Shown: positions 1 through 64,000 of the stretch, one piece after another
Numbering within the stretch: the stretch's first letter is position 1
Layout of the letters: each line of letters opens with the position of its first letter
IMG/VR virus record: IMGVR_UViG_3300042564_000781
Coordinates: 56,668-120,667 of that record
Strand: one strand, 5' to 3'
DNA: 64,000 bases
Source: a virus
Made by a program: the position numbers and the translations under genes
Notes under the pieces: model-generated
The model's database searches: none
The model's input: the letters and a program-made list of their open reading frames with translations, nothing else
What the model was told of the DNA's origin: nothing

Positions 1-1
1 T

Positions 2-3000
2 TTTATAGTAGAAGAAACATACGGACCAGCAGTACAATCAATTACAACAACACCTCTCGACCTTATACAAACTAAAAGAGATATTAGATCTCTAGTCGAT
101 GCAATCACATATGATCTAGCAAGAGGCGGCAACAGTCAGACTGTTGCATTTACTCTTTCATTTTTTGACGAACAGTACAGCTATAAATTTATTACGCCCA
201 GAGTTTCCTCTTCAATTACTGTTCTTATAACAGCCTTTAATCGAGTGTTTACACTAATCTCTGATATTTTAAATAATATAATAGTTGATCCAACGTTTCA
301 AACAATTTATCCGCAGATAACAGGCACTGTTGCCGGACTATCCCAAGCCCTAACGTCAGTACAATCATTTCAAAACATAGTTATTACTGCTCTAATTAAT
401 GAAAATATCAACAGTATACCTGCTCGAAATCAAGGTCTTACTGCAACTTTAATGGTTAAGACCGGAGCCTACCATGAAGAATTACCAATTGTAATTCCCG
501 CTAATACAGCACTTAATGGAGATGAACTCAGGGGTGTAATAGTTTACCCGAAGACAATTATTAATACTATTGCAACTAGATCATTTTCCGCAACAAATTT
601 ATTTAGAGTAAATACAACAGAAGGAATGATTAACAATACCGCAGTTCAGTTTGTATCAGTTAATCCAGTGTCCGGATTTAATACTGTATTCGGCGGAGTT
701 GTTGCCGGAACAACTTATTATGTAATTGGCAGCTCCATCACAAGCACTCAATTTTCAGTAAGTGCAATTCCAGGCGGCCCTCCAGTTACGCTATCAAATG
801 CTACTAGTCAAATGAAAGTATTTGGCGGCGATGCATTAAAGGACATGTTCCGTGTTCAAAATGGTTCAGGTATTAGAAACATGACATTATCTGGGCTGCT
901 AGGCACACTTACAGCACCAAATTCATTTACTACACGTCGTCCGACTGGTGGAAGTTTTGTAAGTTTAGATCCCGGAACCGGCATAGCCGATACCACAGCT
1001 CATATTTACAGAAGAAGTCCATATATTCAAAATGTAACGACTTTTGGTACAGGATGTGTTGGTTTAAAAATCGACGGCAGCTTGCACGCCCTTGGCAACA
1101 AGTCTATAGTGTGTAACGACTTTACACAAATTGTAAGTGACGGAGTTGGTATATACTGCACTGGACCCGGCGCACTTTGCGAAGCAGTGTCAGTATTTTC
1201 ATATTATGCATATGCTGGATACTTATCCGAAGCAGGCGGCCGTATACGTGCTACTAACGGCAACAGCTCATATGGTAACTTTGGAGTTATTGCTGAAGGA
1301 TTTGATACTACTGAAATCCCATCAGTTGGCACGGTATTTAATAGATACTACGAAGCCAGTGCAACTCCTATTAGTGCATTGGGCGCAACTGCTAACATTT
1401 TGAAGCTTCAATACAGTCATGCTGGGCAGGAATATATAACATCAACAACTAACTTGCTACAATATAGTAATTCATTTACTAACTGGACAAGTGACGGTAA
1501 TATTACCCTAATCCAGTCAATACTATCCCCGTTTGCTAATCAATCAGATGCATGGATTGCAACCGGTAATACCTCTGGAACTAACAGTAGCTATTTTTCA
1601 AAATCAATTACTATTGCACCATCGGGAGAAATATATACTAACATTGCTGGTATTAATATTACCGGCGGTGGCTTAGGAGCAACATTTGATATTATAGTAA
1701 CTAGTACGCAATATACAGTGACTATTAACAATGGAGGTACTGGATATGTTGCAACAAATCAGATTCGTATACTTGGCTCTCAACTAGGCGGAATTTCCGG
1801 AGTTAATGATCTAATTATTACAGTTACTGAACTATCAGGAACTACTATTACGACAATTACCTCAATTGGAGTAGTACAGATTGGTAGTGTACAACCATAT
1901 ACTGCAAGCATTTTCTGCAAACAGGGCACATCAACTACGTTTGATCTTGTAGCTACCTTTAGTGGTTATTCTGCAGCATCGAGTAGTATCAGTTACAACT
2001 TTAACACAAATACTATAACTCCGGGTAGTGCAACAGGCGGCATGACTCCTGTTGTATTTTCTGCAACGCCTATATCAACTAATCCTGGATGGGTTAGATT
2101 ATCATTTAGATTCTATGATGTATCCGGATTAAACAATACTCTTAAATTGACAATCTACCCAAGATCGCAACTAGGTAATAGCAGCTATACACTAATATAC
2201 GGAGCACAGTTAGAATTAGGCACCCGCACCGGGTTTTATCAAGAAACAACTACTGGAAGATATACAGCGTATGCAAATTATGACGTTGTAGGAGCAGGAT
2301 CCGGAGTTGATTTAGTTGCAGACGAAATTAGAGACCGTGGCATATATCAAACTCGTATATTAGAAGTTAACGGAGTTACCGGCGGAGTTGGACATAGACT
2401 ATCTACTAATAATGCACAAGCAGGCACTGACTCAACAATTACTATTGCTGGTTCAGATATTGCCGGCCCTAAGGACTATCTTGGAATGCGAGTATTTGTT
2501 AATAGCGGCTTAGGAGCAGGCCAATATGGAGCAATTTCAGCGTTTGACGCAGAATTAAAAATTGCATCAGTATTAAAAGAATCTTTTACTCAATTAGAAA
2601 TAACAACAAGTTCAAGTATTGGTAATATTTTTACGTTAGCACCAAGTGCTGATGTGTATTCATTATATAATAATCAACCAGTACAATTTGTTCCTACTAC
2701 CTACGACACTATTGTAACATTGGTAGGACAAAGTTCAGTAGAGGCAACTAGTACAATAGGAGGTCAAACTAATACTATGTATGTGACCAGCACAGCGCAG
2801 CTGACTGTTAACATGCCGGTAACATTTTCAGGAATAACCTATGGTGGCGTAACTTCAAATTTCACATATTATATAATTGCAATCCTTAACGAAAATGAAA
2901 TTCAATTAGGCTTAACAGTAGGCGGCATAGCTATCTTCTTAAATAATGATGACGGCAGCATGTCATTAAACTATCCGTCAAATACTGGGTATTTAGGTGC

Positions 3001-6000
3001 GCCGACTACTAATATGGATATAAATTTGCCAATATATTTTACAGGCGCAGTATTGTCAGAGATCGAAGCTAGTACTGATTATTTCATTAATGATGTCATT
3101 GACATTAATAATTTTACTATATCAGACACGTTAGTAACTCCTACTGCTACAAGCACCACAGCTATTAGTAATACCGTTACTGTAGATACAAGTGATACGT
3201 TAGTTCCGTTAAATCCTATTAAATTTGCAGGAACTGCATTCGGCTCAATCTTACCAAGCACTAAGTATTATATAAACCACATTGTTGACTCTACAAACAT
3301 TACTATTTCTCTCGGTACATTAACTACTACTGCAACTGCTACTCAAAATGAAGGAGAGTTAATAACAGTTGGAGATACTACTGGATTTGCTATTGGAAAT
3401 GCAATTAAATTTACAGGAACTACGTTCGGCGGTATTGTTAACGATCGAATATATTATATTTCGTACATTAATAACGCTACATCACTAATCGTTAGTTCAT
3501 CGTCGTCGGCATTATCTATTACTGCAACTAATACATCAACTAGCATCAACATTAGTGGAACCGTCTACAATAATGTTTTAACATTGATATCATCGAGTAA
3601 TTTAACACCAATGTATCCTGTAACATTTTCAGGGACTACATTTGGAAGTATCACAGCAGGTACTACGTATTTTATAAGTAGGATTTATGACTCAACTCGT
3701 ATATCAATTACTAATTCGATTATTTCAGTAACTGCAATTGAAACATCAGCAACCTCTAACTTAATACATGTCGAGTCTACTGCCGGATTTGTTGCAGGCA
3801 ACCCAATAATATTTGGAGGAGTATCATTTGGTGGTATAGTTTCAGGGCAATTATACTATATTTCTGCAGTTAACTCACCCACAGACTTTACAATTAGTAC
3901 AACGCCAACTGGATCAGCAGTGGTATTAACGGCCGGCACCGGAAGTATTACAGCAAGAACTCCTGCAGTAAATACTACAGTAACTACAGCAACTGGTTCG
4001 ATGATTGGAACTACTAGGGCTAGTGCTAGTCCAGTATTATTAACTTCTGCAATTGGGCTGTGTATTGTTAGGACAACCAGCTCAACAATCACTTTATCAA
4101 CTGCTACGGGCCTATTAACCGGTACATCAACTACCGTAAAGAAACAATTCACTAGTGATGCAGGCTCTATGGTAGGTACTTTTAGTGTACCTATACTTGG
4201 TGGTATTACTCAAGGAATCACCTACTACGTCCGTACTATTACACCGGGTGTATCAAATACATTTACAATAACAGCTACAAGTGGCGGCGGGACTAATGTA
4301 ACACTAACAGATACAGTAGGTTCTATGAAGATAGGGCAGATAGGCTGGGATCATATAAATCCAGGAACACCATTAGTAGCATCGTTTGACTCCACATCTG
4401 TGTACAGTATTGAGCCACGAATTATATATTCTAAACCCAATTTTACATCAACTAGCTCATTAGCTACTACACAAGCAGTTGGGGTTTCTTATGTTGATAT
4501 AGGATACGGCGGCGGTAAATTTACCGGACTTGCTAATGCTGATTCGACATTAACAGTTAGTGAAGATGGAGTACTATGGACACCACAATCATTACCATCT
4601 TCTGCAACATGGTCTAGTATTGCTTACGGAAGCAGTTATTGGGTGATTATATCATCCGGGGGTAGTGGTATTTCTGGCTCTAAAGTATTATACTCAAATA
4701 GCAATTTAGCAACATGGAAAACATCCTACTTGCCAAGTATTGGAAATTGGAGTAAAGTAGCGTACGGAAACGGAAAATTTGTTGCTATCACAAGCAATTC
4801 TGCAAGTTCGTCGTACTCATTAAATTTTGGCGCTACTTGGGTAGCAGGCACAGGATTACCTAATACTACATGGTCAGGACTAACATATGGCGCTGGCACA
4901 TTTGTTGCAGTAGCAACAGGCGGAACTCAGGCTGCAAGAAGTACTGATGGAATTACATGGGCATCTAGCACATTACCTAATTCAACTGCATGGTCGGGCG
5001 TTGCGTATGGAAACGGAAGATTCGTTGCAGTGTCATCAACTTTATCTAAAGCAGCATATAGCCTAGATGGGATTACATGGAGTCAATCATTATACAGTGT
5101 GCTCGGAACTAATATTGCCTATGGAAACGGAGTATTTATTTTAGCAGGAGATGACCCATTTTGTTATACAAGCGAAGATGGAATTGTATGGACCAAAACA
5201 GCAGTCGTTCCGGGTGTTGGACGAATGGTGTATGGATTATATGGTGTAAACGGAAGATTTGCATCAGTTAGTGGCCAGGATACGGCAATGGTAATTACTG
5301 CAGGCAGTCAGACTAAAGCAAGAGCCAGTGTTGCTGGTGGAAAAATTATAGAGATTAACGAATGGGATCCAGGTTCAAATTATATAAATTCCCCAACAGT
5401 AACCATAGTCGATGCTAATGCTACAGTTTTAACAGCAACGTCGCCACTACTTGGCTCTGGTGTATTAGGAAATCCTACATTTATTAATCGAGGCACAGGA
5501 TATAATACTAATACTACTACTATTACAATTACAGGAGATGGGTATGCTGAACGTTTTCAAACTGGTCTAGGAATCATTATTAGCAATTTGATAGTATTGC
5601 CAGTAGCCGGTGATAATCTTGCAATCGCTGGGAACGACACAATCTATAAAGTAACGTCTGCAACACTATTAGATGGATCAATTACTCCAAACATTATTGC
5701 TGAAGTATTTGTGTCACCTGAAATAACAGTTGGCTTATCACCTAATCAGGGAGTGCCTGTATCAATCAGGACAAAATACAGTCAAGTACGATTAACTAAT
5801 CATGACTACTTGAACATTGGATACGGAAACTTTGAAGAATCAAATTATCCATTGCTACCAGCAAGCACAGTATTGTCGCAAGAGAATGAGGCAGTTGATG
5901 CTAACTATGGCCGTGTGTTTTATTCTTCAACAGACCAAGACGGTAACTTCCGAGTTGGTAAACTATTTGCGGTTGAGCAGGCTACTGGTATTATTACGCT

Positions 6001-6421
6001 AAGTGCTAGTCAATTTGGACTAAGCGGACTAAATGAACTTAAAATTGGTGGCGTTGCAGTCGGCGGCAACAGTGTTATTATTACACAGTTTAGTACAGAC
6101 TCTACGTTTGTTGCAAATTCTAATAGCATTGTGCCAACACAAAAAGCAATTAAGGCATACTTAGGTGCAAAATTAACACAGGGTGGATCTAATACATTTA
6201 CCGGGCAATTAATTGCTGGTACTGTGTTAGTCGGCGGACCTGATAAGATTGCCAGTACTATTGTTGAAGGTAACGATGGATGGCATATAAACATGCCAAA
6301 TACAGTCGATGTAACGGGTGTAAATGACGGGAACGGCGGCGGCGCTGGCGGCTGGGATGGCGACGGAATGGCAATGGCATTCTTTCAAATGTCCTTTGCC
6401 CCAGGAAGTGCTGATCAATAA
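2..6421 (+). CDS. Giant virion structural/tail-fibre-like protein, 5'-truncated (pectin-lyase-like beta-helix, small beta-domain repeats, BNR-type propeller repeats)
   Basis: The frame is open from position 2 (FIVEETYG...KRDIRSLVDAITYDLARGGN), upstream of the GTG at 245, so the gene starts before the window. It is Thr/Ser/Gly-rich, has WxxIAYGNGKFVAI repeats, and shares its C-terminal KYSQVRLTxHD...STDQDGNF module with the next gene. Confidence 0.8.
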   Translation, partial: FIVEETYGPAVQSITTTPLDLIQTKRDIRSLVDAITYDLARGGNSQTVAFTLSFFDEQYSYKFITPRVSSSITVLITAFNRVFTLISDILNNIIVDPTFQTIYPQITGTVAGLSQALTSVQSFQNIVITALINENINSIPARNQGLTATLMVKTGAYHEELPIVIPANTALNGDELRGVIVYPKTIINTIATRSFSATNLFRVNTTEGMINNTAVQFVSVNPVSGFNTVFGGVVAGTTYYVIGSSITSTQFSVSAIPGGPPVTLSNATSQMKVFGGDALKDMFRVQNGSGIRNMTLSGLLGTLTAPNSFTTRRPTGGSFVSLDPGTGIADTTAHIYRRSPYIQNVTTFGTGCVGLKIDGSLHALGNKSIVCNDFTQIVSDGVGIYCTGPGALCEAVSVFSYYAYAGYLSEAGGRIRATNGNSSYGNFGVIAEGFDTTEIPSVGTVFNRYYEASATPISALGATANILKLQYSHAGQEYITSTTNLLQYSNSFTNWTSDGNITLIQSILSPFANQSDAWIATGNTSGTNSSYFSKSITIAPSGEIYTNIAGINITGGGLGATFDIIVTSTQYTVTINNGGTGYVATNQIRILGSQLGGISGVNDLIITVTELSGTTITTITSIGVVQIGSVQPYTASIFCKQGTSTTFDLVATFSGYSAASSSISYNFNTNTITPGSATGGMTPVVFSATPISTNPGWVRLSFRFYDVSGLNNTLKLTIYPRSQLGNSSYTLIYGAQLELGTRTGFYQETTTGRYTAYANYDVVGAGSGVDLVADEIRDRGIYQTRILEVNGVTGGVGHRLSTNNAQAGTDSTITIAGSDIAGPKDYLGMRVFVNSGLGAGQYGAISAFDAELKIASVLKESFTQLEITTSSSIGNIFTLAPSADVYSLYNNQPVQFVPTTYDTIVTLVGQSSVEATSTIGGQTNTMYVTSTAQLTVNMPVTFSGITYGGVTSNFTYYIIAILNENEIQLGLTVGGIAIFLNNDDGSMSLNYPSNTGYLGAPTTNMDINLPIYFTGAVLSEIEASTDYFINDVIDINNFTISDTLVTPTATSTTAISNTVTVDTSDTLVPLNPIKFAGTAFGSILPSTKYYINHIVDSTNITISLGTLTTTATATQNEGELITVGDTTGFAIGNAIKFTGTTFGGIVNDRIYYISYINNATSLIVSSSSSALSITATNTSTSINISGTVYNNVLTLISSSNLTPMYPVTFSGTTFGSITAGTTYFISRIYDSTRISITNSIISVTAIETSATSNLIHVESTAGFVAGNPIIFGGVSFGGIVSGQLYYISAVNSPTDFTISTTPTGSAVVLTAGTGSITARTPAVNTTVTTATGSMIGTTRASASPVLLTSAIGLCIVRTTSSTITLSTATGLLTGTSTTVKKQFTSDAGSMVGTFSVPILGGITQGITYYVRTITPGVSNTFTITATSGGGTNVTLTDTVGSMKIGQIGWDHINPGTPLVASFDSTSVYSIEPRIIYSKPNFTSTSSLATTQAVGVSYVDIGYGGGKFTGLANADSTLTVSEDGVLWTPQSLPSSATWSSIAYGSSYWVIISSGGSGISGSKVLYSNSNLATWKTSYLPSIGNWSKVAYGNGKFVAITSNSASSSYSLNFGATWVAGTGLPNTTWSGLTYGAGTFVAVATGGTQAARSTDGITWASSTLPNSTAWSGVAYGNGRFVAVSSTLSKAAYSLDGITWSQSLYSVLGTNIAYGNGVFILAGDDPFCYTSEDGIVWTKTAVVPGVGRMVYGLYGVNGRFASVSGQDTAMVITAGSQTKARASVAGGKIIEINEWDPGSNYINSPTVTIVDANATVLTATSPLLGSGVLGNPTFINRGTGYNTNTTTITITGDGYAERFQTGLGIIISNLIVLPVAGDNLAIAGNDTIYKVTSATLLDGSITPNIIAEVFVSPEITVGLSPNQGVPVSIRTKYSQVRLTNHDYLNIGYGNFEESNYPLLPASTVLSQENEAVDANYGRVFYSSTDQDGNFRVGKLFAVEQATGIITLSASQFGLSGLNELKIGGVAVGGNSVIITQFSTDSTFVANSNSIVPTQKAIKAYLGAKLTQGGSNTFTGQLIAGTVLVGGPDKIASTIVEGNDGWHINMPNTVDVTGVNDGNGGGAGGWDGDGMAMAFFQMSFAPGSADQ

Positions 6422-6442
6422 AATTGAAATATTAAACTAAGA

Positions 6443-6448
6443 TAAATA
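6443..6448 (+). promoter_or_regulatory. T4-type late promoter core (gaTAAATA)
   Basis: Matches the TATAAATA late -10 element and lies just upstream of the AAGGA Shine-Dalgarno (SD) site and ATG at 6471. Confidence 0.55.
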
Positions 6449-6470
6449 TAATGTAAAAGGACGAAAGCAA

Positions 6471-9400
6471 ATGGCTGAATTTAAACTAGGTAGAATTAGA
6501 TTTGTATGGAAAGGTCAGTGGACCGTTGGAACTCCATATCTAATAGATGACGTGGTAAGCAACGGCGGAAAGAGTTATATTTGTGTTGTAAATCACACTG
6601 CTTCTAGTCTTTTCGATACTGATTTGGACTATCCAGGAGTACCAAGATGGGAAATTGTCGCCGACGGAACACAATGGAATGGCAACTGGGAACCAGAGAC
6701 ATATTACAATCCGGGTGCAGTTGTCAAATACGGTGCATTAGTTTATATTTGTAAAACTGGTCACACATCGGCTACATATGTAGCACCTACTTATTTGGGA
6801 CTAGAAGACGATCAAGTAAACTGGGAATTGTTTGCTACTTCATTTAGCTGGGAAGGCACTTGGACAACTGCTACTCGATATAGACTTAATGATTTTGTAG
6901 TTTACGGCGGCACTACCTATGTATGTAATACTCCGCATATTTCTGCTGCAATCTCAGCAAGCATAACGGCAACTAATTTTACAGTCCTTGCCGGAACTGC
7001 TACCCTAACATTTGCATCAAAAGTAGTTGCACCATATGCTGTAGGAGCAACAATTACCTTAGCAGGCTTTAGTCCAGCAGCTACTACTTCTCCAGCAAAT
7101 AATATTAATACAACCTTTACTGTATTAACCTGCACTACAACCCAATTAACATTTGCGCTAACAGGTACATATACTAATTCGGTATTAGGTACTGTATCCG
7201 GAACAAGCCAGTTGGGATTAGAACTTGACGCAGCAAAATGGGATACGTTTAATCAAGGAATTACCTATCTAGGAGATTGGAATTCTGCAAGCCTTCCAGG
7301 CGGAGCCAATGTTAGATATAAGCAAAACGATATTGTAAAATGGGGAGCAGATCTATGGATCTGTATAACCCCACATACGTCAACCGGAGCAACAATAGAC
7401 ACTAGTAAGTTTAGTGTGTTTGTTAATGGATTCCAATTTGAAAATAGTTGGAATAATTCAACAGTATATCAAATAGGAGATACAATAACGTACGGCGGCT
7501 ATTCGTATATTGCTAAAACAAATCATACCAACAAACAACCAACTAGTAATCCTAGTGACTGGGCTGTATTTACTACGGGTATTAATTTTGTAGGTGAATA
7601 TGATGAAACTACTAATTATCGAGTTGGCGATCTTATTCGTAACGGTGCATACACATATATTGCTAGACTTGATAGTTTAGCGCAAACCCCTGTATCAGCA
7701 ACTACTTACTGGGCAAGATTGAATAGTGGATTACGCTGGACTAACACACCTGAAACTTATCTAGCAGTTGATTCAGTTGCTGTGTTACCCGGAGTAGGTA
7801 GCGGTGCTAAATTTGATGTTACTCGCACTGGCACTGTGTATAATGTTACGCTAACTTCAGGACAGGCTGGAATAAATTATGCGGCTCTTGATCGAATTAA
7901 AATTCTTGGCAGCAACCTCGGCGGCATTAGTCCAGCCAATGATATTACAATTACTGTTGTAACAGTTTCAACTAGCGCAGTTGCAACATTTACAGCATCT
8001 GGTCGATCAGTAACCTGGACAGTTGACACAGATTACTTATTAGGCGACACTGCATCATTTGGTGCGAATAGTTATATCTGCATTGATGCACATACTTCAA
8101 GTTCACTAAACAGACCAGATGCTGACGCACAGGGAGACTATTGGAATCTGTTAACAGCTGGTTCAGAATATAATATTCTTACAACCACAGGTGATCTAGT
8201 ATACTACGGCGACAACGGCCCTGAAAGACTGCCGGTTGGAACAAACGGCCAAGTGTTACGAAGCCAAGACGGCGTTCCAGTCTGGGCCAACTACGGATTA
8301 ATTAATAACTTAGTGTTTGTAGGACCATTGGGCCGAGATGTTGCTTACCCTGATGCTGGCTCAACGATTGACCAACCTTGGAAAAGTGTAAGGTATGCAG
8401 CTAAACAAGTTGAAGAAGGATACTTAAATCCGCAAGCTAAGATGCTGTTAGTTAAAAACAAACAGTTTATGATGAAAGAAATTACCAACTGGGTAAATTA
8501 TACTTATACTGTTAGAATTTCAGCCGCTGATTCCTTAGACGACATATTCACCTGTATCACTACTGTTAATCTAGTAGTAAATATGCCTATTAGTTTTACT
8601 GGAACAATTGGAGGAGTTACAGCAGGTGTAACTTATTATGTTAAAACTATTGTTAACGGTACAACATTTACAATTTCAGACTTGTCTGGAGGTACATTAC
8701 GTCAGTTAACTACCGGCTCGGGCACAATGACTGGATCATTGGTGTATGACTATGCGTTCTGCGAACGAGATACTGGATTAATTGTTGACGCATTAATTCA
8801 TGATATTACACACGGAGGCACCGGCAAAATTACTGCTGCCGCAAAAGCATACTATACTGCCGCAGGTAACGCTTACATTAATAACAATTTTGGTGCACAA
8901 ACTACACAAACCGTTGCAGCATACACTTATCTAAGTACCCTAGTAGAAAAAATCCTTGGCAATATTGCTTGGAGAAATTACCAAGCAATGAATGGAATTA
9001 CATCAGGTGTAATTCAAATAGTTGATACTTCATTTACTGCCGAAGCAGGCACTTCTATCACAGCAGCTGAATTACTGTCAATTATTACAAACGGCATTCT
9101 TGCAGGGTCAGTAACCGCTATACCTGTTGCAATTTATCCTAATACTACTATTTCAGTTAAAACTGGAACGTTCACAGAAGTGCTACCAATTGTGATTTCT
9201 CCATATACTGCGGTAGTAGGAGATGAATTACGTAGTTCAGTTATTCAACCAGCTACTGCAAATCCATTGTTAGCTACTGATAAAGCAAAAACTACATCAG
9301 CATTGAATCGTATTGCCTCAGTAGCCGGCGATATTGTGCAAAACATCGTAGTAACTCCTACAGTAGGAAATACTGAAACACAATATTATGTCGGCGGATA

Positions 9401-12400
9401 TGCGGGTAGTGGAACAACATCAACTGCTGTTGGAGCAAAAACTACTGTTATATCAACAATTTTATCAGGCGGCCTTGGCTCAGTTCCATCAACTGTAATT
9501 TCAGATCCTGCCGGATATGATGCTGGATATTTAAATGCACGTAGATTAGTTGTAGCTAACAAGGCATTCTTACAAGCAGAAATTAGTGCATGGATTAATG
9601 TACAAATAGCAGGTAATATTGCTCCGTTTGTTGGATTCACTTATGGTGGCACTGATCAAACAAACTGTGAACGAGATGTAGGGTATATTGTCGATGCTCT
9701 ACGATACGATTTAACCTATGGCGGGAACTTGGAAACTATTGTAGCTGCTCGAGCATACTATTCTTATGGATCATATGTTGGTGACTCTGCTTCAAAGCTT
9801 CGTGCGTTAGCAGTACAAAATCGTATTAAGAGTATCATTGATAATATTGCCGTCGGAGATAATTCAGGCTGGACTAAGTCTGTAGGCAATGCACTTAACC
9901 AGGATGATTCGTTACCACACGGATCTGTACCAGCGGGCGCATTTGCACAAGCACGTATCCAAGAAATATACAATACAATTGACACAGGGGTAACTCCAGA
10001 TACAATTGAACCTCCGACTAGTTGGGTTAGCAATGATCTTGTTCTAGCTAAAATAGCAATTACAAATTTAAAGGCTGGCATACAAGCTGGAGCAATTGAG
10101 TACATTAGTACAAAGTATCCAACATTAACATACAACACAGTCACTTGTTCTCGAGATGTTGGCTATATGGTTGATGCTGTAGCATACGATGTAATGTTTG
10201 GTAGTAATTTTAGATCTATTACGGCTGGTAGAAGTTACTATAGAGCAACAGCATCTGCACAGTATGTAATTGCAAACCAACTAGCAGCGACATTAGATAC
10301 TATAACATATATTGACACAGCGATTAGACAAATAACAACCGGTCAATCTGGCTCAGTTGGTAGCACATTAGCTGTTTCGAGAGTAGAGACTAGTGCCAAT
10401 ACTATGTATGATATTATTGCTAGCGGGTTAGGATCTATACCAACACTAGTATTACCAACACCAACTGGCGGCACCGGCAATGCATATGACAGCAATTATT
10501 TAAATGCCCGACAACAAATTGTAGAAAACTACGCATTCATCAAAGCTGAAATTGCTCAATATCTAAATGTTAACTATAATGCTGTTTGGGTAGCACTTGG
10601 TGCAACTGGCCAGGCAGGATGTGCTCGAGATATTGGCTACATCTTAGACGGAGTACGCTATGATATTACCTACGGTGGTAACTTACAATCACTAATTGTA
10701 GGTAGTGCATACTATTCAAATTACGTTTTAGCTATTGGGTCTGGTGAGCTTACTGCAACAGTTGCGGCCTACACTAGAATTAAAACAATCGTTGGACAAA
10801 TTGCACAACGTCAAACAGTAACACCTACTGTGGGTTATAGTGGTCCTTCACAATATTTAGGCGGTACCGGTGACCTAGTAGGTACCGCTGCAACCTTTGC
10901 TCAAGATCGGGTACAAGACGTTATTGATTGGGTTAGCAACGGTTACGCTAATGCAACTATTACGCCAAGTATTGCTTGGGCTAGTTCTGCACTACAAACA
11001 GCATTTGCAGAAGTTCAAGCAAAGAGATCTGAGATACAAGCTGATACGCTATGGTGGGTCTACAAGAATTATCAAAACTTAAACTTTAATGCTGATTTAT
11101 GTTCTAGAGACGCGGGCTATATTGTTGATGCGCTAAGTTATGACTTAGTATTTGGCAGTAACTTTGCTGCAATCACAGCAGGAAGAAGTTATCAACGTGC
11201 AACACCGTCGGCCCAAGTGGTAGCAACAGTACAGCGGCAAGCTGAATTAGGTTCAGTTAATTTTATCAAATATAAAGTTAAGCATATTGCAGCCTCGGGC
11301 GCAGTAGCACAGATTAATGCAATTGTTTCTGATGTGACTGGATTTATTAATGGCGGAGCAATTCCTCGAGTACAATGGACTAATCCATCAACGATTACCA
11401 GTGCATATGCTGCTGCGACCGTATTGTTAAGAGACAATGCACCATTTATTCAAGCAGAAATCACAGCATGGATCAATGTACAAATTGCGGCCAACGCTTC
11501 TGGATTTGTTGGATTACAATTCAGCAGATCAGCTTGCGAAAGAGATGTAGGTTTAATTATTGAAGCACTAGTATACGATTTAACCTATGGTTACGGTGTT
11601 GGTAATATTGGTAAAATTGCTACACTGATTGCAGGTAAAGCATATTACTCTGCACTAACAAGCGTATTACAAATAGATTCAGGCGACTCAACAGCTACAA
11701 TTGCAGCTTATAACAGATTAAAGGCTGTTGCACAGAGTGTAGTTCAAGACACCGCAGTAACTCCAAGTGCAGGTAATTCTGTATCTCAAGTAAGAGCAGT
11801 TACCGGCCAGACAGTTGGGTCAGTTGCTACTGCTACATCTGTAGGCACATTGGTTGATGTTATCACCAATATAATTACCAACGGTCTTACAACCGGTGTT
11901 CCTCAGATAACTATTTCTGCGGTTGCTGGCGGCACAACATTTACTAGCGGAACACATAACCTTGCAGTAGGAGATGTTGTTATACCACAATCTACTCCAA
12001 CTACAGGTAACGGTGGATTTGGCCTAGTTAGCGGAACAAGATACTATGTTGCATCTACACCGTTAGGCACAACATTTACATTGGCTGCATATCAAGGCGG
12101 TGCCGCAATTACTACCTTTACTAACGGTACAGGATTAACTATCGCTGCTGAGATTAACAACTTACCAAGTACAAGTTGGGTATCTGCATCTTTAGTTACT
12201 TTACGTAATGCATTACAATCAAATAAAGCAACTATTAAAAATCAGATTACACAATATATTGCTACTAACTATACTACGTTAGTATACAATTCTTCAACAT
12301 GTGAAAGAGACGTTGGCTTGATTGTTGACTACATTGCCTACGATATGATGTTTGACAGTAACTATCTAACAATAACCTCAGCAAGAAGCTATTTTAGAGC

Positions 12401-15400
12401 CCAGGCCTCGCTAGTAGTTGGAGCACAAAAAACAGCAACTGTTGCATCTTATAGATATCTAAAAACTTTATTACTAACAGTTGTAGCTAATGATGCTACA
12501 GCAACTCGAAAAATTAAAGTGCTGATGGATATCATTATCAACACAATGTTAAATGGTATAGGTTCTACATCAGAAGTAACTGGTACCATAACTTATAAAA
12601 ATAATATTGGATTGTATAACGCAGCAGAGTCTCTAAGATTGAATAAAGAATTCTTAGCAAGCGAAGCTACGTCATGGATTAGTGCAAACTTTGGCGGAAC
12701 TGTGACAACAACTACTGCAACTACTAACCTGTTTACTACTAGCTCAGCGCACAATCTAATAGTAAGCGACCCTATTAGATTCACTGGGTCTATTATTACA
12801 AGTAGCGGAGTAACGCAGAATACTACATATTATGTATTAACAACACCTTCTGCTACTACGTTTACACTAAGTACATCACAAACTCTTCCTATTCCAGTTG
12901 ACGTAACTGCTAACGGAAGCGGCTCAATGACTGTAAATTATGCGTTTGATGTAACTTCTTGTAAGAGAGACATGAAAGAATACATCGATGGTATCATCTA
13001 TGATTTAAGTTATACTGGTAACTATCGTTCATTACGTGCTGCAGAATTGTATAACAACGCAGTAAGCGGATCGACACTCGCTAATATGTTCTATGTTAGC
13101 AACGGTACAGGTTTAAGAAACTGTACATTAACCGGATTAAACGGAACACTAACAGAAGAAAATGAATACGGAACTAAACGACCAACTGCAGGCGCATATG
13201 TTGCATTAAATCCAGGATTTGGCCCAAATGATAGCAATGTATGGGTTCAAACAAGATCACACTATTCACAAAACGTTACTATGTTTGGTACCGGATGTAG
13301 TGGTGCTAAGATTGACGGCGCAATACATGCCGGTGGCAATCGAAGCATGGTTAAAAACGACTTTACAACAATTCTAAGCGACGGATTGGGCGTATGGGTT
13401 ACGGGTGCTAATTCATTAACTGAATTAGTTTCAGTGTTTAACTACTACGGATATGCAGGGTACTTAGCAGAGCTAGGCGGTCGTATCCGTGCTACTAATG
13501 GTAACAGCTCATATGGTACGTACGGTACCATAGCTGAAGGAACTGACACTTACGAACAACCAATTTTTGCAGTCGTTGACAATAGACAACAAGATGCAGT
13601 TATAAGCAATGTTGTAGTAAATGGTGTTTTAGGGACAATTCTTCGTGTAGAGTACTCTAATGCCGGCGTTAATCATACTAATGCAGATATTGGAATTAGT
13701 GGCGATGGCATTAATGTAGTAACAATCACTAACGAATTCCGTGATGGTGGTGTATTCAATACTAGAATTTTTGATCCTAATGATGGTAGTGCTACAGCAG
13801 ACTATCCAGGGTATGGCGGATCAAACTATGTAAATGCTATTAATGCTGCACAGGGTGGTTCTCTAGGTGAGTTAACTATTGCTAACTCTGATGTTGCATT
13901 AGCAACCGCATATCCTACTATGAGAATTATGATAACTGCTGGTACAGGTGTTGGTCAATATGCTAATATCTTAGATTACAACAACGGTACCAAACTAGTA
14001 AAAATTTATAAAGATAGTTTTGCTACGTTAACTGTTACTGGCACTGCTGTTACCAACAATCTTTTAACGGTTGCAAGTACTGCTACATTATTTGCAGGAA
14101 TGTCAATTTACTTAGGCACAACAGTTAACGGACTAACTGATAACACTTTGTATTACGTCAGAACTGCTAACTTCTCTAGTACGCAATTCTCTGTAAGTTT
14201 AACAGGCGCTGCAGGAACCGCAGTAACTATTACTACAACTACTGCTAGCGGATTAACTATTCCGTTGTACGCCGCAGGATGGGATCATGCTGTTCCAGGA
14301 ACAACAGTTTCTAATGCAATTGACTTAACTTCTAGTTATATTATCGAACCGCGTATTAGCTATACTGCTCCTGGATATACTGCAACTACAAGAACAGTAC
14401 CTGCTAATACATACATTGGCTCAACATTTGGTAATAATAAATTTGTTGCAATTGGCAACACTGGCACTGCTACAGCCTATAGCCTAGATGGAAAAACATG
14501 GGCATCGGGCGGAGTATTGCCAGTCAGTGCCAACTGGGGAGATGTTATCTTTGGTGGCGGATCTGGTGTAGTAGCTTCGATCACAGTAGGTGGTTTAGGC
14601 GGTGTCGGAGCAATCTTAACACCTATTATGGGAACTGCTAACAGCATTGGACTGCCGGGCGCTGACCAAGTAGTCGGAGTCACTATTGTCGACGGTGGCC
14701 GAAACTATACAACTGCTCCAACAATTGTGTTTACTCCAACAAATGGCGGCCTGGGGGCAGTTGCAGTGTGTACTGTGTTAAATGGAAAAATTGATGCAAT
14801 CTATATTGATAACGTAGGTTATCCAGGCACTAGTAACGGTTCAGGTTATAATTCTCCTCCTATTGTAACTGCAGATTCTAGTAAAATTACTAAGATGATA
14901 ACAAGCCAGTGGGGAAGAAACTATACAACTCCGCCAACTGTTACAGTAAGCGCACCAGTCAGTGCTACTGCATGGTCTAGTGGTGATGCCGCAACCAGCG
15001 GCAATTACTATTCTCATGCTAACGTAGTTGGTTTAGTAACAACAACTAACTACTACCAAGCAGGTGCCACAGGCACGTTTGGCTCAGTAGCACCTACATT
15101 CCAAACAGGAACTGGCGCAAGCGGAACATACGGTGTTGCATTAACTTATGTAGGAACCTTAGCAACTGGAACTGCTGTTTTGACTAATTCTGGCGTAAGC
15201 AGCATAACTATAACAGAACCGGGGCAGGGTTATACAAGTACACCTACAATTTCTGTAGTAGATACTTCTGCTAAGTTTGTTGCAATTTCAGGCAGCGGAT
15301 CAGTTGATGCTGCATATTTGCTAGCTAGCTCAGCTAACACCGCATCATGGACAGCAGGCAATAATTTACCTACATCTACTATGACAGGAATTGCATATGG

Positions 15401-17279
15401 AGTTCTTAACGGAGTTAGCACATATGTAGTAGTAGGCGGAACCGGATCTAGTTCAGCAGCTTCTAGTGTAACTGGAATATCTTGGACTACACGTTCATTG
15501 CCAACATTAGGATCTGGTAACTACTCAGCAGTGGCTTTTGGTAACGGACAGTTTGTAGCAATATCAACAGGTTCTACCCTAGCAACCGCAACAAGCACAA
15601 ACGGCACTACATGGGTAGCCGGAGGTAACTTGCCATCAGGATTTACTACTGGTACAAGCATTACCTACGGTAATGGACGTTTTGTAGCAATTTGTTCAGC
15701 ATCTGGAACAGCAACTGCCTACAGTATTGACAACGGTACTACATGGAGAAGCTACGGTGTTGGATTACCATCTACACAGACATGGTCCAAAATTAAATAT
15801 GGTCAAGGACAATTTATAGCAATTGCTACAGGTAGTACAGTATGTGCTACAAGCCCAGACGGTATCAACTGGACACTACGTACTATGCCAGGTAGCTCGT
15901 CTACTTGGTCAACACTATCATTTGGTAATATAAACTCTAGACCGTTATGGATTGCTATGAGTTCAACTAGTGGACAAAATGCAGCTTCTATTAATACCGG
16001 AGCACAAGCACTAGGACGTATAGCTGTAGCATCGGGCACAATGACTGAGGTTAGAATGGTTGAACCGGGCAGTGCATATCCTCAGGGAACTGTAACAGCA
16101 ACTACTGATATTACTAACTTGATTACTGCAGATACTACAGAAAACTTGATTGATAGTCAACCAATTGTATTTTCAAATTGTAACGGCAGTGGCATTGTAA
16201 CTGAAAAATTATATTATGTAATTGGATCAACTGTAACTAGCACACAATTTAAGGTTAGTCTAGTGGCAGGAAGTAGCACAGCAGTGGTATTAACCTCAGC
16301 TACTGGGTTAACTGGTACTTATAAAGCTGGACCGATTATAACACAGTTTGATCCTAACAAGGTTATAACAGCATCACTAAACCCACGCACTGGCAACGGT
16401 GTACTGGCTAACCCAAGTTTTTACAATAGAGGAAACACGTTTACCACAGCAACTGGTACATCTGCAGGTGACGGTAATGCTGATCTATATCAGCCTAGTA
16501 CATTTATTGCCGTTAGAAACTTACACAGAGTACCAGCAGCTGGGTCAAATGTGGTATTTGGTTCTTTACCAAGTACCTGGTATAAATTAGTTGCAGCAAC
16601 AAATGTTCTAGGCAATGCTGGAGAGTATACTGCTACATTCCAAATTAGCCCAGGAATTAGTGTATTAGAAGCGCCAATTGATGCAGATTTAATAACTACT
16701 ACTATTAAGTATAGTCAAGTTCGTTTAACTGGACATGACTTCTTGTATATTGGTACTGGAAATCAAGCACAGACTAACTATCCGTTTGTTGACCCTACTA
16801 CTGCTAGTATTGCGGCGCAAACTAATAGTTCAGGTGGAGGGCGTGTGTTCTTTACAAGTACTGACCAAGACGGAAACTTTAACGTTGGTAACTTGTTTGG
16901 AGTTCAACAGTCAACCGGTACTGCTACATTGAACGCCGATGCGTTTAACTTATCGGGATTACAATCCTTACAGTTAGGCGCATTGAATATTGGTGTTGGA
17001 TCAGCAATTATTACACAGTTTAGTACAGATCCGTATTTTACTGCAAACAGTGATAATATTGTACCTACACAGCGAGCAATTAAATCTTATATTACAGCCC
17101 AGATTGGTGGCGGACAGAGCTCATTAAATGTAAATACCCTAACAGCAGGTGTTGTGTATATTGCTAATGATTCTATTTCAACAACCAGTGGCGGTCAGTT
17201 AAATATAAAAGCAAAAATGAATTTTACAGGTGGAATTGACGGTGCTCCAGTAGCATTGGGATTCTTTTTACAACGATAA
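6471..17279 (+). CDS. Giant 3602-aa virion structural/fibre protein: CBM5/12-like Trp repeats, 8 CxRD helical repeats, pectin-lyase-like domain, propeller repeats
   Basis: Long uninterrupted ORF with N-terminal W-x5-Y-x2-GD-x-V-x-YGG repeats and the same domain skeleton as the upstream gene. Confidence 0.85.
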   Translation: MAEFKLGRIRFVWKGQWTVGTPYLIDDVVSNGGKSYICVVNHTASSLFDTDLDYPGVPRWEIVADGTQWNGNWEPETYYNPGAVVKYGALVYICKTGHTSATYVAPTYLGLEDDQVNWELFATSFSWEGTWTTATRYRLNDFVVYGGTTYVCNTPHISAAISASITATNFTVLAGTATLTFASKVVAPYAVGATITLAGFSPAATTSPANNINTTFTVLTCTTTQLTFALTGTYTNSVLGTVSGTSQLGLELDAAKWDTFNQGITYLGDWNSASLPGGANVRYKQNDIVKWGADLWICITPHTSTGATIDTSKFSVFVNGFQFENSWNNSTVYQIGDTITYGGYSYIAKTNHTNKQPTSNPSDWAVFTTGINFVGEYDETTNYRVGDLIRNGAYTYIARLDSLAQTPVSATTYWARLNSGLRWTNTPETYLAVDSVAVLPGVGSGAKFDVTRTGTVYNVTLTSGQAGINYAALDRIKILGSNLGGISPANDITITVVTVSTSAVATFTASGRSVTWTVDTDYLLGDTASFGANSYICIDAHTSSSLNRPDADAQGDYWNLLTAGSEYNILTTTGDLVYYGDNGPERLPVGTNGQVLRSQDGVPVWANYGLINNLVFVGPLGRDVAYPDAGSTIDQPWKSVRYAAKQVEEGYLNPQAKMLLVKNKQFMMKEITNWVNYTYTVRISAADSLDDIFTCITTVNLVVNMPISFTGTIGGVTAGVTYYVKTIVNGTTFTISDLSGGTLRQLTTGSGTMTGSLVYDYAFCERDTGLIVDALIHDITHGGTGKITAAAKAYYTAAGNAYINNNFGAQTTQTVAAYTYLSTLVEKILGNIAWRNYQAMNGITSGVIQIVDTSFTAEAGTSITAAELLSIITNGILAGSVTAIPVAIYPNTTISVKTGTFTEVLPIVISPYTAVVGDELRSSVIQPATANPLLATDKAKTTSALNRIASVAGDIVQNIVVTPTVGNTETQYYVGGYAGSGTTSTAVGAKTTVISTILSGGLGSVPSTVISDPAGYDAGYLNARRLVVANKAFLQAEISAWINVQIAGNIAPFVGFTYGGTDQTNCERDVGYIVDALRYDLTYGGNLETIVAARAYYSYGSYVGDSASKLRALAVQNRIKSIIDNIAVGDNSGWTKSVGNALNQDDSLPHGSVPAGAFAQARIQEIYNTIDTGVTPDTIEPPTSWVSNDLVLAKIAITNLKAGIQAGAIEYISTKYPTLTYNTVTCSRDVGYMVDAVAYDVMFGSNFRSITAGRSYYRATASAQYVIANQLAATLDTITYIDTAIRQITTGQSGSVGSTLAVSRVETSANTMYDIIASGLGSIPTLVLPTPTGGTGNAYDSNYLNARQQIVENYAFIKAEIAQYLNVNYNAVWVALGATGQAGCARDIGYILDGVRYDITYGGNLQSLIVGSAYYSNYVLAIGSGELTATVAAYTRIKTIVGQIAQRQTVTPTVGYSGPSQYLGGTGDLVGTAATFAQDRVQDVIDWVSNGYANATITPSIAWASSALQTAFAEVQAKRSEIQADTLWWVYKNYQNLNFNADLCSRDAGYIVDALSYDLVFGSNFAAITAGRSYQRATPSAQVVATVQRQAELGSVNFIKYKVKHIAASGAVAQINAIVSDVTGFINGGAIPRVQWTNPSTITSAYAAATVLLRDNAPFIQAEITAWINVQIAANASGFVGLQFSRSACERDVGLIIEALVYDLTYGYGVGNIGKIATLIAGKAYYSALTSVLQIDSGDSTATIAAYNRLKAVAQSVVQDTAVTPSAGNSVSQVRAVTGQTVGSVATATSVGTLVDVITNIITNGLTTGVPQITISAVAGGTTFTSGTHNLAVGDVVIPQSTPTTGNGGFGLVSGTRYYVASTPLGTTFTLAAYQGGAAITTFTNGTGLTIAAEINNLPSTSWVSASLVTLRNALQSNKATIKNQITQYIATNYTTLVYNSSTCERDVGLIVDYIAYDMMFDSNYLTITSARSYFRAQASLVVGAQKTATVASYRYLKTLLLTVVANDATATRKIKVLMDIIINTMLNGIGSTSEVTGTITYKNNIGLYNAAESLRLNKEFLASEATSWISANFGGTVTTTTATTNLFTTSSAHNLIVSDPIRFTGSIITSSGVTQNTTYYVLTTPSATTFTLSTSQTLPIPVDVTANGSGSMTVNYAFDVTSCKRDMKEYIDGIIYDLSYTGNYRSLRAAELYNNAVSGSTLANMFYVSNGTGLRNCTLTGLNGTLTEENEYGTKRPTAGAYVALNPGFGPNDSNVWVQTRSHYSQNVTMFGTGCSGAKIDGAIHAGGNRSMVKNDFTTILSDGLGVWVTGANSLTELVSVFNYYGYAGYLAELGGRIRATNGNSSYGTYGTIAEGTDTYEQPIFAVVDNRQQDAVISNVVVNGVLGTILRVEYSNAGVNHTNADIGISGDGINVVTITNEFRDGGVFNTRIFDPNDGSATADYPGYGGSNYVNAINAAQGGSLGELTIANSDVALATAYPTMRIMITAGTGVGQYANILDYNNGTKLVKIYKDSFATLTVTGTAVTNNLLTVASTATLFAGMSIYLGTTVNGLTDNTLYYVRTANFSSTQFSVSLTGAAGTAVTITTTTASGLTIPLYAAGWDHAVPGTTVSNAIDLTSSYIIEPRISYTAPGYTATTRTVPANTYIGSTFGNNKFVAIGNTGTATAYSLDGKTWASGGVLPVSANWGDVIFGGGSGVVASITVGGLGGVGAILTPIMGTANSIGLPGADQVVGVTIVDGGRNYTTAPTIVFTPTNGGLGAVAVCTVLNGKIDAIYIDNVGYPGTSNGSGYNSPPIVTADSSKITKMITSQWGRNYTTPPTVTVSAPVSATAWSSGDAATSGNYYSHANVVGLVTTTNYYQAGATGTFGSVAPTFQTGTGASGTYGVALTYVGTLATGTAVLTNSGVSSITITEPGQGYTSTPTISVVDTSAKFVAISGSGSVDAAYLLASSANTASWTAGNNLPTSTMTGIAYGVLNGVSTYVVVGGTGSSSAASSVTGISWTTRSLPTLGSGNYSAVAFGNGQFVAISTGSTLATATSTNGTTWVAGGNLPSGFTTGTSITYGNGRFVAICSASGTATAYSIDNGTTWRSYGVGLPSTQTWSKIKYGQGQFIAIATGSTVCATSPDGINWTLRTMPGSSSTWSTLSFGNINSRPLWIAMSSTSGQNAASINTGAQALGRIAVASGTMTEVRMVEPGSAYPQGTVTATTDITNLITADTTENLIDSQPIVFSNCNGSGIVTEKLYYVIGSTVTSTQFKVSLVAGSSTAVVLTSATGLTGTYKAGPIITQFDPNKVITASLNPRTGNGVLANPSFYNRGNTFTTATGTSAGDGNADLYQPSTFIAVRNLHRVPAAGSNVVFGSLPSTWYKLVAATNVLGNAGEYTATFQISPGISVLEAPIDADLITTTIKYSQVRLTGHDFLYIGTGNQAQTNYPFVDPTTASIAAQTNSSGGGRVFFTSTDQDGNFNVGNLFGVQQSTGTATLNADAFNLSGLQSLQLGALNIGVGSAIITQFSTDPYFTANSDNIVPTQRAIKSYITAQIGGGQSSLNVNTLTAGVVYIANDSISTTSGGQLNIKAKMNFTGGIDGAPVALGFFLQR
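8760..13020 (+). repeat. Eight protein-level repeats with core C-x-R-D-x-G-x-I-V-D-A-x-x-Y-D-x-x-[YF]-G-[GS]-N
   Basis: Cys codons at about 8760, 9666, 10146, 10620, 11100, 11535, 12300 and 12960. The core spacing is 145-160 aa. Confidence 0.9.
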
Positions 17280-17296
17280 TTTTGGAGAAATAAAAA

Positions 17297-17629
17297 ATGG
17301 CAACAGGAAGATTAGGTAATATTGCGGTAGGTGTGGCAACTAACGCAACGGCATACACCGTGCCGGCGGGATTCTACACAGTTTGTAATGTGACGTTAGT
17401 GAATCGAAACGCAACAGCAGTTAGGATTCGAGTAGCAATGACAACTTCGGGTGGCGCTACGCCAACACCAAACCCACAAGAATGGTTAGAATATGATACT
17501 ATTGTTGTGCCAGGCGGTGTGTTCGAGCGAACTGGTCTGGTATTAAATTACGGACTAAATATAGTGGTATATTCAGATGCTGCAAATGTTGGGTGTACAG
17601 TATATGGCATCGAAACTTCAACAGTATAA
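17297..17629 (+). CDS. Small beta-rich virion/tail-associated protein
   Basis: 110 aa with a GGAG SD site, located between fibre genes. Confidence 0.65.
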   Translation: MATGRLGNIAVGVATNATAYTVPAGFYTVCNVTLVNRNATAVRIRVAMTTSGGATPTPNPQEWLEYDTIVVPGGVFERTGLVLNYGLNIVVYSDAANVGCTVYGIETSTV

Positions 17630-17642
17630 TAGGTGAGATAAT

Positions 17643-19715
17643 ATGGCACGTTTTAACACTACACAATCGACAATTTCAGTAACGGAGGCTACTACACTAA
17701 CCTACGTACTTGATAAGTCTACAATTTTATTATCCGGCACAGCAGGTTACACCTTAACATTATCGACCCCAGTACCATTTCCGGGCACAATTCAAAGTAT
17801 ATACAACTCCACAGGTGGCAATGTAACTATTCAAACATCAGCTGGAAATATAATTGGTAATGGATTTACGGCTGCTACTACTCAAATTATTCCAAATAAT
17901 ACCACTTATACTCTAACATCAAATGGCACAGATTATATTATTACTAATAATCAAGGTGGTCCAATTTCGGTTACAGCTGGTACATTTAGTGGTGCATTAA
18001 CTGCAAACAGTACAGTATCGTTAAGTCCGGCAAACGCAAACGTAACAGCTAGTCCAACAGGATCTGGTACTGTTACTATTGCTCCAGCAACTGCTGGTAC
18101 AATCAATAATGTAGCAATTGGCGGCACTACTAGAGGCGCCGGTAATTTTACTACACTAGATGCTAATGCAGCAGTGGGATTAAGCCCATCAAATGCTACT
18201 GTAACAATCAGTCCAACTGGTACTGGTACAGTAGCAATGAGTCCTGCTACTACCGGTAACATTAATAACACAAACATTGGTGGTACTACTCGGGCCGCAG
18301 GCGCATTTACCACACTAGGTTCAAATGCACAAGTGACCATGACTGGTGGCACAACCAGTACTACTACTGGCACTGGTCAAGTAGTTGTAACAGGCGGTGT
18401 AGGTGTCAGTGAAAATTTAAACGTTGGCGGTACAATTACATCAGCATCCAGCGGCATACAAAATACCCCAATTGGTGGTACTACTCGAGCAGCAGGAGCA
18501 TTTACTACATTAGCAGCTAACTCAACAATTACAATGTCGGGTGCAGCTACTTTTTCTAGTACTATCATTGTACCTGAACCATCAAGTTCAACTCACGCAG
18601 CATCTAAAAACTATGTTGATACTAAAATTTCTTGGTCAACACCTTCAACAATTTATCTTACTAAAACGACTGGTTCAATGTCCTATGCTTTTGCAGCGGG
18701 CAACATTGCTGGAGATTCAGTTTCATATAGTTTAATATCTGGTTCAGTACCAGCAGGCATGAGCCTAGCATCAAATGGTCTTCTTAGTGGGACTCCGTCT
18801 GCAACATCAAATACTACTTACACGTTTACTTTACGAGCAACTGGCGGATCGCCTACGCAAAACGTTGATAGGGCATTTACCTTTTATCTTATAATACCGC
18901 CTCCAGTAGGCCAAATTTTGTATGAAGGATCTCAAAGCGGTACCAATGGCGGTGTAACAGCATATACATGGGTTGCACCTGCTGGTGTTTCCACAGTGAG
19001 TGTGGCTGTAATTGGCGCAGGCGGTGGCGGCTATTATGGGTGGGCTGTGTGCGGCGGATCAGGCGGCGGCATGGCATGGGGAGCAGGAATACCTGTCACC
19101 CCAGGGTCCAGTTACACAGTTCAAGTTGGAGACGGTGGCTGCTGGAGCGGCAACGGTGGCGGATATTCATGTTTTCCAAACTTTATGGGCGGCGGCGGTC
19201 GTTGCGGATGTTGCCAAGGATGTTGCGCCTATGGCGGTTCGTACACTGCTGCCTGCGGTAGTAGTGGTATGGTAGCGTATCCAGATACAGCCGGAGGTGG
19301 CGGTGGCGCTGGCGGTTATGGCCCAACTAACTGTAATGCAGCCACTTCTGGATATCGAGGATGCTACGGCGGTGGTGGCAGCGCAACCAGCCACCACTCA
19401 TCAACTCACGGCACAGGAGGCGGTGGCGGCACAGGCATCCTTGGCCAAGGTACAGACGGTGCATGTGGCAATCCCGGCACAGGCCATGGTACATCAGGCG
19501 GTGCCGGCCAAGGTGGATCCGGCGGAACTTGTGGCAAATACGGAGAACCATATTCAAACGGTCAGGGTAACGGATTTGCCTGCGGTGGCAACTATGGTGG
19601 CGGCGGAGGCGGAGGCGGAACCGGCCAAGGCGGCGGCTGGGGCGGCAAAGGTGCAGTCCGTATCATTTGGGGACCGGGCCGATCATATCCAAGCACTGGT
19701 ACAGCTAATCAATAA
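17643..19715 (+). CDS. Tail fibre/adhesin with Ig-like domain and Gly/Cys-rich C-terminal tip
   Basis: Three NxxIGGTTRxAGxFTTL repeats, an AASKNYVD fibre motif, an Ig-like GSVPAGMSLASNGLLSGTP segment, and a Gly-rich domain ending GGKGAVRIIW. A fibre chaperone gene follows. Confidence 0.8.
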   Translation: MARFNTTQSTISVTEATTLTYVLDKSTILLSGTAGYTLTLSTPVPFPGTIQSIYNSTGGNVTIQTSAGNIIGNGFTAATTQIIPNNTTYTLTSNGTDYIITNNQGGPISVTAGTFSGALTANSTVSLSPANANVTASPTGSGTVTIAPATAGTINNVAIGGTTRGAGNFTTLDANAAVGLSPSNATVTISPTGTGTVAMSPATTGNINNTNIGGTTRAAGAFTTLGSNAQVTMTGGTTSTTTGTGQVVVTGGVGVSENLNVGGTITSASSGIQNTPIGGTTRAAGAFTTLAANSTITMSGAATFSSTIIVPEPSSSTHAASKNYVDTKISWSTPSTIYLTKTTGSMSYAFAAGNIAGDSVSYSLISGSVPAGMSLASNGLLSGTPSATSNTTYTFTLRATGGSPTQNVDRAFTFYLIIPPPVGQILYEGSQSGTNGGVTAYTWVAPAGVSTVSVAVIGAGGGGYYGWAVCGGSGGGMAWGAGIPVTPGSSYTVQVGDGGCWSGNGGGYSCFPNFMGGGGRCGCCQGCCAYGGSYTAACGSSGMVAYPDTAGGGGGAGGYGPTNCNAATSGYRGCYGGGGSATSHHSSTHGTGGGGGTGILGQGTDGACGNPGTGHGTSGGAGQGGSGGTCGKYGEPYSNGQGNGFACGGNYGGGGGGGGTGQGGGWGGKGAVRIIWGPGRSYPSTGTANQ

Positions 19716-19738
19716 TAGAATAACGAGGATAATTACTA

Positions 19739-20293
19739 ATGAAAATATATGTAAAGATTGATGAGAATGGAGATCCTGCATCATACCCAATAACCCAAGA
19801 AAATTTAAATCATGTCTTTGGAATGGGTACCGACTGGGATGACGAATTTGCCTTGACGCAAGGGTTTTCTGTAGTTAATAATTCTGAAATGCCCGCACTT
19901 GAAACATACACCGAAGTTACAAAAGGTGAAATTGTTAAAAACGCCCAAGGTAAAATTGAGCAGATGTGGTCTGTTACGGAAATTTCACGAGAAGAAAAAA
20001 TAAGAAGATGGATTCTAGGCCCACGAGAATATTACTTAATATCTTGCGACTGGACTCAACTCCCTGATGCTCCAATTAGTGATGAAGAAAGGGCACAATG
20101 GACAATTTATCGAGCAGCTCTCAGGAACATTACCGATACTACTGATATTGATATCTTAAAAGATAGAATTGATGTACCCTGGCCAGAGCCGCCGACAAAA
20201 CCGTCAAAAGATACCAAGTATGCAATAGCTCCACCACCGCTACCAAGATTGGATCCACTTGCACTAATAATACCACCAGTAGAACCGGTATAA
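19739..20293 (+). CDS. Tail fibre assembly chaperone
   Basis: Contains the R..L...DWTQLPDAP...W..YRxALRxI...PWPxPP motif typical of phage tail assembly chaperones. Confidence 0.8.
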   Translation: MKIYVKIDENGDPASYPITQENLNHVFGMGTDWDDEFALTQGFSVVNNSEMPALETYTEVTKGEIVKNAQGKIEQMWSVTEISREEKIRRWILGPREYYLISCDWTQLPDAPISDEERAQWTIYRAALRNITDTTDIDILKDRIDVPWPEPPTKPSKDTKYAIAPPPLPRLDPLALIIPPVEPV

Positions 20294-20301
20294 TTATTAA
20301 T

Positions 20302-20330
20302 AAAAAACGGACTGTATAGTCCGTTTTTTT
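20302..20330. terminator. Bidirectional intrinsic terminator
   Basis: AAAAAACGGACT-gtat-AGTCCGTTTTTT between convergent genes. Confidence 0.85.
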
Positions 20331-20334
20331 ATGA

Positions 20335-21504
20335 TCAAGAAAAATATTTGTACCCTAAATTTTTATCCCAGTTAATCCAGTGTCTAATGTACCATCTTGC
20401 AACAGACCTTTCTTGAATAATTTTTCCATTAGAAATACATGATTTTATATCTTTAACAGTCTCAGCCCATCGTTGATCAGTTTGCAATTTATTAGTAGTA
20501 GTAGCAACCGTAGTTTTCCAAAATTCACTATCAAAAGTTGAGCCACCGTGATATGCAAAATTAATAAAATTTTCAATATCCTGTGCAGCTTCAGTTAGTC
20601 TATAGTTAACATCATCTATTGAACATTGCCCATAAATGTAATCAGTTAAGTTTCTCATAACTGTACTGTAAAAATAGCCGGATAGCGCCTCCATCGGTTC
20701 AAAGAACAATGCGGCATTACCATTTTTAATTATGCGTCCATTAAAAAAACTTTTTGCATAGTAGCTGTTAAATTTAAACTCTTTTAGATTTAAATCTGTA
20801 GTATTAAAGATTTTTTCAATATCCGCTACTGCATCTTCTCTTGAAGTAATTTTATCGTTATACAAGTAACCCCAACCTTGTCTAGTAGTTAACGGAATAC
20901 CAAACATCCAACCGTTGGCATGTGCTTGATGAATTGTAGTTCCCCATGTGCCTGGTTCATTTATGACGTTTACTAAGCAGTGATTAACAGGATCATTAAT
21001 GACATTGTAATCTGTTAGGTCTTTTGGAGTTCCTCTACAGTCGATTACAAAATCAAAATGGTGGCTGACATTGTCAACAGTAACAGTTGCTAGATTAACA
21101 GTACTAGTAAGATCAGTAACTGATCCTTCTATTGTTTTAAATCTATCGCCCCATATTTTTTTAAATCGACCAAAACAAAAATTTTTTAATTTACCATTGT
21201 TAAAATGCATAGCATATTGCGGTGGATGCATTAGGGAAGTAAAGTCTGTATCTCTCCAATTCTTCCAAGTAACTCCTAATTTTAGTGTAGCATCTAGCTT
21301 GTCTGCATCTTCTAGTAGTGTAAAGCCAGCGCCTTCGAACAGCACTGTAGGAAATCCTGGATCCATCGATTCACCTATTTCTAGAATTTTTACATTCGGA
21401 TCGTATATTGCAGTAACAGTGTCATCCTCATTACCTAGCCAACGAAGTGCATGACTCAATGAGGTTATACCAGCAGTACCTACACCTATAACAGCTATTT
21501 TCAT
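20335..21504 (-). CDS. Tryptophan-halogenase-family flavoprotein (short form)
   Basis: GVGTAG FAD motif, IGES, ATLKLG (position of the catalytic Lys), GWMFGIP, FFEPMEA. Confidence 0.75.
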   Translation of the reverse strand: MKIAVIGVGTAGITSLSHALRWLGNEDDTVTAIYDPNVKILEIGESMDPGFPTVLFEGAGFTLLEDADKLDATLKLGVTWKNWRDTDFTSLMHPPQYAMHFNNGKLKNFCFGRFKKIWGDRFKTIEGSVTDLTSTVNLATVTVDNVSHHFDFVIDCRGTPKDLTDYNVINDPVNHCLVNVINEPGTWGTTIHQAHANGWMFGIPLTTRQGWGYLYNDKITSREDAVADIEKIFNTTDLNLKEFKFNSYYAKSFFNGRIIKNGNAALFFEPMEALSGYFYSTVMRNLTDYIYGQCSIDDVNYRLTEAAQDIENFINFAYHGGSTFDSEFWKTTVATTTNKLQTDQRWAETVKDIKSCISNGKIIQERSVARWYIRHWINWDKNLGYKYFS

Positions 21505-22229
21505 AATTCTTTTCCAGTTGGGTTATCAAAGATTACATAATTATGCCACTCGGGGTGATCATTATGCTCAAACAAATTAACAAATTCTGACAGAGAAATA
21601 TCGAAAGCAAGGGTAATTCGTTCGGAGTTAGTTGTACTATGATGCGGAGTAGTGTAGTGCGGAATATTATGTTGAAATAGTGTAATTTTTCCTATCCGAT
21701 TATAACTAACATATATTTCTGGATCGTTAATTTGATTTATTGGATTTATATAAACTGTACTAGTATCTTCACATTGCACTGTCACGTGCCCGCCTAAATA
21801 TGACCATTCATCGGTTGAGTGGATATGCGGACACATTTCTTCACTTTCTCGCATTACATTGGCCCAGCATTGTATCATAACATTTGATCTAGGCACATTA
21901 TATGCTTGAAGAAATTCTAAATATTTCTCATGTATTTGAACTTTTAATTTTTCTATCTCTGGTTCTGTCCATGAAAACACATTAAATGACTTCCAGCGCG
22001 AGGTTAAACTATCATTACCTAATCCGGTATACGCAGCAGTTGTTGGCGGAGTTGTGTTAATAATTATCTTTTCTTTTTCTAAGATTATATTTGCAATTTT
22101 TTTAAAATCTATACCCTCAATAAAGTTTTCAGCAAATATATAATGGTAAATTGGGGCAAACGGACTCTTAGGAGGTTTGCTTTTAAATTCTGAGAATTTC
22201 CAATTACTATCTCGTACAGTACCATTCAT
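21501..22229 (-). CDS. 2OG-Fe(II) oxygenase-like protein (TIGR02466-type)
   Basis: W-x-N...HxH...LF...H...R-x-T-x-AFD pattern. Confidence 0.7.
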   Translation of the reverse strand: MNGTVRDSNWKFSEFKSKPPKSPFAPIYHYIFAENFIEGIDFKKIANIILEKEKIIINTTPPTTAAYTGLGNDSLTSRWKSFNVFSWTEPEIEKLKVQIHEKYLEFLQAYNVPRSNVMIQCWANVMRESEEMCPHIHSTDEWSYLGGHVTVQCEDTSTVYINPINQINDPEIYVSYNRIGKITLFQHNIPHYTTPHHSTTNSERITLAFDISLSEFVNLFEHNDHPEWHNYVIFDNPTGKEL

Positions 22230-22249
22230 AATAACGTAGCCTTGTTGTA

Positions 22250-22301
22250 CAGTTACTTATCAGGAATTCTCACTCCTTGTTAACATCGTGATAAGTAACT
22301 G
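22250..22301. promoter_or_regulatory. Divergent twin late-type promoters forming a perfect 13-bp inverted repeat
   Basis: CAGTTACTTATCA (22250-22262) and TGATAAGTAACTG (22289-22301). Each arm contains gaTAAGTA pointing outward into one operon. Confidence 0.7.
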
Positions 22302-22316
22302 CATAGAGGAATACAA

Positions 22317-23906
22317 ATGCCTAAAAAAATCGAAAATATTGTAGTAGTTGGCGGCGGCAGCGCAGGTTGGATGACTGCTGCCACCTTAATTAACTTTTTT
22401 CCAAATAAGAAAATAACAGTAATAGAAAGTCCAGATGTTCCAATTGTAGGTGTTGGTGAAAGCACACTAGGCGGTATTAGGCATTGGATGCATGCCTTAG
22501 GAATAGACGAACAAGATTTTATGAAGTATACTAACGCTTCTTATAAAATGAGCATTAAATTTACCGATTTTTATAATAAGGATGCAGGGTCATTTCACTA
22601 CCCGTTTGGTACTCCTGTGGGAGATGACGTAGGAGGCGGTGTAAAAGATTGGCAGGCTAAAAAGGTATTTTATCCTGAAACCCCAGTTGAAGATTATTGC
22701 AGAACGTATTTTTCAACAATGCCAATCATAGAAAATAATAAATTTACTAATGATCCCACCGGCTTTGATAATTATAGACCTGACACAGATGTAGCATATC
22801 ATTTTGAATCAGTTCTATTTGGTAAATGGTTATGTGATCATTATTGTATTCCCCGCGGCGTAATCCGTATTCAAGATACTGTTTCCAACATTAAAACTTC
22901 AGACTCTGGCATAGAAAAATTAATTATGGAGAATGGTGACGAAATAGTTGCTGATTTGTTTGTTGACTGCACTGGATGGAAAAGTATGCTATTAGGCGAA
23001 GCACTAGCGGAACCTTTTATTTCTTATGCAGATATGTTACCTAACAATCGTGCATGGGCTGTGCAAGTTCCCTACGTAGAAATTGAAAAAGAATTAGAAC
23101 CCTACACAAATTGTACGGCTATCAATAACGGATGGTGTTGGAATATTCCGTTATGGAGTAGACTTGGTACCGGGTATGTTTACAGTGATAAATTTGTTAG
23201 CCCTGAAGATGCTAAGGAAGAATTTAAACAGTATCTAATGAGCGACAAAATGACTGTGCCACGAACTAAAGAGCAGGTAGAAGCGTTAACTTATAAAGAT
23301 ATTACTATGCGTATTGGAATCCACGAACGCACTTGGGTTAAAAATGTAGTTGCAATTGGATTAAGTGCAGGGTTTATTGAACCTCTTGAAAGTAACGGAT
23401 TATTTACTGTACATGAATTCCTATTTAAAGTAGTTGCAACATTGGATCGAGAAGGATACGTAACACAATGGGATCGAGATGTATATAATTCTGCAACCTT
23501 GGAATTATATAACAATTTTGCAGAATTTGTAGCAATGCATTATGCATTAAGTATTAGAGATGATACAGAATATTGGAGAACAATTTCCAATAAAACATTT
23601 AGTCCAAAGATGACAAAACTAATACCAACTCTTGGAAAAGGGTTCCATGATCTAGCAAATAGAAAAATGTTTTATTTCAATCATGGAGATTTTGGCGGAA
23701 TACATTGTGTAGCAACTGGTATGCATTTTTTTGTTATGAGTAAACTTAATACTATTTTTGCATCACATGTTTTTAGAACTGATGTTAAATCACAAGTAGA
23801 TACCTTTGTTTCTAGACGACGCAATCTTCAGACAAAATGGCAAGATGTTGCAAAAAATCTGCCTTCGTTATTTCAATATTTAAAAACAAACATACATAAT
23901 GAGTGA
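22317..23906 (+). CDS. Tryptophan halogenase (PrnA/RebH family)-like flavoprotein
   Basis: GGGSAG, GVGEST, NASYKMSIKF (PrnA K79 region), GWCWNIP (WxWxIP) and FIEPLESNG are all present. Confidence 0.88.
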   Translation: MPKKIENIVVVGGGSAGWMTAATLINFFPNKKITVIESPDVPIVGVGESTLGGIRHWMHALGIDEQDFMKYTNASYKMSIKFTDFYNKDAGSFHYPFGTPVGDDVGGGVKDWQAKKVFYPETPVEDYCRTYFSTMPIIENNKFTNDPTGFDNYRPDTDVAYHFESVLFGKWLCDHYCIPRGVIRIQDTVSNIKTSDSGIEKLIMENGDEIVADLFVDCTGWKSMLLGEALAEPFISYADMLPNNRAWAVQVPYVEIEKELEPYTNCTAINNGWCWNIPLWSRLGTGYVYSDKFVSPEDAKEEFKQYLMSDKMTVPRTKEQVEALTYKDITMRIGIHERTWVKNVVAIGLSAGFIEPLESNGLFTVHEFLFKVVATLDREGYVTQWDRDVYNSATLELYNNFAEFVAMHYALSIRDDTEYWRTISNKTFSPKMTKLIPTLGKGFHDLANRKMFYFNHGDFGGIHCVATGMHFFVMSKLNTIFASHVFRTDVKSQVDTFVSRRRNLQTKWQDVAKNLPSLFQYLKTNIHNE

Positions 23907-24507
23907 AATAATTCCGTTATTTTCAGTTCCTGTATATACAACAACTCTTGATATTCCGGAGCAGAAATTTCAGCACGTTCTTAATTATTGTAAAGAATTA
24001 AAATTTTATCAAAACGCCGGCCACAATTTTGCAAGCCACAATCGAGACATTTTGTCTGAACCAATGTTTGCAGAAATTAGGGAGTTGATACAAACCGAAA
24101 TTAATCATTATACTAAAAATATAATGATGTGGGATTCTAACGAATTTTATATTACACAGTCGTGGGTTAATGTTAACCCAAAAGATACCGAACATCATAT
24201 ACATTACCACTATAATAGCATTATTAGTGGCACATTTTATTTACAAACTAGCGATAATGACAATATTGTTTTTCATAGAAGATCTGAAGTGGCCCTATTA
24301 AATATGGAGAGAAGTTCTTTCAACATATGGAATAGTGACTTTTGGAAAGTGCAGGTAAAAAATAACTCAATTGTGTTATTTCCGTCGCCGCTCTATCATA
24401 GTGTTGATAAGAATGAAACTGAATACGAACGAGTAAGTATTGCGTTTAATGTATTTGCTCGCGGTGAATTTGGAACTGAAAAAGGTTTGACCTATTTAAA
24501 ACTATAA
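23899..24507 (+). CDS. 2OG-Fe(II) oxygenase-like protein (TIGR02466-type)
   Basis: PLFSVP, SWVN, HxH-x-NSIISG, LFPS.LYHSV, RVSIAFN. Confidence 0.8.
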   Translation: MSEIIPLFSVPVYTTTLDIPEQKFQHVLNYCKELKFYQNAGHNFASHNRDILSEPMFAEIRELIQTEINHYTKNIMMWDSNEFYITQSWVNVNPKDTEHHIHYHYNSIISGTFYLQTSDNDNIVFHRRSEVALLNMERSSFNIWNSDFWKVQVKNNSIVLFPSPLYHSVDKNETEYERVSIAFNVFARGEFGTEKGLTYLKL

Positions 24508-24511
24508 TTAT

Positions 24512-25453
24512 ATGAAACGATCAACAGTATTTTTAATTAATGGAGGTGCAGGAAGGGTATTATGTTCAATTCCTGCATTAGAGTTATACGAACAAGAAAA
24601 TCCTAACGATGATTTTGTTATAATTGTCGAACACGGGATAAATTTTTTTAAAGGACATCCAACACTATACAAGCGATGTTTTGAGTTTCATCATAAAAAT
24701 TTATTTCATGATAAAATTAAAGATCGAGTCTATAAATTCCCAGAACCTTATCAAGTATGGGAATACTATAATAATTTAGCCACAATTTCGCAAGCATTTG
24801 ATATTGCTATAAACAACAAGGGAGTAAGGAAGTTGTTACCACCTACTATTGTATTATCTAATAGTGAACTAACTGGGTCTATAGAAACAATTAATCTTAT
24901 TAAAAAAGACAAAGGAAATAAAAAAACAATAGTATTTCAGCCATTTGGTAGAGGCACAAATCTGCACAATACTGGCATAGGTGTAGATACTTTTGGAAAA
25001 TCATTTTTCATAGGAGATGTAGCAACAATTATTAGATCGTTGCAACAACAGTATATAGTTGTGTTGATGTGTGAGCACGACATTAACTTTAAAGAAGCAG
25101 GTTACGAAAATGTAGATACAGCCCAGATTACAGGGTTATCATTGCGTCAGTGGTTTGCCATTATTAATGCATCGGATTATTTTTTAGGATGCGATAGTGT
25201 GGGACAACATGCGGCATTTGGTCTAAATAAAAAAGCAACAGTTATACTAGGCAGCACATTTAAAGAAAATGTATCATATCCTGATTACGGCGGGTTTGAT
25301 ATTTTAGATTTTGGAGAAGGTAAAAAAACTTACTCTCCTATAAGATTGTGCAATGATGAAGTTGCAGATTTAACTAACGAATCGATTATGAAATTAACTA
25401 CTGATCAACTTAACCAAGTTGTACAATCTGTTAAAACAAATATAGAGGAATAA
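24512..25453 (+). CDS. GT-B glycosyltransferase, GT9/heptosyltransferase-like
   Basis: N-terminal GGAGRV..SIP, IVFQPFG, and FLGCDSVGQH resembling the GT9 GxDSGxxH motif. Confidence 0.65.
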   Translation: MKRSTVFLINGGAGRVLCSIPALELYEQENPNDDFVIIVEHGINFFKGHPTLYKRCFEFHHKNLFHDKIKDRVYKFPEPYQVWEYYNNLATISQAFDIAINNKGVRKLLPPTIVLSNSELTGSIETINLIKKDKGNKKTIVFQPFGRGTNLHNTGIGVDTFGKSFFIGDVATIIRSLQQQYIVVLMCEHDINFKEAGYENVDTAQITGLSLRQWFAIINASDYFLGCDSVGQHAAFGLNKKATVILGSTFKENVSYPDYGGFDILDFGEGKKTYSPIRLCNDEVADLTNESIMKLTTDQLNQVVQSVKTNIEE

Positions 25454-25456
25454 CAT

Positions 25457-26065
25457 ATGGACTATGAAATATTTCCACTCTTTCCGTCAGTAATATATAA
25501 AAAAAATCTTGCATTTGAACTTACACAGCCAGAATTAAATGCTATTTACTCAACCGATATGCATTTACAGGCATTGGGTAATAATACATCATTTGATAGT
25601 AGATTATTAGATAATCCAGTATTTTCTAGGTTGAAGAAAGTTTGTTTAGATCATGCTCAAATATATTACACCGAAGTTATGAAATACGATTATAAATTGC
25701 ATATGACAAACTCTTGGTTAAATGTAACGCAAGAAAATCAATCTCACAATGCACATAATCATAATAACAGCATAGTGTCCGGAGTATTGTACATAAAAAC
25801 TAAAGATAGTACTCCGTCAATTACATTTTGTAGATTAACTCCGCCATTACTACTAAATGTAAACGCAAGCGAATACAATTTTTTTAATTCATTAGAATGG
25901 GAATTACCTGTTGAAGATAATTGTATTGTTATTTTTCCATCACAATGTTTTCACTATGTGAAAAAAAATGTAACTTTGAATGAACGAATTTCTATTGCAT
26001 TTAATACATTTGTTAAAGGCAATATTAGAGCTGAATGGTCTGGCGCAGATTTAGAGTTAGGATAA
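25457..26065 (+). CDS. 2OG-Fe(II) oxygenase-like protein (TIGR02466-type)
   Basis: PLFPS, SWLN, HNHNNSIVSG, IFPS..FHYV, RISIAFN. It is a paralogue of 23899..24507. Confidence 0.8.
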   Translation: MDYEIFPLFPSVIYKKNLAFELTQPELNAIYSTDMHLQALGNNTSFDSRLLDNPVFSRLKKVCLDHAQIYYTEVMKYDYKLHMTNSWLNVTQENQSHNAHNHNNSIVSGVLYIKTKDSTPSITFCRLTPPLLLNVNASEYNFFNSLEWELPVEDNCIVIFPSQCFHYVKKNVTLNERISIAFNTFVKGNIRAEWSGADLELG

Positions 26066-26068
26066 AAT

Positions 26069-27892
26069 ATGAATAAACAACCAGTATGGATTGCAGGATT
26101 TGCCAGAGGACATAACGCCGGGGTGTGTTTGTTAAAAGATGGTGAAATTGTATTTTCTGTAGAAGAAGAAAGGCTTACTAGATGCAAATACGACGGAGGT
26201 CCGTTTGCTAGTATACTTAAAATTTTAGAGTACACTGATAAACTTGATTATATGGTGTTTTCTCACACTACTCCCTTAGACACCGCAGGTAATATAGAAT
26301 TTACTGGGGATAATATATATGTTGGGTTTGCTAGAAAACTAGGATTAATTAGCAGGGCACATAATTTTGGTAAACATCCTCAAGTTATTGACATGTGTAA
26401 TATACATCATAAATTACATGCTGCATGTGCATTTTATCGATCTGGATGGGAGTCTGCCACTGCATTAGTAGTAGACGGCGCTGGAACATTTTTCCCTACA
26501 GTTATTGATAATATAGATATTACCACTTGGGAAACAGAATCAATTTTTAGTTGTAAGTATCCTGCAGAAATTAAAACGCACTACAAACACCATGCTACTA
26601 AATTTAACATTATTCCAAAATTAGAACCTGCAATGGACAGTGAGTGGATTAGCGAGCCCGGAAATACATACGAGGCATTGTTTTCAGACAGGGCAGGTAT
26701 TGTAAAAGTGTACGAGGCTGCATCGCTGTATTGCGGATTTCAAGAAATTGAAGCTGGAAAAACTATGGGGTTATTTCCATACGGACAGCCATCTACTGAA
26801 ATTCCTGCACTATTTATTGATGAAGGCCCTAGGTCATTATCTAATAGAAATTTAGTTATACCAACTTATCCGGCCGGAGCAAAAATTAATAAACTTGCAG
26901 CCCCTTATTTAGACAACATAGCTGTTGCAGACGAAGATGTTAGTTTACTTCAAAATAGACGAGATGTGGCATATGCTACACAAATTCAAACTCAAGCTGA
27001 AGTTGTTAAGCTAATTAAGAAAGCAGTTAGTATGACAGGTAATAAGCGTGTAGTAATCAGTGGCGGCTACGGCTTAAACTGTGTTGCTAACTATCACTAT
27101 CTTGATGCACTAAAAGATGATGGTATCGAAATTTATGTAGAGCCAATTAGCAATGATGCTGGCACTGCAATGGGTGCTGCTATGTTTTTATGGCGCCATG
27201 TAAGCCAAGATACGACTATTAGAAAATTTGAAACTTTATACTTAGGACCTAAACATAATTATACTGTTGATTATGTTATAGACACAGCACATGCTAGTGA
27301 TGTAGAAATTATTGATGCGTATTATAGTGATGTAGTTAATCTATTAATTAACAAAAATATTGTAACAATTTATCAAGGGCAATCTGAAAACGGCCCACGT
27401 GCGCTAGGTAATCGAAGTGTGCTATTTGATCCGCGATTTGTTGACGGTAAAGACTATGTTAATGAAGTTAAACATAGAGAATACTTCCGTCCTTTTGCTG
27501 GCAGTATTTTACATGAATACGCACACGAGTGGTTTGATCTAAGAGGTATGGATAGCAGCCCACATATGATGTATGCAGTAAATTGTCGACCTGGCATTGC
27601 AGAAAAGATACCTAGTATTATTCATGTTGACGGTAGTTGCCGCATACAAACTGTTACAGAACAACAAAATTTTCATTACTATAATTTAATTAAAGAATTC
27701 TATAATCAAACTGGATGTCCTATTATATTTAATACTAGTTTTAACTTAGGAGGAGAGCCATTAGTTGAAACACTAGAAGATGCTATTTGGACATTACAAA
27801 ATTCTGATATTGAATATTTGTTTCTGCCAGAATTTAATAAATTAATTACAGTAAAAATAAATCACAGGAAAGAGAATAACTATGTCAGATAA
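26069..27892 (+). CDS. Carbamoyltransferase, NodU/CmcH/TobZ family (two-domain)
   Basis: HNAG, EEERLTR.K, HH.LHA, VDG.G, GKTMGL, SGGYGLNCVAN, DAGTAMG, ENGPRALGNRS, KHRE.FRPFA, HVDGSCRIQT, NTSFN. Confidence 0.93.
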   Translation: MNKQPVWIAGFARGHNAGVCLLKDGEIVFSVEEERLTRCKYDGGPFASILKILEYTDKLDYMVFSHTTPLDTAGNIEFTGDNIYVGFARKLGLISRAHNFGKHPQVIDMCNIHHKLHAACAFYRSGWESATALVVDGAGTFFPTVIDNIDITTWETESIFSCKYPAEIKTHYKHHATKFNIIPKLEPAMDSEWISEPGNTYEALFSDRAGIVKVYEAASLYCGFQEIEAGKTMGLFPYGQPSTEIPALFIDEGPRSLSNRNLVIPTYPAGAKINKLAAPYLDNIAVADEDVSLLQNRRDVAYATQIQTQAEVVKLIKKAVSMTGNKRVVISGGYGLNCVANYHYLDALKDDGIEIYVEPISNDAGTAMGAAMFLWRHVSQDTTIRKFETLYLGPKHNYTVDYVIDTAHASDVEIIDAYYSDVVNLLINKNIVTIYQGQSENGPRALGNRSVLFDPRFVDGKDYVNEVKHREYFRPFAGSILHEYAHEWFDLRGMDSSPHMMYAVNCRPGIAEKIPSIIHVDGSCRIQTVTEQQNFHYYNLIKEFYNQTGCPIIFNTSFNLGGEPLVETLEDAIWTLQNSDIEYLFLPEFNKLITVKINHRKENNYVR

Positions 27893-28544
27893 TATGTCTA
27901 AGGTAAGATATAACGAACTTCCAAATATTGGTGTGTTGTCGGATCAAGTTCCGACTGATATGCTAGCCATGTTAAATTTAGAAATACAAGAACTAATCAC
28001 AAGTGATTTTAAATCACAGCAACAATTCAACCATAAGTTGCTCGGCCATATGAAACATGAATACGATCTATCTAATTGTATTTCTAGAATTGAACCTTAT
28101 ATTTTAAATTTAGTTAATATGTATGATCAACAATGGAATTTGCTTGAACATTACGACGACTCTGGCAGTAGCATAGTTAAGTATCTAAAATTAACAGATT
28201 TATGGGTAAACATTCAAAAAAAACACGAATTTAATCCTCCCCATGAGCATACGGGCATTGCAAGTTTTGTTATATGGATCAATATTCCATATGACTTAGC
28301 AGCTGAAGAAGCATATTTTCCTATAGTTAGCGGCGGCCCCAACGCTAATAGAACATCTAAATTTACATTTCATTATTCAAATTTAATGGGGCAACACCGA
28401 CATTTTATGATTGAAGTAGATAAGAATCACGAAGGGACAATTATATTATTCCCGTCAAAATTAAATCACAGTGTAAATCCTTTTTACACAAGTGACGGTT
28501 ACAGGATATCCGTGGCCGGAAATGTTAGGTCGGTGCTACCATGA
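27882..28544 (+). CDS. 2OG-Fe(II) oxygenase-like protein
   Basis: LWVN.Q...EFNPPHxH.G..SFV.W, LFPS.L.HSVNPF, RISVAGN. Confidence 0.75.
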   Translation: MSDNMSKVRYNELPNIGVLSDQVPTDMLAMLNLEIQELITSDFKSQQQFNHKLLGHMKHEYDLSNCISRIEPYILNLVNMYDQQWNLLEHYDDSGSSIVKYLKLTDLWVNIQKKHEFNPPHEHTGIASFVIWINIPYDLAAEEAYFPIVSGGPNANRTSKFTFHYSNLMGQHRHFMIEVDKNHEGTIILFPSKLNHSVNPFYTSDGYRISVAGNVRSVLP

Positions 28545-29167
28545 AAATAATAGACAACGCACTTTCCCTGTCAGTTCTTAATTTATTAGAAAATAAAATT
28601 TTAGAATATGACTTTCCTTGGCACTATAGTCCAATTACGTATCCTTTTGGAAAACTTACTAGTACCAATCCTCACCCTTTTAATTTTACAAATTATCCAA
28701 TTATTGACGGACAAACTCAGAATGACATCGGAGTATTACTACAACCTATACTGTTTGACTGTATAGATAAAATAGGGCAACCTGCAGATCAAATATTTAG
28801 AGTGCGAGTAGTACTACAGCCGCGTACTTGCGGCCAATATACTAACGATCCGCATATTGATCTACCATTTCCTCATCGAGTGGGAATATTATATCTAACT
28901 GATTCAAATTCTCCTACAGTAATATATAACGAAAAATACGATTTTAATTTAGACAAATCAAAATATGAAGATTTTGCTTCAGCAAGTTTTGAATATTTTA
29001 AAGAAAATTATCTAGGAAAGGAAACGGTATTACAAACTGTAACTCCTCAACGAAATAGATTGTTAGGGTTTGATGGCGGACACTATCATGCGAGCGCGAC
29101 TCCCAACGATGTAGATCGTCGCGTAATAATAAATATTGCCTACGGAATGGCAAAGGATGCCCAATAA
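28541..29167 (+). CDS. 2OG-Fe(II) oxygenase-like protein
   Basis: IIDN, FPW, PHxD, ILYL, NR...FDG..YHAS, R.IIN. Confidence 0.7.
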   Translation: MKIIDNALSLSVLNLLENKILEYDFPWHYSPITYPFGKLTSTNPHPFNFTNYPIIDGQTQNDIGVLLQPILFDCIDKIGQPADQIFRVRVVLQPRTCGQYTNDPHIDLPFPHRVGILYLTDSNSPTVIYNEKYDFNLDKSKYEDFASASFEYFKENYLGKETVLQTVTPQRNRLLGFDGGHYHASATPNDVDRRVIINIAYGMAKDAQ

Positions 29168-30649
29168 ATGACTTATAAAATTACAGTAGTAGGCGGAGGC
29201 ACCGCCGGTGTTATGGCAGCAACATATTTCAAGTCTTATTGGGGCGACCTAGTTGATGTTACTATGATATATGATCATAAGAAACCCGGAATAGGTGTTG
29301 GCGAAAGTCTGACTCCTATTTTTGACAACTATTTAAAAACAGTTGGCATAACCACCGTTGAGCTGATACAGAACTGCAATGCAACTATTAAACTAGGTTT
29401 AAAATTTAAAAACTGGACGCACGAAGGCAGCGAGTGGCATCATAGCTTTCCAATTAATCAAGCAATTAATGCTACTGATCCTACAATTGCAGACTTTAAT
29501 GCAGTAGATGCGTATGATATATTGCACGACCAATATGAAAATTCATACAACTATGATAGTTTTTACTATGATAATAATTTAATATTCGGGGTAGATAATT
29601 TGTCTTATAGACATGCCATGCACATAGATGCTAATCTTGTTGGAAGATATATTGAATCAAAATTCAAAGATAAAATTAATATTGTTGACGGCATTGTGCA
29701 ACAAGTTAATGTTGAACATAGAGAAATTACAAATTTAGTATTAGCATCGGGCGATACTATTACTAGTGATTTGTTCATAGATGCATCTGGTTTAGAGTAT
29801 GCACTAATTAAACATTTAAATCCAGAATGGATTGACGTAACTGATCAGCTACCAACTAACCGTACAATCCCTAACCCATTGTTTAAAGATTTTGATTATA
29901 TTCCCCCTTATACTACGGCTGACGCAACAAAGAACGGATGGATACTAGATGTTCCATTATCTAATAGACGAGGTACTGGATATGTATATTCGTCAGAATT
30001 TACATCCGACGAAGAGGCTAAAAAAGACTTTAACCAATGGCTATTAAAAACACACGGTACTGAATTAGCAAGTGATCGAGTTATTAAGTTTAATAACGGA
30101 TACTGGAAGGAACAATGGATCGGTAACTGTATTGCTATTGGATTAGCAAGCGGATTTGTAGAACCTCTTGAAGCAACTAGTTTGCATAATACATACAGTC
30201 AATTAGATACTATAACTAGTACGCATTCATTAATTAAATGTCAAATTGATTCCGATGCTTATAATATATTTTCAACACGTATGTATGAAAACAGTGTTGA
30301 GTATATTAGGTTTTTTTATCATACAAAAAGAACCGACTCTGAATTTTGGAAATATTTAACTAACAATACACCAAAATGGTTACAAGATTTAGATACTAAG
30401 TTATTAAATGCATTTCCGGGGCCCCGAGATTTCCCTAAGATAGGAATGTTTGGTTCTAGCAGCTATACATCTATTGGGTACGGCCACGGAAGATTTACGA
30501 AACAAGGAATTGAAAGATATCTAACGTCTAAACACATGATGCAACATGCTAAACATGCATCGGAACAAATAAAGAAAATTAAATTAGATTTAAGAAAACA
30601 CGCAGTTAATCACAAACAATGGATTGATTACATTAAATCAAGTCAATGA
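29168..30649 (+). CDS. Tryptophan-halogenase-family flavoprotein
   Basis: GGGTAG, GVGES, NATIKLG, FIDASG, GWILDVP (variant WxWxIP), FVEPLEATS. Confidence 0.85.
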   Translation: MTYKITVVGGGTAGVMAATYFKSYWGDLVDVTMIYDHKKPGIGVGESLTPIFDNYLKTVGITTVELIQNCNATIKLGLKFKNWTHEGSEWHHSFPINQAINATDPTIADFNAVDAYDILHDQYENSYNYDSFYYDNNLIFGVDNLSYRHAMHIDANLVGRYIESKFKDKINIVDGIVQQVNVEHREITNLVLASGDTITSDLFIDASGLEYALIKHLNPEWIDVTDQLPTNRTIPNPLFKDFDYIPPYTTADATKNGWILDVPLSNRRGTGYVYSSEFTSDEEAKKDFNQWLLKTHGTELASDRVIKFNNGYWKEQWIGNCIAIGLASGFVEPLEATSLHNTYSQLDTITSTHSLIKCQIDSDAYNIFSTRMYENSVEYIRFFYHTKRTDSEFWKYLTNNTPKWLQDLDTKLLNAFPGPRDFPKIGMFGSSSYTSIGYGHGRFTKQGIERYLTSKHMMQHAKHASEQIKKIKLDLRKHAVNHKQWIDYIKSSQ

Positions 30650-31082
30650 TATCAGTAACTGTTTGTATCTTGCTTTGAATAATTCGATTTCGCAAACTAA
30701 GATCTAGTCCTTTATGCACAGGTTTAGGTAAACTTTCTAAATTAAACCATCCCCATGCAACGTGCTCGTCGCTGAGTTTGGGGATAAATTCTTCATCTAC
30801 AATACAGAAGTATGTGTGAAAATTAAACATACTATCATTGCTAACAAATCGTTCAAGTGGAATAGTCTTTTTAATATCAGGCATTGCACCTAATTCTTCT
30901 TCAATTTCTCGTTGTAGACCCTGCCACGCAGATTCGTTAGAATGATTAGTACCCCCGACTAACCCCCAACGTCCTGCATGTTTACCTTCAGACTTTTGCA
31001 GCAATAAAAATCTTTTTGTTGTTCGTGCGCAAATTAACGCACCGGAACAATCAATTAGTTCGTTTATAATTCTAACCTCCAA
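30633..31082 (-). CDS. NUDIX hydrolase
   Basis: GG-x5-E-x7-REIEEELG Nudix box. The start codon is uncertain. Confidence 0.88.
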   Translation of the reverse strand: MEVRIINELIDCSGALICARTTKRFLLLQKSEGKHAGRWGLVGGTNHSNESAWQGLQREIEEELGAMPDIKKTIPLERFVSNDSMFNFHTYFCIVDEEFIPKLSDEHVAWGWFNLESLPKPVHKGLDLSLRNRIIQSKIQTVTDIIDLI

Positions 31083-32644
31083 CTTCCGCGTCTGTAGTCA
31101 CCGTCAAAACTTTTCACCCAATTAACGCCATTCCATTTGTATTGTACTAGTGTATAGATGTTTGTTTGATAAATCAAGTTTTCTGAGTTTTCGCCTGCTG
31201 AAAATACTACCCACCATTTATTGCCATCCCATTCAATAATATCGTTTGCTTCTGCAATAAAGTCAGTGCCGTCATCATTTTTCCAAGCATCTGGACCGTC
31301 TTCATTTAGATTTAATACATAGGTAACTGTGCTACCTACAGGTATAAATGCAGCAAGAATAATAACATAATTACCATCTCTTTCTATAGGCGTAATCAAA
31401 CCTACTTCAACTCCGTTGACGAACACATGACAATCATTTACTTTATCAAACTCAACTGATGTACTAATTCTTTGTATTTTTAATCCAGTAACAAACGTAT
31501 CACGGACACCGCCACCAATATTGTCAATAATTAAGTATCTAGTACCAAGTACTAAATTGCTTGGACCTGTAGTTGTAGGGTCAATTACTGCGTCAAAACT
31601 ACCCCATTGACCCGATAATCTAGTAGGGCCAGCAACCATGTCATTAGTGGGAAATGTGCCGTCATCCCAGTTAACTATCATTTCAGATTCATCTAACGGA
31701 TTTATACTTAGGTAGCCAACAACTTCACTGCCGTCAGGTTGCAACAAATAAATCTTTGCTAGTCCAGCAGTATATTTTCCAGGATGCTGTTGTAGTATCA
31801 CCTGCCAATTTAACCATACTCCGGGTTGCGTACTACTGACTAATTTAATTTTGCCTTCTGATACAACAATGTCAAAGTTACCCAGTGTAGTCTTTGCACT
31901 TGCAATAGAGTTTGCTGGATATGATTGCCCTGCATCAACATACACACCTAATCCGTCAATGTATGAATCGCTCATTCCAGAACTATCAAATGTGCTTGAA
32001 ATAATATTAGTAACAACGCCTAACTTCTTAACTTTTGCAGGAGGAGTAATCCATATAGGAGTAGTAAGTGTTAGTGTAGCAACATCAATCTGCGTAGCAG
32101 TACCCATCGGAACTGTGCGACTACTAAAACTAACATCACCAAGGTCAACAACGGTTAATGATGTCCAGTCAACAAAGTTATCAGTTGTTTGTATTTCTAA
32201 ACTCGGATTAAACAATACTAGGATTTGTTCAAGAATTTGTAATTTTTGTTCTGTACTAGTTGACCAGATGTCTGCTTTAACTGATAACTTAAATGGAGTT
32301 GGCATTAGTCGTTCAACAGTATAGTTTTGTCCTTGGGTGCTAGTATAGTTTCCATTTTCGTCAATGTCGCGTTCACGAATATGCATCTTACTAACCAGTG
32401 TTGCATCTCCTAAACGAGTATTGTCAAGATCAAGATCAGTAATGTATATTGCAATCCTCGGAGCACTTTGTAAAGTATTTTCTGAGTTTTGATTAACAAT
32501 AGTCGCTGCTTGACGGTCCTGGTCGCCATACATAACCGGCACACGCACTAGTGTACCATCTCCGTATCTAACAACAAAATTGCTTAGTAGTCTAACTATC
32601 TGTAATAAGTATCGGCGTATCTGGCCGTCATAAAAATATTGCAT
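31064..32644 (-). CDS. Tail sheath stabiliser/tail terminator (T4 gp15-like) with C-terminal extension
   Basis: YFYD...F.NF.V...VPVMYG, PTPFKL, QILEQILVLFNP, adjacent to neck genes. Confidence 0.75.
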   Translation of the reverse strand: MQYFYDGQIRRYLLQIVRLLSNFVVRYGDGTLVRVPVMYGDQDRQAATIVNQNSENTLQSAPRIAIYITDLDLDNTRLGDATLVSKMHIRERDIDENGNYTSTQGQNYTVERLMPTPFKLSVKADIWSTSTEQKLQILEQILVLFNPSLEIQTTDNFVDWTSLTVVDLGDVSFSSRTVPMGTATQIDVATLTLTTPIWITPPAKVKKLGVVTNIISSTFDSSGMSDSYIDGLGVYVDAGQSYPANSIASAKTTLGNFDIVVSEGKIKLVSSTQPGVWLNWQVILQQHPGKYTAGLAKIYLLQPDGSEVVGYLSINPLDESEMIVNWDDGTFPTNDMVAGPTRLSGQWGSFDAVIDPTTTGPSNLVLGTRYLIIDNIGGGVRDTFVTGLKIQRISTSVEFDKVNDCHVFVNGVEVGLITPIERDGNYVIILAAFIPVGSTVTYVLNLNEDGPDAWKNDDGTDFIAEANDIIEWDGNKWWVVFSAGENSENLIYQTNIYTLVQYKWNGVNWVKSFDGDYRRGSWRLEL

Positions 32645-33945
32645 TATAAATCTGCCTTAGGTTTAAGTGCTTTACTCAATGCTTGACGTTCTGCAACATT
32701 CTCACCAGCGATGTTATCAGTTGCTGTATTATTAATAAACCCAGTTCTGAAAGTTTGTTTAGTATCGGTATTTGACAAGGTAGTACGAATCGCATCTTCA
32801 CGTTTAACCCAACGTGATCCGTCATATCTAAATAATCTATTGGGTAAAAAGTCAGTTCTTAAGAAGAAGTCGCCGTCAATAGCACCTGCAGGAAAGGCAA
32901 TTCCGTGCCCAAAATCAACACCATTAGGGGGAATGCCATCACCTAACAAGTATCCGCTATAGCCAGTACGATTTGGTCTAGCCCCGATTCTACTTGCATC
33001 CATCTGCATACTAGAAGCATCTGGCGGAGTTGTTGCATCGTCTACTGTGATAAGTGCAGGGTTACCAAACTCGTCAGCAGATAGTGAATAAAATTGTTGG
33101 GTTTCATAACCACTCTTAGGAGCATTGGCTTCTGCTTGGTCAAGAATAGCATCATTGATCTCAAGACTTTTTGTCTGTGTACTTAAAATGCTTTGTATAG
33201 TGGCGCCAGAGTATACACTAAAGTAACTGGCATTTGGCGGAGCTCTGCCTGTAGTAGCTGCGGTAACTTGATACAGTGTGCCTTGATAGCGAATAATTTC
33301 TCCAACTGCATATGTTGTTGTTGGACTATAATCTCCTGTAAAGTTAGCATCTTTATCTGTAGGAGTTTTAAGAATGTCTGAGTACTGTTGTTGATCAGCA
33401 ATCTTGCCTAATTTTAATCTGTATAGGTGTGGGTACCATGTGCGACTAAATCCTTCGGCGGCACGTCCAACTTCACTAACAACAAAGAATCTCGGAAGGG
33501 CTTGGTCAGCATCATTAAGTGCAAACTCATCGCGTAAGTGCGGCAGTTCTACCACATCACCTGCTAGCGGTTTACGTCCCACTAACTTGATAAAATCATT
33601 AATATGCACAGTCATAAAAACTGTGTCATTGTCAATGAACAAACCAAACTGACTTAGGTTAAAGTCAATGTCAGATACGTTATAAACGCCACGTACTGTA
33701 TAAATTGAGCTGTCATACTTTCTATCACGATTTTCAAGGAACAATAAATCTTGTATATTTGTTTCTTTTACAGCATCGTACATAGGCATATCCGCAGTAC
33801 TTTCACCTGTTAGGGGATTTTTAGGTCCTAAGTATTTGTGCAGATATATGTCAGTACCGCCTACCTGAAACATCTCAGATATACTGCGATCGTGAAATTT
33901 GTAATCATTGCCTTTCTCGGGCTTGTAAAGGGATAAACGTGGCAT
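32644..33945 (-). CDS. Neck protein (T4 gp14-like)
   Basis: The likely start is MPRLSL at 33945, 7 nt after a minus-strand TAAATA. LSQFGLF..D and P.AGDVVELP motifs are present. Confidence 0.65.
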   Translation of the reverse strand: MPRLSLYKPEKGNDYKFHDRSISEMFQVGGTDIYLHKYLGPKNPLTGESTADMPMYDAVKETNIQDLLFLENRDRKYDSSIYTVRGVYNVSDIDFNLSQFGLFIDNDTVFMTVHINDFIKLVGRKPLAGDVVELPHLRDEFALNDADQALPRFFVVSEVGRAAEGFSRTWYPHLYRLKLGKIADQQQYSDILKTPTDKDANFTGDYSPTTTYAVGEIIRYQGTLYQVTAATTGRAPPNASYFSVYSGATIQSILSTQTKSLEINDAILDQAEANAPKSGYETQQFYSLSADEFGNPALITVDDATTPPDASSMQMDASRIGARPNRTGYSGYLLGDGIPPNGVDFGHGIAFPAGAIDGDFFLRTDFLPNRLFRYDGSRWVKREDAIRTTLSNTDTKQTFRTGFINNTATDNIAGENVAERQALSKALKPKADL

Positions 33946-33952
33946 AGTACAA

Positions 33953-33968
33953 TATTTAGCGATAAATA
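33953..33968. promoter_or_regulatory. Back-to-back late promoters (TATTTAgcgaTAAATA)
   Basis: TAAATA occurs on both strands in the 38-bp gap between the divergent neck genes. Confidence 0.65.
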
Positions 33969-33983
33969 AGATGGGAGATACAA

Positions 33984-34745
33984 ATGTCAGACAATCCACA
34001 ACAGGTTAAACAGCAAGTTTTTGATTATTGCCGCGCCATGCTAGGTGACGGTATGATTGACGTTGAGCTTGATCCAATTCATTATGAAACAGCATTAGAT
34101 CGTGCGCTAACACGATTCCGCCAACGTAGTCCAAATGCAGTAGAAGAAAGCTACAGTTTCTTAACACTTGAGAAAGATAAAAATGATTACATACTGCCTG
34201 CAGAAATTATTAATGTTCAGTCTGTTTTTAGAAGAACATTGGGATCAAGAACTGGAGGTGGAACTGGAACAAACTTTGAGCCTTTCAATCTTGCGTACAC
34301 TAACACGTATCTGTTAAACAGCACCATGCTGGGTGGTATTGCTACCTACTTTATGTTTGCTAGTTATCAAGAAATGATTGGTAAAATGTTCGGAGCATAC
34401 ATTGAATTCCAATGGATTCCTACAAGCCGCACACTAAGAATACTACAACGTCCATTTAGTGAAGGCGAAGTAATAGGTCTACGCACACAGAATTTTAGAC
34501 CAGATTATCTTATCATTGACGACATTTATGCTAAACAATGGATACGTGACTATTCACTAGCTAACTGTAAAATGATGTTAGGTGAGGCACGCTCTAAATT
34601 TGCATCTATCGCTGGACCACAAGGTGGCGGTGCGCTAAATGGTAATGACTTAAAGTCGGCTGGTAAAGAAGAACTAGCCGCATTAGACAAAGAATTAGAA
34701 ACCTTAATCAGTGGTGGCACTGGTTATGCTTTTATTATAGGTTAA
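33984..34745 (+). CDS. Neck protein (T4 gp13-like)
   Basis: YC..LG...IDVEL, WIRDYSLA..K..LG..RSKF..I.GP.GG..LNG. Confidence 0.8.
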   Translation: MSDNPQQVKQQVFDYCRAMLGDGMIDVELDPIHYETALDRALTRFRQRSPNAVEESYSFLTLEKDKNDYILPAEIINVQSVFRRTLGSRTGGGTGTNFEPFNLAYTNTYLLNSTMLGGIATYFMFASYQEMIGKMFGAYIEFQWIPTSRTLRILQRPFSEGEVIGLRTQNFRPDYLIIDDIYAKQWIRDYSLANCKMMLGEARSKFASIAGPQGGGALNGNDLKSAGKEELAALDKELETLISGGTGYAFIIG

Positions 34746-34747
34746 TT

Positions 34748-35044
34748 ATGAAAGTATACGAAATTATTTCAGAGTCAGCTGCGTGGAGACGCAAAGAAGG
34801 CAAGAGTAAAAAGGGTGGACTTAATGCCAAAGGTGTAGCCAGCTATCGTCGTGAGAACCCAGGTAGCAAACTACAGACAGCAGTTACTACTAAACCTAGT
34901 AAATTAAAAGCAGGCAGCAAAGCAGCCAAACGTCGTAAATCATTCTGTGCTAGAATGGGAGGTGTTGACGGTCCAATGAAAAAGCCCAACGGCAAACCAA
35001 CTCGTAAAGCACTGGCACTAAGAAAATGGAATTGTGAAGAATGA
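34748..35044 (+). CDS. Small basic protein, probable internal head protein
   Basis: MKVYEIISE leader, then GGLN.KG..SY...NPGS.L and RRKSFCARM, a motif family seen in T4-like phages. Confidence 0.65.
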   Translation: MKVYEIISESAAWRRKEGKSKKGGLNAKGVASYRRENPGSKLQTAVTTKPSKLKAGSKAAKRRKSFCARMGGVDGPMKKPNGKPTRKALALRKWNCEE

Positions 35045-35418
35045 AAGTCTACGACATTATTACAGAAGTAGCTCAACCTAAGCCAACTAAACGTCAAAGT
35101 CAGTCTAGTAAAGGTATGAATATCTACGGCGATAAAGAAAAGGCTGACAGCACCTATGTGTCATTTAAATTAGGGCAAGCAATGGCCTGCACCGACGGCA
35201 AAACTAAGCCAGACATCGATGCCAAAAGTTGGTTTGGTAAAAAGAAAACAGTACATCCATATACCAAAGAAGAGCAAGATATGTTTGTTCAAGCTGCTAA
35301 AGCAGTGGGCGCAGACTACACTGATTTAAATCACGGTGACATGCAAAGCAGAGAATTGGACAGCACTAATAAAACTAGTCCAGTTGCTAAGATTAAAACG
35401 AACAAATACGGCGTATAA
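35041..35418 (+). CDS. Hypothetical protein, probable internal head protein
   Basis: MKVYDIITE leader and an ATGA overlap with the previous gene. Confidence 0.6.
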   Translation: MKVYDIITEVAQPKPTKRQSQSSKGMNIYGDKEKADSTYVSFKLGQAMACTDGKTKPDIDAKSWFGKKKTVHPYTKEEQDMFVQAAKAVGADYTDLNHGDMQSRELDSTNKTSPVAKIKTNKYGV

Positions 35419-35423
35419 ATCTC

Positions 35424-35452
35424 TTGACCATGTAATCTATTTGTTATATAAT
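35424..35452 (+). promoter_or_regulatory. Sigma70-type promoter
   Basis: TTGACC-17 bp-TATAAT, with the ATG 5 nt downstream. Confidence 0.75.
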
Positions 35453-35457
35453 AGATT

Positions 35458-35973
35458 ATGAGACAAATAATTGATAATTTTTTGCCAACTGATGAATTCA
35501 AAGCATTTCAATCAGAGATAATAAGTGATTTTTTCCCGTGGCATCTAGACACGGTATTGAACTACGATATTCCTAAATTAGTTGACGTTTTAGACAACTG
35601 GCAACTAGTACATTCGTTTTATCATCCACGGCATTACTCACCTTCATTTAGATTGATAGAACCAATTATAGCTAGACTTCAACCGGATCTCCGTGTACTG
35701 TTAAAAGCAAAAGTAAATTTAAATCCACGAGCCGAAAAAATTAAAATACATGGGTATCACTGTGACGTACCGTGGTCTGACGTGACTGCGATATCAAAAA
35801 CTGCTGTGTTATATATTAACAGCAACAATGGCTTTACTATATTCGAAAAAGACGGTGAAAAAATTAATAGTGTGGCTAATCGAATGGTAATATTCTCAGC
35901 AGATGATCGACACAGCGGTACTACCTGTACTGATCAACAATTTCGTGTTGTATTAAATTTAAATTTTATTTAA
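35458..35973 (+). CDS. 2OG-Fe(II) oxygenase-like protein
   Basis: IIDNFL, FPW, HxD, TAVLYIN.NNG.T, NR.VIF...HSGTT.TD..RVVLN. Confidence 0.7.
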   Translation: MRQIIDNFLPTDEFKAFQSEIISDFFPWHLDTVLNYDIPKLVDVLDNWQLVHSFYHPRHYSPSFRLIEPIIARLQPDLRVLLKAKVNLNPRAEKIKIHGYHCDVPWSDVTAISKTAVLYINSNNGFTIFEKDGEKINSVANRMVIFSADDRHSGTTCTDQQFRVVLNLNFI

Positions 35974-35981
35974 GGACTTTT

Positions 35982-36677
35982 ATGATTATAGGTGTATGCG
36001 GATTTATCGGGTCTGGCAAAGATACGGTTGCTGACTATCTTACAAATTTTCATGGCTTCCGACGAGAATCATTTGCCAACAGTTTAAAAGATGCGGTAGC
36101 CCATGTGTTTGGTTGGGATCGAACCATGTTAGAAGGCCGCACTAAATCTGCACGTGAATGGCGCGAACAAGTAGATCCGTGGTGGAGTGAACGTTTAAAT
36201 ATGCCTAATCTTACTCCGCGTTGGGTATTGCAGTATTGGGGTACAGAAGTGTGCCGCAAAAGTTTCCATGACGATATATGGATTGCTTCGCTAGAAAATA
36301 AACTACGTAATAGTACCGACGATATTGTTATTAGCGATTGCCGCTTTCCTAACGAAATTAAATCAATTAAAGATGCAGGTGGTATTGTAGTACGTGTTCA
36401 TCGAGGTCCAGAGCCAGAATGGTATCAAGATGCAATAAACGTAAACGAAGGCCGTGGCAATATGAGTTGGTTATTAAGCACCGACAAACTTAAAAGATTA
36501 GGCATTCATGCTAGCGAAACTGCCTGGGTTGGAACTAAGTTTGACCTAGTACTTGATAACAATGCTACTATTGATGACTTGTTTGCACAGGTTAAAAGTC
36601 TGGTTTTAGAGAACCCTGCTTCCACTGAAACCCTTCCTTGTGAAGAGTCCTCTGACAGTTTGCACACACTGTCTTGA
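35982..36677 (+). CDS. Deoxynucleoside monophosphate kinase (T4 gp1-like)
   Basis: GFIGSGKDT P-loop, SFA..LKD, TPR..LQ..GTE..R, DCRFPNE, HASE. Confidence 0.9.
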   Translation: MIIGVCGFIGSGKDTVADYLTNFHGFRRESFANSLKDAVAHVFGWDRTMLEGRTKSAREWREQVDPWWSERLNMPNLTPRWVLQYWGTEVCRKSFHDDIWIASLENKLRNSTDDIVISDCRFPNEIKSIKDAGGIVVRVHRGPEPEWYQDAINVNEGRGNMSWLLSTDKLKRLGIHASETAWVGTKFDLVLDNNATIDDLFAQVKSLVLENPASTETLPCEESSDSLHTLS

Positions 36678-36933
36678 GATTAGCAGGGCGGGAGTTGTTT
36701 AGATTTCCGTCCACATGGAATACGTTAAACTGTTCTCGGTGTTTGCTTTTATATCCACACTTATCACAGTCTGACTTCATTCGATAACCGTCCCTATACC
36801 ACTTAGGTTCTCCACTGCGTATTCCGCCGTGATGCAGACATGCTTCGCATCGTTTACGATAATATATACGTCCGTTCTTAACATAGTTAACGGCAGCGGG
36901 TCTTAAACCGCAAATACACAGAGGTCTTGTCAT
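36592..36933 (-). CDS. Zn-binding HNH-like endonuclease
   Basis: CxC, CxxC, CDKC, H.DGNLNN...NL..VCANC. The start at 36933 lies 5 nt after a minus-strand TATAAATA. Confidence 0.7.
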   Translation of the reverse strand: MTRPLCICGLRPAAVNYVKNGRIYYRKRCEACLHHGGIRSGEPKWYRDGYRMKSDCDKCGYKSKHREQFNVFHVDGNLNNSRPANLKTVCANCQRTLHKEGFQWKQGSLKPDF

Positions 36934-37003
36934 ACACATATTTATACCGGACCTTTTTGCCCCCTTTTCTTAGGTGTATTAGCAGCTATTTTTAACCAAA
37001 TGC

Positions 37004-37011
37004 TATAAATA
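37004..37011 (+). promoter_or_regulatory. T4-type late promoter TATAAATA
   Basis: Exact consensus upstream of the tail sheath gene. Confidence 0.75.
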
Positions 37012-37043
37012 CATGTAGAACAAGAACCTTAGGAGATTCCAAA

Positions 37044-40000
37044 ATGGCATTAAGTTCACCAGGCGTACAAGTCAGCGTAATTGACGAATCATTTTATACA
37101 CCAGCAGAACCTGGCACAGTCCCATTGATTGTGGTAGCGACAGCTGAGAACAAACAAAACGGCGGAGGCACCGGCATCGCCCCGGGAACACAAGTTGCCA
37201 ACGACGGAACAGTGTATTTGCTAACAAGTCAGAAAGACCTAGCAGATACTTTTGGAGACCCAGTTTTCAAGACTGACTCTAATAACAATCCTATCCATGC
37301 AGGCGAGCAAAACGAATACGGTTTGCAAGCAGCCTACAGTTTACTAGGTGTTAGCAATCGTGCATTTGTAGTGCGAGCAAATGTTGATCTTGATCAACTA
37401 AATGCCAGCGCAGATGCACCGTCAGCTAATCCAGCAAACGGTACATATTGGTTAGATACACAAAATACAGCATTTGGTATTTTTGAATGGAACGATGCCG
37501 CAGCAACTGCTGGCGGTCAGATGTTTGTTGCAAAAACACCGATTGTTATTACTGATCAAAATCAAATTAGTGGATACGGCACTGCGGGACAATTACCAAA
37601 AACGTCAGTTGGTGCAATTGGTAACTATGCAATAGATGCAACAGCTACTCCGGTCTCTGCATTCTACAAAAACACAGCAGGCGATTGGGTCAAAGTTGGT
37701 AGCAACGACTGGCAAGAAAGCATACCTACAGTAACAGGTGACGCTTTTGTATCAGCTACAAATACTGAAACATTCCTTATCAATACTAACAGCATTGCAA
37801 TTAGCGCAGGCGGTGCAAGCGGTATTGATGGCGTAATTGAAGACATCAACAATGCAGCCATTGCTGGTATCAGTGCAGTTAAATCAACAACTGGTAATAG
37901 AATTCAAATTTATTCAACAGGTGTAGCAGTGACGATTGCAGCCGGTACAGCAACATTAGCTAATCTTGGACTAACTGCTGGAGTGTATCAAGCACCTAAG
38001 TTAGCAATTGACAAGCATACAGCAGTTCCGCAGTGGAAACATGCATCTAATGCGGCAAACGTTGCAGCAACAGGTTCTGTATGGATCAAGACAACTGAGC
38101 CGAACGCAGGCGCACGTTGGAGAGTCAAACGTTTCAACGCAGGTACAGCATTATGGGAAGCAGCTGAAGCTCCAATCTACGGAACGGCAGCATCAGCATT
38201 GAAGGGATTAGACACAGCTGGCGGCGGTTTAAACCTAGCCGTTGGTACATTGTTTACTAAATCCAATTCAACTGACATCAGTACTTCAGAAGCTGATTTT
38301 GTAGTATACCGTCGTAAAGCAGGCGGTGCAACTACAATTACTTCAGCAGTTATTACTAGCACCACTTTTGACGCTACTCCTGACTATACATTTACCCTAC
38401 GGGAAAGTATTGTAGGTCAAGAAGCAATTTCAGCTGCATCTGCCACTATAACAGTTAACTGTGCTGGTGCAGCAGGCGATGCAGATGTATTTGCCGCAGC
38501 AATTAACACTGCCGGCCTAGTAAATGTTCAAGCATCAGTTGATGCAAGCAACCGAGTGGTAATTACTCACACTAAAGGTGGCGACATTCAAATTGATCAA
38601 ACTGCTGGTACTATTTTTGCCGATGCTGGATTCACAACTAATTTTTATGCGTCTCCAACAGAGTCAACTACACACGATTATGTAGCCAGTAACTGGGAAC
38701 CACTAAGTTATACAGCAGGTGCAGATGCTCCTATGGCATTGGCAGCAGACGGCGCACTATGGTATAGTTCAGTAATTGATGAAATTGATATCATGGTTCA
38801 CAATGGTACAACATGGGTTGGCTACGCTAGTGTTACTGGCACAGATCCAGCAGGTCCGTTAGTTAGTGCAACTGCACCAGAAACACAAAGCGATGACTCA
38901 ACATTAGTTACTGGCGATCTATGGATTGACACTAGCGACATTGAAAACTTCCCAACAATTTACAAATACAACGCAGACTTAGCAGTAGGTCAACGTTGGG
39001 TATTAGTTGATAAGACTGATCAATCAACAGAAGATGGCATCTTATTTGCAGATGCTCGCGCAGGCGCCAACGGTGGCTCAGCTACTGCATATCCTGACTC
39101 AACTATTATTGAATTGCTAGATAGCGCCTTCTTAGACTTTGATGCTCCAGATCCTGCACTATATCCACGTGGTATGTTGTTATGGAACCTACGCCGTAGT
39201 GGATTCAACGTTAAGAAATTTGTACGTAACTACGTTGACCTAGCTGGCGACAACGGTCGTCAAGGTGGCGCATCAATGGCTGCTTACTACCCACATCGTT
39301 GGGTAACTGAAAGTGCTAACCAAGCTGACGGTTCTGGTACATTTGGTCGCAAGGCACAGCGTGCAGTAGTTGTACAAGCTCTACAAGCCACAGTTAACAG
39401 CAACCAAGACATCCGTGACGAAGAAAGCCGTGTGTTCAACTTGATTGCTTGCCCAGGATATCCTGAACTAATTGGTGAGTTAATCACATTAAACTATGAT
39501 CGTGGTTTAACAGCGTTTGTAGTTGGTGATACACCTGCTCGTTTAACAGCTGATGCAACTAGCTTATTAGCATGGGGCAACAACTTAAATGGCGCATTAG
39601 AAGATAATGATATTGGTGCTGCTAGCTTTGACGAATACATGGGTATGTTCTATCCATGGGGCTTTTCAAGTGACAACTTTGGTAACAATGTTGCTATTCC
39701 TCCAAGCCACATGATCTTAAGAACTATTGCTCTAAACGATCAAGTTGCTTATCCATGGTTTGCACCTGCTGGTGTACGTCGTGGCGGTATTACTAACGCA
39801 ACAGCAGTTGGTTATATTACAGGCGAAGGCGAATTTAAATCAGTTGCACTAAACACTGGACAACGTGATACATTGTATGAATCAAAGATCAATCCTATTA
39901 CATTCTTAACAGGTACTGGCTTGGTTAACTATGGTCAAAAGACACGTGCTCGCGCAGCAAGTAGCTTGGATCGTATTAACGTAGCTCGTCTAGTTGTATA

Positions 40001-40289
40001 CCTACGTAGACAACTAAGTGCATTAGCTAAGCCTTATATCTTTGAGCCAAACGACAAAGTAACAAGAGATCAAATCAAGAATGCAGTTGATGGATTAATG
40101 CTTGAACTAGTTGGACAACGTGCTTTATTTGATTATGTAGTAGTATGTGACGAATCTAATAACACACCTTCAAGAATTGACCGTAATGAGTTATGGATTG
40201 ATATTGCTATTGAGCCAGTTAAGGCCATTGAATTTATCTACATTCCATTACGTTTGAAGAACACTGGCGAAATCGCCGCATTAGGTTAA
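37044..40289 (+). CDS. gp18: Tail sheath protein
   Basis: MAL.SPGV.V..ID, PPS, PWFAPAG..RG, RD.LY...INPI, DRINV.RL, FEPND..TR, VVCDESNNTP..IDRNEL, P.KAIEFI. Confidence 0.95.
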   Translation: MALSSPGVQVSVIDESFYTPAEPGTVPLIVVATAENKQNGGGTGIAPGTQVANDGTVYLLTSQKDLADTFGDPVFKTDSNNNPIHAGEQNEYGLQAAYSLLGVSNRAFVVRANVDLDQLNASADAPSANPANGTYWLDTQNTAFGIFEWNDAAATAGGQMFVAKTPIVITDQNQISGYGTAGQLPKTSVGAIGNYAIDATATPVSAFYKNTAGDWVKVGSNDWQESIPTVTGDAFVSATNTETFLINTNSIAISAGGASGIDGVIEDINNAAIAGISAVKSTTGNRIQIYSTGVAVTIAAGTATLANLGLTAGVYQAPKLAIDKHTAVPQWKHASNAANVAATGSVWIKTTEPNAGARWRVKRFNAGTALWEAAEAPIYGTAASALKGLDTAGGGLNLAVGTLFTKSNSTDISTSEADFVVYRRKAGGATTITSAVITSTTFDATPDYTFTLRESIVGQEAISAASATITVNCAGAAGDADVFAAAINTAGLVNVQASVDASNRVVITHTKGGDIQIDQTAGTIFADAGFTTNFYASPTESTTHDYVASNWEPLSYTAGADAPMALAADGALWYSSVIDEIDIMVHNGTTWVGYASVTGTDPAGPLVSATAPETQSDDSTLVTGDLWIDTSDIENFPTIYKYNADLAVGQRWVLVDKTDQSTEDGILFADARAGANGGSATAYPDSTIIELLDSAFLDFDAPDPALYPRGMLLWNLRRSGFNVKKFVRNYVDLAGDNGRQGGASMAAYYPHRWVTESANQADGSGTFGRKAQRAVVVQALQATVNSNQDIRDEESRVFNLIACPGYPELIGELITLNYDRGLTAFVVGDTPARLTADATSLLAWGNNLNGALEDNDIGAASFDEYMGMFYPWGFSSDNFGNNVAIPPSHMILRTIALNDQVAYPWFAPAGVRRGGITNATAVGYITGEGEFKSVALNTGQRDTLYESKINPITFLTGTGLVNYGQKTRARAASSLDRINVARLVVYLRRQLSALAKPYIFEPNDKVTRDQIKNAVDGLMLELVGQRALFDYVVVCDESNNTPSRIDRNELWIDIAIEPVKAIEFIYIPLRLKNTGEIAALG

Positions 40290-40292
40290 TCC

Positions 40293-40300
40293 TATAAATA
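40293..40300 (+). promoter_or_regulatory. T4-type late promoter TATAAATA
   Basis: Exact consensus upstream of the tail tube gene, followed by an AGGAG SD site. Confidence 0.75.
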
Positions 40301-40318
40301 CTATACAGGAGCTATAAT

Positions 40319-40942
40319 ATGGCAATCGCAACACTAAACAAATTTTCAGTACCCCTAGCTGGTTCTCCACAGAACCAGGGTATGTTGATGCCAAAGTTAA
40401 AGTATCGCTTCCGCGTTACTTTGCAAAACTTTGGTGTTGGCGGCAATACTACTGAAATCACTAAAATGGTAGTGGACTTTACTCGTCCAACTATCACATT
40501 TGATGATATCACCCTAGACACATATAACAGCAAGATCTTCATGGCTGGCAAGCATACATGGAGTGATGCTACTCTAAACGTCCGTGATGACGCTAACGGC
40601 GGCGTAACTAAGTTAGTAGGCGAACAGCTACAGAAACAATTCGACTTCTTTGAAATGTCATCTGCAGCCAGTGCTAACGACTATAAGTTCGTTACAGTTT
40701 GTGAAATTTTAGACGGTGGCAACGGTGCATTTACACCTAATGTTCTTGAAACATGGGAACTATATGGCTGCTACTTGAAGGCTGCTAACTATAACAACGT
40801 AGCATACAATGCTAACGAAGCTGCTACTATTGCACTAACAATTAAGTTTGATAATGCACAACAAACAGCTCAAGGTACAGGCGTTGGCACTAACGTGGGC
40901 TTCTTAGGCGCACGTCCAGGCGGTTTAGCTACAGGCGCTTAA
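40319..40942 (+). CDS. gp19: Tail tube protein
   Basis: Follows the sheath gene. PKLKYRFRV, RP...F, AGK.TW, W.LYGC motifs. Confidence 0.85.
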   Translation: MAIATLNKFSVPLAGSPQNQGMLMPKLKYRFRVTLQNFGVGGNTTEITKMVVDFTRPTITFDDITLDTYNSKIFMAGKHTWSDATLNVRDDANGGVTKLVGEQLQKQFDFFEMSSAASANDYKFVTVCEILDGGNGAFTPNVLETWELYGCYLKAANYNNVAYNANEAATIALTIKFDNAQQTAQGTGVGTNVGFLGARPGGLATGA

Positions 40943-40955
40943 TTTATTTAATAAG

Positions 40956-40987
40956 CACAAAAAGCAACTTCGGTTGCTTTTTTTGTG
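40956..40987 (+). terminator. Intrinsic terminator with UUCG loop
   Basis: AAAAAGCAAC-TTCG-GTTGCTTTTTTT. Confidence 0.9.
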
Positions 40988-41030
40988 ACTTGATTATCTA
41001 CCCAGTTAATTTAATTGGCTAAATATTAGT

Positions 41031-42113
41031 ATGGCAGACAAATCATTTGGTCAGTTCATTACTGACATAAGTAACCCCAAAGGCAATGTTGCAGACTTCC
41101 GTCATGCATCACGATTGTTTGTTGATGATAGTTTTAGACTGGCACCTAAAAGCAAGTTTAACTATCATGTATCTTTTAGTATTGATACAAGAGCATTAAA
41201 AAGTTTAAATTTTGATTATCGTCATAGAAACGAAATTAACATGTTGGTTAAGAAATGTGACCTACCTAAATTTACTATTGCCACAGAAACATTAAATCAA
41301 TACAACAGAAAAAAGATTGTACAGAACAAAGTTGATTACACTCCTATTAATATTTCATTTCATGATGATAGATTAGGAGTTACACGTCAGCTATGGGAAA
41401 ATTATTTTGCGTATTATTACGCAGACTCTACAGTAGCAAAGCAAGCAGGCTCATACAACAGAACAGCAATGGCAGGTTCGTCTTTTATTAAAACACCTTA
41501 CGGGTTTGACAATAATAGCAGTATACCATTTTTTCAAAAGATTACAATTTATCAAATGGCTAACAAGCAATATGCCAGCTATACATTAGTCAATCCAGTT
41601 ATTACAGCATGGAATCATGACACCTTAGATTATGGATCAAGCATACCTGCTGAACAATCTATGACTGTGGCATACGAAGCAGTAACATACGGTACTGGAT
41701 ATGTGCGTCAAGGCGATCCTCCAGGCTTTGCTGAAGATCATTATGATACATTGCCAAGTCCGTTAAAGTTAGCAGGTGGCTCCAGTAATAATTTATTTGG
41801 CCCAGCAGGTGTGTTAGCCGGCGCCGAGTCAGTATTTGGTGCAGTATCGAGCATGTTGGCAGATCCGAGTAATATTACTATTAACGATATATTACGAACT
41901 GGTACACAGGCTATTAACACGTACAACAGTGCAAGAAATCTTAACGCCGCCGGTGTAAGGAATGAATTAAGCACCGCTGGATACAATGCAGCCGTTACTG
42001 GTGCTAGAACTATTGTAAACCAACCAATTAGCGGATTAACTAATTTTTCATTCCCAGTTAACAATGGTGGTGCTGTAAATACTGTAGCAACACCGAGAAA
42101 TCTAGGACCATAA
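41031..42113 (+). CDS. Tail-tube-fold baseplate/tube initiator protein (gp54/gp48-like)
   Basis: LVK..DLP.F......NQYNRK, Y.PI.I.FHDD, L.NP.I.....D.LDY, next to the tube gene. Confidence 0.6.
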   Translation: MADKSFGQFITDISNPKGNVADFRHASRLFVDDSFRLAPKSKFNYHVSFSIDTRALKSLNFDYRHRNEINMLVKKCDLPKFTIATETLNQYNRKKIVQNKVDYTPINISFHDDRLGVTRQLWENYFAYYYADSTVAKQAGSYNRTAMAGSSFIKTPYGFDNNSSIPFFQKITIYQMANKQYASYTLVNPVITAWNHDTLDYGSSIPAEQSMTVAYEAVTYGTGYVRQGDPPGFAEDHYDTLPSPLKLAGGSSNNLFGPAGVLAGAESVFGAVSSMLADPSNITINDILRTGTQAINTYNSARNLNAAGVRNELSTAGYNAAVTGARTIVNQPISGLTNFSFPVNNGGAVNTVATPRNLGP

Positions 42114-42490
42114 TGAGTACTACATTAAATTTACCTAAAGTAACCACCAGTAATGACAGTGCCGATCAAGTTAAAAATTTCTTTGATCGATATTTTCAGC
42201 ATCAAGTTACTTTTCCTAGCAATCAAATTGATGCAGTATTAGGATACTTTTTAAAACGTGGCTTTCAAGAAGAAGCTGCAAAAAGTACAAGTATTGTTTT
42301 ACTAAATCAAGCTCGTATTGACAACATTCCAGTATTTCAATTGTTAGATACCTTAAAGGGACTGACTGATGTCCAGCTAAGCCAAGTGGTTACTGAAGTA
42401 CTAAACATATACCGAGAAAAATCTTCGGCGCTGGGTTTCAAAATTATACAAATAGAAGAAACTATAGAAAGTCGAAATATTAAACCGTAA
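42113..42490 (+). CDS. Hypothetical protein
   Basis: 125-aa ORF coupled by TAATG overlaps at both ends. Confidence 0.65.
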   Translation: MSTTLNLPKVTTSNDSADQVKNFFDRYFQHQVTFPSNQIDAVLGYFLKRGFQEEAAKSTSIVLLNQARIDNIPVFQLLDTLKGLTDVQLSQVVTEVLNIYREKSSALGFKIIQIEETIESRNIKP

Positions 42491-42927
42491 TGAGTCGCTT
42501 TGCTCAAGGTAAATTTACACTAACCAACCCAGACAAGTATGTAGGAAATAAACTTCCAACATATCGTAGCTCTTGGGAATGGCACTTTATGCGATTCTGT
42601 GACCAAGATCCTCGCATAATGAAATGGGCCAGTGAAGCCATTAAAATCCCCTACAAAGATCCCTTTACCGGCAAAGGTACAGTGTATGTTCCTGACTTCT
42701 TTATACAATACGCAGATGCCAAGGGTAAAATGCAAGTTGAACTGATTGAAGTAAAGCCGCAAAATCAAACAGTATTTGAGAAAGTGGGAAAGAATCGACA
42801 TAACCAATTACAGTATGCTAAGAATCAAGTCAAGTGGCGAGCAGCATACGCCTGGTGTGCTAAACAAGGTATAAAATTTAGAGTATTAAATGAACAAGAC
42901 TTATTTCACAATGGCAAAGTGAGATAA
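42490..42927 (+). CDS. Head completion nuclease (T4 gp4-like, TnsA-like PD-(D/E)xK)
   Basis: NPDKY.G, YRSSWE..FM..CD, WASE...IPY, YVPDF, LIEVKP. Confidence 0.88.
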   Translation: MSRFAQGKFTLTNPDKYVGNKLPTYRSSWEWHFMRFCDQDPRIMKWASEAIKIPYKDPFTGKGTVYVPDFFIQYADAKGKMQVELIEVKPQNQTVFEKVGKNRHNQLQYAKNQVKWRAAYAWCAKQGIKFRVLNEQDLFHNGKVR

Positions 42928-42935
42928 GTATTATT

Positions 42936-43415
42936 ATGAAAAAACTTGAAGAAATCCTAAATTTGCCTGAAAGCAAAAAGACTATCAAAAAAGCTGAAAA
43001 GGAAAAGGCAGCAGAAGTTGCACAACCTTTTCTTCGCGACATGTCAGAATTTGACAAAATAGCGGCTGCACTACCTGCAGTTAAAGGTCTTGGCGATGCT
43101 AGTGACAGTGAGTTTGATGCGCTCGCACAACGAGCAACTGATGCCTATGACGACCTAATGGACCTAGGCATGAACGTAGAAGCACGATACAGTGGACGTA
43201 TTTTTGAAGTAGCAGGCGGCATGTTAAAAAATGCTATTGATGCCAAAGCTGCCAAAATTGATAAGAAACTTAAGATGATTGAACTACAGCTTAAGAAACA
43301 AAAACTTGATCAAGATGCCGGGCATGACGACAACGGAATAGATGTTACTGGTACAGGTGTAATTGTATCAGACCGCAATAGTTTGATCGAAAAACTAAAA
43401 AATATGAATAAATAA
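42936..43415 (+). CDS. Probable terminase small subunit (T4 gp16-like)
   Basis: Helical protein with RIFEVAGGMLK, resembling the gp16 RAYEVAxxL motif, located near the terminase large subunit gene. Confidence 0.55.
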   Translation: MKKLEEILNLPESKKTIKKAEKEKAAEVAQPFLRDMSEFDKIAAALPAVKGLGDASDSEFDALAQRATDAYDDLMDLGMNVEARYSGRIFEVAGGMLKNAIDAKAAKIDKKLKMIELQLKKQKLDQDAGHDDNGIDVTGTGVIVSDRNSLIEKLKNMNK

Positions 43416-43432
43416 TACATCGGGACTAGACT

Positions 43433-44032
43433 ATGAAATCGTTTACAGAATACTTAATGGAAAGCAAAGAAGAGAAGAAATACTCTTTTAAAATTAAAAT
43501 CGCCGGAGATCTTCCAGAGAACTGTGAAGATGTTATGGAAACTGCTTTACAAAAATACCAAGTAGCTAAGTTTGTTAAAACTAAGACTACACCTATACAG
43601 GCTAAACTACGTGACTTTCCTACTATGGAAAACTCACAAGTTAGCATCTTTGATATTGAACTAGAATACCCAACTACCAGCGCAGTACTTACAAGTTACA
43701 TGTTAGAGCAAACTGGTCTAACTGCTGAACGCATCAAAGTGCGTAGCCCTGCAGAAGACGCGGAAGCAGAATTAAATGCAGAACATATTGACGAAGATGA
43801 TGCTAAAGCATTATTGACTCAAGAATACAAAAAAGAAAATAATCAAAATATTGTAGGTGACAAAGGCATTAGCAACTTCCTAAAAGATCTAGCTAAGGTT
43901 AGAAAAGAACATGTACAGTACAAAGGTGTGAATGATGCTATCCTAGCAAAGAAAGCCCCTAAAGAAAAATCACAAGAACAAGCTAAACCTGTTGCTGGCA
44001 AAAGTCCAATTGGTTCTGCTAAAGGAAAATAA
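43433..44032 (+). CDS. Hypothetical head-associated protein
   Basis: MKSFTEYLME leader resembling the T4 capsid-targeting sequence. Confidence 0.6.
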   Translation: MKSFTEYLMESKEEKKYSFKIKIAGDLPENCEDVMETALQKYQVAKFVKTKTTPIQAKLRDFPTMENSQVSIFDIELEYPTTSAVLTSYMLEQTGLTAERIKVRSPAEDAEAELNAEHIDEDDAKALLTQEYKKENNQNIVGDKGISNFLKDLAKVRKEHVQYKGVNDAILAKKAPKEKSQEQAKPVAGKSPIGSAKGK

Positions 44033-44034
44033 TT

Positions 44035-44640
44035 ATGAACTTTAACGAACTATTCCAAAAAATGAGAGAGCTCGACGCTCCTGTTGCAGAAGAATTAAAA
44101 GGCGGCCAAAAGAATCTTGATGTTGACAAAGATGGCGACATCGAAGCTGATGATCTAAAAGATCTACGTGATAAGAAAGTTGATGAAGAACTTGTCGGAG
44201 AGTGCGGAGACATGCCCAATGGTATGATGGGTATGAGAAATCCTGCACAACAAGATTCTATCAGTGCAAACATCAGTATGAATGCCAGTGGCACTGGTGG
44301 TATACGTGACCTTATGTCAATCTTACGTAACATTGAAAATGGTGATAGTACACCTGGCAGTGATGAACACGACATGGCCATTGCAATTGGCGGAATGGAC
44401 AAACCAGAACCATTACTTGGTATGGACGAGGCAGAAGCTGGCGGATTTGATCAAGCTAGTACAACTCCTGATCCACAGATAGCTCCGGCAAGTGCAGCCT
44501 TTCCACAAGGCAATGACATACACAGCAAAGGTGGTAATGAAAGACCTAAAGTAAATGGTGGCGGAAATCCTTATGCCTTAGCCGCGGAAAGTTTAATTCC
44601 AAGACTTAGTTCTTTGTATCAAGAAGTTAAAAGTCGTTAA
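44035..44640 (+). CDS. Acidic probable prohead core/internal protein with EF-hand-like loop
   Basis: LKGGQKNLDVDKDGDIEADDL motif in a low-complexity acidic sequence. Confidence 0.6.
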   Translation: MNFNELFQKMRELDAPVAEELKGGQKNLDVDKDGDIEADDLKDLRDKKVDEELVGECGDMPNGMMGMRNPAQQDSISANISMNASGTGGIRDLMSILRNIENGDSTPGSDEHDMAIAIGGMDKPEPLLGMDEAEAGGFDQASTTPDPQIAPASAAFPQGNDIHSKGGNERPKVNGGGNPYALAAESLIPRLSSLYQEVKSR

Positions 44641-44657
44641 TCAGCTATAAGCTACTC

Positions 44658-44683
44658 AAAGAGGCCCTGGTGGCCTCTTTTTT
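44658..44683 (+). terminator. Intrinsic terminator
   Basis: AAAGAGGCC-ctggt-GGCCTCTTTTTT. Confidence 0.85.
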
Positions 44684-44698
44684 ATTGTAAATAACATT

Positions 44699-46291
44699 AT
44701 GGCAACTAAATCACTAGACGGCGTCCTTACCAAAAAGGCGCATACTCGAGAAACCTTCACTGAGCGACACATTGAAGATTTAATCGCATGTTCTGACCCC
44801 ACTACAGGATATCATTATTTCTGTAAGAACTATTTTTACATACAGCATCCGGTTAAAGGTAAAATGTTGTTTGCACCATTTGATTTCCAAACTAGACTGT
44901 TAGATGCATATCATAATCATCGATTTAATGTAAACATGTTGCCTCGTCAGATGGGTAAGACTACCTGTGCCGCTGGCTATTTACTATGGTTTGCCATGTT
45001 TCATCCAGACCAAACTATTCTTATTTCAGCGCATAAATTTACTGGCTCACAGGAAATTATGCAGCGTATTCGATACGCATATGAACTATGTCCTGATCAT
45101 ATTCGTTCAGGAGTGGTAAACTATAACAAGGGCTCTATTGAGTTTGATAATGGATCACGTATTGTCTCTACAACTACTACTGGCAACACAGGTCGTGGTA
45201 TGTCTATTTCCCTACTATACTGTGACGAGTTTGCTTTCGTACCTCCAAATATCGCCGATGAGTTTTGGACTTCAATTTCCCCGACACTAGCAACTGGTGG
45301 TCGAGCAATTCTAACATCAACACCTAACAGTGATGAAGATACATTTGCTATTATATGGAAAGAAGCCAATAAGAAGTTTGATGAGTTTGGCAATGAACAA
45401 CTAACAGGTATCAATGGTTTCTTCCCCTTTACCTGTGCGTGGAGTGAACATCCGGACCGTGATGATGTATGGGCAACAACTGAACGTGGGCGTATTGGAG
45501 AAGAACGATTCCGTCGTGAATACAACTGTGAATTCTTAGTCTATGATGAAACACTAATCAACAGTATTCACCTTGCCGGAATGGAAGGCAAGCAACCTAT
45601 AATGAACATGGGGCAAACTCGCTGGTACAAAGAACTCAGTAAAGATAACATTTATGCTATTAGTCTTGATCCTAGTCTAGGTACAGGTGGCAACTCGGCA
45701 GCTATACAAATATTTGAATTACCTTCGTTTACGCAAGTAGGCGAATGGCATCATAATTTAACTCCTATACAAGGACAAATTCGAATTCTAAAAGAAATAC
45801 TAACCTATATACAAGAGTGCATAGGCAGTGACAACAGCGGAAATATATACTGGTCTGTTGAAAATAATAACATAGGTGAAGCAGGACTAGTTTGTATTCG
45901 AGACATTGGGGAAGATCAATTTCCAGGACTATTTGTAAGCGAGCCAATTAGAAAAGGCCATGTGCGTAAATTCCGTAAGGGATTTAATACTACACACAAG
46001 ACTAAAATATCAGCGGCTGCTAGATTAAAACACCTAATCGAATCTAACAAAATGAAGATTAGCAGTAAACCCCTAATATCAGAGCTTAAGGCATTCATTG
46101 TTACAGGTGTTAGCTTCAAAGCAAAAAGCGGAGAAGAGGACGATCTAGTCAGTGCATTATTACTGATAGTCCGTATGAGTCAAGTGCTTGCAGACTGGGA
46201 TTCAAGGGTATTTGATAGTTTTAGTAGTAATGATGACGCAGGTAATGAAGACTACGAACTGCCAATGCCTATCTTTGTTTCAACTAATTAA
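44699..46291 (+). CDS. gp17: Terminase large subunit
   Basis: PRQMGKTT Walker A, YCDEFAF Walker B, TSTPN, FRREY.CEF, and an RNase H-like domain with DPS.G.G...DDLV. Confidence 0.95.
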   Translation: MATKSLDGVLTKKAHTRETFTERHIEDLIACSDPTTGYHYFCKNYFYIQHPVKGKMLFAPFDFQTRLLDAYHNHRFNVNMLPRQMGKTTCAAGYLLWFAMFHPDQTILISAHKFTGSQEIMQRIRYAYELCPDHIRSGVVNYNKGSIEFDNGSRIVSTTTTGNTGRGMSISLLYCDEFAFVPPNIADEFWTSISPTLATGGRAILTSTPNSDEDTFAIIWKEANKKFDEFGNEQLTGINGFFPFTCAWSEHPDRDDVWATTERGRIGEERFRREYNCEFLVYDETLINSIHLAGMEGKQPIMNMGQTRWYKELSKDNIYAISLDPSLGTGGNSAAIQIFELPSFTQVGEWHHNLTPIQGQIRILKEILTYIQECIGSDNSGNIYWSVENNNIGEAGLVCIRDIGEDQFPGLFVSEPIRKGHVRKFRKGFNTTHKTKISAAARLKHLIESNKMKISSKPLISELKAFIVTGVSFKAKSGEEDDLVSALLLIVRMSQVLADWDSRVFDSFSSNDDAGNEDYELPMPIFVSTN

Positions 46292-46305
46292 AGATAAATA
46301 TCAAT

Positions 46306-48480
46306 ATGGACAAGAATCTCGAACCAATCGCTAAAGAACTATTTGGAAAAATTCGCACACAATTTCCAAAAATTAAACTTGGTGATGCAAATAGTGACGT
46401 AACTGATCGCCCTAACGACGCTCGTTTTTTCGAATTTGATTTTGTAAAAAACGGAAAGAATTTAGGATCTATCAGCATCAGCATTGCCGATGCTGAAAGT
46501 GAGGCGGCTGAAGACGACCTAGCTGACAATGACGGAATGGTTGTTATGTACAGTAATGACATAACTGACGATCAACCCGATAGTGTAAAAAGACAATGGT
46601 TTAATTTTTTAAGGGAACTTAGAGAATTTGCCAAACAAAAGATGATGCATTTTTCTATACGTGACATCACAAAAAAGAATTTAGATAAACGAGATTATCA
46701 ACATTTAGCCAAGAATAACGGAGACGGCAGTATGACTGAAAGTAAACTATGGGGCACATCTAAGACTAGTTATCAACAGATGGGCGAAGCTAAACTAATT
46801 GTTAGACACACCCAACCTGTAAACTATGCCCATGCAGCTGGTCGTACACTACACATTGAAAGCATCCATGTTGAGAACAGTCAGGGTGAACGTTTTAAAT
46901 ATCCAGTGAAGCATTTGAATGGTGCTCGCGCCCTAGCTACTCATGTAGCACACGGTGGTACACCATATGATGGTATTGGTCAGCACATTACTGGTCTAAG
47001 TGAAGAACTAAACAAACTACGCATGTTCAAAGGCTATGTTGATCGCAACTCTATGGTTAGCGAAGCAATGGGCACGATACAAACTAAGGTATACGAGCGT
47101 ATTGATCAAGTTAAGAAAGAAATCCGTAGCTTACAAAATCAAAGCTATTACGAATCATTTGCAGAATCGTTTGTGGTTAATGAAGCACAAGAGATTCCAG
47201 AAGATGTAGTTAATGATTGGATTGATCGTTTAACTATTCGCAGTTTTAATGAAGAACTAAAAAATGTATTCCCATACATTTACAAACTAGTAGGCGAAGA
47301 AGTTGATGTTATCAAAGAACTAACAGCAGATGATTTACTTGATGAAGTTTTTGACGGCGATAAAGAAACTGGTACTACACACAAAGGCGGTAAGGTTACT
47401 AAGACTGCTCACGGTGTTAAGCATGAAAAGACTGATTACGATGACGGTGAAAAAGTTGCGTTTAGACACAAAGACGAAAAGAGTCGTTATAAAAAGTATG
47501 CCAACTTAGATCAAGAAGATCAATTCGAAGCATTCTTAAATAATCTAGTCAGTGAAGAAAGTGATTTGTTTAACACTGACGAAGAAAGTCAAAGTGCATC
47601 AATACAAACATTAAATCAACTAATTGCACAAGAATTCCCAGCAGGTGTAGATGGTACCAATGCTATTCAAAGTTTGCAAGGTGTAATTGACGATCAAGAA
47701 TTTGTCGATGCAATTAAACAACTAGGTAAGGTAAATCCAGAAATGGACATTAGAGAATTCCTAAAGAGTTACCTAGAGAAGCACGACGAAGAAAACGGTA
47801 CAGACATTGCCAGTAAGATTAATTTTGATTCTACTACTCCTGCACCCACTGAGCCTGCTCCGGCAGCACCTCCAGCCGAACCTGTTGCGTCAGCGCCTGC
47901 TCCAGTAGCGACCCCAGTTGATCCAGCAGCAGTACCTGCGGCACCTGCACCAGTAGCTGAAGAAAAAGAAGATCCTCCTTTTGATGGTCCTTACAAAAAG
48001 CCAGGCGACAACAAAGATCAGTTTGGTAATGTTGTTAAGAATCCTGCTCGCCACGCTGCTAAGAAAGGTATGGCCGCCGCTATCGCTAAAGCCAAGAAAG
48101 CTGGTGCCACTGCTGAGACTATGGTTAACTTTGGTTCAGGTGAAATGAGCCTAGGTGAAGCTATTGCTAAGGCTGGAATGGATGTTGAAGAATTCTTTGA
48201 AGGCGCTGGTAAACAAAACGAAGTAATTGAATTTGTTAAATCAATGTATGATGAGACAACTGGTAATTTTCCAAAGGGAGAAACTGGTGTATTATTAGCA
48301 GTTGAAAAACAATTTGGTGAAGATGCAGCCAAGATGGCACACAGTGTAATCAGTGAGCTATCACAAGTATACGAATCAAAACGTATGCGCCAACTTGCTG
48401 GCATTACTGAGCATGGACTACAAAAGCCACAAGCTGATGTTTCTGAAATGTTCAAACGCTTCAATTCTATGTTTAGATAA
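46306..48480 (+). CDS. Large acidic late protein, probably head-associated
   Basis: gaTAAATA lies 5 nt before the ATG. The protein is E/D-rich with a Pro/Ala linker and RMRQLAGITE near the C-terminus. Confidence 0.6.
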   Translation: MDKNLEPIAKELFGKIRTQFPKIKLGDANSDVTDRPNDARFFEFDFVKNGKNLGSISISIADAESEAAEDDLADNDGMVVMYSNDITDDQPDSVKRQWFNFLRELREFAKQKMMHFSIRDITKKNLDKRDYQHLAKNNGDGSMTESKLWGTSKTSYQQMGEAKLIVRHTQPVNYAHAAGRTLHIESIHVENSQGERFKYPVKHLNGARALATHVAHGGTPYDGIGQHITGLSEELNKLRMFKGYVDRNSMVSEAMGTIQTKVYERIDQVKKEIRSLQNQSYYESFAESFVVNEAQEIPEDVVNDWIDRLTIRSFNEELKNVFPYIYKLVGEEVDVIKELTADDLLDEVFDGDKETGTTHKGGKVTKTAHGVKHEKTDYDDGEKVAFRHKDEKSRYKKYANLDQEDQFEAFLNNLVSEESDLFNTDEESQSASIQTLNQLIAQEFPAGVDGTNAIQSLQGVIDDQEFVDAIKQLGKVNPEMDIREFLKSYLEKHDEENGTDIASKINFDSTTPAPTEPAPAAPPAEPVASAPAPVATPVDPAAVPAAPAPVAEEKEDPPFDGPYKKPGDNKDQFGNVVKNPARHAAKKGMAAAIAKAKKAGATAETMVNFGSGEMSLGEAIAKAGMDVEEFFEGAGKQNEVIEFVKSMYDETTGNFPKGETGVLLAVEKQFGEDAAKMAHSVISELSQVYESKRMRQLAGITEHGLQKPQADVSEMFKRFNSMFR

Positions 48481-48516
48481 TTGGCAAAAATAAATCACAT
48501 TTAAGCAAGATATCTC

Positions 48517-48545
48517 TTGCAATGATAAATAAAAGTGCGTATAAT
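48517..48545 (+). promoter_or_regulatory. Sigma70-type promoter with an embedded late-type gaTAAATA
   Basis: TTGCAA-17 bp-TATAAT upstream of the SSB gene. Confidence 0.7.
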
Positions 48546-48642
48546 AACATATATGCACTTTTTACTTTACAATGGTGTAAAGTAGATATAGGCAAAACTA
48601 GCAGAAATGCAAAACAACTTAGGCTAACAATAGGAGATAATC

Positions 48643-49653
48643 ATGGCATCATTAGCTGAAATCAGAGCAAAGCTCAAAGAGCAAGAAGGTAATTCAAAGG
48701 GTGGCGGTGAACGTACCGGTGGAGATAATTCCATTTACCCTTTCTGGAACTTAAAAGAAGGTTCCGAATCAACAGTCCGTTTTTTACCTGACGGAAATCC
48801 CGACAATACATTTTTCTGGGTCGAACGTGCAATGATCAAATTGCCATTCGCCGGCGTTAAAGGTTCTACTGACTCCAAGTCTGTAACCGTCAATGTCCCC
48901 TGCATGGAAATGTATGGCGAAGCTTGTCCAATCTTGAGCGAAGTACGTGGTTGGTTTAAAGATCCAGCATTGGAAGATATGGGTCGTAAGTATTGGAAGA
49001 AACGTAGCTACATCTTCCAAGGATACGTTGTTGAAGACGGTCTTAAAGAAGAAAATCGTCCGGAAAATGCAAATCGTCGATTTATTATCGGACCACAGAT
49101 CTTCCAATTGATCAAGGGTGCATTGCTTGATCCAGAAATGGATGACATGCCAACTGATCCAGTCAACGGTGTTGACTTCAAGTTGATCAAAACTTCAAAA
49201 GGTGGTTATGCTGACTACTCTACTAGCAAGTGGAGCCGCCGTACTCGTCCATTGGATAGTACAGAAACTGCTAACTTGGAAACACATGGCTTGTTCAATC
49301 TTAAAGATTACTTGCCTAAGAAGCCAACTGACGTTGAAGTCAAAGTTATGAAAGAAATGTTTGAAGCAAGTGTTGATGGCGAGCCGTTTGATATGGATCG
49401 CTGGGGACAGTACTTTAAGCCAGCAGGTATGGGCCAGGCAACTGGTGATCCTAACTCTGCGCCTAAGGCAACTCCTGTTGCTCGTCCTGCACCAGTAGCA
49501 GCACCTGCCGCAGAAGATGCAGCACCTTGGGAAGAAGAAGTTGCTACAGCTGAGAAATCATTCTCAGCACCTAAGCAAGAATCAGCACCAGCTGCCAGTG
49601 GCGGTCGTGCAGAAGACATTCTTGCTATGATTCGCAATCGTAACAAGCAGTAA
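48643..49653 (+). CDS. gp32: Single-stranded DNA-binding protein
   Basis: VRFLPD, C...YGE.CPI, YWKKRSY, G.DF.L.K..KGGYADY..S, upstream of uvsX. Confidence 0.85.
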   Translation: MASLAEIRAKLKEQEGNSKGGGERTGGDNSIYPFWNLKEGSESTVRFLPDGNPDNTFFWVERAMIKLPFAGVKGSTDSKSVTVNVPCMEMYGEACPILSEVRGWFKDPALEDMGRKYWKKRSYIFQGYVVEDGLKEENRPENANRRFIIGPQIFQLIKGALLDPEMDDMPTDPVNGVDFKLIKTSKGGYADYSTSKWSRRTRPLDSTETANLETHGLFNLKDYLPKKPTDVEVKVMKEMFEASVDGEPFDMDRWGQYFKPAGMGQATGDPNSAPKATPVARPAPVAAPAAEDAAPWEEEVATAEKSFSAPKQESAPAASGGRAEDILAMIRNRNKQ

Positions 49654-49663
49654 GCGTTAGAGT

Positions 49664-49689
49664 AAGTACAGGGTTTGCGCCCTGTACTT
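49664..49689 (+). other. Intergenic RNA hairpin without a U-tract
   Basis: AAGTACAGGG-tttgcg-CCCTGTACTT after the SSB stop codon. Confidence 0.6.
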
Positions 49690-49713
49690 CTCGCCACTAT
49701 TAGGAGAATAACT

Positions 49714-49905
49714 ATGGCTAAACTAAACAAACTCGCAAAAGTAAATGAAAATATCAGTCTTAATCGTTATGACAACGGCTTCATGATAGAAGTTAGTGGT
49801 CGCGATAAGAAAGAAGAATGGAAGACCGCTAAGGTCATGTGCAATACAGAAGAAGAACTTATTGCAGTGATCAAAGAGTGGGTCGCAATGGACTTGGATA
49901 ATTAA
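49714..49905 (+). CDS. Small hypothetical protein
   Basis: An AGGAG SD site precedes the ATG at 49714 (MAKLNK). Confidence 0.7.
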   Translation: MAKLNKLAKVNENISLNRYDNGFMIEVSGRDKKEEWKTAKVMCNTEEELIAVIKEWVAMDLDN

Positions 49906-49907
49906 TC

Positions 49908-50987
49908 ATGGCAACAAAAGCATTTGACTTATCTAAATTCCGCAAAACCCTAACCAAGAGCATCGATGGCTTAGGTGTTGGCTTTAATGATCCTACAGAT
50001 TGGATCTCAACAGGCAACTATGCTCTAAACTATTTGATTAGTTCAGATTTTAACAAAGGTGTGCCACTTGGTAAAGTGACAGTCCTTGCAGGTGAATCAG
50101 GAGCAGGTAAGAGTTATATCTGTTCTGGCAATCTTATCAAAGCCGCTCAACAACAAGGCATTTATGTAGTGTTAGTTGACAGTGAAAATGCTCTTGATGA
50201 GAAATGGCTTCATGCACTTGGCGTAGATACAAGTGAACAAAAATTGTTAAAACTCAATATGGCCATGATTGACGACGTGGCAAAGACCATTAGTGAATTC
50301 ATGAAAGAGTACAAAACAATGGATGAAGCAACTCGTCCTAAAGTATTGTTTGTCATTGACTCATTAGGTATGTTGTTAACTCCAACAGACGTTAATCAGT
50401 TTGAAGCAGGCGAAATGAAAGGTGACATGGGCCGTAAGCCTAAGGCACTTACTTCATTAGTTCGTAATTGTGTAAACATGTTTGGCAGCTACAATGTTGG
50501 ATTGGTTTGTACAAATCACACCTACGCAAGTCAAGACATGTTTGATCCAGATGACAAAATTTCAGGTGGACAAGGTTTCATTTATGCAAGTAGTATTGTT
50601 ATTGCCATGCGTAAACTGAAATTGAAAACTGATGCCGATGGCAACAAGACTACCACAGTAAATGGTATCCGTGCCGCTTGTAAGATCATGAAAACACGCT
50701 ATGCAAAGCCATTTGAATCAGTACAAGTTGAGATTCCTTATGCAACAGGCATGAGTCCATACAGTGGTCTTACTGATCTGTGTGAGGCAAAAGGTTTGCT
50801 TACAAAAGATGGCAACAGACTTAAATACGTTTCTACAGATGGTACAGAGATTAAATTGTATCGTAAGGAATGGGAACGTAATGAAGATGGATGTCTTGAT
50901 AAAGTCATGCTTGAATTTAATAATGTTCGCCCAGTTCCTACAGTACAACTTGCTATTGATGAAGAAACTGGAGAAATTATAGAATGA
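49908..50987 (+). CDS. uvsX: RecA-like recombinase
   Basis: ISTG...LN, GESGAGKS, DSENA, IDSLG, NHTY, SGG.G..YASS. Confidence 0.92.
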   Translation: MATKAFDLSKFRKTLTKSIDGLGVGFNDPTDWISTGNYALNYLISSDFNKGVPLGKVTVLAGESGAGKSYICSGNLIKAAQQQGIYVVLVDSENALDEKWLHALGVDTSEQKLLKLNMAMIDDVAKTISEFMKEYKTMDEATRPKVLFVIDSLGMLLTPTDVNQFEAGEMKGDMGRKPKALTSLVRNCVNMFGSYNVGLVCTNHTYASQDMFDPDDKISGGQGFIYASSIVIAMRKLKLKTDADGNKTTTVNGIRAACKIMKTRYAKPFESVQVEIPYATGMSPYSGLTDLCEAKGLLTKDGNRLKYVSTDGTEIKLYRKEWERNEDGCLDKVMLEFNNVRPVPTVQLAIDEETGEIIE

Positions 50988-51232
50988 ACGAAAATCATAT
51001 TGGTGATATTTGGATGTTGTTTAAAGAGTACGTTGACAAAAAAGTACTTGACGTATTAGCAGAACGATATGTTGATTTGTTAGCAGATCACGGTGTCAGC
51101 GATAAGGTTATGGCTGGCGCCTCTGGTGTTGACGATGACCTTGATAATGCTATTGACTTTTATCTAGATGAAACAAGTGACGAGGAAGAACTCGACGACG
51201 AAGATTTAGATTCTTATGAAGATGATGAATAA
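50984..51232 (+). CDS. Small acidic hypothetical protein
   Basis: 82 aa with a D/E-rich tail, between uvsX and uvsY. Confidence 0.7.
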   Translation: MNENHIGDIWMLFKEYVDKKVLDVLAERYVDLLADHGVSDKVMAGASGVDDDLDNAIDFYLDETSDEEELDDEDLDSYEDDE

Positions 51233-51235
51233 TCT

Positions 51236-51691
51236 ATGACTTGGTATACAAAAGTTTCAAAAGATATTTCGTATATTCCCGATGCTGTAGCACACTATGA
51301 ACTTGAATTACAGGCAGCAAAGACAGATGCTCGCATAGCGGGGAACATTGAAAAGGCCGCTGCCAGGATGCCAGGCATTGTGGAAGAACGATTTGGTCAG
51401 CTACAAGAAATTGAAGCAATTTTGGAATATTTGAATATTGAACTTAGACGACTTAAGAGTCAACACTTCCGTAAATATTTAGAAAACTATCAAAGGGCTC
51501 TGTCATCAAGAGATTGTGAAAAATTTGTTGAAGGCGAGTCTGATGTGGTTGACTTTGAAAAAATTATCAATGAGTTTGCCCTGCTGAGAAACAAGTGGCT
51601 AGGCATTACTAAAGCATTAGATCAAAAACAATGGCAATTAACCAACATTGTTAAACTTAGAGTAGCTGGCATGGAAGATGCCACGTTATAA
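51236..51691 (+). CDS. uvsY: Recombination mediator
   Basis: Helical protein of about 150 aa with K....K.WQL.NIV.LR.AG at the C-terminus, in uvsX/uvsW context. Confidence 0.75.
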   Translation: MTWYTKVSKDISYIPDAVAHYELELQAAKTDARIAGNIEKAAARMPGIVEERFGQLQEIEAILEYLNIELRRLKSQHFRKYLENYQRALSSRDCEKFVEGESDVVDFEKIINEFALLRNKWLGITKALDQKQWQLTNIVKLRVAGMEDATL

Positions 51692-51700
51692 TCATAAAAC

Positions 51701-51729
51701 TTGACTTTTAACTTATACTCTAGTATAAT
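51701..51729 (+). promoter_or_regulatory. Sigma70-type promoter
   Basis: TTGACT-17 bp-TATAAT, with the ATG 6 nt downstream. Confidence 0.8.
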
Positions 51730-51735
51730 CTAACT

Positions 51736-52911
51736 ATGATAACAGTAGACACATTGCTCATAGAGCTGTCCCGTCAAGGCATTGAAACCTTAAGTTCTCA
51801 GATTGCCAACAGAGATAAAAAAGTTTTAATCAGTCTTGCTAGGCAAATTACATCGGGTCAATTTTTGACTGAAAATCAGTCAAAATTACTGATAAAAATT
51901 CTCAAAGAAAACGATCAACATATTTTTGATCCAACGTCTACCACTCGCACTGTTGTTGATAATCCCACATGGACACACCCCTTTAGAGTGATTGAACAGG
52001 TTAGAAAAATTTTCTTATCCAAAGACCACGATGGCCGAATCATAGTGGAATTTACCCATAATAAACGTCTACGACAGCAAATCACTGACCTCAATAAAAT
52101 CATCGAAGGTCAGATGCTGTCGATTAATAACAGGCAGTATAGTGTACCACTAACTGAAAAAAATCTCTACCAGATAGTCGCAGTGTTCAAATCACATGGG
52201 TTCGAAGTAGATCCAATTATTATGAAATTTTACCAAGAAATTTCAGAAATTCGCTCAAGAAAGTCAACCCAGTTTGATGTGTTTAATTTAACTAATGAAA
52301 AATTAATTACCGCGGTGCATAATGAAATTGGTCAGATATCAGACGACAATTTGATTATGTTAAACGATCGAAGCTTGAAATTTCAATTCACAATTTTTCC
52401 AAAAAATCCAGAAATTTCACTGAAAAATTCACTGGCTAACAGGCCGTCACCTCGAGTATGGATTGATAGTAACACTACCCCACTTGATGAGTTAGTTACG
52501 GCACTATACAAATTAAATCGATTACCTGTACTATTTGTGTTCAACGGTCATGACTCTAAAGAGTGTTTACAAAACCTCAAAAAATTGGAAAAATCACTGA
52601 AAAATAGTGACCTTGATAAGATCGGGATTTATTTTAGATTTGATAGTGGCAGTGATAATAACAAAGAATTTAATTCTTTAATTTCACAATTAGATTACAA
52701 CTCTAAATTAAATCAACAGACACAGGTAGCAGGTATTGCAAATAATAAATTACCAAAATTCATGCTAAAAAATGGTTGGTATCCATCAAGTGTAGTATCA
52801 TTCTCAAATAATTTTAAAAGCAATAAAACCAGTGTCTATTGCAATTCAGTTGATTTGATAGTATACTACAATGATAAACGTCCCTTAGGAGGGGTAGATG
52901 CCATCGTGTAA
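51736..52911 (+). CDS. Hypothetical protein
   Basis: 391-aa ORF overlapping the start of uvsW. Confidence 0.7.
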   Translation: MITVDTLLIELSRQGIETLSSQIANRDKKVLISLARQITSGQFLTENQSKLLIKILKENDQHIFDPTSTTRTVVDNPTWTHPFRVIEQVRKIFLSKDHDGRIIVEFTHNKRLRQQITDLNKIIEGQMLSINNRQYSVPLTEKNLYQIVAVFKSHGFEVDPIIMKFYQEISEIRSRKSTQFDVFNLTNEKLITAVHNEIGQISDDNLIMLNDRSLKFQFTIFPKNPEISLKNSLANRPSPRVWIDSNTTPLDELVTALYKLNRLPVLFVFNGHDSKECLQNLKKLEKSLKNSDLDKIGIYFRFDSGSDNNKEFNSLISQLDYNSKLNQQTQVAGIANNKLPKFMLKNGWYPSSVVSFSNNFKSNKTSVYCNSVDLIVYYNDKRPLGGVDAIV

Positions 52912-54358
52912 ATTGATCATTCAAGATGAGGTAAATCTTAAGGTAGAAGGACTTCCTGTTGAAATTCGACGTAAGTTAGCAAATACATTTAAGTATGAGG
53001 ACCCTACTGCTCGTTATCGTCCAGCATATAAGTTAGGTAGGTGGGATGGAGCAATTACATTATTTGGATTAGGTGGTAACGGCTACCTAAGCCAGCTGCC
53101 AAAGATCTTAGAAGTACTGGAAAAAAGCGGCGTTGAGATAACAGAAATTATCGACAATCGTGCAGCCATTAATTTGCAGTTTCCTAAAGTAGAAGCAGAC
53201 TTTTGGGGAGATCAATGCTGGCCTGTTGGACACAGATTTGCAGGTCAGCCAATTAGACTGCGTGAAGATCAAGTTGAAGTAGTAAATAAATTTCTTGAAA
53301 ATCCTCAGTGTTTACAGGAAATTGCCACTGGCTTTGGCAAGACAATAACCACAGCAACATTAGCAAAGATTTGTGAACCTTACGGTCGAACATTTACTAT
53401 TGTACCTAATAAAAGTCTTGTTGAACAAACAGAAGAAGATTTTATCAACTGCGGCCTTGATGTAGGTGTGTACTATGGTGATCGCAAAGATCTCTATAAA
53501 ACTCACACTATTGCCACTTGGCAGAGTCTTAATATACTCGACAAGAAAAGTAAAAATCACGAGCAAGACATATTAACACTTGCAGAATTTCTTGACGGTG
53601 TTACTACAATTATGGTAGACGAGGTACACATGGCTAAAGCTACTGTGTTGAGAAATTTGCTGACACAGAACTTTAACAATGCTCCTATTCGTTGGGGTTT
53701 AACTGGCACTGTACCTAAAGAAGATTTTGAAGCACAGCAAATTTTTGTAAGTCTTGGACCCTGTGTACACGAAGTTCACGCACATGAATTACAAGCACAA
53801 GGTGTTTTAAGTGACTGCCATGTAAACATAACACAACTTATTGACTTACCTGAATTTAAGTCATATGCAGAAGAATACAAGTATCTTGTCACTGATGAAG
53901 ACAGGATGATTTTTATATCAAAACTAGTAAATGGCATTAGTAATAGTGGTAATACCCTTGTACTGGTAAATCGAATAGAGACAGGTAAATTCATTGTTAA
54001 CGAAATTCCAGATAGTGTCTTTATTTCAGGTGAAGTAAAAACTAAAGATAGAAAGAGTGAATACGATGAAATTAAAACTGTTGATAACAAGATTATTGTG
54101 GCGACTTACGGTGTGGCCGCTGTGGGTATTAATATCCCCCGTATTTTTAATCTGGTTATGGTGGAGTCCGGAAAGAGCTTTACAAGGGTTATACAAAGCA
54201 TTGGGCGAGGCATTAGACGTGCAGACGACAAAGACTTTGTCCAAATCTGGGACGTTACAAGTACCTGCAAATACGCCAAGCGCCATCTCACGCAACGTAA
54301 GAAGTTTTACAAGGACGCTAAGTACCCGTTCACGATCGAGAAAATAGACTGGAAATAA
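52898..54358 (+). CDS. uvsW: SF2 DNA helicase
   Basis: WDG.I.LF, ATGFGKT, VDEVH, GLTGT, GINIP, QSIGRGIR. Confidence 0.9.
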   Translation: MPSCKLIIQDEVNLKVEGLPVEIRRKLANTFKYEDPTARYRPAYKLGRWDGAITLFGLGGNGYLSQLPKILEVLEKSGVEITEIIDNRAAINLQFPKVEADFWGDQCWPVGHRFAGQPIRLREDQVEVVNKFLENPQCLQEIATGFGKTITTATLAKICEPYGRTFTIVPNKSLVEQTEEDFINCGLDVGVYYGDRKDLYKTHTIATWQSLNILDKKSKNHEQDILTLAEFLDGVTTIMVDEVHMAKATVLRNLLTQNFNNAPIRWGLTGTVPKEDFEAQQIFVSLGPCVHEVHAHELQAQGVLSDCHVNITQLIDLPEFKSYAEEYKYLVTDEDRMIFISKLVNGISNSGNTLVLVNRIETGKFIVNEIPDSVFISGEVKTKDRKSEYDEIKTVDNKIIVATYGVAAVGINIPRIFNLVMVESGKSFTRVIQSIGRGIRRADDKDFVQIWDVTSTCKYAKRHLTQRKKFYKDAKYPFTIEKIDWK

Positions 54359-54368
54359 TAACAAAAAT

Positions 54369-54875
54369 ATGCAAATACTAACCTTAGACAATCAAGCATT
54401 TGACTTGAATAATTTACCTGATGAGGTAGATGACAGCATGAGATTTGCTGTATTAGATAACAGTGATGCACAAAGTCCTGACTTTTTCTTTCAGCCATTA
54501 ATTTTCTTAGAAAGTTTTAATAGTCCAGCAATGGTACTTAAAATTGGTAACGATGAAGTTACTATGCCCATTGATTGGTCGATTGCAGTCGGCGATAGTT
54601 CTACTGCGAGTGATATTGAAATACTGCCACTTACTAGCTTAAACGATCGCGGATTTGAAGCATTCTGTTTTAACCCATTAAGTAGTTTTAGATTAGAATT
54701 TAAGAAGATCGAAATTGTAAATTTTTATAATGATGTTAAATGGTATTTTCCAAAAATGAAAAATAATCAATTGCTTGCAGTACCGTTAAATAATGAACCA
54801 AAGACGTTATGTGCATATTTTGTTAAAGAAATATCACGTCAAAGTGAAATAATTTTATTAGATAGACTATTGTAA
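54369..54875 (+). CDS. Hypothetical beta-rich protein (possible degenerate Hint fold)
   Basis: 168-aa ORF. See the corresponding finding. Confidence 0.65.
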   Translation: MQILTLDNQAFDLNNLPDEVDDSMRFAVLDNSDAQSPDFFFQPLIFLESFNSPAMVLKIGNDEVTMPIDWSIAVGDSSTASDIEILPLTSLNDRGFEAFCFNPLSSFRLEFKKIEIVNFYNDVKWYFPKMKNNQLLAVPLNNEPKTLCAYFVKEISRQSEIILLDRLL

Positions 54876-54876
54876 T

Positions 54877-55146
54877 ATGGGAAAACTTACACCAGGTGCA
54901 ACGTACATTTACGAACGCAACGCTGGCGAAGTATATGCCAGAGAAGTTGGGGCTGACCCAAGTACACGAAAATTAATTGGATACAATTGGGATCCTGTCA
55001 GCGGCAAGCGGAGCACACACGACCATATAATAGAAGACAAAATGTGGGGTGAAATTCGTCGAATGGCTCCTACCAATCCCGCTTTACAAAAGGCACTGGA
55101 CCGTGCTATAATGATATATAGACTAAGCAAGGACAAACCATTATGA
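54877..55146 (+). CDS. Hypothetical protein
   Basis: 89-aa ORF in the operon (YIYER..G.VYARE). Confidence 0.65.
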   Translation: MGKLTPGATYIYERNAGEVYAREVGADPSTRKLIGYNWDPVSGKRSTHDHIIEDKMWGEIRRMAPTNPALQKALDRAIMIYRLSKDKPL

Positions 55147-55448
55147 GTACAGACGCAGATAAATTTAATCATAGCAAACGTCTTCAACGGAACGAAAACG
55201 CTGTAAAGAAACAAGTAAAAATTGCTAAAGCACACGGTCTAACTGATAAAGATAAAGCAGTTAAGGAACCGCACCGCTTAGAAAAACACCATGCTATGGA
55301 CTGCGGTAATCCCGGATGTATGCTATGTGGTAATCCTCGTAAGCTATGGCACGAATTAACTGCACAAGAAAAACGCATGTTCCAAGAAACAGAAATTCGT
55401 CGTATGCGCCATAGTAATGGTACAATTCCAGAGGATGATAATGAGTGA
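55143..55448 (+). CDS. Hypothetical basic protein with CGNPGCMLCGNPR motif
   Basis: ATGA coupling with the previous gene and a His/Cys cluster. Confidence 0.65.
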   Translation: MSTDADKFNHSKRLQRNENAVKKQVKIAKAHGLTDKDKAVKEPHRLEKHHAMDCGNPGCMLCGNPRKLWHELTAQEKRMFQETEIRRMRHSNGTIPEDDNE

Positions 55449-55911
55449 AAAGGTTGAACTAAAAGATAAACTTGCAGCCGTTGATATGAACTACAAAGGC
55501 CTGTGGGACGAGTTAGATGCTGAACAACAGAAGGCACTTAAGAGTGAGTTGTTTATTTTAAATCGATACATTAGCAATGCCCAAGGCAATCGAGAAATTC
55601 AGGAACATTTTATTTTAACTGTTAATGAATACTTTAACAAGCACTGGAATATTCTACAGAAGCATCCAAAATTGTTATGGCAATTGCTTTGTATGTGCGG
55701 GCATGAAAGTCAAAAGATATTTTTTCATCAATGGATTGGCTTTAAGAAAAAACAAGGCAATAACAAACTATCTAAGTTTTTATTAGAAATATACCCAAAC
55801 AAAAAACAAGATGAAATTGAAATGATGAGTCAATTAATGACTACTGCTGACGCTAAAAAATTAGCACAAACACATGGTTTTGATGATAAACAAATTGCTA
55901 AAATGTTTTAA
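55441..55911 (+). CDS. Probable clamp loader small subunit (T4 gp62-like)
   Basis: F.LNRYIS...VNE..N...QLL...F..WI..KK pattern, with a GAGG SD site before 55441. Confidence 0.55.
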   Translation: MSEKVELKDKLAAVDMNYKGLWDELDAEQQKALKSELFILNRYISNAQGNREIQEHFILTVNEYFNKHWNILQKHPKLLWQLLCMCGHESQKIFFHQWIGFKKKQGNNKLSKFLLEIYPNKKQDEIEMMSQLMTTADAKKLAQTHGFDDKQIAKMF

Positions 55912-55913
55912 CT

Positions 55914-56609
55914 ATGTTAGAATTAAGTGTGAATAAACCTTACGCCTGTCAGTTTTGCAAATCAAAATTTATGCAAGAAAGAACTCTTGCAGTACACATG
56001 TGCGAGCAGAAAAGACGTTACTTGGCCAAGGATGAAAAACATGTTTTTATAGGATATCAAACCTATAATAAATTTTATAGAATTACGCAACAACTAGGTG
56101 TTGACAAAACCTATGACGACTTTGCACGTAGCCCATATTATAATGCTATGGTAAAGTTTGGAAGTTTTGTTAATAACACAAAGCCCCTATACCCTGACAA
56201 ATTTATCGACTATGTAGTACGCAGTGGTGTTAAATTAGATCACTGGTGTAGAGATGAATTATATGAGAAATATGTTATTAACTTAATTCATACTGAATCT
56301 GTCGAGACCGCATTAGAGAGAAGTGTTGCACACATGCAATCCTGGGCCACTGATAATAATGCCCTGTGGAATCATTACTTTAAGTATGTTAGTACTAATC
56401 GAGCTGTATTTGATGTCAAGGATGGTAAAGTGAGCCCGTGGCTAATTCTTAACTGTGCTAGTGGCAAAGCTATGCTGGGCAATTTCCGTGATGATCAGTT
56501 GAGTGCCATTGGCAATGTTATTGATCCGCAGGTATGGGTTAAGAAGTTTAAAACTCAAAAGTTTGACATGGAACTTGTGAGAACTATTGTTAAAGAATCG
56601 AGCCTATAA
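55914..56609 (+). CDS. Hypothetical protein with N-terminal C2H2/C2HC-like zinc finger
   Basis: PYACQFCKSKF.....LAVHMC. Confidence 0.7.
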   Translation: MLELSVNKPYACQFCKSKFMQERTLAVHMCEQKRRYLAKDEKHVFIGYQTYNKFYRITQQLGVDKTYDDFARSPYYNAMVKFGSFVNNTKPLYPDKFIDYVVRSGVKLDHWCRDELYEKYVINLIHTESVETALERSVAHMQSWATDNNALWNHYFKYVSTNRAVFDVKDGKVSPWLILNCASGKAMLGNFRDDQLSAIGNVIDPQVWVKKFKTQKFDMELVRTIVKESSL

Positions 56610-57190
56610 TGCCAGATATTGATATTGACTTTGCTGACAGAGATCACGCCCTTAAATTTATCAAACATATACCTGCGGCTATTAAGGATACAACTGGTAC
56701 TTTTAAAAAGCACAATACTGGCGTATATTGTACACCTATCCCGTACAATCCTGTAAATAACTTATCCAACGTAGACTACAAAGAAGCAGAAGAAAGAGGC
56801 TATTTTAAACTAGACTTTCTAAATGTTAGTATCTATAAAGATGTACGGGATGAAGAGCATCTCAAAACTTTAATGGAGACTGAACCACTATGGGACCTTT
56901 TAGCGCAGGACGATTTCAGCAGTTTACTATTTCACGTCAACGGACACGGAAGCATTTTGAGACAGATGAAGCCGACGAGTATACTCCAACTAGCGGCCGT
57001 TTTGGCTATGATAAGACCCGCAAAGAGGCATTTGATTGGAGAGACCTGGACGACGGTGATGGAGACGATTTGGACAAAGCCCGAGGATGGTGAGTACTAC
57101 TTTAAGAAAGCTCATGCGGTAGCATACGCAATGGCAGTGGTAGTACAGATGAATTTAATCTGTGAAAGTATCAGTTACGGATATACATGA
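56609..57190 (+). CDS. Miniature DNA polymerase III alpha (DnaE)-like catalytic module
   Basis: PDIDIDF, KHNTGVY, KLDFLN, AMIRPA and YFKKAHAVAY occur in DnaE order within 193 aa. Confidence 0.8.
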   Translation: MPDIDIDFADRDHALKFIKHIPAAIKDTTGTFKKHNTGVYCTPIPYNPVNNLSNVDYKEAEERGYFKLDFLNVSIYKDVRDEEHLKTLMETEPLWDLLAQDDFSSLLFHVNGHGSILRQMKPTSILQLAAVLAMIRPAKRHLIGETWTTVMETIWTKPEDGEYYFKKAHAVAYAMAVVVQMNLICESISYGYT

Positions 57191-57804
57191 CTATAGAATA
57201 TTTTGAAACTCCAGTGCCCCATATAATTGTTAGAAACATATTTAATACTAATGATTTAGAAAATGTTTGGAAAGAATTAGCATTCTTAACACATCCAGAC
57301 AAACTGTTATCACCAACAATTACACAATCGGCAATATCACCTAACGGCAATACGGTTAAAAACAACCACGGAGTTTTCTTACATGATATATACCAAACTC
57401 CTAATATTTCAGATATCTATCGATCAATGACTAATGTGTTTACTAGACAATTCTGTGAAGAAGTAGCTTCTAAACATATGATATTTAAATGGTTTACTGA
57501 GCTTACTGATGAATCTTTTTTGTTAAGTTATTATGATGATAATGATAATTACCTTCCACATAAAGATGTGTCTATATATACAGTACTAGTTAACCTATAT
57601 AAAGACCCTAAAGCATTTGTCGGTGGAGATTTGTTGTTGGGTGAAGATGGCTATACAATTCCGTTAGAAAATAATAGGATGATTATTTTTCCAAGTTGGG
57701 CAGTACATGGAGTTACCCCTGTTAAATTTTTAAATACAACAGAAAAATTCTCAGGATGGGGAAGATATACTATTAGTAATTTTCGAATGTACTTACGACA
57801 ATAA
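57187..57804 (+). CDS. 2OG-Fe(II) oxygenase (prolyl-hydroxylase-like)
   Basis: SYY...D.Y.PHxD, F.GGDL, NR.IIFPS...H.V, GRY. Confidence 0.82.
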   Translation: MTIEYFETPVPHIIVRNIFNTNDLENVWKELAFLTHPDKLLSPTITQSAISPNGNTVKNNHGVFLHDIYQTPNISDIYRSMTNVFTRQFCEEVASKHMIFKWFTELTDESFLLSYYDDNDNYLPHKDVSIYTVLVNLYKDPKAFVGGDLLLGEDGYTIPLENNRMIIFPSWAVHGVTPVKFLNTTEKFSGWGRYTISNFRMYLRQ

Positions 57805-57817
57805 GGTACAGATTTAG

Positions 57818-58198
57818 TTAATTCTTAGGTATAGGTCGAACCAATTGTACACTTTTACGTTTGACTCTTTTTAACGTTAAGTTCATTAAATTAACAACTG
57901 GTCCTAATAGTATTCGAACATCCTTACTATTAAATGTCTTTATTGCATACTTAAACGGCGAAATTTCTGTGCGCAGAAAGATATTGATAGGTATCTGTCT
58001 ATTTGATTCCCACCACCAAGTCTCTCCAATATCTAAAAATATCGTCTTTTCTTCGGGTGTTTTAATAATAGATAAGTCGTAGAAGCTAGTTACGAACTGA
58101 TCTTGATTTATAATAATACCTACGAATTCGGCCTCGCCGTAGTGTAATACGCTTATAAACGGTAAGTGTTCTTGTATGTTATCTCTTAATTTAACCAT
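57818..58198 (-). CDS. Hypothetical protein
   Basis: 126 aa with WWWESNR.IPI. A minus-strand TATAAATA lies at 58245-58252. Confidence 0.7.
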   Translation of the reverse strand: MVKLRDNIQEHLPFISVLHYGEAEFVGIIINQDQFVTSFYDLSIIKTPEEKTIFLDIGETWWWESNRQIPINIFLRTEISPFKYAIKTFNSKDVRILLGPVVNLMNLTLKRVKRKSVQLVRPIPKN

Positions 58199-58226
58199 AT
58201 AAATAGTAGTGAGGCCTTTAAACCAA

Positions 58227-59030
58227 ATGCAAAAAATTTCAAGTTATTTATATTCAAACAGAATCCAAGCAGTTGTCAATCTGGCTGCATCACCTTTGGA
58301 GTGGAGAATCGTGTATCAACGTAAATTTAAAATCTATCAAGGCCTAGACAATGTACTAGAACTTGATGTAAAAAATGCCGAACAAAAACGTATCGACATT
58401 ACTACTTATGCATTGAAGTTCGTCATTATGGATCAACTTAATCAAGAAGTATATGCAGGTAATGTTAACACTGCAACAGGTAAAAAAGGCATTGGATTGA
58501 TGGTTATCCCGGCGCTGGCCTTAGATACTATTACCCCTCAATTCCTAAAATACACAGTATACATCCTTAATCAAGATACTACTAAAACTCCTGTATACGG
58601 TGATACTCAGTTTGGTGTTACGGGAACTATGGATTTGTTAGGCGGCGCAATGCCAACCGGTCTGCCTGTTAAAATCATAAAAACTTTTATATATGAAATT
58701 GATGTAAATGACCCTACTTGGCAAACTCGAAATTATTACAGCGAATCAATCGAAATCAATCCAGTAAATGACGGCGTTGGATCTGGAGAAGTTGAGTTAA
58801 CGTTTTCTTTTAGTTCATTGGCTGCGCCTATTACTGTACAAACTACCACTGGCGATATAGTAAGTACTGCTACTAATTGGACTAGTGTAGAAACATTTAA
58901 TGTAACCACAGCAACCACTACTGTAACAAAAACATACACTATTGACCCTGATACAAATTGGCTGAGAATCTCCTACACGGCCCAGGCAAATACTACCGGA
59001 ACAATTGACAAAGTAACAGCAATACTGTAA
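58227..59030 (+). CDS. Probable virion structural protein (Ig-like/baseplate-type beta domains)
   Basis: TATAAATA at 58198-58205 and a GAGG SD site favour the ATG at 58227. IYQG.DN.L...VKN.EQK motif; Thr-rich beta composition. Confidence 0.55.
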   Translation: MQKISSYLYSNRIQAVVNLAASPLEWRIVYQRKFKIYQGLDNVLELDVKNAEQKRIDITTYALKFVIMDQLNQEVYAGNVNTATGKKGIGLMVIPALALDTITPQFLKYTVYILNQDTTKTPVYGDTQFGVTGTMDLLGGAMPTGLPVKIIKTFIYEIDVNDPTWQTRNYYSESIEINPVNDGVGSGEVELTFSFSSLAAPITVQTTTGDIVSTATNWTSVETFNVTTATTTVTKTYTIDPDTNWLRISYTAQANTTGTIDKVTAIL

Positions 59031-59033
59031 AAT
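59005..59033 (+). promoter_or_regulatory. Sigma70-type promoter
   Basis: TTGACA-17 bp-TAAAAT, with the ATG 6 nt downstream. Confidence 0.75.
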
Positions 59034-59039
59034 GTAACT

Positions 59040-60029
59040 ATGAGTTTAATCATAGATACAGTACAGTCATACCTCCCTGCAAAACGTAAAGTAACCCCGA
59101 GTGGTTGGGTCAGCTTCAATGCGGTATGCTGTCACCATAACGGGACATCAGCTGACAATAGACAGCGTGGCGGCATTATGGTTAATGAAGGTGTTAGCTA
59201 TCATTGCTTTAACTGTGGATTCAAAGCCAGTTGGCAACCAGGTCGCAAAGTATCGGTTAAATTAAAACGTCTTATGCAATGGCTAGGTGTTGCAGACGAT
59301 ACCATTACCAAATGTAGTCTAGAGGCTATGCGCATCGAAGAAGACAGTTCATACAAAGGTGAGCAAGGTCTTATACCCACATTTATTGACAAAGCCTTGC
59401 CTATTGGCACTAAGCCTTTAACAGAATGGATTAAACATCCCTCAGACGAGCTAGTACCAGTATTGGAATACCTAGCCAGCCGCAACCTATACGTAGATGA
59501 TTATCCTTGGCATTGGACTGATGAAGATGGATTTAGCAATAGACTAATTATTCCTTTTTATCACGAACATAGGCTAGTTGGATATACTGCCCGTAAGATT
59601 ACAACTGGTAAACCCAAGTACATAAGTGAACAACAGCCCGGATATGTGTTTAATTTAGACAGACAACATTACGAACGTAAATATGTCATAGTAACAGAAG
59701 GCCCTATTGATGCTATCTGTATAGACGGTGTTGCTGTAATGAGTGCTGAGATCGGCGTAAGCCAACATGCACTAATTAGTCAACTACAGCGTGAAGTTAT
59801 AGTGGTAGCAGATAGAGATGACGCTGGTTATAGGATGGTTGAACAGGCACTAGAATATGGATGGAGTGTAGCTTTTCCTGAATGGACCGAAGGCGTTAAA
59901 GACGTAAATGACGCAGTTATCAAATACGGAAAATTATATACACTATACAGTATCATAAGCTCAAAAGAATCTAACAATTTAAAAATACAGTTACAAGCAC
60001 GTAAATGGTTTAAGAAGGAAGAAGAATGA
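59040..60029 (+). CDS. gp61: DNA primase (Zn ribbon + TOPRIM)
   Basis: CC....D.R.RGG, YHCFNCG, RLIIPF, GYTAR, EGPIDA, DRDDAG, KDVND. Confidence 0.88.
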   Translation: MSLIIDTVQSYLPAKRKVTPSGWVSFNAVCCHHNGTSADNRQRGGIMVNEGVSYHCFNCGFKASWQPGRKVSVKLKRLMQWLGVADDTITKCSLEAMRIEEDSSYKGEQGLIPTFIDKALPIGTKPLTEWIKHPSDELVPVLEYLASRNLYVDDYPWHWTDEDGFSNRLIIPFYHEHRLVGYTARKITTGKPKYISEQQPGYVFNLDRQHYERKYVIVTEGPIDAICIDGVAVMSAEIGVSQHALISQLQREVIVVADRDDAGYRMVEQALEYGWSVAFPEWTEGVKDVNDAVIKYGKLYTLYSIISSKESNNLKIQLQARKWFKKEEE

Positions 60030-60136
60030 AATTTATTAATTGGCTACTAACGCCCTACAGACGCTGGCAGGAACGCAAAGCATTTAATAAGCGTCTTGAA
60101 GAACTGCGTAAACGCGATCCATTTATTTACAAATGA
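60026..60136 (+). CDS. 36-aa micropeptide MKFINWLLTPYRRWQERKAFNKRLEELRKRDPFIYK (not in the ORF track)
   Basis: ATGA overlaps with both the primase stop and the carbamoyltransferase start, filling the gap exactly. Confidence 0.75.
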   Translation: MKFINWLLTPYRRWQERKAFNKRLEELRKRDPFIYK

Positions 60137-61077
60137 TACAGTGGGGAATAAACGCTCTCAATCACGGCAGTAGTCTAGCGGTGTTTAAGGATAGCGAACT
60201 ACTATCATGGGTTACGTGTAAAGATAACGAAATAGACACATTACTTATTACTGATGCACTACATCGAGGTGCTCCGGATCGTATTTTTTGGTATGAACGT
60301 CCTTGGCTTAAAAAAGCAAGACAAGTATATGCTGGGCAATATGCGACAGCATTAGACATGTCGGTGTTACCTAAACGATATTTGAATAAAATAAGAGTTC
60401 ACTATGCCCCAGTTACTTACACGCCGCACCATGCAAGTCATGCTGCCGCTGGGTACTACTCTAGTCCGTTTAATCACTGTGCCATTGTTGTACTAGATGC
60501 AATAGGTGAATTTGAATCGGCTACCATATGGGAAGCCAAGTACGGTGAAATGAAGAAAGTATGGAGCAGAAGTTATCCACATAGTTTAGGCTTGTTCTAT
60601 TCAGCATTTACAAAATTAATTGGACTTACTCCAATTAAAGATGAATACCTATTACAGAAGATGGCAGCACAGGGCGACAAACAACGGTATTTTAAAGAAG
60701 TTAATAACTATGTCAGCAACACAGTTAATCTAAAATACAACCTACATCGAGGTGTATTAAACTGGCCTTACCCGATTGAAACACTGCAAGATCAATGTGA
60801 CATTGCGGCCGCAGTACAAGATGCATTTGAAGGTCAAATTGGTATGGTTATGCTAGAAGCTAGAAAATTAATCAACACCGATTGCCTAGTTTATATGGGC
60901 GGCTGTGCTATGAATTCGGATGCTAACAAACGGTTTGTAGAACCCGCATTTAAGTATCGCTGGTCATTGCCAAATCCGGGTGATCCGAGTAGTAGCATAG
61001 GGGCAGTTGCTTATCACAATAAACAACGGATATACCGCAACTGGTCACCAGTCAAACACATTGCAATTAACGTATAA
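60133..61077 (+). CDS. Carbamoyltransferase N-terminal (Kae1-like) domain only
   Basis: GINA.NH.SS, YERP..K..RQ, HH.SHAAAGY, LDAIGE, YPHSLGLFYS, GGCAMN, GD.SSSIG. The C-terminal GPRALG domain is absent. Confidence 0.85.
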   Translation: MIQWGINALNHGSSLAVFKDSELLSWVTCKDNEIDTLLITDALHRGAPDRIFWYERPWLKKARQVYAGQYATALDMSVLPKRYLNKIRVHYAPVTYTPHHASHAAAGYYSSPFNHCAIVVLDAIGEFESATIWEAKYGEMKKVWSRSYPHSLGLFYSAFTKLIGLTPIKDEYLLQKMAAQGDKQRYFKEVNNYVSNTVNLKYNLHRGVLNWPYPIETLQDQCDIAAAVQDAFEGQIGMVMLEARKLINTDCLVYMGGCAMNSDANKRFVEPAFKYRWSLPNPGDPSSSIGAVAYHNKQRIYRNWSPVKHIAINV

Positions 61078-61089
61078 AGAGAGTATAAT
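61061..61089 (+). promoter_or_regulatory. Sigma70-type promoter
   Basis: TTGCAA-17 bp-TATAAT, with the ATG 5 nt downstream. Confidence 0.7.
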
Positions 61090-61094
61090 AGATA

Positions 61095-61874
61095 ATGTCT
61101 AAAACTTTATGGATATTTGGGGACAGTTATGCTGATACAAGTCTATTTGATCACGATCGGGTATGGATTAATCAGTTAGCCAAAAAACTTAATTATAAAT
61201 TAAAAAATATAAGTATGTTAGGTTGTAGTCAAGATTTCCCTTGCCAGATGCTAGCAGATCATGCCAGCGACATCTCCCAAGACGACCAAGTTATAATTGT
61301 GTCAACTAGTCCTGGCAGATTTTGGTTTTTTGAAGATCTACCAGAGATAACAAACCCTAATGTCATTTTTACCAATACGAAAAACACAGAAAAACTTATT
61401 GGAAAAGATAGAGCTAGGGTTGCAGAAATGTATTTTAAATACCTACAACGACCTCAGCTAGATATTTTACATTCTACATTAAGATTAGGATGGCTAAATC
61501 ATATGGCTGTAACGCACGGCTGGAAACCTCCTTTAATAATTTTTGGATTTTTTCAATTTACATTAAGTTGTAGCAAGTATCCTAATTTAATTCTCAGTAA
61601 CGGTAATCTTACAGATAATATAAGTGAACCTGAAGTAGAACCAAATGGACATCTTTTCAAAGGATCAGATCCAAGGTATAATCATTTGTGCCTTAGAAAT
61701 CACGATGTTTTAAGCAACAAAATATATAATACGTTAGTAGACAACCAGAGTCTAGATCTTACTCAAGGTTTTCATACAAAACTAATATCAAAAAAATCAT
61801 TGCACGACAATGAATGGGCAAATGAAGAATTGTGTGTACCAGCATACTTAAAGTTTAAAAATGGATACAAGTAA
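61095..61874 (+). CDS. SGNH/GDSL-hydrolase-like protein
   Basis: IFGDSY block I, W...LA, N.S..G.S, and C-terminal D.R.NH. Confidence 0.65.
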   Translation: MSKTLWIFGDSYADTSLFDHDRVWINQLAKKLNYKLKNISMLGCSQDFPCQMLADHASDISQDDQVIIVSTSPGRFWFFEDLPEITNPNVIFTNTKNTEKLIGKDRARVAEMYFKYLQRPQLDILHSTLRLGWLNHMAVTHGWKPPLIIFGFFQFTLSCSKYPNLILSNGNLTDNISEPEVEPNGHLFKGSDPRYNHLCLRNHDVLSNKIYNTLVDNQSLDLTQGFHTKLISKKSLHDNEWANEELCVPAYLKFKNGYK

Positions 61875-61877
61875 TAA

Positions 61878-63377
61878 ATGAACGATTATAATAACGATAA
61901 AGCAAGACAAAACGTAGACTACGGGTACGATATACAACGTCTTTATTTAGAAATGATGCTATCTGATGCAGAAACATTTGTACGCTGCCAAAGCATCTTT
62001 GATCACGAACTATTTGATCGCAAGCTACAAGCAAGTGCCAAGTTCTTAAATGACTATGTAGTAGATCATAATGTACTGCCCACATATGACATTGTTAATG
62101 CGGCCACTGGATCAACCTTTAAAGAAACTACAGATCTTAAAGATGCACACTATGATTGGCTACTCAGTGACTTTGAAACATTTATTCGACACAAAGGTCT
62201 TGAGAGAGCTATTCTAGCCTCAGCTGACTTGTTGGAAAAAGGTGAGTACGGTCCTGTAGAAGAACTAGTTAAGAAGGCAGTGCAAGTTGGCTTAACCAAA
62301 GATCTAGGCACTGACTACTTTGCAGATCCACGTGGTCGCTTGATGAAGATCAAAAGCAACAACGGGCAGTTAAAGACTGGCTGGGACACTGTGGACAAAC
62401 GATTGTTTGGGGGGTTTAACCGAGGAGAGCTGAATATCTTTGCAGGCGGTTCGGGTGCGGGCAAGAGTCTATTCCTAGCAAACTTAGGAGTCAACTGGGC
62501 ACTACAGGGATTTAATGTAGTGTATCTAACTCTAGAATTAAGTGAAGAACTAGTATCAATGCGTGTGGATAGTATGATAACTGATATACCTAGCAGAGAC
62601 ATTTTTAAGAATATTGATGATGTTGAGATGAAGGTTAAGGTAATTGGCAAGAAGAGCGGCACATATCAAGTCAAGTACATGCCATCGGGTAAAACATCTA
62701 ATGATGTGCGTAGTTACTTGAAAGAGTATGAGATTAAACTAGGACGTAAAGTAGACATCTTGTTAGTAGACTACTTGGACTTGCTGATGCCAATCTCCAA
62801 GAAGATTTCAGCGGAGAACCTGTTTATTAAGGACAAGTACGTAAGTGAAGAATTGCGTAACCTAGCAGTGGAGAAGCAGTGTGTCTTGGTAACGGCTGCA
62901 CAGTTGAATCGTGGTGCTGTGGAAGAAGTTGAGTTTGATCACAGTCACATTTCGGGTGGATTAAGTAAGATACAGACTGCGGACAACGTGTTTGGTATCT
63001 TTACATCAAGGGCCATGCGTGAACGTGGCAAGTATCAAATCCAGCTGATGAAAACTCGTAGTAGTTCGGGTGTGGGCATGAAGATTGATTTGGACTTTAA
63101 CATTGATACTCTACGTATTACAGATCCAGGAGAAGAAGGGCAGGGCGAGTATGGTAATGATTCAGGCGGTGCTCCAGTGAGCAAGGGCAATCAAATCCTT
63201 AACAGTCTCCAGAGATCTAGTACTACAGGTGGAACTAGCACAGAAGGTTGGGCACGTGGACAACCCCGAGAAGGACATGATCCACTAGCGGGCATTGCCA
63301 TTAAGAAGAATACCGCACAGGTAGAGTCAAGTAAACTTAGACAACTGCTGAATCAACTACCTTCGGACGACATTTAA
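61878..63377 (+). CDS. gp41: Replicative DnaB-like helicase
   Basis: TGW..VD..L.GG, GGSGAGKS, TLELSE, VDYLDL, EELR.LA, TA.Q.NR, TAD, KTR. Confidence 0.92.
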   Translation: MNDYNNDKARQNVDYGYDIQRLYLEMMLSDAETFVRCQSIFDHELFDRKLQASAKFLNDYVVDHNVLPTYDIVNAATGSTFKETTDLKDAHYDWLLSDFETFIRHKGLERAILASADLLEKGEYGPVEELVKKAVQVGLTKDLGTDYFADPRGRLMKIKSNNGQLKTGWDTVDKRLFGGFNRGELNIFAGGSGAGKSLFLANLGVNWALQGFNVVYLTLELSEELVSMRVDSMITDIPSRDIFKNIDDVEMKVKVIGKKSGTYQVKYMPSGKTSNDVRSYLKEYEIKLGRKVDILLVDYLDLLMPISKKISAENLFIKDKYVSEELRNLAVEKQCVLVTAAQLNRGAVEEVEFDHSHISGGLSKIQTADNVFGIFTSRAMRERGKYQIQLMKTRSSSGVGMKIDLDFNIDTLRITDPGEEGQGEYGNDSGGAPVSKGNQILNSLQRSSTTGGTSTEGWARGQPREGHDPLAGIAIKKNTAQVESSKLRQLLNQLPSDDI

Positions 63378-63448
63378 TCTTACTGTAACATGATTTTTAT
63401 CAATAAAAGATAAGTACGTGTATATAAAACTCAACAAGGTAGCGAATC

Positions 63449-63874
63449 ATGTTAAAAGTAATCCAAGATCTCCACGATCCACTTATCGACTTGGTCAAGG
63501 ATGACCCTGTACGTCCGGCCATTCCCACTGCTAGTCGCATACATGATCACGCTGAAATACTAGTATTGATGGAAGATGACAAGCCAGCCGCAGTGGTATG
63601 TGTGGCCTACTTAGATGCTGTGCCCACTACGGAAACTGAACTGGGAAAAACTGGGGACAATGTGGCTGCATTCTATACCATATGGTCATACCAAACGGGT
63701 GCGGGACGCAGAATGATTCGAGCTGCTCGCATACACATAGCACAGAACCGCCCCACTATCAAGACCTATGTGACCTTGAGCCCCAAGACTGAAATGGCTC
63801 GTAGATTCCACATGAGTAACGGTGCTAGCATGTTAGCTGATAACGAGACCACAGTGAACTACCTCTACGAATAA
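63449..63874 (+). CDS. GNAT-fold protein resembling the malonyl-CoA decarboxylase catalytic core
   Basis: A.FYTIWS...GAG..MI......P.IKTYVTLSP matches the malonyl-CoA decarboxylase AxFYSI...KTFxTLSP pattern. Confidence 0.6.
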   Translation: MLKVIQDLHDPLIDLVKDDPVRPAIPTASRIHDHAEILVLMEDDKPAAVVCVAYLDAVPTTETELGKTGDNVAAFYTIWSYQTGAGRRMIRAARIHIAQNRPTIKTYVTLSPKTEMARRFHMSNGASMLADNETTVNYLYE

Positions 63875-64000
63875 CGGCCACCAGAGTCGTAGCCGCGAAG
63901 CGGCGCAGCGCCAAAACAGATTTTTAAATCAATTATGTTAGCAGTTAATCTCTGTACCGTTGGGTATTTTAGTCATAGTTAGCTCCTGTTAGTATGCATA

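Follow-up and report, generated by a model that had tools for sequence, protein, structure and literature searches.

The stretch of DNA analysed here (the window; 64,000 nt of an IMG/VR virus record) encodes a giant protein of 3602 aa in one uninterrupted frame. Matches to tail-fibre PHROGs (phrog_9851, E 2.7e-152; phrog_4527, E 2.1e-66; phrog_5342, E 6.8e-43) are accompanied by baseplate-wedge genes upstream of the gene and a tail-fibre assembly chaperone downstream. The protein is a component of the baseplate/tail-fibre module of an uncultured T4-like phage. Its upstream paralogue is a 2709-aa frame in the full record and has a single copy of the domain described below; the lack of the Cys in this copy, noticed already in the preliminary description, was confirmed, with TKRD being read from nt 71 of the window. 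The coordinates of all features are compiled in Table 1.

Table 1. Features of the giant virion protein gene and its surroundings (positions in the window; A and B, scores with the A-type and B-type HMMs).
Feature	Position (nt)	Strand	Motif Cys (codon start, nt)	Evidence and remarks
Cys-less copy (TKRD) of the paralogue, starting ~30 nt before the window	1..400	+		G000:C1:56636-57067, E 2.1e-19 / 3.5e-22
Upstream paralogue, truncated by the window start	2..6421	+		phrog_9851 tail fibre, E 2.4e-68
Giant virion protein with eight domains (baseplate / tail-fibre module)	6471..17279	+		open frame, PHROG, neighbours
CBM_5_12 (carbohydrate-binding module 5/12), best of six N-terminal stretches	6858..6950	+		PF02839, E 2.9e-25, residues 130-160
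Repeat 1, FCERD, type ambiguous	8721..9128	+	Cys764 (8760)	envelope residues 751-886; A 75 vs B 67
Half copy, C-terminal half of the domain, without CxRD	9249..9494	+		envelope residues 927-1008, profile positions 86-153 only
Repeat 2, type A, YDLTYG	9501..10004	+	Cys1066 (9666)	A 169.8 vs B 78.9 bits
Repeat 3, type B, YDVMFGSN	10002..10460	+	Cys1226 (10146)	B 163.2 vs A 89.3 bits
Repeat 4, type A, first half of the modelled A+B pair	10470..10970	+	Cys1384 (10620)	A 149.9 vs B 82.4 bits
Repeat 5, type B, also modelled singly	10956..11384	+	Cys1544 (11100)	B 144.6 vs A 62.8 bits
Repeat 6, type A	11379..11906	+	Cys1689 (11535)	A 146.1 vs B 84.7 bits
Insert of ~83 aa between repeats 6 and 7	11907..12155	+		gap between HMM envelopes
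Repeat 7, type B	12156..12608	+	Cys1944 (12300)	B 148.1 vs A 91.2 bits
Repeat 8, SCKRD, divergent, type ambiguous	12807..13289	+	Cys2164 (12960)	family HMM E 1.4e-18; A 27 vs B 28
Tail-fibre assembly chaperone-like gene, end of the fibre module	19739..20293	+		phrog_4912, E 3.4e-12; phrog_4697, E 1.4e-9

The eight Cys-x-Arg-Asp motifs of the protein follow each other at distances of 302, 160, 158, 160, 145, 255 and 220 aa. Their number, the central spacing (160, 158, 160 and 145 aa) and both peptides quoted in the preliminary description were recovered, and the 255-aa distance between repeats 6 and 7 is explained by the insert between them. Since the protein contains 21 Cys, 99 Arg and 151 Asp in 3602 residues, only about 0.02 such motifs would be expected by chance, compared to the eight seen. 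The motif cysteines are the sole cysteines within residues 700-2200. All eight segments can be aligned, with the Cys, the Arg, the Asp, a second Asp (+14) and a Tyr being invariant. The alternation of repeats 2-7 between two types, likewise proposed earlier, was reproduced in the bit scores of A-type and B-type HMMs, each made from the corresponding half of the pair alignment. In addition, a half copy was noticed between repeats 1 and 2 (residues 927-1008), as were two short N-terminal fragments; these had been overlooked before.

AF2 models of an A+B pair (from repeat 4; pLDDT 90.5, pTM 0.87) and of a single B copy (repeat 5; pLDDT 88.2) are all-helical. A structure comparison independent of Foldseek, comprising 48,161 chains, placed only phycobiliproteins or ApcE on ranks 1-8, both for the pair (Z 15.1-12.6) and for the B copy (Z 14.8-12.8). 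For the pair, these include phycoerythrin (5aqd_M, Z 15.1), allophycocyanin (8or7_A, Z 14.3) and the bilin domain of ApcE (4xxi_A, Z 13.6), followed by photocobilin and then by haem globin sensors; for the B copy, ranks 9-10 are photocobilins. Foldseek against the PDB delivered nothing at E<=1e-3, the top rows being fused haemoglobins (E 0.04) with phycobiliproteins after them.

Sequence profiles led to the same family. The profile of the eight copies obtained 41 matches at E<=10 among all PDB sequences, 39 of them phycobiliproteins, which also fill the first 38 rows; the best match is C-phycocyanin alpha (3brp_A, E 6.2e-4; profile positions 6-70 on residues 36-105). With a profile of 82 copies the E-value was 3.2e-5 and the first 29 rows were all phycocyanin alpha. 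Both profiles align the repeat Cys with Cys84 of phycocyanin alpha, and in the 82-copy alignment a gap of 11 residues lies in the loop preceding the Cys helix. Types A and B are both closest to phycocyanin alpha, the B-type profile being weak (a single phycocyanin at E 0.0036, followed by noise). A Pfam scan of the whole protein gave no PF00502 match at E<=1, and among the separate copies one of eight matches (E 0.01). A precomputed PF00502 match is present in 16 of the best 120 homologues; all nine of these pre-flagged proteins that were rescanned lie above the Pfam cut-off of 22.2 bits (26-50 bits), with scores that sum many weak stretches, none passing singly. The preliminary description had suggested a phycobiliprotein (globin-like) fold for the helical-looking repeats, with the Cys on the bilin-attachment helix of Cys84, and models, fold search and PDB profile searches agree with it in these points; neither a non-globin bundle nor a missing profile similarity was observed. 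The central ~1500 residues are thus almost certainly a chain of eight phycobiliprotein homologues, plus one half copy, with globin-like fold, and at the sequence level the Cys-x-Arg-Asp of the bilin-attachment helix is present in all eight domains.

The conservation of this site was analysed with a set of 830 distinct copies, drawn from the window together with 138 related loci. The Cys is kept in 92%, the Arg in 94% and the Asp in 97% of the copies, and the residue preceding the Cys is a Lys in 58%, as in the KCARD of phycocyanin. Where the Cys is retained (766 copies), the Arg is missing in six and the Asp in none; where it is lost (64 copies), the Arg is missing in 43 and the Asp in 26. All three residues are lost in 22 of the 830 copies. 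Invariance within the family is highest for Asp +14 (~100%), Asn +20 and Tyr +30; in phycocyanin alpha alignments, Asp +14 stands opposite a Cys and Asn +20 opposite a Thr. These three residues point to a constraint peculiar to the phage family.

The phage of the window clusters with five records of 266-365 kb (TerL identity 58-85%; 85% to the 100%-complete G001). The domain is found in all six records of this clade, the window's included, with 6-21 matches each, and psbA in none of the six. The search for bilin genes suggested in the preliminary description had a mixed outcome: haem oxygenase, bilin reductase and CpeT were not found in the window's own 120.7-kb record (33% complete), and haem oxygenase is encoded by four of the five large relatives, each time with a bilin reductase 0.3-2 kb away. 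G002 (93% complete) has 21 domain matches and neither haem oxygenase nor bilin reductase. A CpeT or CpeS lyase was detected in none of the five. In G001, domain genes are located at ~54, 66, 212 and 321 kb and the cassette at 269-271 kb. The purpose of such phage bilin cassettes is called 'still enigmatic', and a bilin-binding globin 'one possibility', in PMC11480375.

Searching 50,697 phage records by tblastn revealed 78 that match, 77 named cyanophages and one 'Marine virus', with an identity that reaches neither 30% in the best record nor 60% in any of the 78; none of these cyanophage records carries an annotation as phycobiliprotein-like domain. The two profiles, for the domain and for CpeT, were run over 21 genomes: 14 have both, two only the domain, five neither and none only CpeT, so that none of the 14 cpeT-bearing cultured cyanomyoviruses is without the domain. 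Of the five genomes without both, four group as a single clade in a quick TerL tree (SH-aLRT 96), and the fifth has no TerL match; because the joint absences sit in one clade, the co-occurrence counts as about one event. S-PM2, Syn1 and S-RSM4 have cpeT next to the giant gene, an adjacency which may be incidental since cpeT resides in the gp5 'hot-spot' island (PMC3037559). In Syn9, S-SM1 and P-SSM4 the domain gene lies ~55 kb from cpeT.

As the domains retain the pigment-attachment site, the virus particle may carry bile pigment. We propose that each domain is a bilin-binding module and the virion a bilin carrier, a reading to which we assign a probability of about one half. In phycobiliproteins the CXRD cysteine bonds ring A of the bilin, and the BBAGs, globins that bind bilin independently of a lyase, are marked by the motif as well (Rockwell et al. 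2023, PMC10151467). As virions are assembled inside the infected cell, bilin would be transferred onto the conserved Cys, supplied either by the host or by phage haem oxygenase and ferredoxin-dependent bilin reductase. The domains could attach it by themselves, as BBAGs do, or, in cyanomyoviruses, with the help of CpeT, and pigments would be lined up on the host-recognition apparatus of the finished particle. A literature search found no paper describing a phycobiliprotein-like domain class in phage.

It is a good deal more speculative, and rather unlikely, that such a pigment array gates adsorption by light, the fibre or baseplate being light-responsive; if true, this would be a phage-side mechanism behind the light-dependent adsorption of some cyanomyoviruses. 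According to PMC6628666, P-HM1 and P-HM2, unlike P-SSM2, fail to adsorb in darkness, and adsorption of S-PM2 is light-dependent without need of host photosynthesis. By profile search, the domain is present in P-HM1, P-HM2 and S-PM2 and was not found in P-SSM2, a correlation based on three phage types. P-SSM2 carries ho1, pebS and pcyA, but for PcyA Table 3 of PMC3037559 gives a dash in the P-SSM2 column, where PebS and Ho1 are shown. Since P-SSM2 has bilin genes and no domain, phage bilin genes cannot serve solely this protein.

The pigment reading has to be weighed against a purely structural one, in which a captured phycobiliprotein or BBAG-type globin was multiplied as a rigid helical block of a long fibre or baseplate arm, with nothing bound and with Cys, Arg and Asp serving folding or the packing of domains or chains. 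This is a possible explanation that deserves serious attention. It would suit the variable copy number (up to 37 matched stretches in one representative protein, 2 to 21 matches per genome), as length-setting modules vary likewise, and the persistence of the 22 copies without Cys, Arg and Asp and of the Cys-less copy in the upstream paralogue. Asp +14, Asn +20 and Tyr +30, having no matching residues in phycocyanin alignments, and G002, with its many matches and no haem oxygenase or bilin reductase, also fit a spacer. However, a mere spacer fails to account for the 92-97% retention of the three bilin-holding residues in phages whose TerL is 31-36% identical, for the loss of Arg and Asp almost solely alongside that of Cys, and for the otherwise Cys-free ~1500 residues; moreover, phages without psbA nonetheless encode the haem oxygenase and bilin reductase cassette. 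The literature search met no report of coloured phage particles, an absence that would fit a spacer and yet weighs little because, by our estimate, particles with tens to a few hundred bilins each would be barely coloured to the eye even at 1e12 particles/ml.

Bound pigment could also have tasks other than sensing, namely screening or quenching of light or reactive oxygen, or photosensitisation at the host surface. This version shares the evidence for binding with the bilin-module reading, and BBAGs, the lyase-independent CXRD globins, are photoinert in the described assays and without known function according to PMC10151467, so that bilin binding need not imply sensing. We nevertheless regard it as improbable, given that pigments on a baseplate or fibre, and not around the capsid, are badly placed for DNA protection. 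Least credible is a domain of phycobiliprotein descent in fold only, whose Cys locks the fibre as an inter-chain disulfide, another covalent link or a metal centre. A single strictly conserved Cys per domain in a region otherwise free of Cys, with invariant acidic residues close by (Asp +3, +9, +14), would be in line with this; yet the Cys occupies the helix position of the thioether Cys of phycocyanin, is followed by the same Arg-Asp and often preceded by the same Lys, and the domain has no second conserved Cys, His or other usual metal ligand.

Among known systems, the light-harvesting phycobiliproteins (PF00502; phycocyanin, allophycocyanin, phycoerythrin, ApcE) share with the phage domains of ~145-160 aa the globin-like fold, a profile similarity centred on helices B to E and a CxRD that coincides with Cys84 and often reads K-C-x-R-D-x-G-Y. 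They are free subunits, whereas the phage protein carries eight tandem copies in 3602 aa (up to 37 stretches in a relative), with a shorter loop before the Cys helix and with Asp +14, Asn +20 and Tyr +30 being the phage family's own. The A and B types are both nearest to phycocyanin alpha, without an assignable alpha/beta identity, and the clade of the window phage is devoid of psbA. The photocobilins or photoglobins (8j2w, 8j2y), bilin- and B12-binding photoreceptors, likewise have a globin-like bilin-binding domain and rank directly behind the phycobiliproteins in the fold search, at Z 12.3 and 11.2 with the pair model and at 12.0 and 11.5 with the B copy; in contrast to them, the window protein has no B12 domain. 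The lineage of photoglobins and BBAG-2 is without the CXRD motif according to PMC10151467.

The BBAGs themselves are phycobiliprotein paralogues outside antenna complexes (Rockwell, Martin and Lagarias 2023, PMC10151467). According to that paper, BBAG-1 and BBAG-3 have CXRD and need no lyase to bind several bilins, and BBAG-bearing organisms encode haem oxygenase and bilin reductase; the window clade has the same two enzymes (four of five) and no CpeT or CpeS lyase. BBAGs are described there as single-domain bacterial proteins clustered with the biosynthesis genes, whereas the phage domains are repeats in structural proteins and, unlike BBAG genes, the domain genes of G001 lie far from the bilin cassette. 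The giants of T4-like cyanophages contain the same domain family (nine matches in S-PM2, 11 in S-RSM4, seven in Syn1, five in S-CREM1). Examples are S-PM2 YP_195253.1 ('T4-LIKE GC 734', annotated as short tail fiber protein) and the gp7-like 'baseplate wedge' giants of S-WAM1, S-SZBM1 and S-CREM1. They are equally giant and occupy the same place in the tail module, beside gp12-like or wedge genes. The TerL of these phages is only 31-36% identical to that of the window phage, and the window protein differs from their giants by its N-terminal CBM_5_12 array.

The 3602-aa giant protein carries eight Cys-x-Arg-Asp (CxRD) motifs, at residues 764, 1066, 1226, 1384, 1544, 1689, 1944 and 2164, and the codons of the motif cysteines begin at nt 8760 through 12960 of the window. 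From the composition of the protein (21 Cys, 99 Arg and 151 Asp in 3602 aa), simple arithmetic gives a chance expectation of about 0.02 such motifs. Between residues 700 and 2200 there is no Cys besides these eight. Successive motifs are 302, 160, 158, 160, 145, 255 and 220 aa apart, and the segments around them can be aligned as homologous repeats with the invariant columns C, R, D, a second D and Y. HMMs built from the first and the second halves of the pair alignment assign copies 2-7 to two types in the order A-B-A-B-A-B, with copies 1 and 8 being ambiguous. The paralogue encoded just upstream, a 2709-aa frame in the full record, contains the domain once, in a Cys-less form. A preliminary description made from the sequence had claimed eight CxRD repeats with central spacings of 160, 158, 160 and 145 aa, an alternation of two types in repeats 2-7, helical repeats and a Cys-less copy in the paralogue. 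All of these points were borne out, the helicity by an AlphaFold2 model of a repeat pair.

Both giant proteins contain further repeated elements. Within window positions 2-17279, a motif YYV/YYI...F-x-[IVL]-[ST] occurs eight times in the paralogue and four times in the 3602-aa protein, where it sits immediately ahead of repeats 1 and 8; this pattern suggests a second small repeated domain type interleaved with the globin domains. The N-terminal array of the 3602-aa protein (window ~6471-8150) is rich in Trp and Tyr, and six stretches in it match CBM_5_12, a module that binds chitin or carbohydrate. The array is likely to serve as a glycan-binding tip or anchor, and PF02839 is common to most close homologues of the protein.

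The comparison with all PDB sequences connected the repeats to phycobiliproteins. With a profile of the eight window copies, 41 sequences were obtained at E ≤ 10, of which 39 are phycobiliproteins, including all of rows 1-38; the best match was C-phycocyanin alpha (E 6.2e-4; profile positions 6-70 on residues 36-105). A diverse profile of 82 copies reached E 3.2e-5, and its rows 1-29 are all phycocyanin alpha. In these alignments the motif Cys of the repeats falls on Cys84 of phycocyanin alpha. Profile similarity to phycobiliproteins, suspected before, was hence found with both profiles, while the earlier idea that the A and B types are alpha- and beta-like subunits is unsupported, since phycocyanin alpha is the best match of both. 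A profile of B-type copies only gave one phycocyanin (E 0.0036) and otherwise noise. The Pfam model PF00502 has no match in the 3602-aa protein of the window at E ≤ 1, and it matches one of the eight single copies (E 0.01). Among the best 120 full-length homologues, 16 have a precomputed PF00502 match; nine of them were rescanned and all nine exceeded the gathering score (26-50 vs 22.2 bits), with scores that are sums across many weak stretches. The domain family comprises 1574 representative proteins at E ≤ 1e-3 among 1.84 billion, with as many as 37 matched stretches in one representative protein.

The AlphaFold2 model of copies 4 and 5, one A+B pair (84-row alignment), is all-helical with a mean pLDDT of 90.5 and a pTM of 0.87. 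A Foldseek search of this model against the PDB delivered nothing at E ≤ 1e-3 (E 0.04-0.4); fused haemoglobins (E 0.04) head the list, followed by smURFP (TM 0.74, 132 columns) and dozens of phycobiliproteins. An exhaustive structure aligner was run over 48,161 representative chains, and here ranks 1-8 are all phycobiliproteins or ApcE (Z 15.1-12.6, rmsd 2.1-2.8 A, 118-150 residues). Among these eight, phycoerythrin 5aqd_M reaches Z 15.1 (150 residues at an rmsd of 2.6 A), allophycocyanin 8or7_A has Z 14.3 and the bilin domain of ApcE, 4xxi_A, has Z 13.6. The list continues with a photocobilin, a bilin-binding protein, at Z 12.3 and with haem globin sensors at Z ≤ 11.9. Because the match list of the pair model was dominated by the A domain, a B copy was folded alone (100 rows, pLDDT 88.2). 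For this copy, too, phycobiliproteins or ApcE take the first eight ranks (Z 14.8-12.8, rmsd 2.2-4.0 A, 115-128 residues), ahead of two photocobilins. The structural check outlined in the preliminary description thus came out positive in the exhaustive search, for the A+B pair as well as for the B copy, and negative in Foldseek at E ≤ 1e-3. Helical models may reach Z values of ~13-14 from their arrangement alone; we take fold and homology as established because both searches gave a family-specific ranking that is consistent with the sequence comparisons. Judged by models and profiles together, it is very nearly certain that the repeats share the fold and the ancestry of phycobiliproteins.

A reading as haem-binding globin or globin-coupled sensor was rejected, as the domain alignments have no conserved His column that could supply a proximal His (the invariant columns are C, R, D, D and Y) and such folds rank below the phycobiliproteins (Z ≤ 11.9). 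Structure prediction with three copies of the A+B pair, the stoichiometry of a phycobiliprotein-like three-fold ring, gave no verdict on such a ring, with a score of 0.00 in both runs and no control runs beside them. The repeats are not antenna subunits in the narrow sense of a free protein of ~160-180 aa that assembles into alpha/beta monomers and into the (alpha-beta)3 rings of a phycobilisome in a phototroph, because they are tandem repeats inside a phage tail-module protein, the phage clade lacks psbA and the alpha/beta identity is unsupported.

The record comprises 120,667 bases, of which the window covers 56668-120667, and has a CheckV completeness of 33%. Its gene order runs from the major head protein over two baseplate-wedge proteins (1344 and 1970 aa) to the 2709-aa paralogue and the 3602-aa protein, followed by a small fibre-like protein, a 690-aa protein and a tail-fibre assembly chaperone. 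Homologues of tail sheath, tube, terminase, gp32, UvsX/Y, helicase and primase lie farther downstream. Both giants match PHROG tail-fibre families (phrog_9851, phrog_4527 and phrog_5342 in the case of the 3602-aa protein), and for the latter family similarity and position in the tail module agree on a tail-fibre or baseplate protein. Based on the PHROG fibre matches, the gene order and the CBM stretches, we count it among the host-recognition proteins of a T4-like phage. Window positions 20335-30649, immediately behind the fibre module, hold a dense block of modification-type genes (see table), the substrate of which might be a small molecule or the fibre proteins themselves. Two separate endonuclease V genes are present in the same phage.

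Features of the giant protein gene and of the region that follows it (window coordinates unless stated otherwise)
Feature	Position	Strand	Remark
Giant protein	6471..17279	+	open frame, 3602 aa
Half copy of the domain	residues 927-1008 of the 3602-aa protein		
Tryptophan-halogenase-like gene 1	20335-21504	-	modification block
2OG-Fe(II) oxygenase 1	21501-22229	-	modification block
Tryptophan-halogenase-like gene 2	22317-23906		modification block
2OG-Fe(II) oxygenase 2	23899-24507		modification block
Conserved unknown	24512-25453		phrog_8954
2OG-Fe(II) oxygenase 3	25457-26065		modification block
Nol-like carbamoyltransferase	26069-27892		modification block
2OG-Fe(II) oxygenase 4	27882-28544		modification block
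Endonuclease V (denV-like) gene	28541-29167		
Tryptophan-halogenase-like gene 3	29168-30649		modification block
Endonuclease V (denV-like) gene	35458-35973		

The window has a T4-like gene content, and its 2OG oxygenases, halogenases and carbamoyltransferases have counterparts in cyanomyoviruses. The window TerL is 85% identical to that of G001, a 100% complete IMG/VR record of 364,554 bases, 58-64% identical to those of four further records of 266-332 kb, and only 31-36% identical to those of 18 named cyanomyoviruses and of the IMG/VR contigs G006 and G007. In a TerL tree (quick search), the window and its five large relatives form a separate, fully supported clade, and psbA was found in none of the six records of this clade. 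Since psbA is absent and the TerL identity to Kyanoviridae is limited to 31-36%, the label 'cyanophage' was withdrawn for the window and the phage is not termed so here. Two TerL genes deserve mention. The one of the large relative G003 (G003:C1:26682-29252) is an 862-aa open frame whose match to the window TerL is split, with residues 1-89 followed by 71-529 about 930 nt farther, a layout suggestive of an in-frame insertion, for example an intein. In S-ShM2 (NC_015281.1:108612-109706) the match is limited to residues 11-386 and has two stop codons in it, a TGA and a TAA, so that this gene may be interrupted or split.

To describe the conservation of the presumptive attachment site, 830 distinct copies were taken from the window and from 138 related IMG/VR loci that had been gathered with single-protein queries. 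Cys is kept in 92% of the copies, Arg in 94% and Asp in 97%, and 760 copies have all three. The 766 copies that keep the Cys lost the Arg in six cases and the Asp in none; the 64 Cys-less copies lost them in 43 and 26 cases, counts that are not independent because the copies are related. Across copies, the three residues behave as a unit. Lys precedes the Cys in 58% of the 830 copies, the pattern K-C-x-R-D-x-G-Y is the one of phycocyanin alignments, and in all eight window copies CxRD lies on the helix equivalent to that of Cys84. Two features count against a pigment site: the most invariant residues are the family's own, namely Asp at +14 from the motif (~100%), Tyr at +30 (95%) and Asn at +20 (79%), and phycocyanin has 11 residues more in the loop ahead of the Cys helix.

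ApcE acquires its bilin without a lyase. The same is described for BBAG-1 and BBAG-3, bilin biosynthesis-associated globins that are bacterial phycobiliprotein paralogues with CXRD and bind several bilins, and CXRD itself is given as the chromophore-binding motif of phycobiliproteins (Rockwell et al. 2023, PMC10151467). A search for the bilin genes suggested by the preliminary description gave a divided result. The window's own record, 33% complete and thus missing two-thirds, contains no haem oxygenase, bilin reductase, CpeT or free phycobiliprotein gene, while four of the five large relatives, including G001, encode a haem oxygenase and, 0.3-2 kb from it, a ferredoxin-dependent bilin reductase. 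CpeT and CpeS lyases were found in none of the five. The domain is present in all six clade records with 6-21 matches each. The maximum of 21 belongs to G002 (93% complete), which has neither enzyme and speaks against a strict dependence.

The domain also occurs in cultured phages. A tblastn search of 50,697 phage records with the repeat region matched 78, all cyanomyoviruses by name except one 'Marine virus'; among them are S-PM2, Syn1, S-RSM4, S-RIM44 and S-CAM4, in which the annotation of the carrier reads short tail fibre, tail protein or baseplate wedge. The structure database BFVD returned 22 matches at E ≤ 1e-3, none of them with a phycobiliprotein-like annotation, and those with names are Synechococcus phage proteins. 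With the same tools throughout, the domain (82-copy profile, E ≤ 1e-3) and CpeT (PF06206, E ≤ 1e-3) were scored in 21 genomes: the complete set of 16 cyanomyoviruses from Sullivan et al. 2010, the phages S-RSM4 and S-CREM1, and three large contigs from IMG/VR, the only ones of at least 149 kb among 80 loci sampled by psbA. Fourteen genomes have both, two the domain only (S-ShM2, P-SSM7), five neither (P-SSM2, S-SM2, S-SSM7, G007, G008) and none CpeT only. Five genomes picked by their published cpeT status, with the domain status then unseen, all turned out as predicted. This is not mere linkage, because cpeT and the domain gene are ~55 kb apart in Syn9, S-SM1 and P-SSM4. However, four of the five double-negatives form one clade in the TerL tree (quick search; SH-aLRT 96), the fifth being a contig without TerL, so that the pattern is weak and can reflect a single evolutionary event; as independent statistical evidence, the co-occurrence was rejected. 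The adjacency of the genes was set aside as well. By coordinates, cpeT lies within ~3-7 kb of a repeat match in ~16 phage groups, and in S-PM2, Syn1 and S-RSM4 it precedes the giant gene by 0.7-1.5 kb, but the gp5-proximal cpeT site belongs to an island known to vary (PMC3037559), Syn9, S-SM1 and P-SSM4 have the two genes far apart, and the fibre genes beside cpeT in P-HM2 are free of the domain. There (NC_015284.1:19862-27654), the genes directly after cpeT encode a YadA-domain protein and a tail fibre protein of 1559 aa, both without globin domain; the four domain matches of P-HM2 are distributed over two different giant frames, located at ~55-57 kb and 83 kb.

Some annotations in these phages differ between sources. 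CpeT-like genes of 432 and 447 nt are listed for P-SSM7 and S-ShM2 in Table 3 of Sullivan et al. 2010 (PMC3037559); PF06206 found none at E ≤ 1e-3 in P-SSM7 (NC_015290.1) and S-ShM2 (NC_015281.1), where the candidates were scored and failed, so these copies would be very divergent. Conversely, the CpeT of Syn1 is annotated in the record and matched by PF06206 (E 1.5e-35), and it is absent from the same Table 3. G006, a 100%-complete cyanomyovirus-like contig of 193 kb, has two apparent CpeT-like genes ~2 kb apart and seven domain matches. In the RefSeq record of S-PM2 (NC_006820.1:165928-177267), sixteen tRNA features stand inside the 3779-aa giant CDS and bear its locus tag S-PM2t009, which looks like an annotation coordinate error.

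Taken together, a giant protein of the tail module is partly built of eight domains homologous to phycobiliproteins, with CXRD intact. We infer that the domains carry covalently bound bilin, with a probability of about one half. Bilin would be loaded onto the domains in the infected cell, with the pigment coming from the host or the phage, and attachment would be lyase-free as in BBAGs and ApcE or, in cyanomyoviruses, assisted by CpeT. The main rival is that the fold is merely a structural module and that the triad is retained for structural reasons. The family's own invariant residues are in line with it and the phycocyanin-like motif on the Cys84-equivalent helix points the other way; we regard it as possible, if somewhat doubtful. 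A lesser rival takes the Cys as a cross-link or metal site.

Should a covalent bilin be present, its role may be a sensory one or, as a further lesser rival, a non-sensory one. The two share the evidence for a pigment. P-HM1 and P-HM2 fail to adsorb in the dark and P-SSM2 does adsorb (Liu et al. 2019, PMC6628666), and adsorption of S-PM2 is light-dependent and independent of host photosynthesis (Jia et al., cited in PMC6628666). The number of domain matches is four in P-HM1, four in P-HM2, nine in S-PM2 and zero in P-SSM2. This fits a photoreceptor on the phage side, in a comparison of three phage types only, with P-SSM2 belonging to the double-negative clade. That a pigment array gates adsorption by light is speculative and, in our estimation, unlikely. 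At a similarly low level of expectation, the particle itself might be a photoreceptor, in which bilin-loaded rows in baseplate and fibres enable adsorption in the light, and the haem oxygenase, PebS/PcyA/PcyX and CpeT of phages would at least partly serve the pigmenting of the virion and not the host antenna, also with non-cyanobacterial hosts.

Why phages carry genes for bilin synthesis and a bilin lyase is a standing question, and a multi-site phage protein with dozens of predicted attachment sites is an obvious candidate acceptor. The purpose of cassettes of haem oxygenase and reductase in phages thought to infect non-phototrophs was called 'still enigmatic' in 2024 (PMC11480375); the discussion of the cassette there names a BBAG-type globin as one possibility and does not point to a phage structural protein. 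The repeats also make testable why adsorption of some cyanomyoviruses needs light and yet not host photosynthesis. If bilin is bound, this would be the first pigmented virion component, and its small bilin-binding domains would form a new scaffold that nature has already concatenated. If none is bound, a clear recruitment of the antenna-protein fold as a phage fibre module is still given.

Our search of the open-access literature found no earlier description of phycobiliprotein-like domains in phage virion proteins. The BBAGs, one of the known systems for comparison, are CXRD globins encoded together with haem oxygenase and a bilin reductase. In four of the five large relatives these two enzymes share the genome with the domain, but their genes are not adjacent to the domain genes, and neither enzyme was found in the window's own 33%-complete record. 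Fold and motif are already known from phycobiliproteins and BBAGs, and the novelty would lie in their tandem arrays within predicted virion proteins of phages.

Follow-up and report, generated by a model that had tools for sequence, protein, structure and literature searches.

The locus and its gene

The stretch of DNA analysed here, referred to as the window, comprises 64,000 nucleotides and covers the final 64 kb of an IMG/VR virus contig of 120,667 bp with a CheckV completeness of ~33%. On its plus strand lies an ATG-started ORF of 193 codons (56609..57190), which the ORF list of the window confirms as a real gene. Overlapping start and stop codons join this ORF to both of its neighbours, TAATG on the upstream side and ATGA on the downstream side. 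Around it are genes for the tail sheath and tube, the large terminase, a gp32-type SSB, UvsX, UvsY, a UvsW-type helicase, a primase and a DnaB-type helicase, a set of genes that amounts to a T4-like module for replication and recombination. The same stretch turns up in 24 metagenome runs from lake water, some of which may be the source of the window DNA; all are DNA datasets, and no RNA dataset carrying the stretch was found among the 24.

A first-pass annotation had credited the protein with a set of DnaE-type motifs in DnaE order and with an intact catalytic Asp triad, and had listed several regions of DnaE as missing. Each of the listed motifs can be located in the 193-aa ORF, and in that order:

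56609..57190, plus strand: very probable C-terminal unit of a split minimal Pol III alpha, 193 aa, metal- and template-binding (ORF, phrog_11778, AlphaFold2 model, VIA-align)
56612..56632, plus strand: PDIDIDF directly after M1 (residues 2-8), beta-strand with the metal-binding D3 and D5, plus D7 (conservation; model strand 4-8)
56711..56725, plus strand: HNTGV (residues 35-39; H35, G38), palm beta-hairpin (conservation; model strand 32-40)
56807..56821, plus strand: KLDFL (residues 67-71), third catalytic Asp D69 and K67 (invariance; aligned to K553/D555 of E. coli alpha, 2hnh)
57005..57019, plus strand: AMIRP finger motif (residues 133-137; R136, P137), followed by K139 (conservation; aligned to 'ALFRPG' of E. 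coli alpha, ~636-641)
57095..57127, plus strand: YYFKKAHAVAY finger motif (residues 163-173; K166, H169) (conservation; aligned to 'YGFNKSHSAAYAL' within E. coli alpha 739-768)

The assignment to K553/D555 was made by counting in the printed alignment, starting at chain residue 539. The E. coli catalytic numbering (D401, D403 and D555) and the domain names reportedly go back to the structure paper of Lamers et al. 2006, to which Iyer et al. refer. The regions listed as missing are indeed absent: neither a PHP domain, nor a GRGS motif, a clamp-binding region or an OB region was found in the 193-aa ORF with the Pfam and NCBIfam profiles.

Relatives and genomic context

A tblastn search with the protein, hereafter the C-unit, retrieved 96 phage records, none of which reaches 60% identity; those listed are all large phages. 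Identity amounts to 54% for Phosso, 53% for Atu_ph07, 50% for the PA5oct-like phages and ~40% for the Rak2/121Q/CBB group; no close nucleotide relative of the window was found in the phage collection. The gene order around the C-unit agrees with that in 121Q and Phosso. On viral contigs 548 relatives were confirmed, and the analyses of neighbours and selection cover the best 80 of these 548, which are 67-96% identical to the window gene product.

The first-pass annotation had described the gene as coupled to both neighbours. The overlaps are real, and the upstream neighbour, a 231-aa Zn-finger-like protein (phrog_11058), is kept near the C-unit gene in 73 of the 80 relatives, but the downstream partner, a 2OG-Fe(II) oxygenase, is near it in none of the 80; the downstream coupling is therefore specific to this phage and not a family trait. 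The conserved downstream neighbour in the relatives is a convergent 126-aa ORF (phrog_11637) that is found in 77/80, at a median distance of 8 nt from the stop, and also in 121Q and Phosso; a search of the ESM Atlas with this protein gave no usable match.

With regard to the main replicative polymerase, three out of four related records carry an ORF of ~890-900 aa that matches family-B polymerase, and none of the four carries a PHP domain. In the window's own 120.7-kb contig, at its ~33% completeness, searches with the PF07733, Pol B and RNase_T profiles came back empty. A profile comparison also showed that the 391-aa ORF at 51736-52911 differs from the DnaQ-like gene which occupies this place in 121Q.

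A compact equivalent of the Pol III alpha palm and fingers

The protein belongs to a recognised phage family: the phrog_11778 profile ('DNA polymerase') matches it with an E-value of 2.5e-66, residues 3-187 aligning to profile positions 8-194 of 197. The general-purpose profiles respond faintly. In Pfam the sole match is a sub-threshold one to the Pol III finger domain (E 0.088), and the best NCBIfam DnaE equivalog gives the ORF 16 bits where at least 434 would be required; the overall range of 16-54 bits comes nowhere near these cut-offs. The relationship becomes clear once the family is compared as a whole. A profile built from 84 members retrieves nothing but Pol III alpha chains from the PDB (nine out of nine distinct sequences, E 1.2e-5 to 9e-5). 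It places K67 and D69 on the KFDF of E. coli alpha and the FKKxHA of the family on FNKSHS within E. coli alpha 739-768, and it has the ~100 finger residues of E. coli alpha 642-738 collapsed to ~10 residues in the family. A phmmer search of the PDB with the window protein shows MPDIDIDF to be letter-identical to chain positions 413-420 of M. tuberculosis DnaE1, to which three segments of the ORF align collinearly (residues 1-13 with 413-425, 53-139 with 565-664 and 160-176 with 772-788).

The AlphaFold2 model of the 193-aa protein is highly confident (mean pLDDT 95.6, pTM 0.88), and the top 16 Foldseek matches to this model in the PDB are all Pol III alpha. In VIA-align the five best entries reach Z-scores of 9.3-9.6, with 186-190 of the 193 residues aligned at an rmsd of 3.6-3.9 A (up to 191 over the superpositions on Pol III alpha or PolC), and all 14 top entries are C-family polymerases; the next match, to an unrelated protein, has a Z-score of 3.0. 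The aligned ranges are Taq alpha 461-841, E. coli alpha 400-784, M. tuberculosis DnaE1 419-811 and PolC 971-1296, so that in the case of the E. coli enzyme 193 residues stand for ~385. Together with the profile matches and the identical MPDIDIDF, this superposition puts the resemblance to DnaE well outside chance. According to these structural alignments the C-unit consists of palm strand(s) and a pared-down finger region, and is about half as long as the matching region of a complete polymerase. The modelled protein is in other words a compact equivalent of E. coli alpha ~400-784 from which the thumb and roughly half of the fingers are gone, and the alignments have it keep the predicted catalytic carboxylates D3, D5 and D69 together with K67 and the RP and FKKxH finger motifs.

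Conservation and selection

The gene is intact in all of the best 80 viral-contig relatives. ATG is the start codon in 75 of them, and the product of these 75 genes is 186-195 aa long (192 aa in 45 cases); the other five start with TTG or GTG and overlap an inserted sugar-kinase gene. Across 81 genes, 53 of the 193 columns are invariant, including D3, D5, D7, H35, G38 and D69. For the 390 of 3240 pairs in which 0.05<dS<1.5, the median Nei-Gojobori (NG86) dN/dS is 0.128 and the highest value 0.233; when the relatives are compared with the window gene, it ranges from 0.07 to 0.16. The C-unit gene is under strong purifying selection.

Conservation extends well beyond the close relatives. Among 84 diverse homologues with identities down to 29%, no change occurs at D3, D5, K67, D69 or P137, and D7, H35, G38, R136, K139, K166 and H169 are kept in at least 90% of them. 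The Asp triad that the first-pass annotation regarded as preserved is thus invariant in 84/84 homologues as well as in 81/81 genes. The same annotation had named variable length, loss of this triad or neutral decay as the observations that would count against it, and none of the three was encountered. It had also argued for streamlining rather than decay: decay is contradicted by the intact genes and a dN/dS of ~0.13, and the protein may be either a streamlined or an ancestrally small form. The family is very large in environmental phages. It comprises at least 8000 clusters at 90% identity (106-338-aa range), and at the 50% level 438 representatives at E<=1e-3, the complete ones among the 150 listed being nearly all 180-216 aa long.

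The partner gene

The GRGS motif that is absent from the C-unit is encoded by a second gene, which we call the N-unit. In phage CBB it is gp328, a protein of 172 aa that ends ...WGLGRGSSVSSYCLYLIGL...EFLKW*, contains a GLGRGSS motif and is encoded 34 kb from the C-unit; the CBB genome paper lists CBB_328 as a 172-aa 'truncated' DnaE. A tblastn search with the CBB N-unit yielded 106 phage records. Among the 40 listed phage records with a C-unit, 24 recur among the 60 listed with an N-unit, both lists being samples of their totals. The two genes are far apart, the distance being 31 kb in 121Q, 44 kb in PA5oct, 182 kb in Atu_ph07 and 224 kb in Phosso. Stand-alone N-unit genes encode 161-172 aa and match phrog_11127, and they score above the PF07733 cut-off solely over profile positions 12-95 of 260. 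In 12 N-units the sequence WGVGRGSSV is invariant and all 12 end in FLR. The N-unit supplies the palm helices that precede the C-unit and the GRGS nucleotide-binding loop, and its end coincides exactly with the native loop in front of PDxDxDF.

Five long IMG/VR contigs carry a C-unit 71-76% identical to that of the window, and four of them also carry an N-unit of 161-168 aa; the fifth is a fragment of 40% completeness. In the two contigs in which both positions were worked out the genes are 163 kb (G001) and 180 kb (G003) apart. No N-unit was found on five short contigs (5-21% complete) of the closest relatives. In the window's own contig a search with phrog_405 matched the C-unit alone, a translated (tblastn-type) search with CBB gp328 and a search with phrog_11127 gave no match, and a six-frame scan for the GRGS motif returned a single, unrelated GKGS. 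Given the large gene distances in the relatives and a contig that is ~33% complete, this absence says little. The prediction of the first-pass annotation that a GxGRGSS half is encoded elsewhere holds for the relatives; in the ~33% complete contig itself these four probes found no such half. By analogy with the relatives whose C-units are 71-76% identical, we assume that the window phage would possess an N-unit of its own.

Natural fused forms

Both units also occur in one polypeptide. Three natural fused forms of 375-376 aa are known to us from this analysis, P0219, P0272 and P0273, the latter two being 78-81% identical to P0219, a 375-aa protein that emerged from the exhaustive search of the family representatives. 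P0219 is composed of phrog_11127 (residues 8-180) followed by phrog_11778 (190-374). Its residues 79-180 align to the stand-alone N-unit through the last residue of the latter (E 1e-19), and residues 189-360 align to the window protein from its first residue (E 4e-33). The PF07733 match crosses the junction without interruption, and residues 74-205 of P0219 are continuous with residues 283-411 of a conventional DnaE, through GRGS ... FL-NPERISLP-DFDIDF. The linker between the units measures ~8-10 residues in the fused forms and in conventional DnaE alike. From these continuous alignments it follows that the split lies in a native surface loop of the palm, with no room for intein halves. A comparison of profile A3 with a conventional DnaE fragment was uninformative, the profile being dominated by its C-half rows.

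In a quick tree the three fused forms make up one clade (SH-aLRT 100) that is placed several forks inside the split forms; the root is a midpoint root, i.e. not established, and the forks around the clade have a support of 84-94. The topology is consistent with one secondary fusion. A profile scan with alignment A2 located 16 loci, all of them on MAG contigs. No fused form was found in viral contigs, and a word index revealed no longer forms, which is weak evidence.

The model of the fused form has a pTM of 0.77 and is confident from about residue 80 onwards, the first ~78 residues being of low confidence. It superposes on Taq alpha 287-830 with a Z-score of 22.1 over 291 residues (rmsd 3.2 A), on M. 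tuberculosis DnaE1 with 22.0, on PolC with 21.1 and on E. coli alpha with 14.9-16.5, against Z-scores of at most 3.2 for generic Pol-beta-fold transferases (terminal transferases, MenT, Cid1, CCA-adding enzyme and Pol beta). As modelled, the fused form is a single Pol III alpha-like palm and finger core.

A proposed composite active site

Taken at face value, the separate N-unit gene in relatives and the natural fusions bear out the earlier suggestion that the ORF encodes half of a split minimal polymerase. That it is a subunit of a split enzyme is in our judgement almost certain, and there is a strong case that T4-like (group 2.2) jumbo phages encode their minimal Pol III alpha in two genes, of which this one specifies the C-terminal unit. 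One of the two gene products carries the GS nucleotide-binding loop, the other the three metal-binding carboxylates. With no intein halves and a bridge of ~8-10 residues, any assembly of the two must be non-covalent. The N- and C-units would thereby build one Pol-beta-fold active site, with the triphosphate-binding GS loop contributed by the N-unit and the metal ligands by the C-unit, and such a composite site implies that neither half could work alone.

The heterodimer would be a small nucleotidyltransferase devoid of a clamp-binding region, a PHP domain and a proofreading domain of its own. We consider it likely that the predicted pair is catalytically active; that the predicted activity is templated DNA synthesis is slightly more probable than not. 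Templated, processive synthesis is not assured since the thumb, the HhH region, the clamp-binding motif and ~100 finger residues are missing. The most plausible candidate would be a template-dependent DNA polymerase of low processivity that operates alongside the presumed family-B replicase of the phage, with gap filling, repair and recombination-dependent synthesis as possible roles. An accessory function of this kind would fit the place of the gene between those for UvsX, UvsY and UvsW and those for the primase and DnaB.

A bolder version, to which we give somewhat less than even credence, has two strands. Either the N- and C-units, ~360 residues together, would be the smallest active C-family polymerase, or their chemistry would be something other than templated synthesis; and, separately, the C-unit gene would harbour an overprinted gene. 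As the smallest polymerase, the composite-site heterodimer would be dedicated to repair or to recombination-primed or lagging-strand synthesis beside the family-B replicase. The second, overprinted gene may lie in frame +2 of the C-unit gene and comprise ~67 codons.

The composite polymerase has to be weighed against several alternatives. The pair could be an active Pol-beta-fold nucleotidyltransferase that does not copy a template and instead carries out untemplated 3' addition, chain initiation or the synthesis of a nucleotide product. Much of what has been removed speaks for this: the thumb and a good part of the fingers are missing, with 193 residues in place of E. coli alpha 400-784 and ~100 finger residues collapsed, the clamp-binding, OB and HhH parts are lacking, and the relatives already possess a full family-B replicase. 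What has been retained points the other way, as the DnaE-specific RP and FKKxH finger motifs persist in at least 90% of the members, the fused model resembles Pol III alpha and PolC (Z 21-22) and not other transferases (Z at most 3.2), and the gene sits within a replication and recombination module; we consider an untemplated enzyme unlikely. The protein might also have kept the fold without the catalysis, as a binder that interferes with or recruits parts of the host replisome. Small phage proteins often are binders, and catalysis by the mini-enzyme is a prediction. Yet the invariance of D3, D5, K67 and D69 down to 29% identity, and of the GRGS loop in the partner, would be unexpected in a non-catalytic protein, and the regions through which cellular Pol III alpha binds beta, tau and epsilon are absent, which renders a pure binder highly improbable.

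A stand-alone enzyme that needs no N-unit is, if anything, a shade less probable still. The C-unit does fold confidently alone in the model, and its own contig shows no N-unit, but that contig is ~33% complete, the C-unit does not contain the GS nucleotide-binding loop of the Pol-beta fold, N-units co-occur in the same phage lineages, fusions of the two exist, and the addition of the N-part lifts the structural match from a Z-score of 9.6 to 22.1. The possibility that the ORF is a decaying pseudogene of a full-length phage or host dnaE, suggested by a length of about one sixth of DnaE (193 versus 1160 aa) and by the sub-threshold Pfam finger match, is refuted by the intactness of 80/80 genes at 186-195 aa, the median dN/dS of 0.13 and the invariance of the catalytic residues; a pLDDT of 95.6 and a PHROG of matching length likewise argue against it, and its probability is close to nil.

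Comparison with known systems

The composite site shares with Pol-beta-fold nucleotidyltransferases such as MenT, Cid1, CutA, the CCA-adding enzyme and Pol beta the combination of a GS loop, a DxD strand and a third carboxylate, which here exists solely as a composite, with GRGS in the N-unit and DxD and D in the C-unit. These enzymes differ from it in lacking the DnaE finger motifs, and the fused model has Z-scores of 2.9-3.2 to Pol beta, Cid1 and MenT versus 22 to Pol III alpha.

Another dnaE-type polymerase that is encoded by two distant genes is the split dnaE of cyanobacteria, the products of which are joined by a split intein through protein trans-splicing. The phage units carry no intein halves: the N-unit ends in ...FLR and the C-unit starts with MPDIDIDF, in the manner of exteins. 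The site of the split presumably differs between the phage mini-polymerase and cyanobacterial dnaE.

With DnaE and PolC (PDB 2hnh, 3e0d, 5lew and 3f2c) the mini-enzyme has in common the palm and finger fold, the Asp triad and the KxD, RP and FxKSH motifs, in the same order. It is distinguished from them by the division of its palm between two genes and by scores far below the NCBIfam DnaE cut-offs, while the window protein is about one sixth of their size and is devoid of the PHP, thumb, clamp-binding, OB and tau-binding parts. The ORF is not a canonical single-chain DnaE or PolC of ~1000-1200 aa, as it has no PHP domain, is 193 aa long and falls below the equivalog cut-offs. The mini-enzyme has neither a thumb nor a clamp-binding motif, nor the HhH region that binds the duplex, and is short of ~100 finger residues. 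A DnaE-type core of ~360 residues, distributed over two genes, would constitute a minimal model for catalysis by C-family polymerases.

The closest counterpart has been described before. A 'minimal, split Pol III alpha' of group 2.2 jumbo phages was recognised from sequence, occurs alongside a family-B polymerase, and was suggested to serve one-strand synthesis or repair (Iyer et al. 2021, Viruses 13:63, PMC7824862); the authors argue that it offers a glimpse of how the bacterial replicase may have looked early on. In genome papers the pieces are labelled Pol III alpha. The PaBG paper deals with the gamma and beta subunits and has no bearing on the split polymerase, and literature searches found no bench work on the mini-enzyme. 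In the passages of Iyer et al. (PMC7824862) drawn on here, the published C-unit agrees with that of the window in uniting the Mg2+- and template-binding subdomain and, to judge from relatives of the window phage, in having a distant gene for the partner N-unit. The setting is likewise T4-like, and the relatives add a family-B polymerase (three out of four records) and the lack of a PHP domain (four out of four). The lineages are the same, Rak2/121Q-like, PA5oct and Atu_ph07. Set against these passages nothing essential differs: the window copy comes from an uncultured lake-water phage and is followed by a lineage-specific 2OG-Fe(II) oxygenase gene, and natural fused forms are not mentioned in them. 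The interpretation as a split mini-polymerase is thus correct but already known, and the present analysis extends it by statistics on selection, a measure of how large the family is, natural fusions together with a model of one, and the precise split point. For the window, the correct annotation is the C-unit of the published split enzyme, which is neither a new kind of polymerase nor a pseudogene.

A nested reading frame inside the C-unit gene

The gene of the C-unit, the metal-binding half of the split mini-polymerase, contains a second reading frame on the same strand:

56890-57093 (+), nested 67-codon ORF in frame +2 of the C-unit gene

Of the 81 family genes (the window gene and the best 80 of 548 confirmed viral-contig loci), 73 have frame +2 open over 60 codons or more and none has frame +1 open over that length, and the mapped start of the nested ORF is an ATG in 77/81. 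After shuffling of synonymous codons, a procedure that does not preserve dinucleotide context, frame +2 stayed open in 3.4 of the 81 genes on average and in no more than 9, compared with the 73 observed. At sites encoding the same amino acid, codon conservation is 0.417 within the nested region versus 0.540 outside it, i.e. there is no excess inside, which argues against the nested ORF being a real gene.

N-unit homologues on cellular-genome contigs

Searching the cellular-genome contigs with the N-unit, the separate half that bears the GRGS motif, returned 16 loci (L111-L126), every one of them a stand-alone gene of N-unit size. All are located on MAG contigs assigned to many phyla, one of which is 335 kb long, and these are most likely jumbo-phage contigs that have been binned into MAGs.

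The genomic neighbourhood of the C-unit

The genes on either side of the C-unit in the window are the following:

55914-56609 (+), 231-aa protein, phrog_11058, with an N-terminal zinc-finger-like motif (CxxC...HxxC)
57187-57804 (+), 205-aa 2OG-Fe(II) oxygenase (PF13640, E 1.5e-7; phrog_61)
57818-58198 (-), convergent 126-aa ORF (phrog_11637)

Of the 80 relatives, 73 retain the phrog_11058 gene on the upstream side of the C-unit, and in some relatives putative sugar-nucleotide genes have been inserted between the two. In the viral loci L040 and L074 this cassette lies just upstream of the C-unit (about 1100-3014) and comprises epimerase-like, cytidylyltransferase-like and sugar-kinase-like genes, names that derive from inspection of the translations alone. 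Where the cassette is present, the C-unit starts with TTG or GTG and overlaps the sugar-kinase-like gene.

The oxygenase gene separates the C-unit from the gene that usually adjoins it and was found in none of the 80 relatives searched; it is thus a lineage-specific insertion. The stretch containing it was recovered almost entire in several lake-water runs.

Two further genes lie within the replication and recombination module:

51736-52911 (+), 391-aa ORF without a family match, in the slot between UvsY and UvsW
60133-61077 (+), Nol-like carbamoyltransferase homologue (phrog_1601, E 2.1e-20), flanked by primase and DnaB-type helicase genes

In phage 121Q, which shares its gene order with the window, the slot of the 391-aa ORF holds an exonuclease resembling DnaQ ('Pol III epsilon'); the ORF was considered as its counterpart and rejected, as no relationship between the two is detectable. 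The convergent ORF matches nothing in Pfam, NCBIfam or Atlas. It directly follows the C-unit stop in 77/80 relatives (median gap 8 nt, median identity 77%), an adjacency that says little about joint work with the mini-polymerase since the entire module is syntenic, and it occurs in 121Q and the similarly organised phage Phosso as well.
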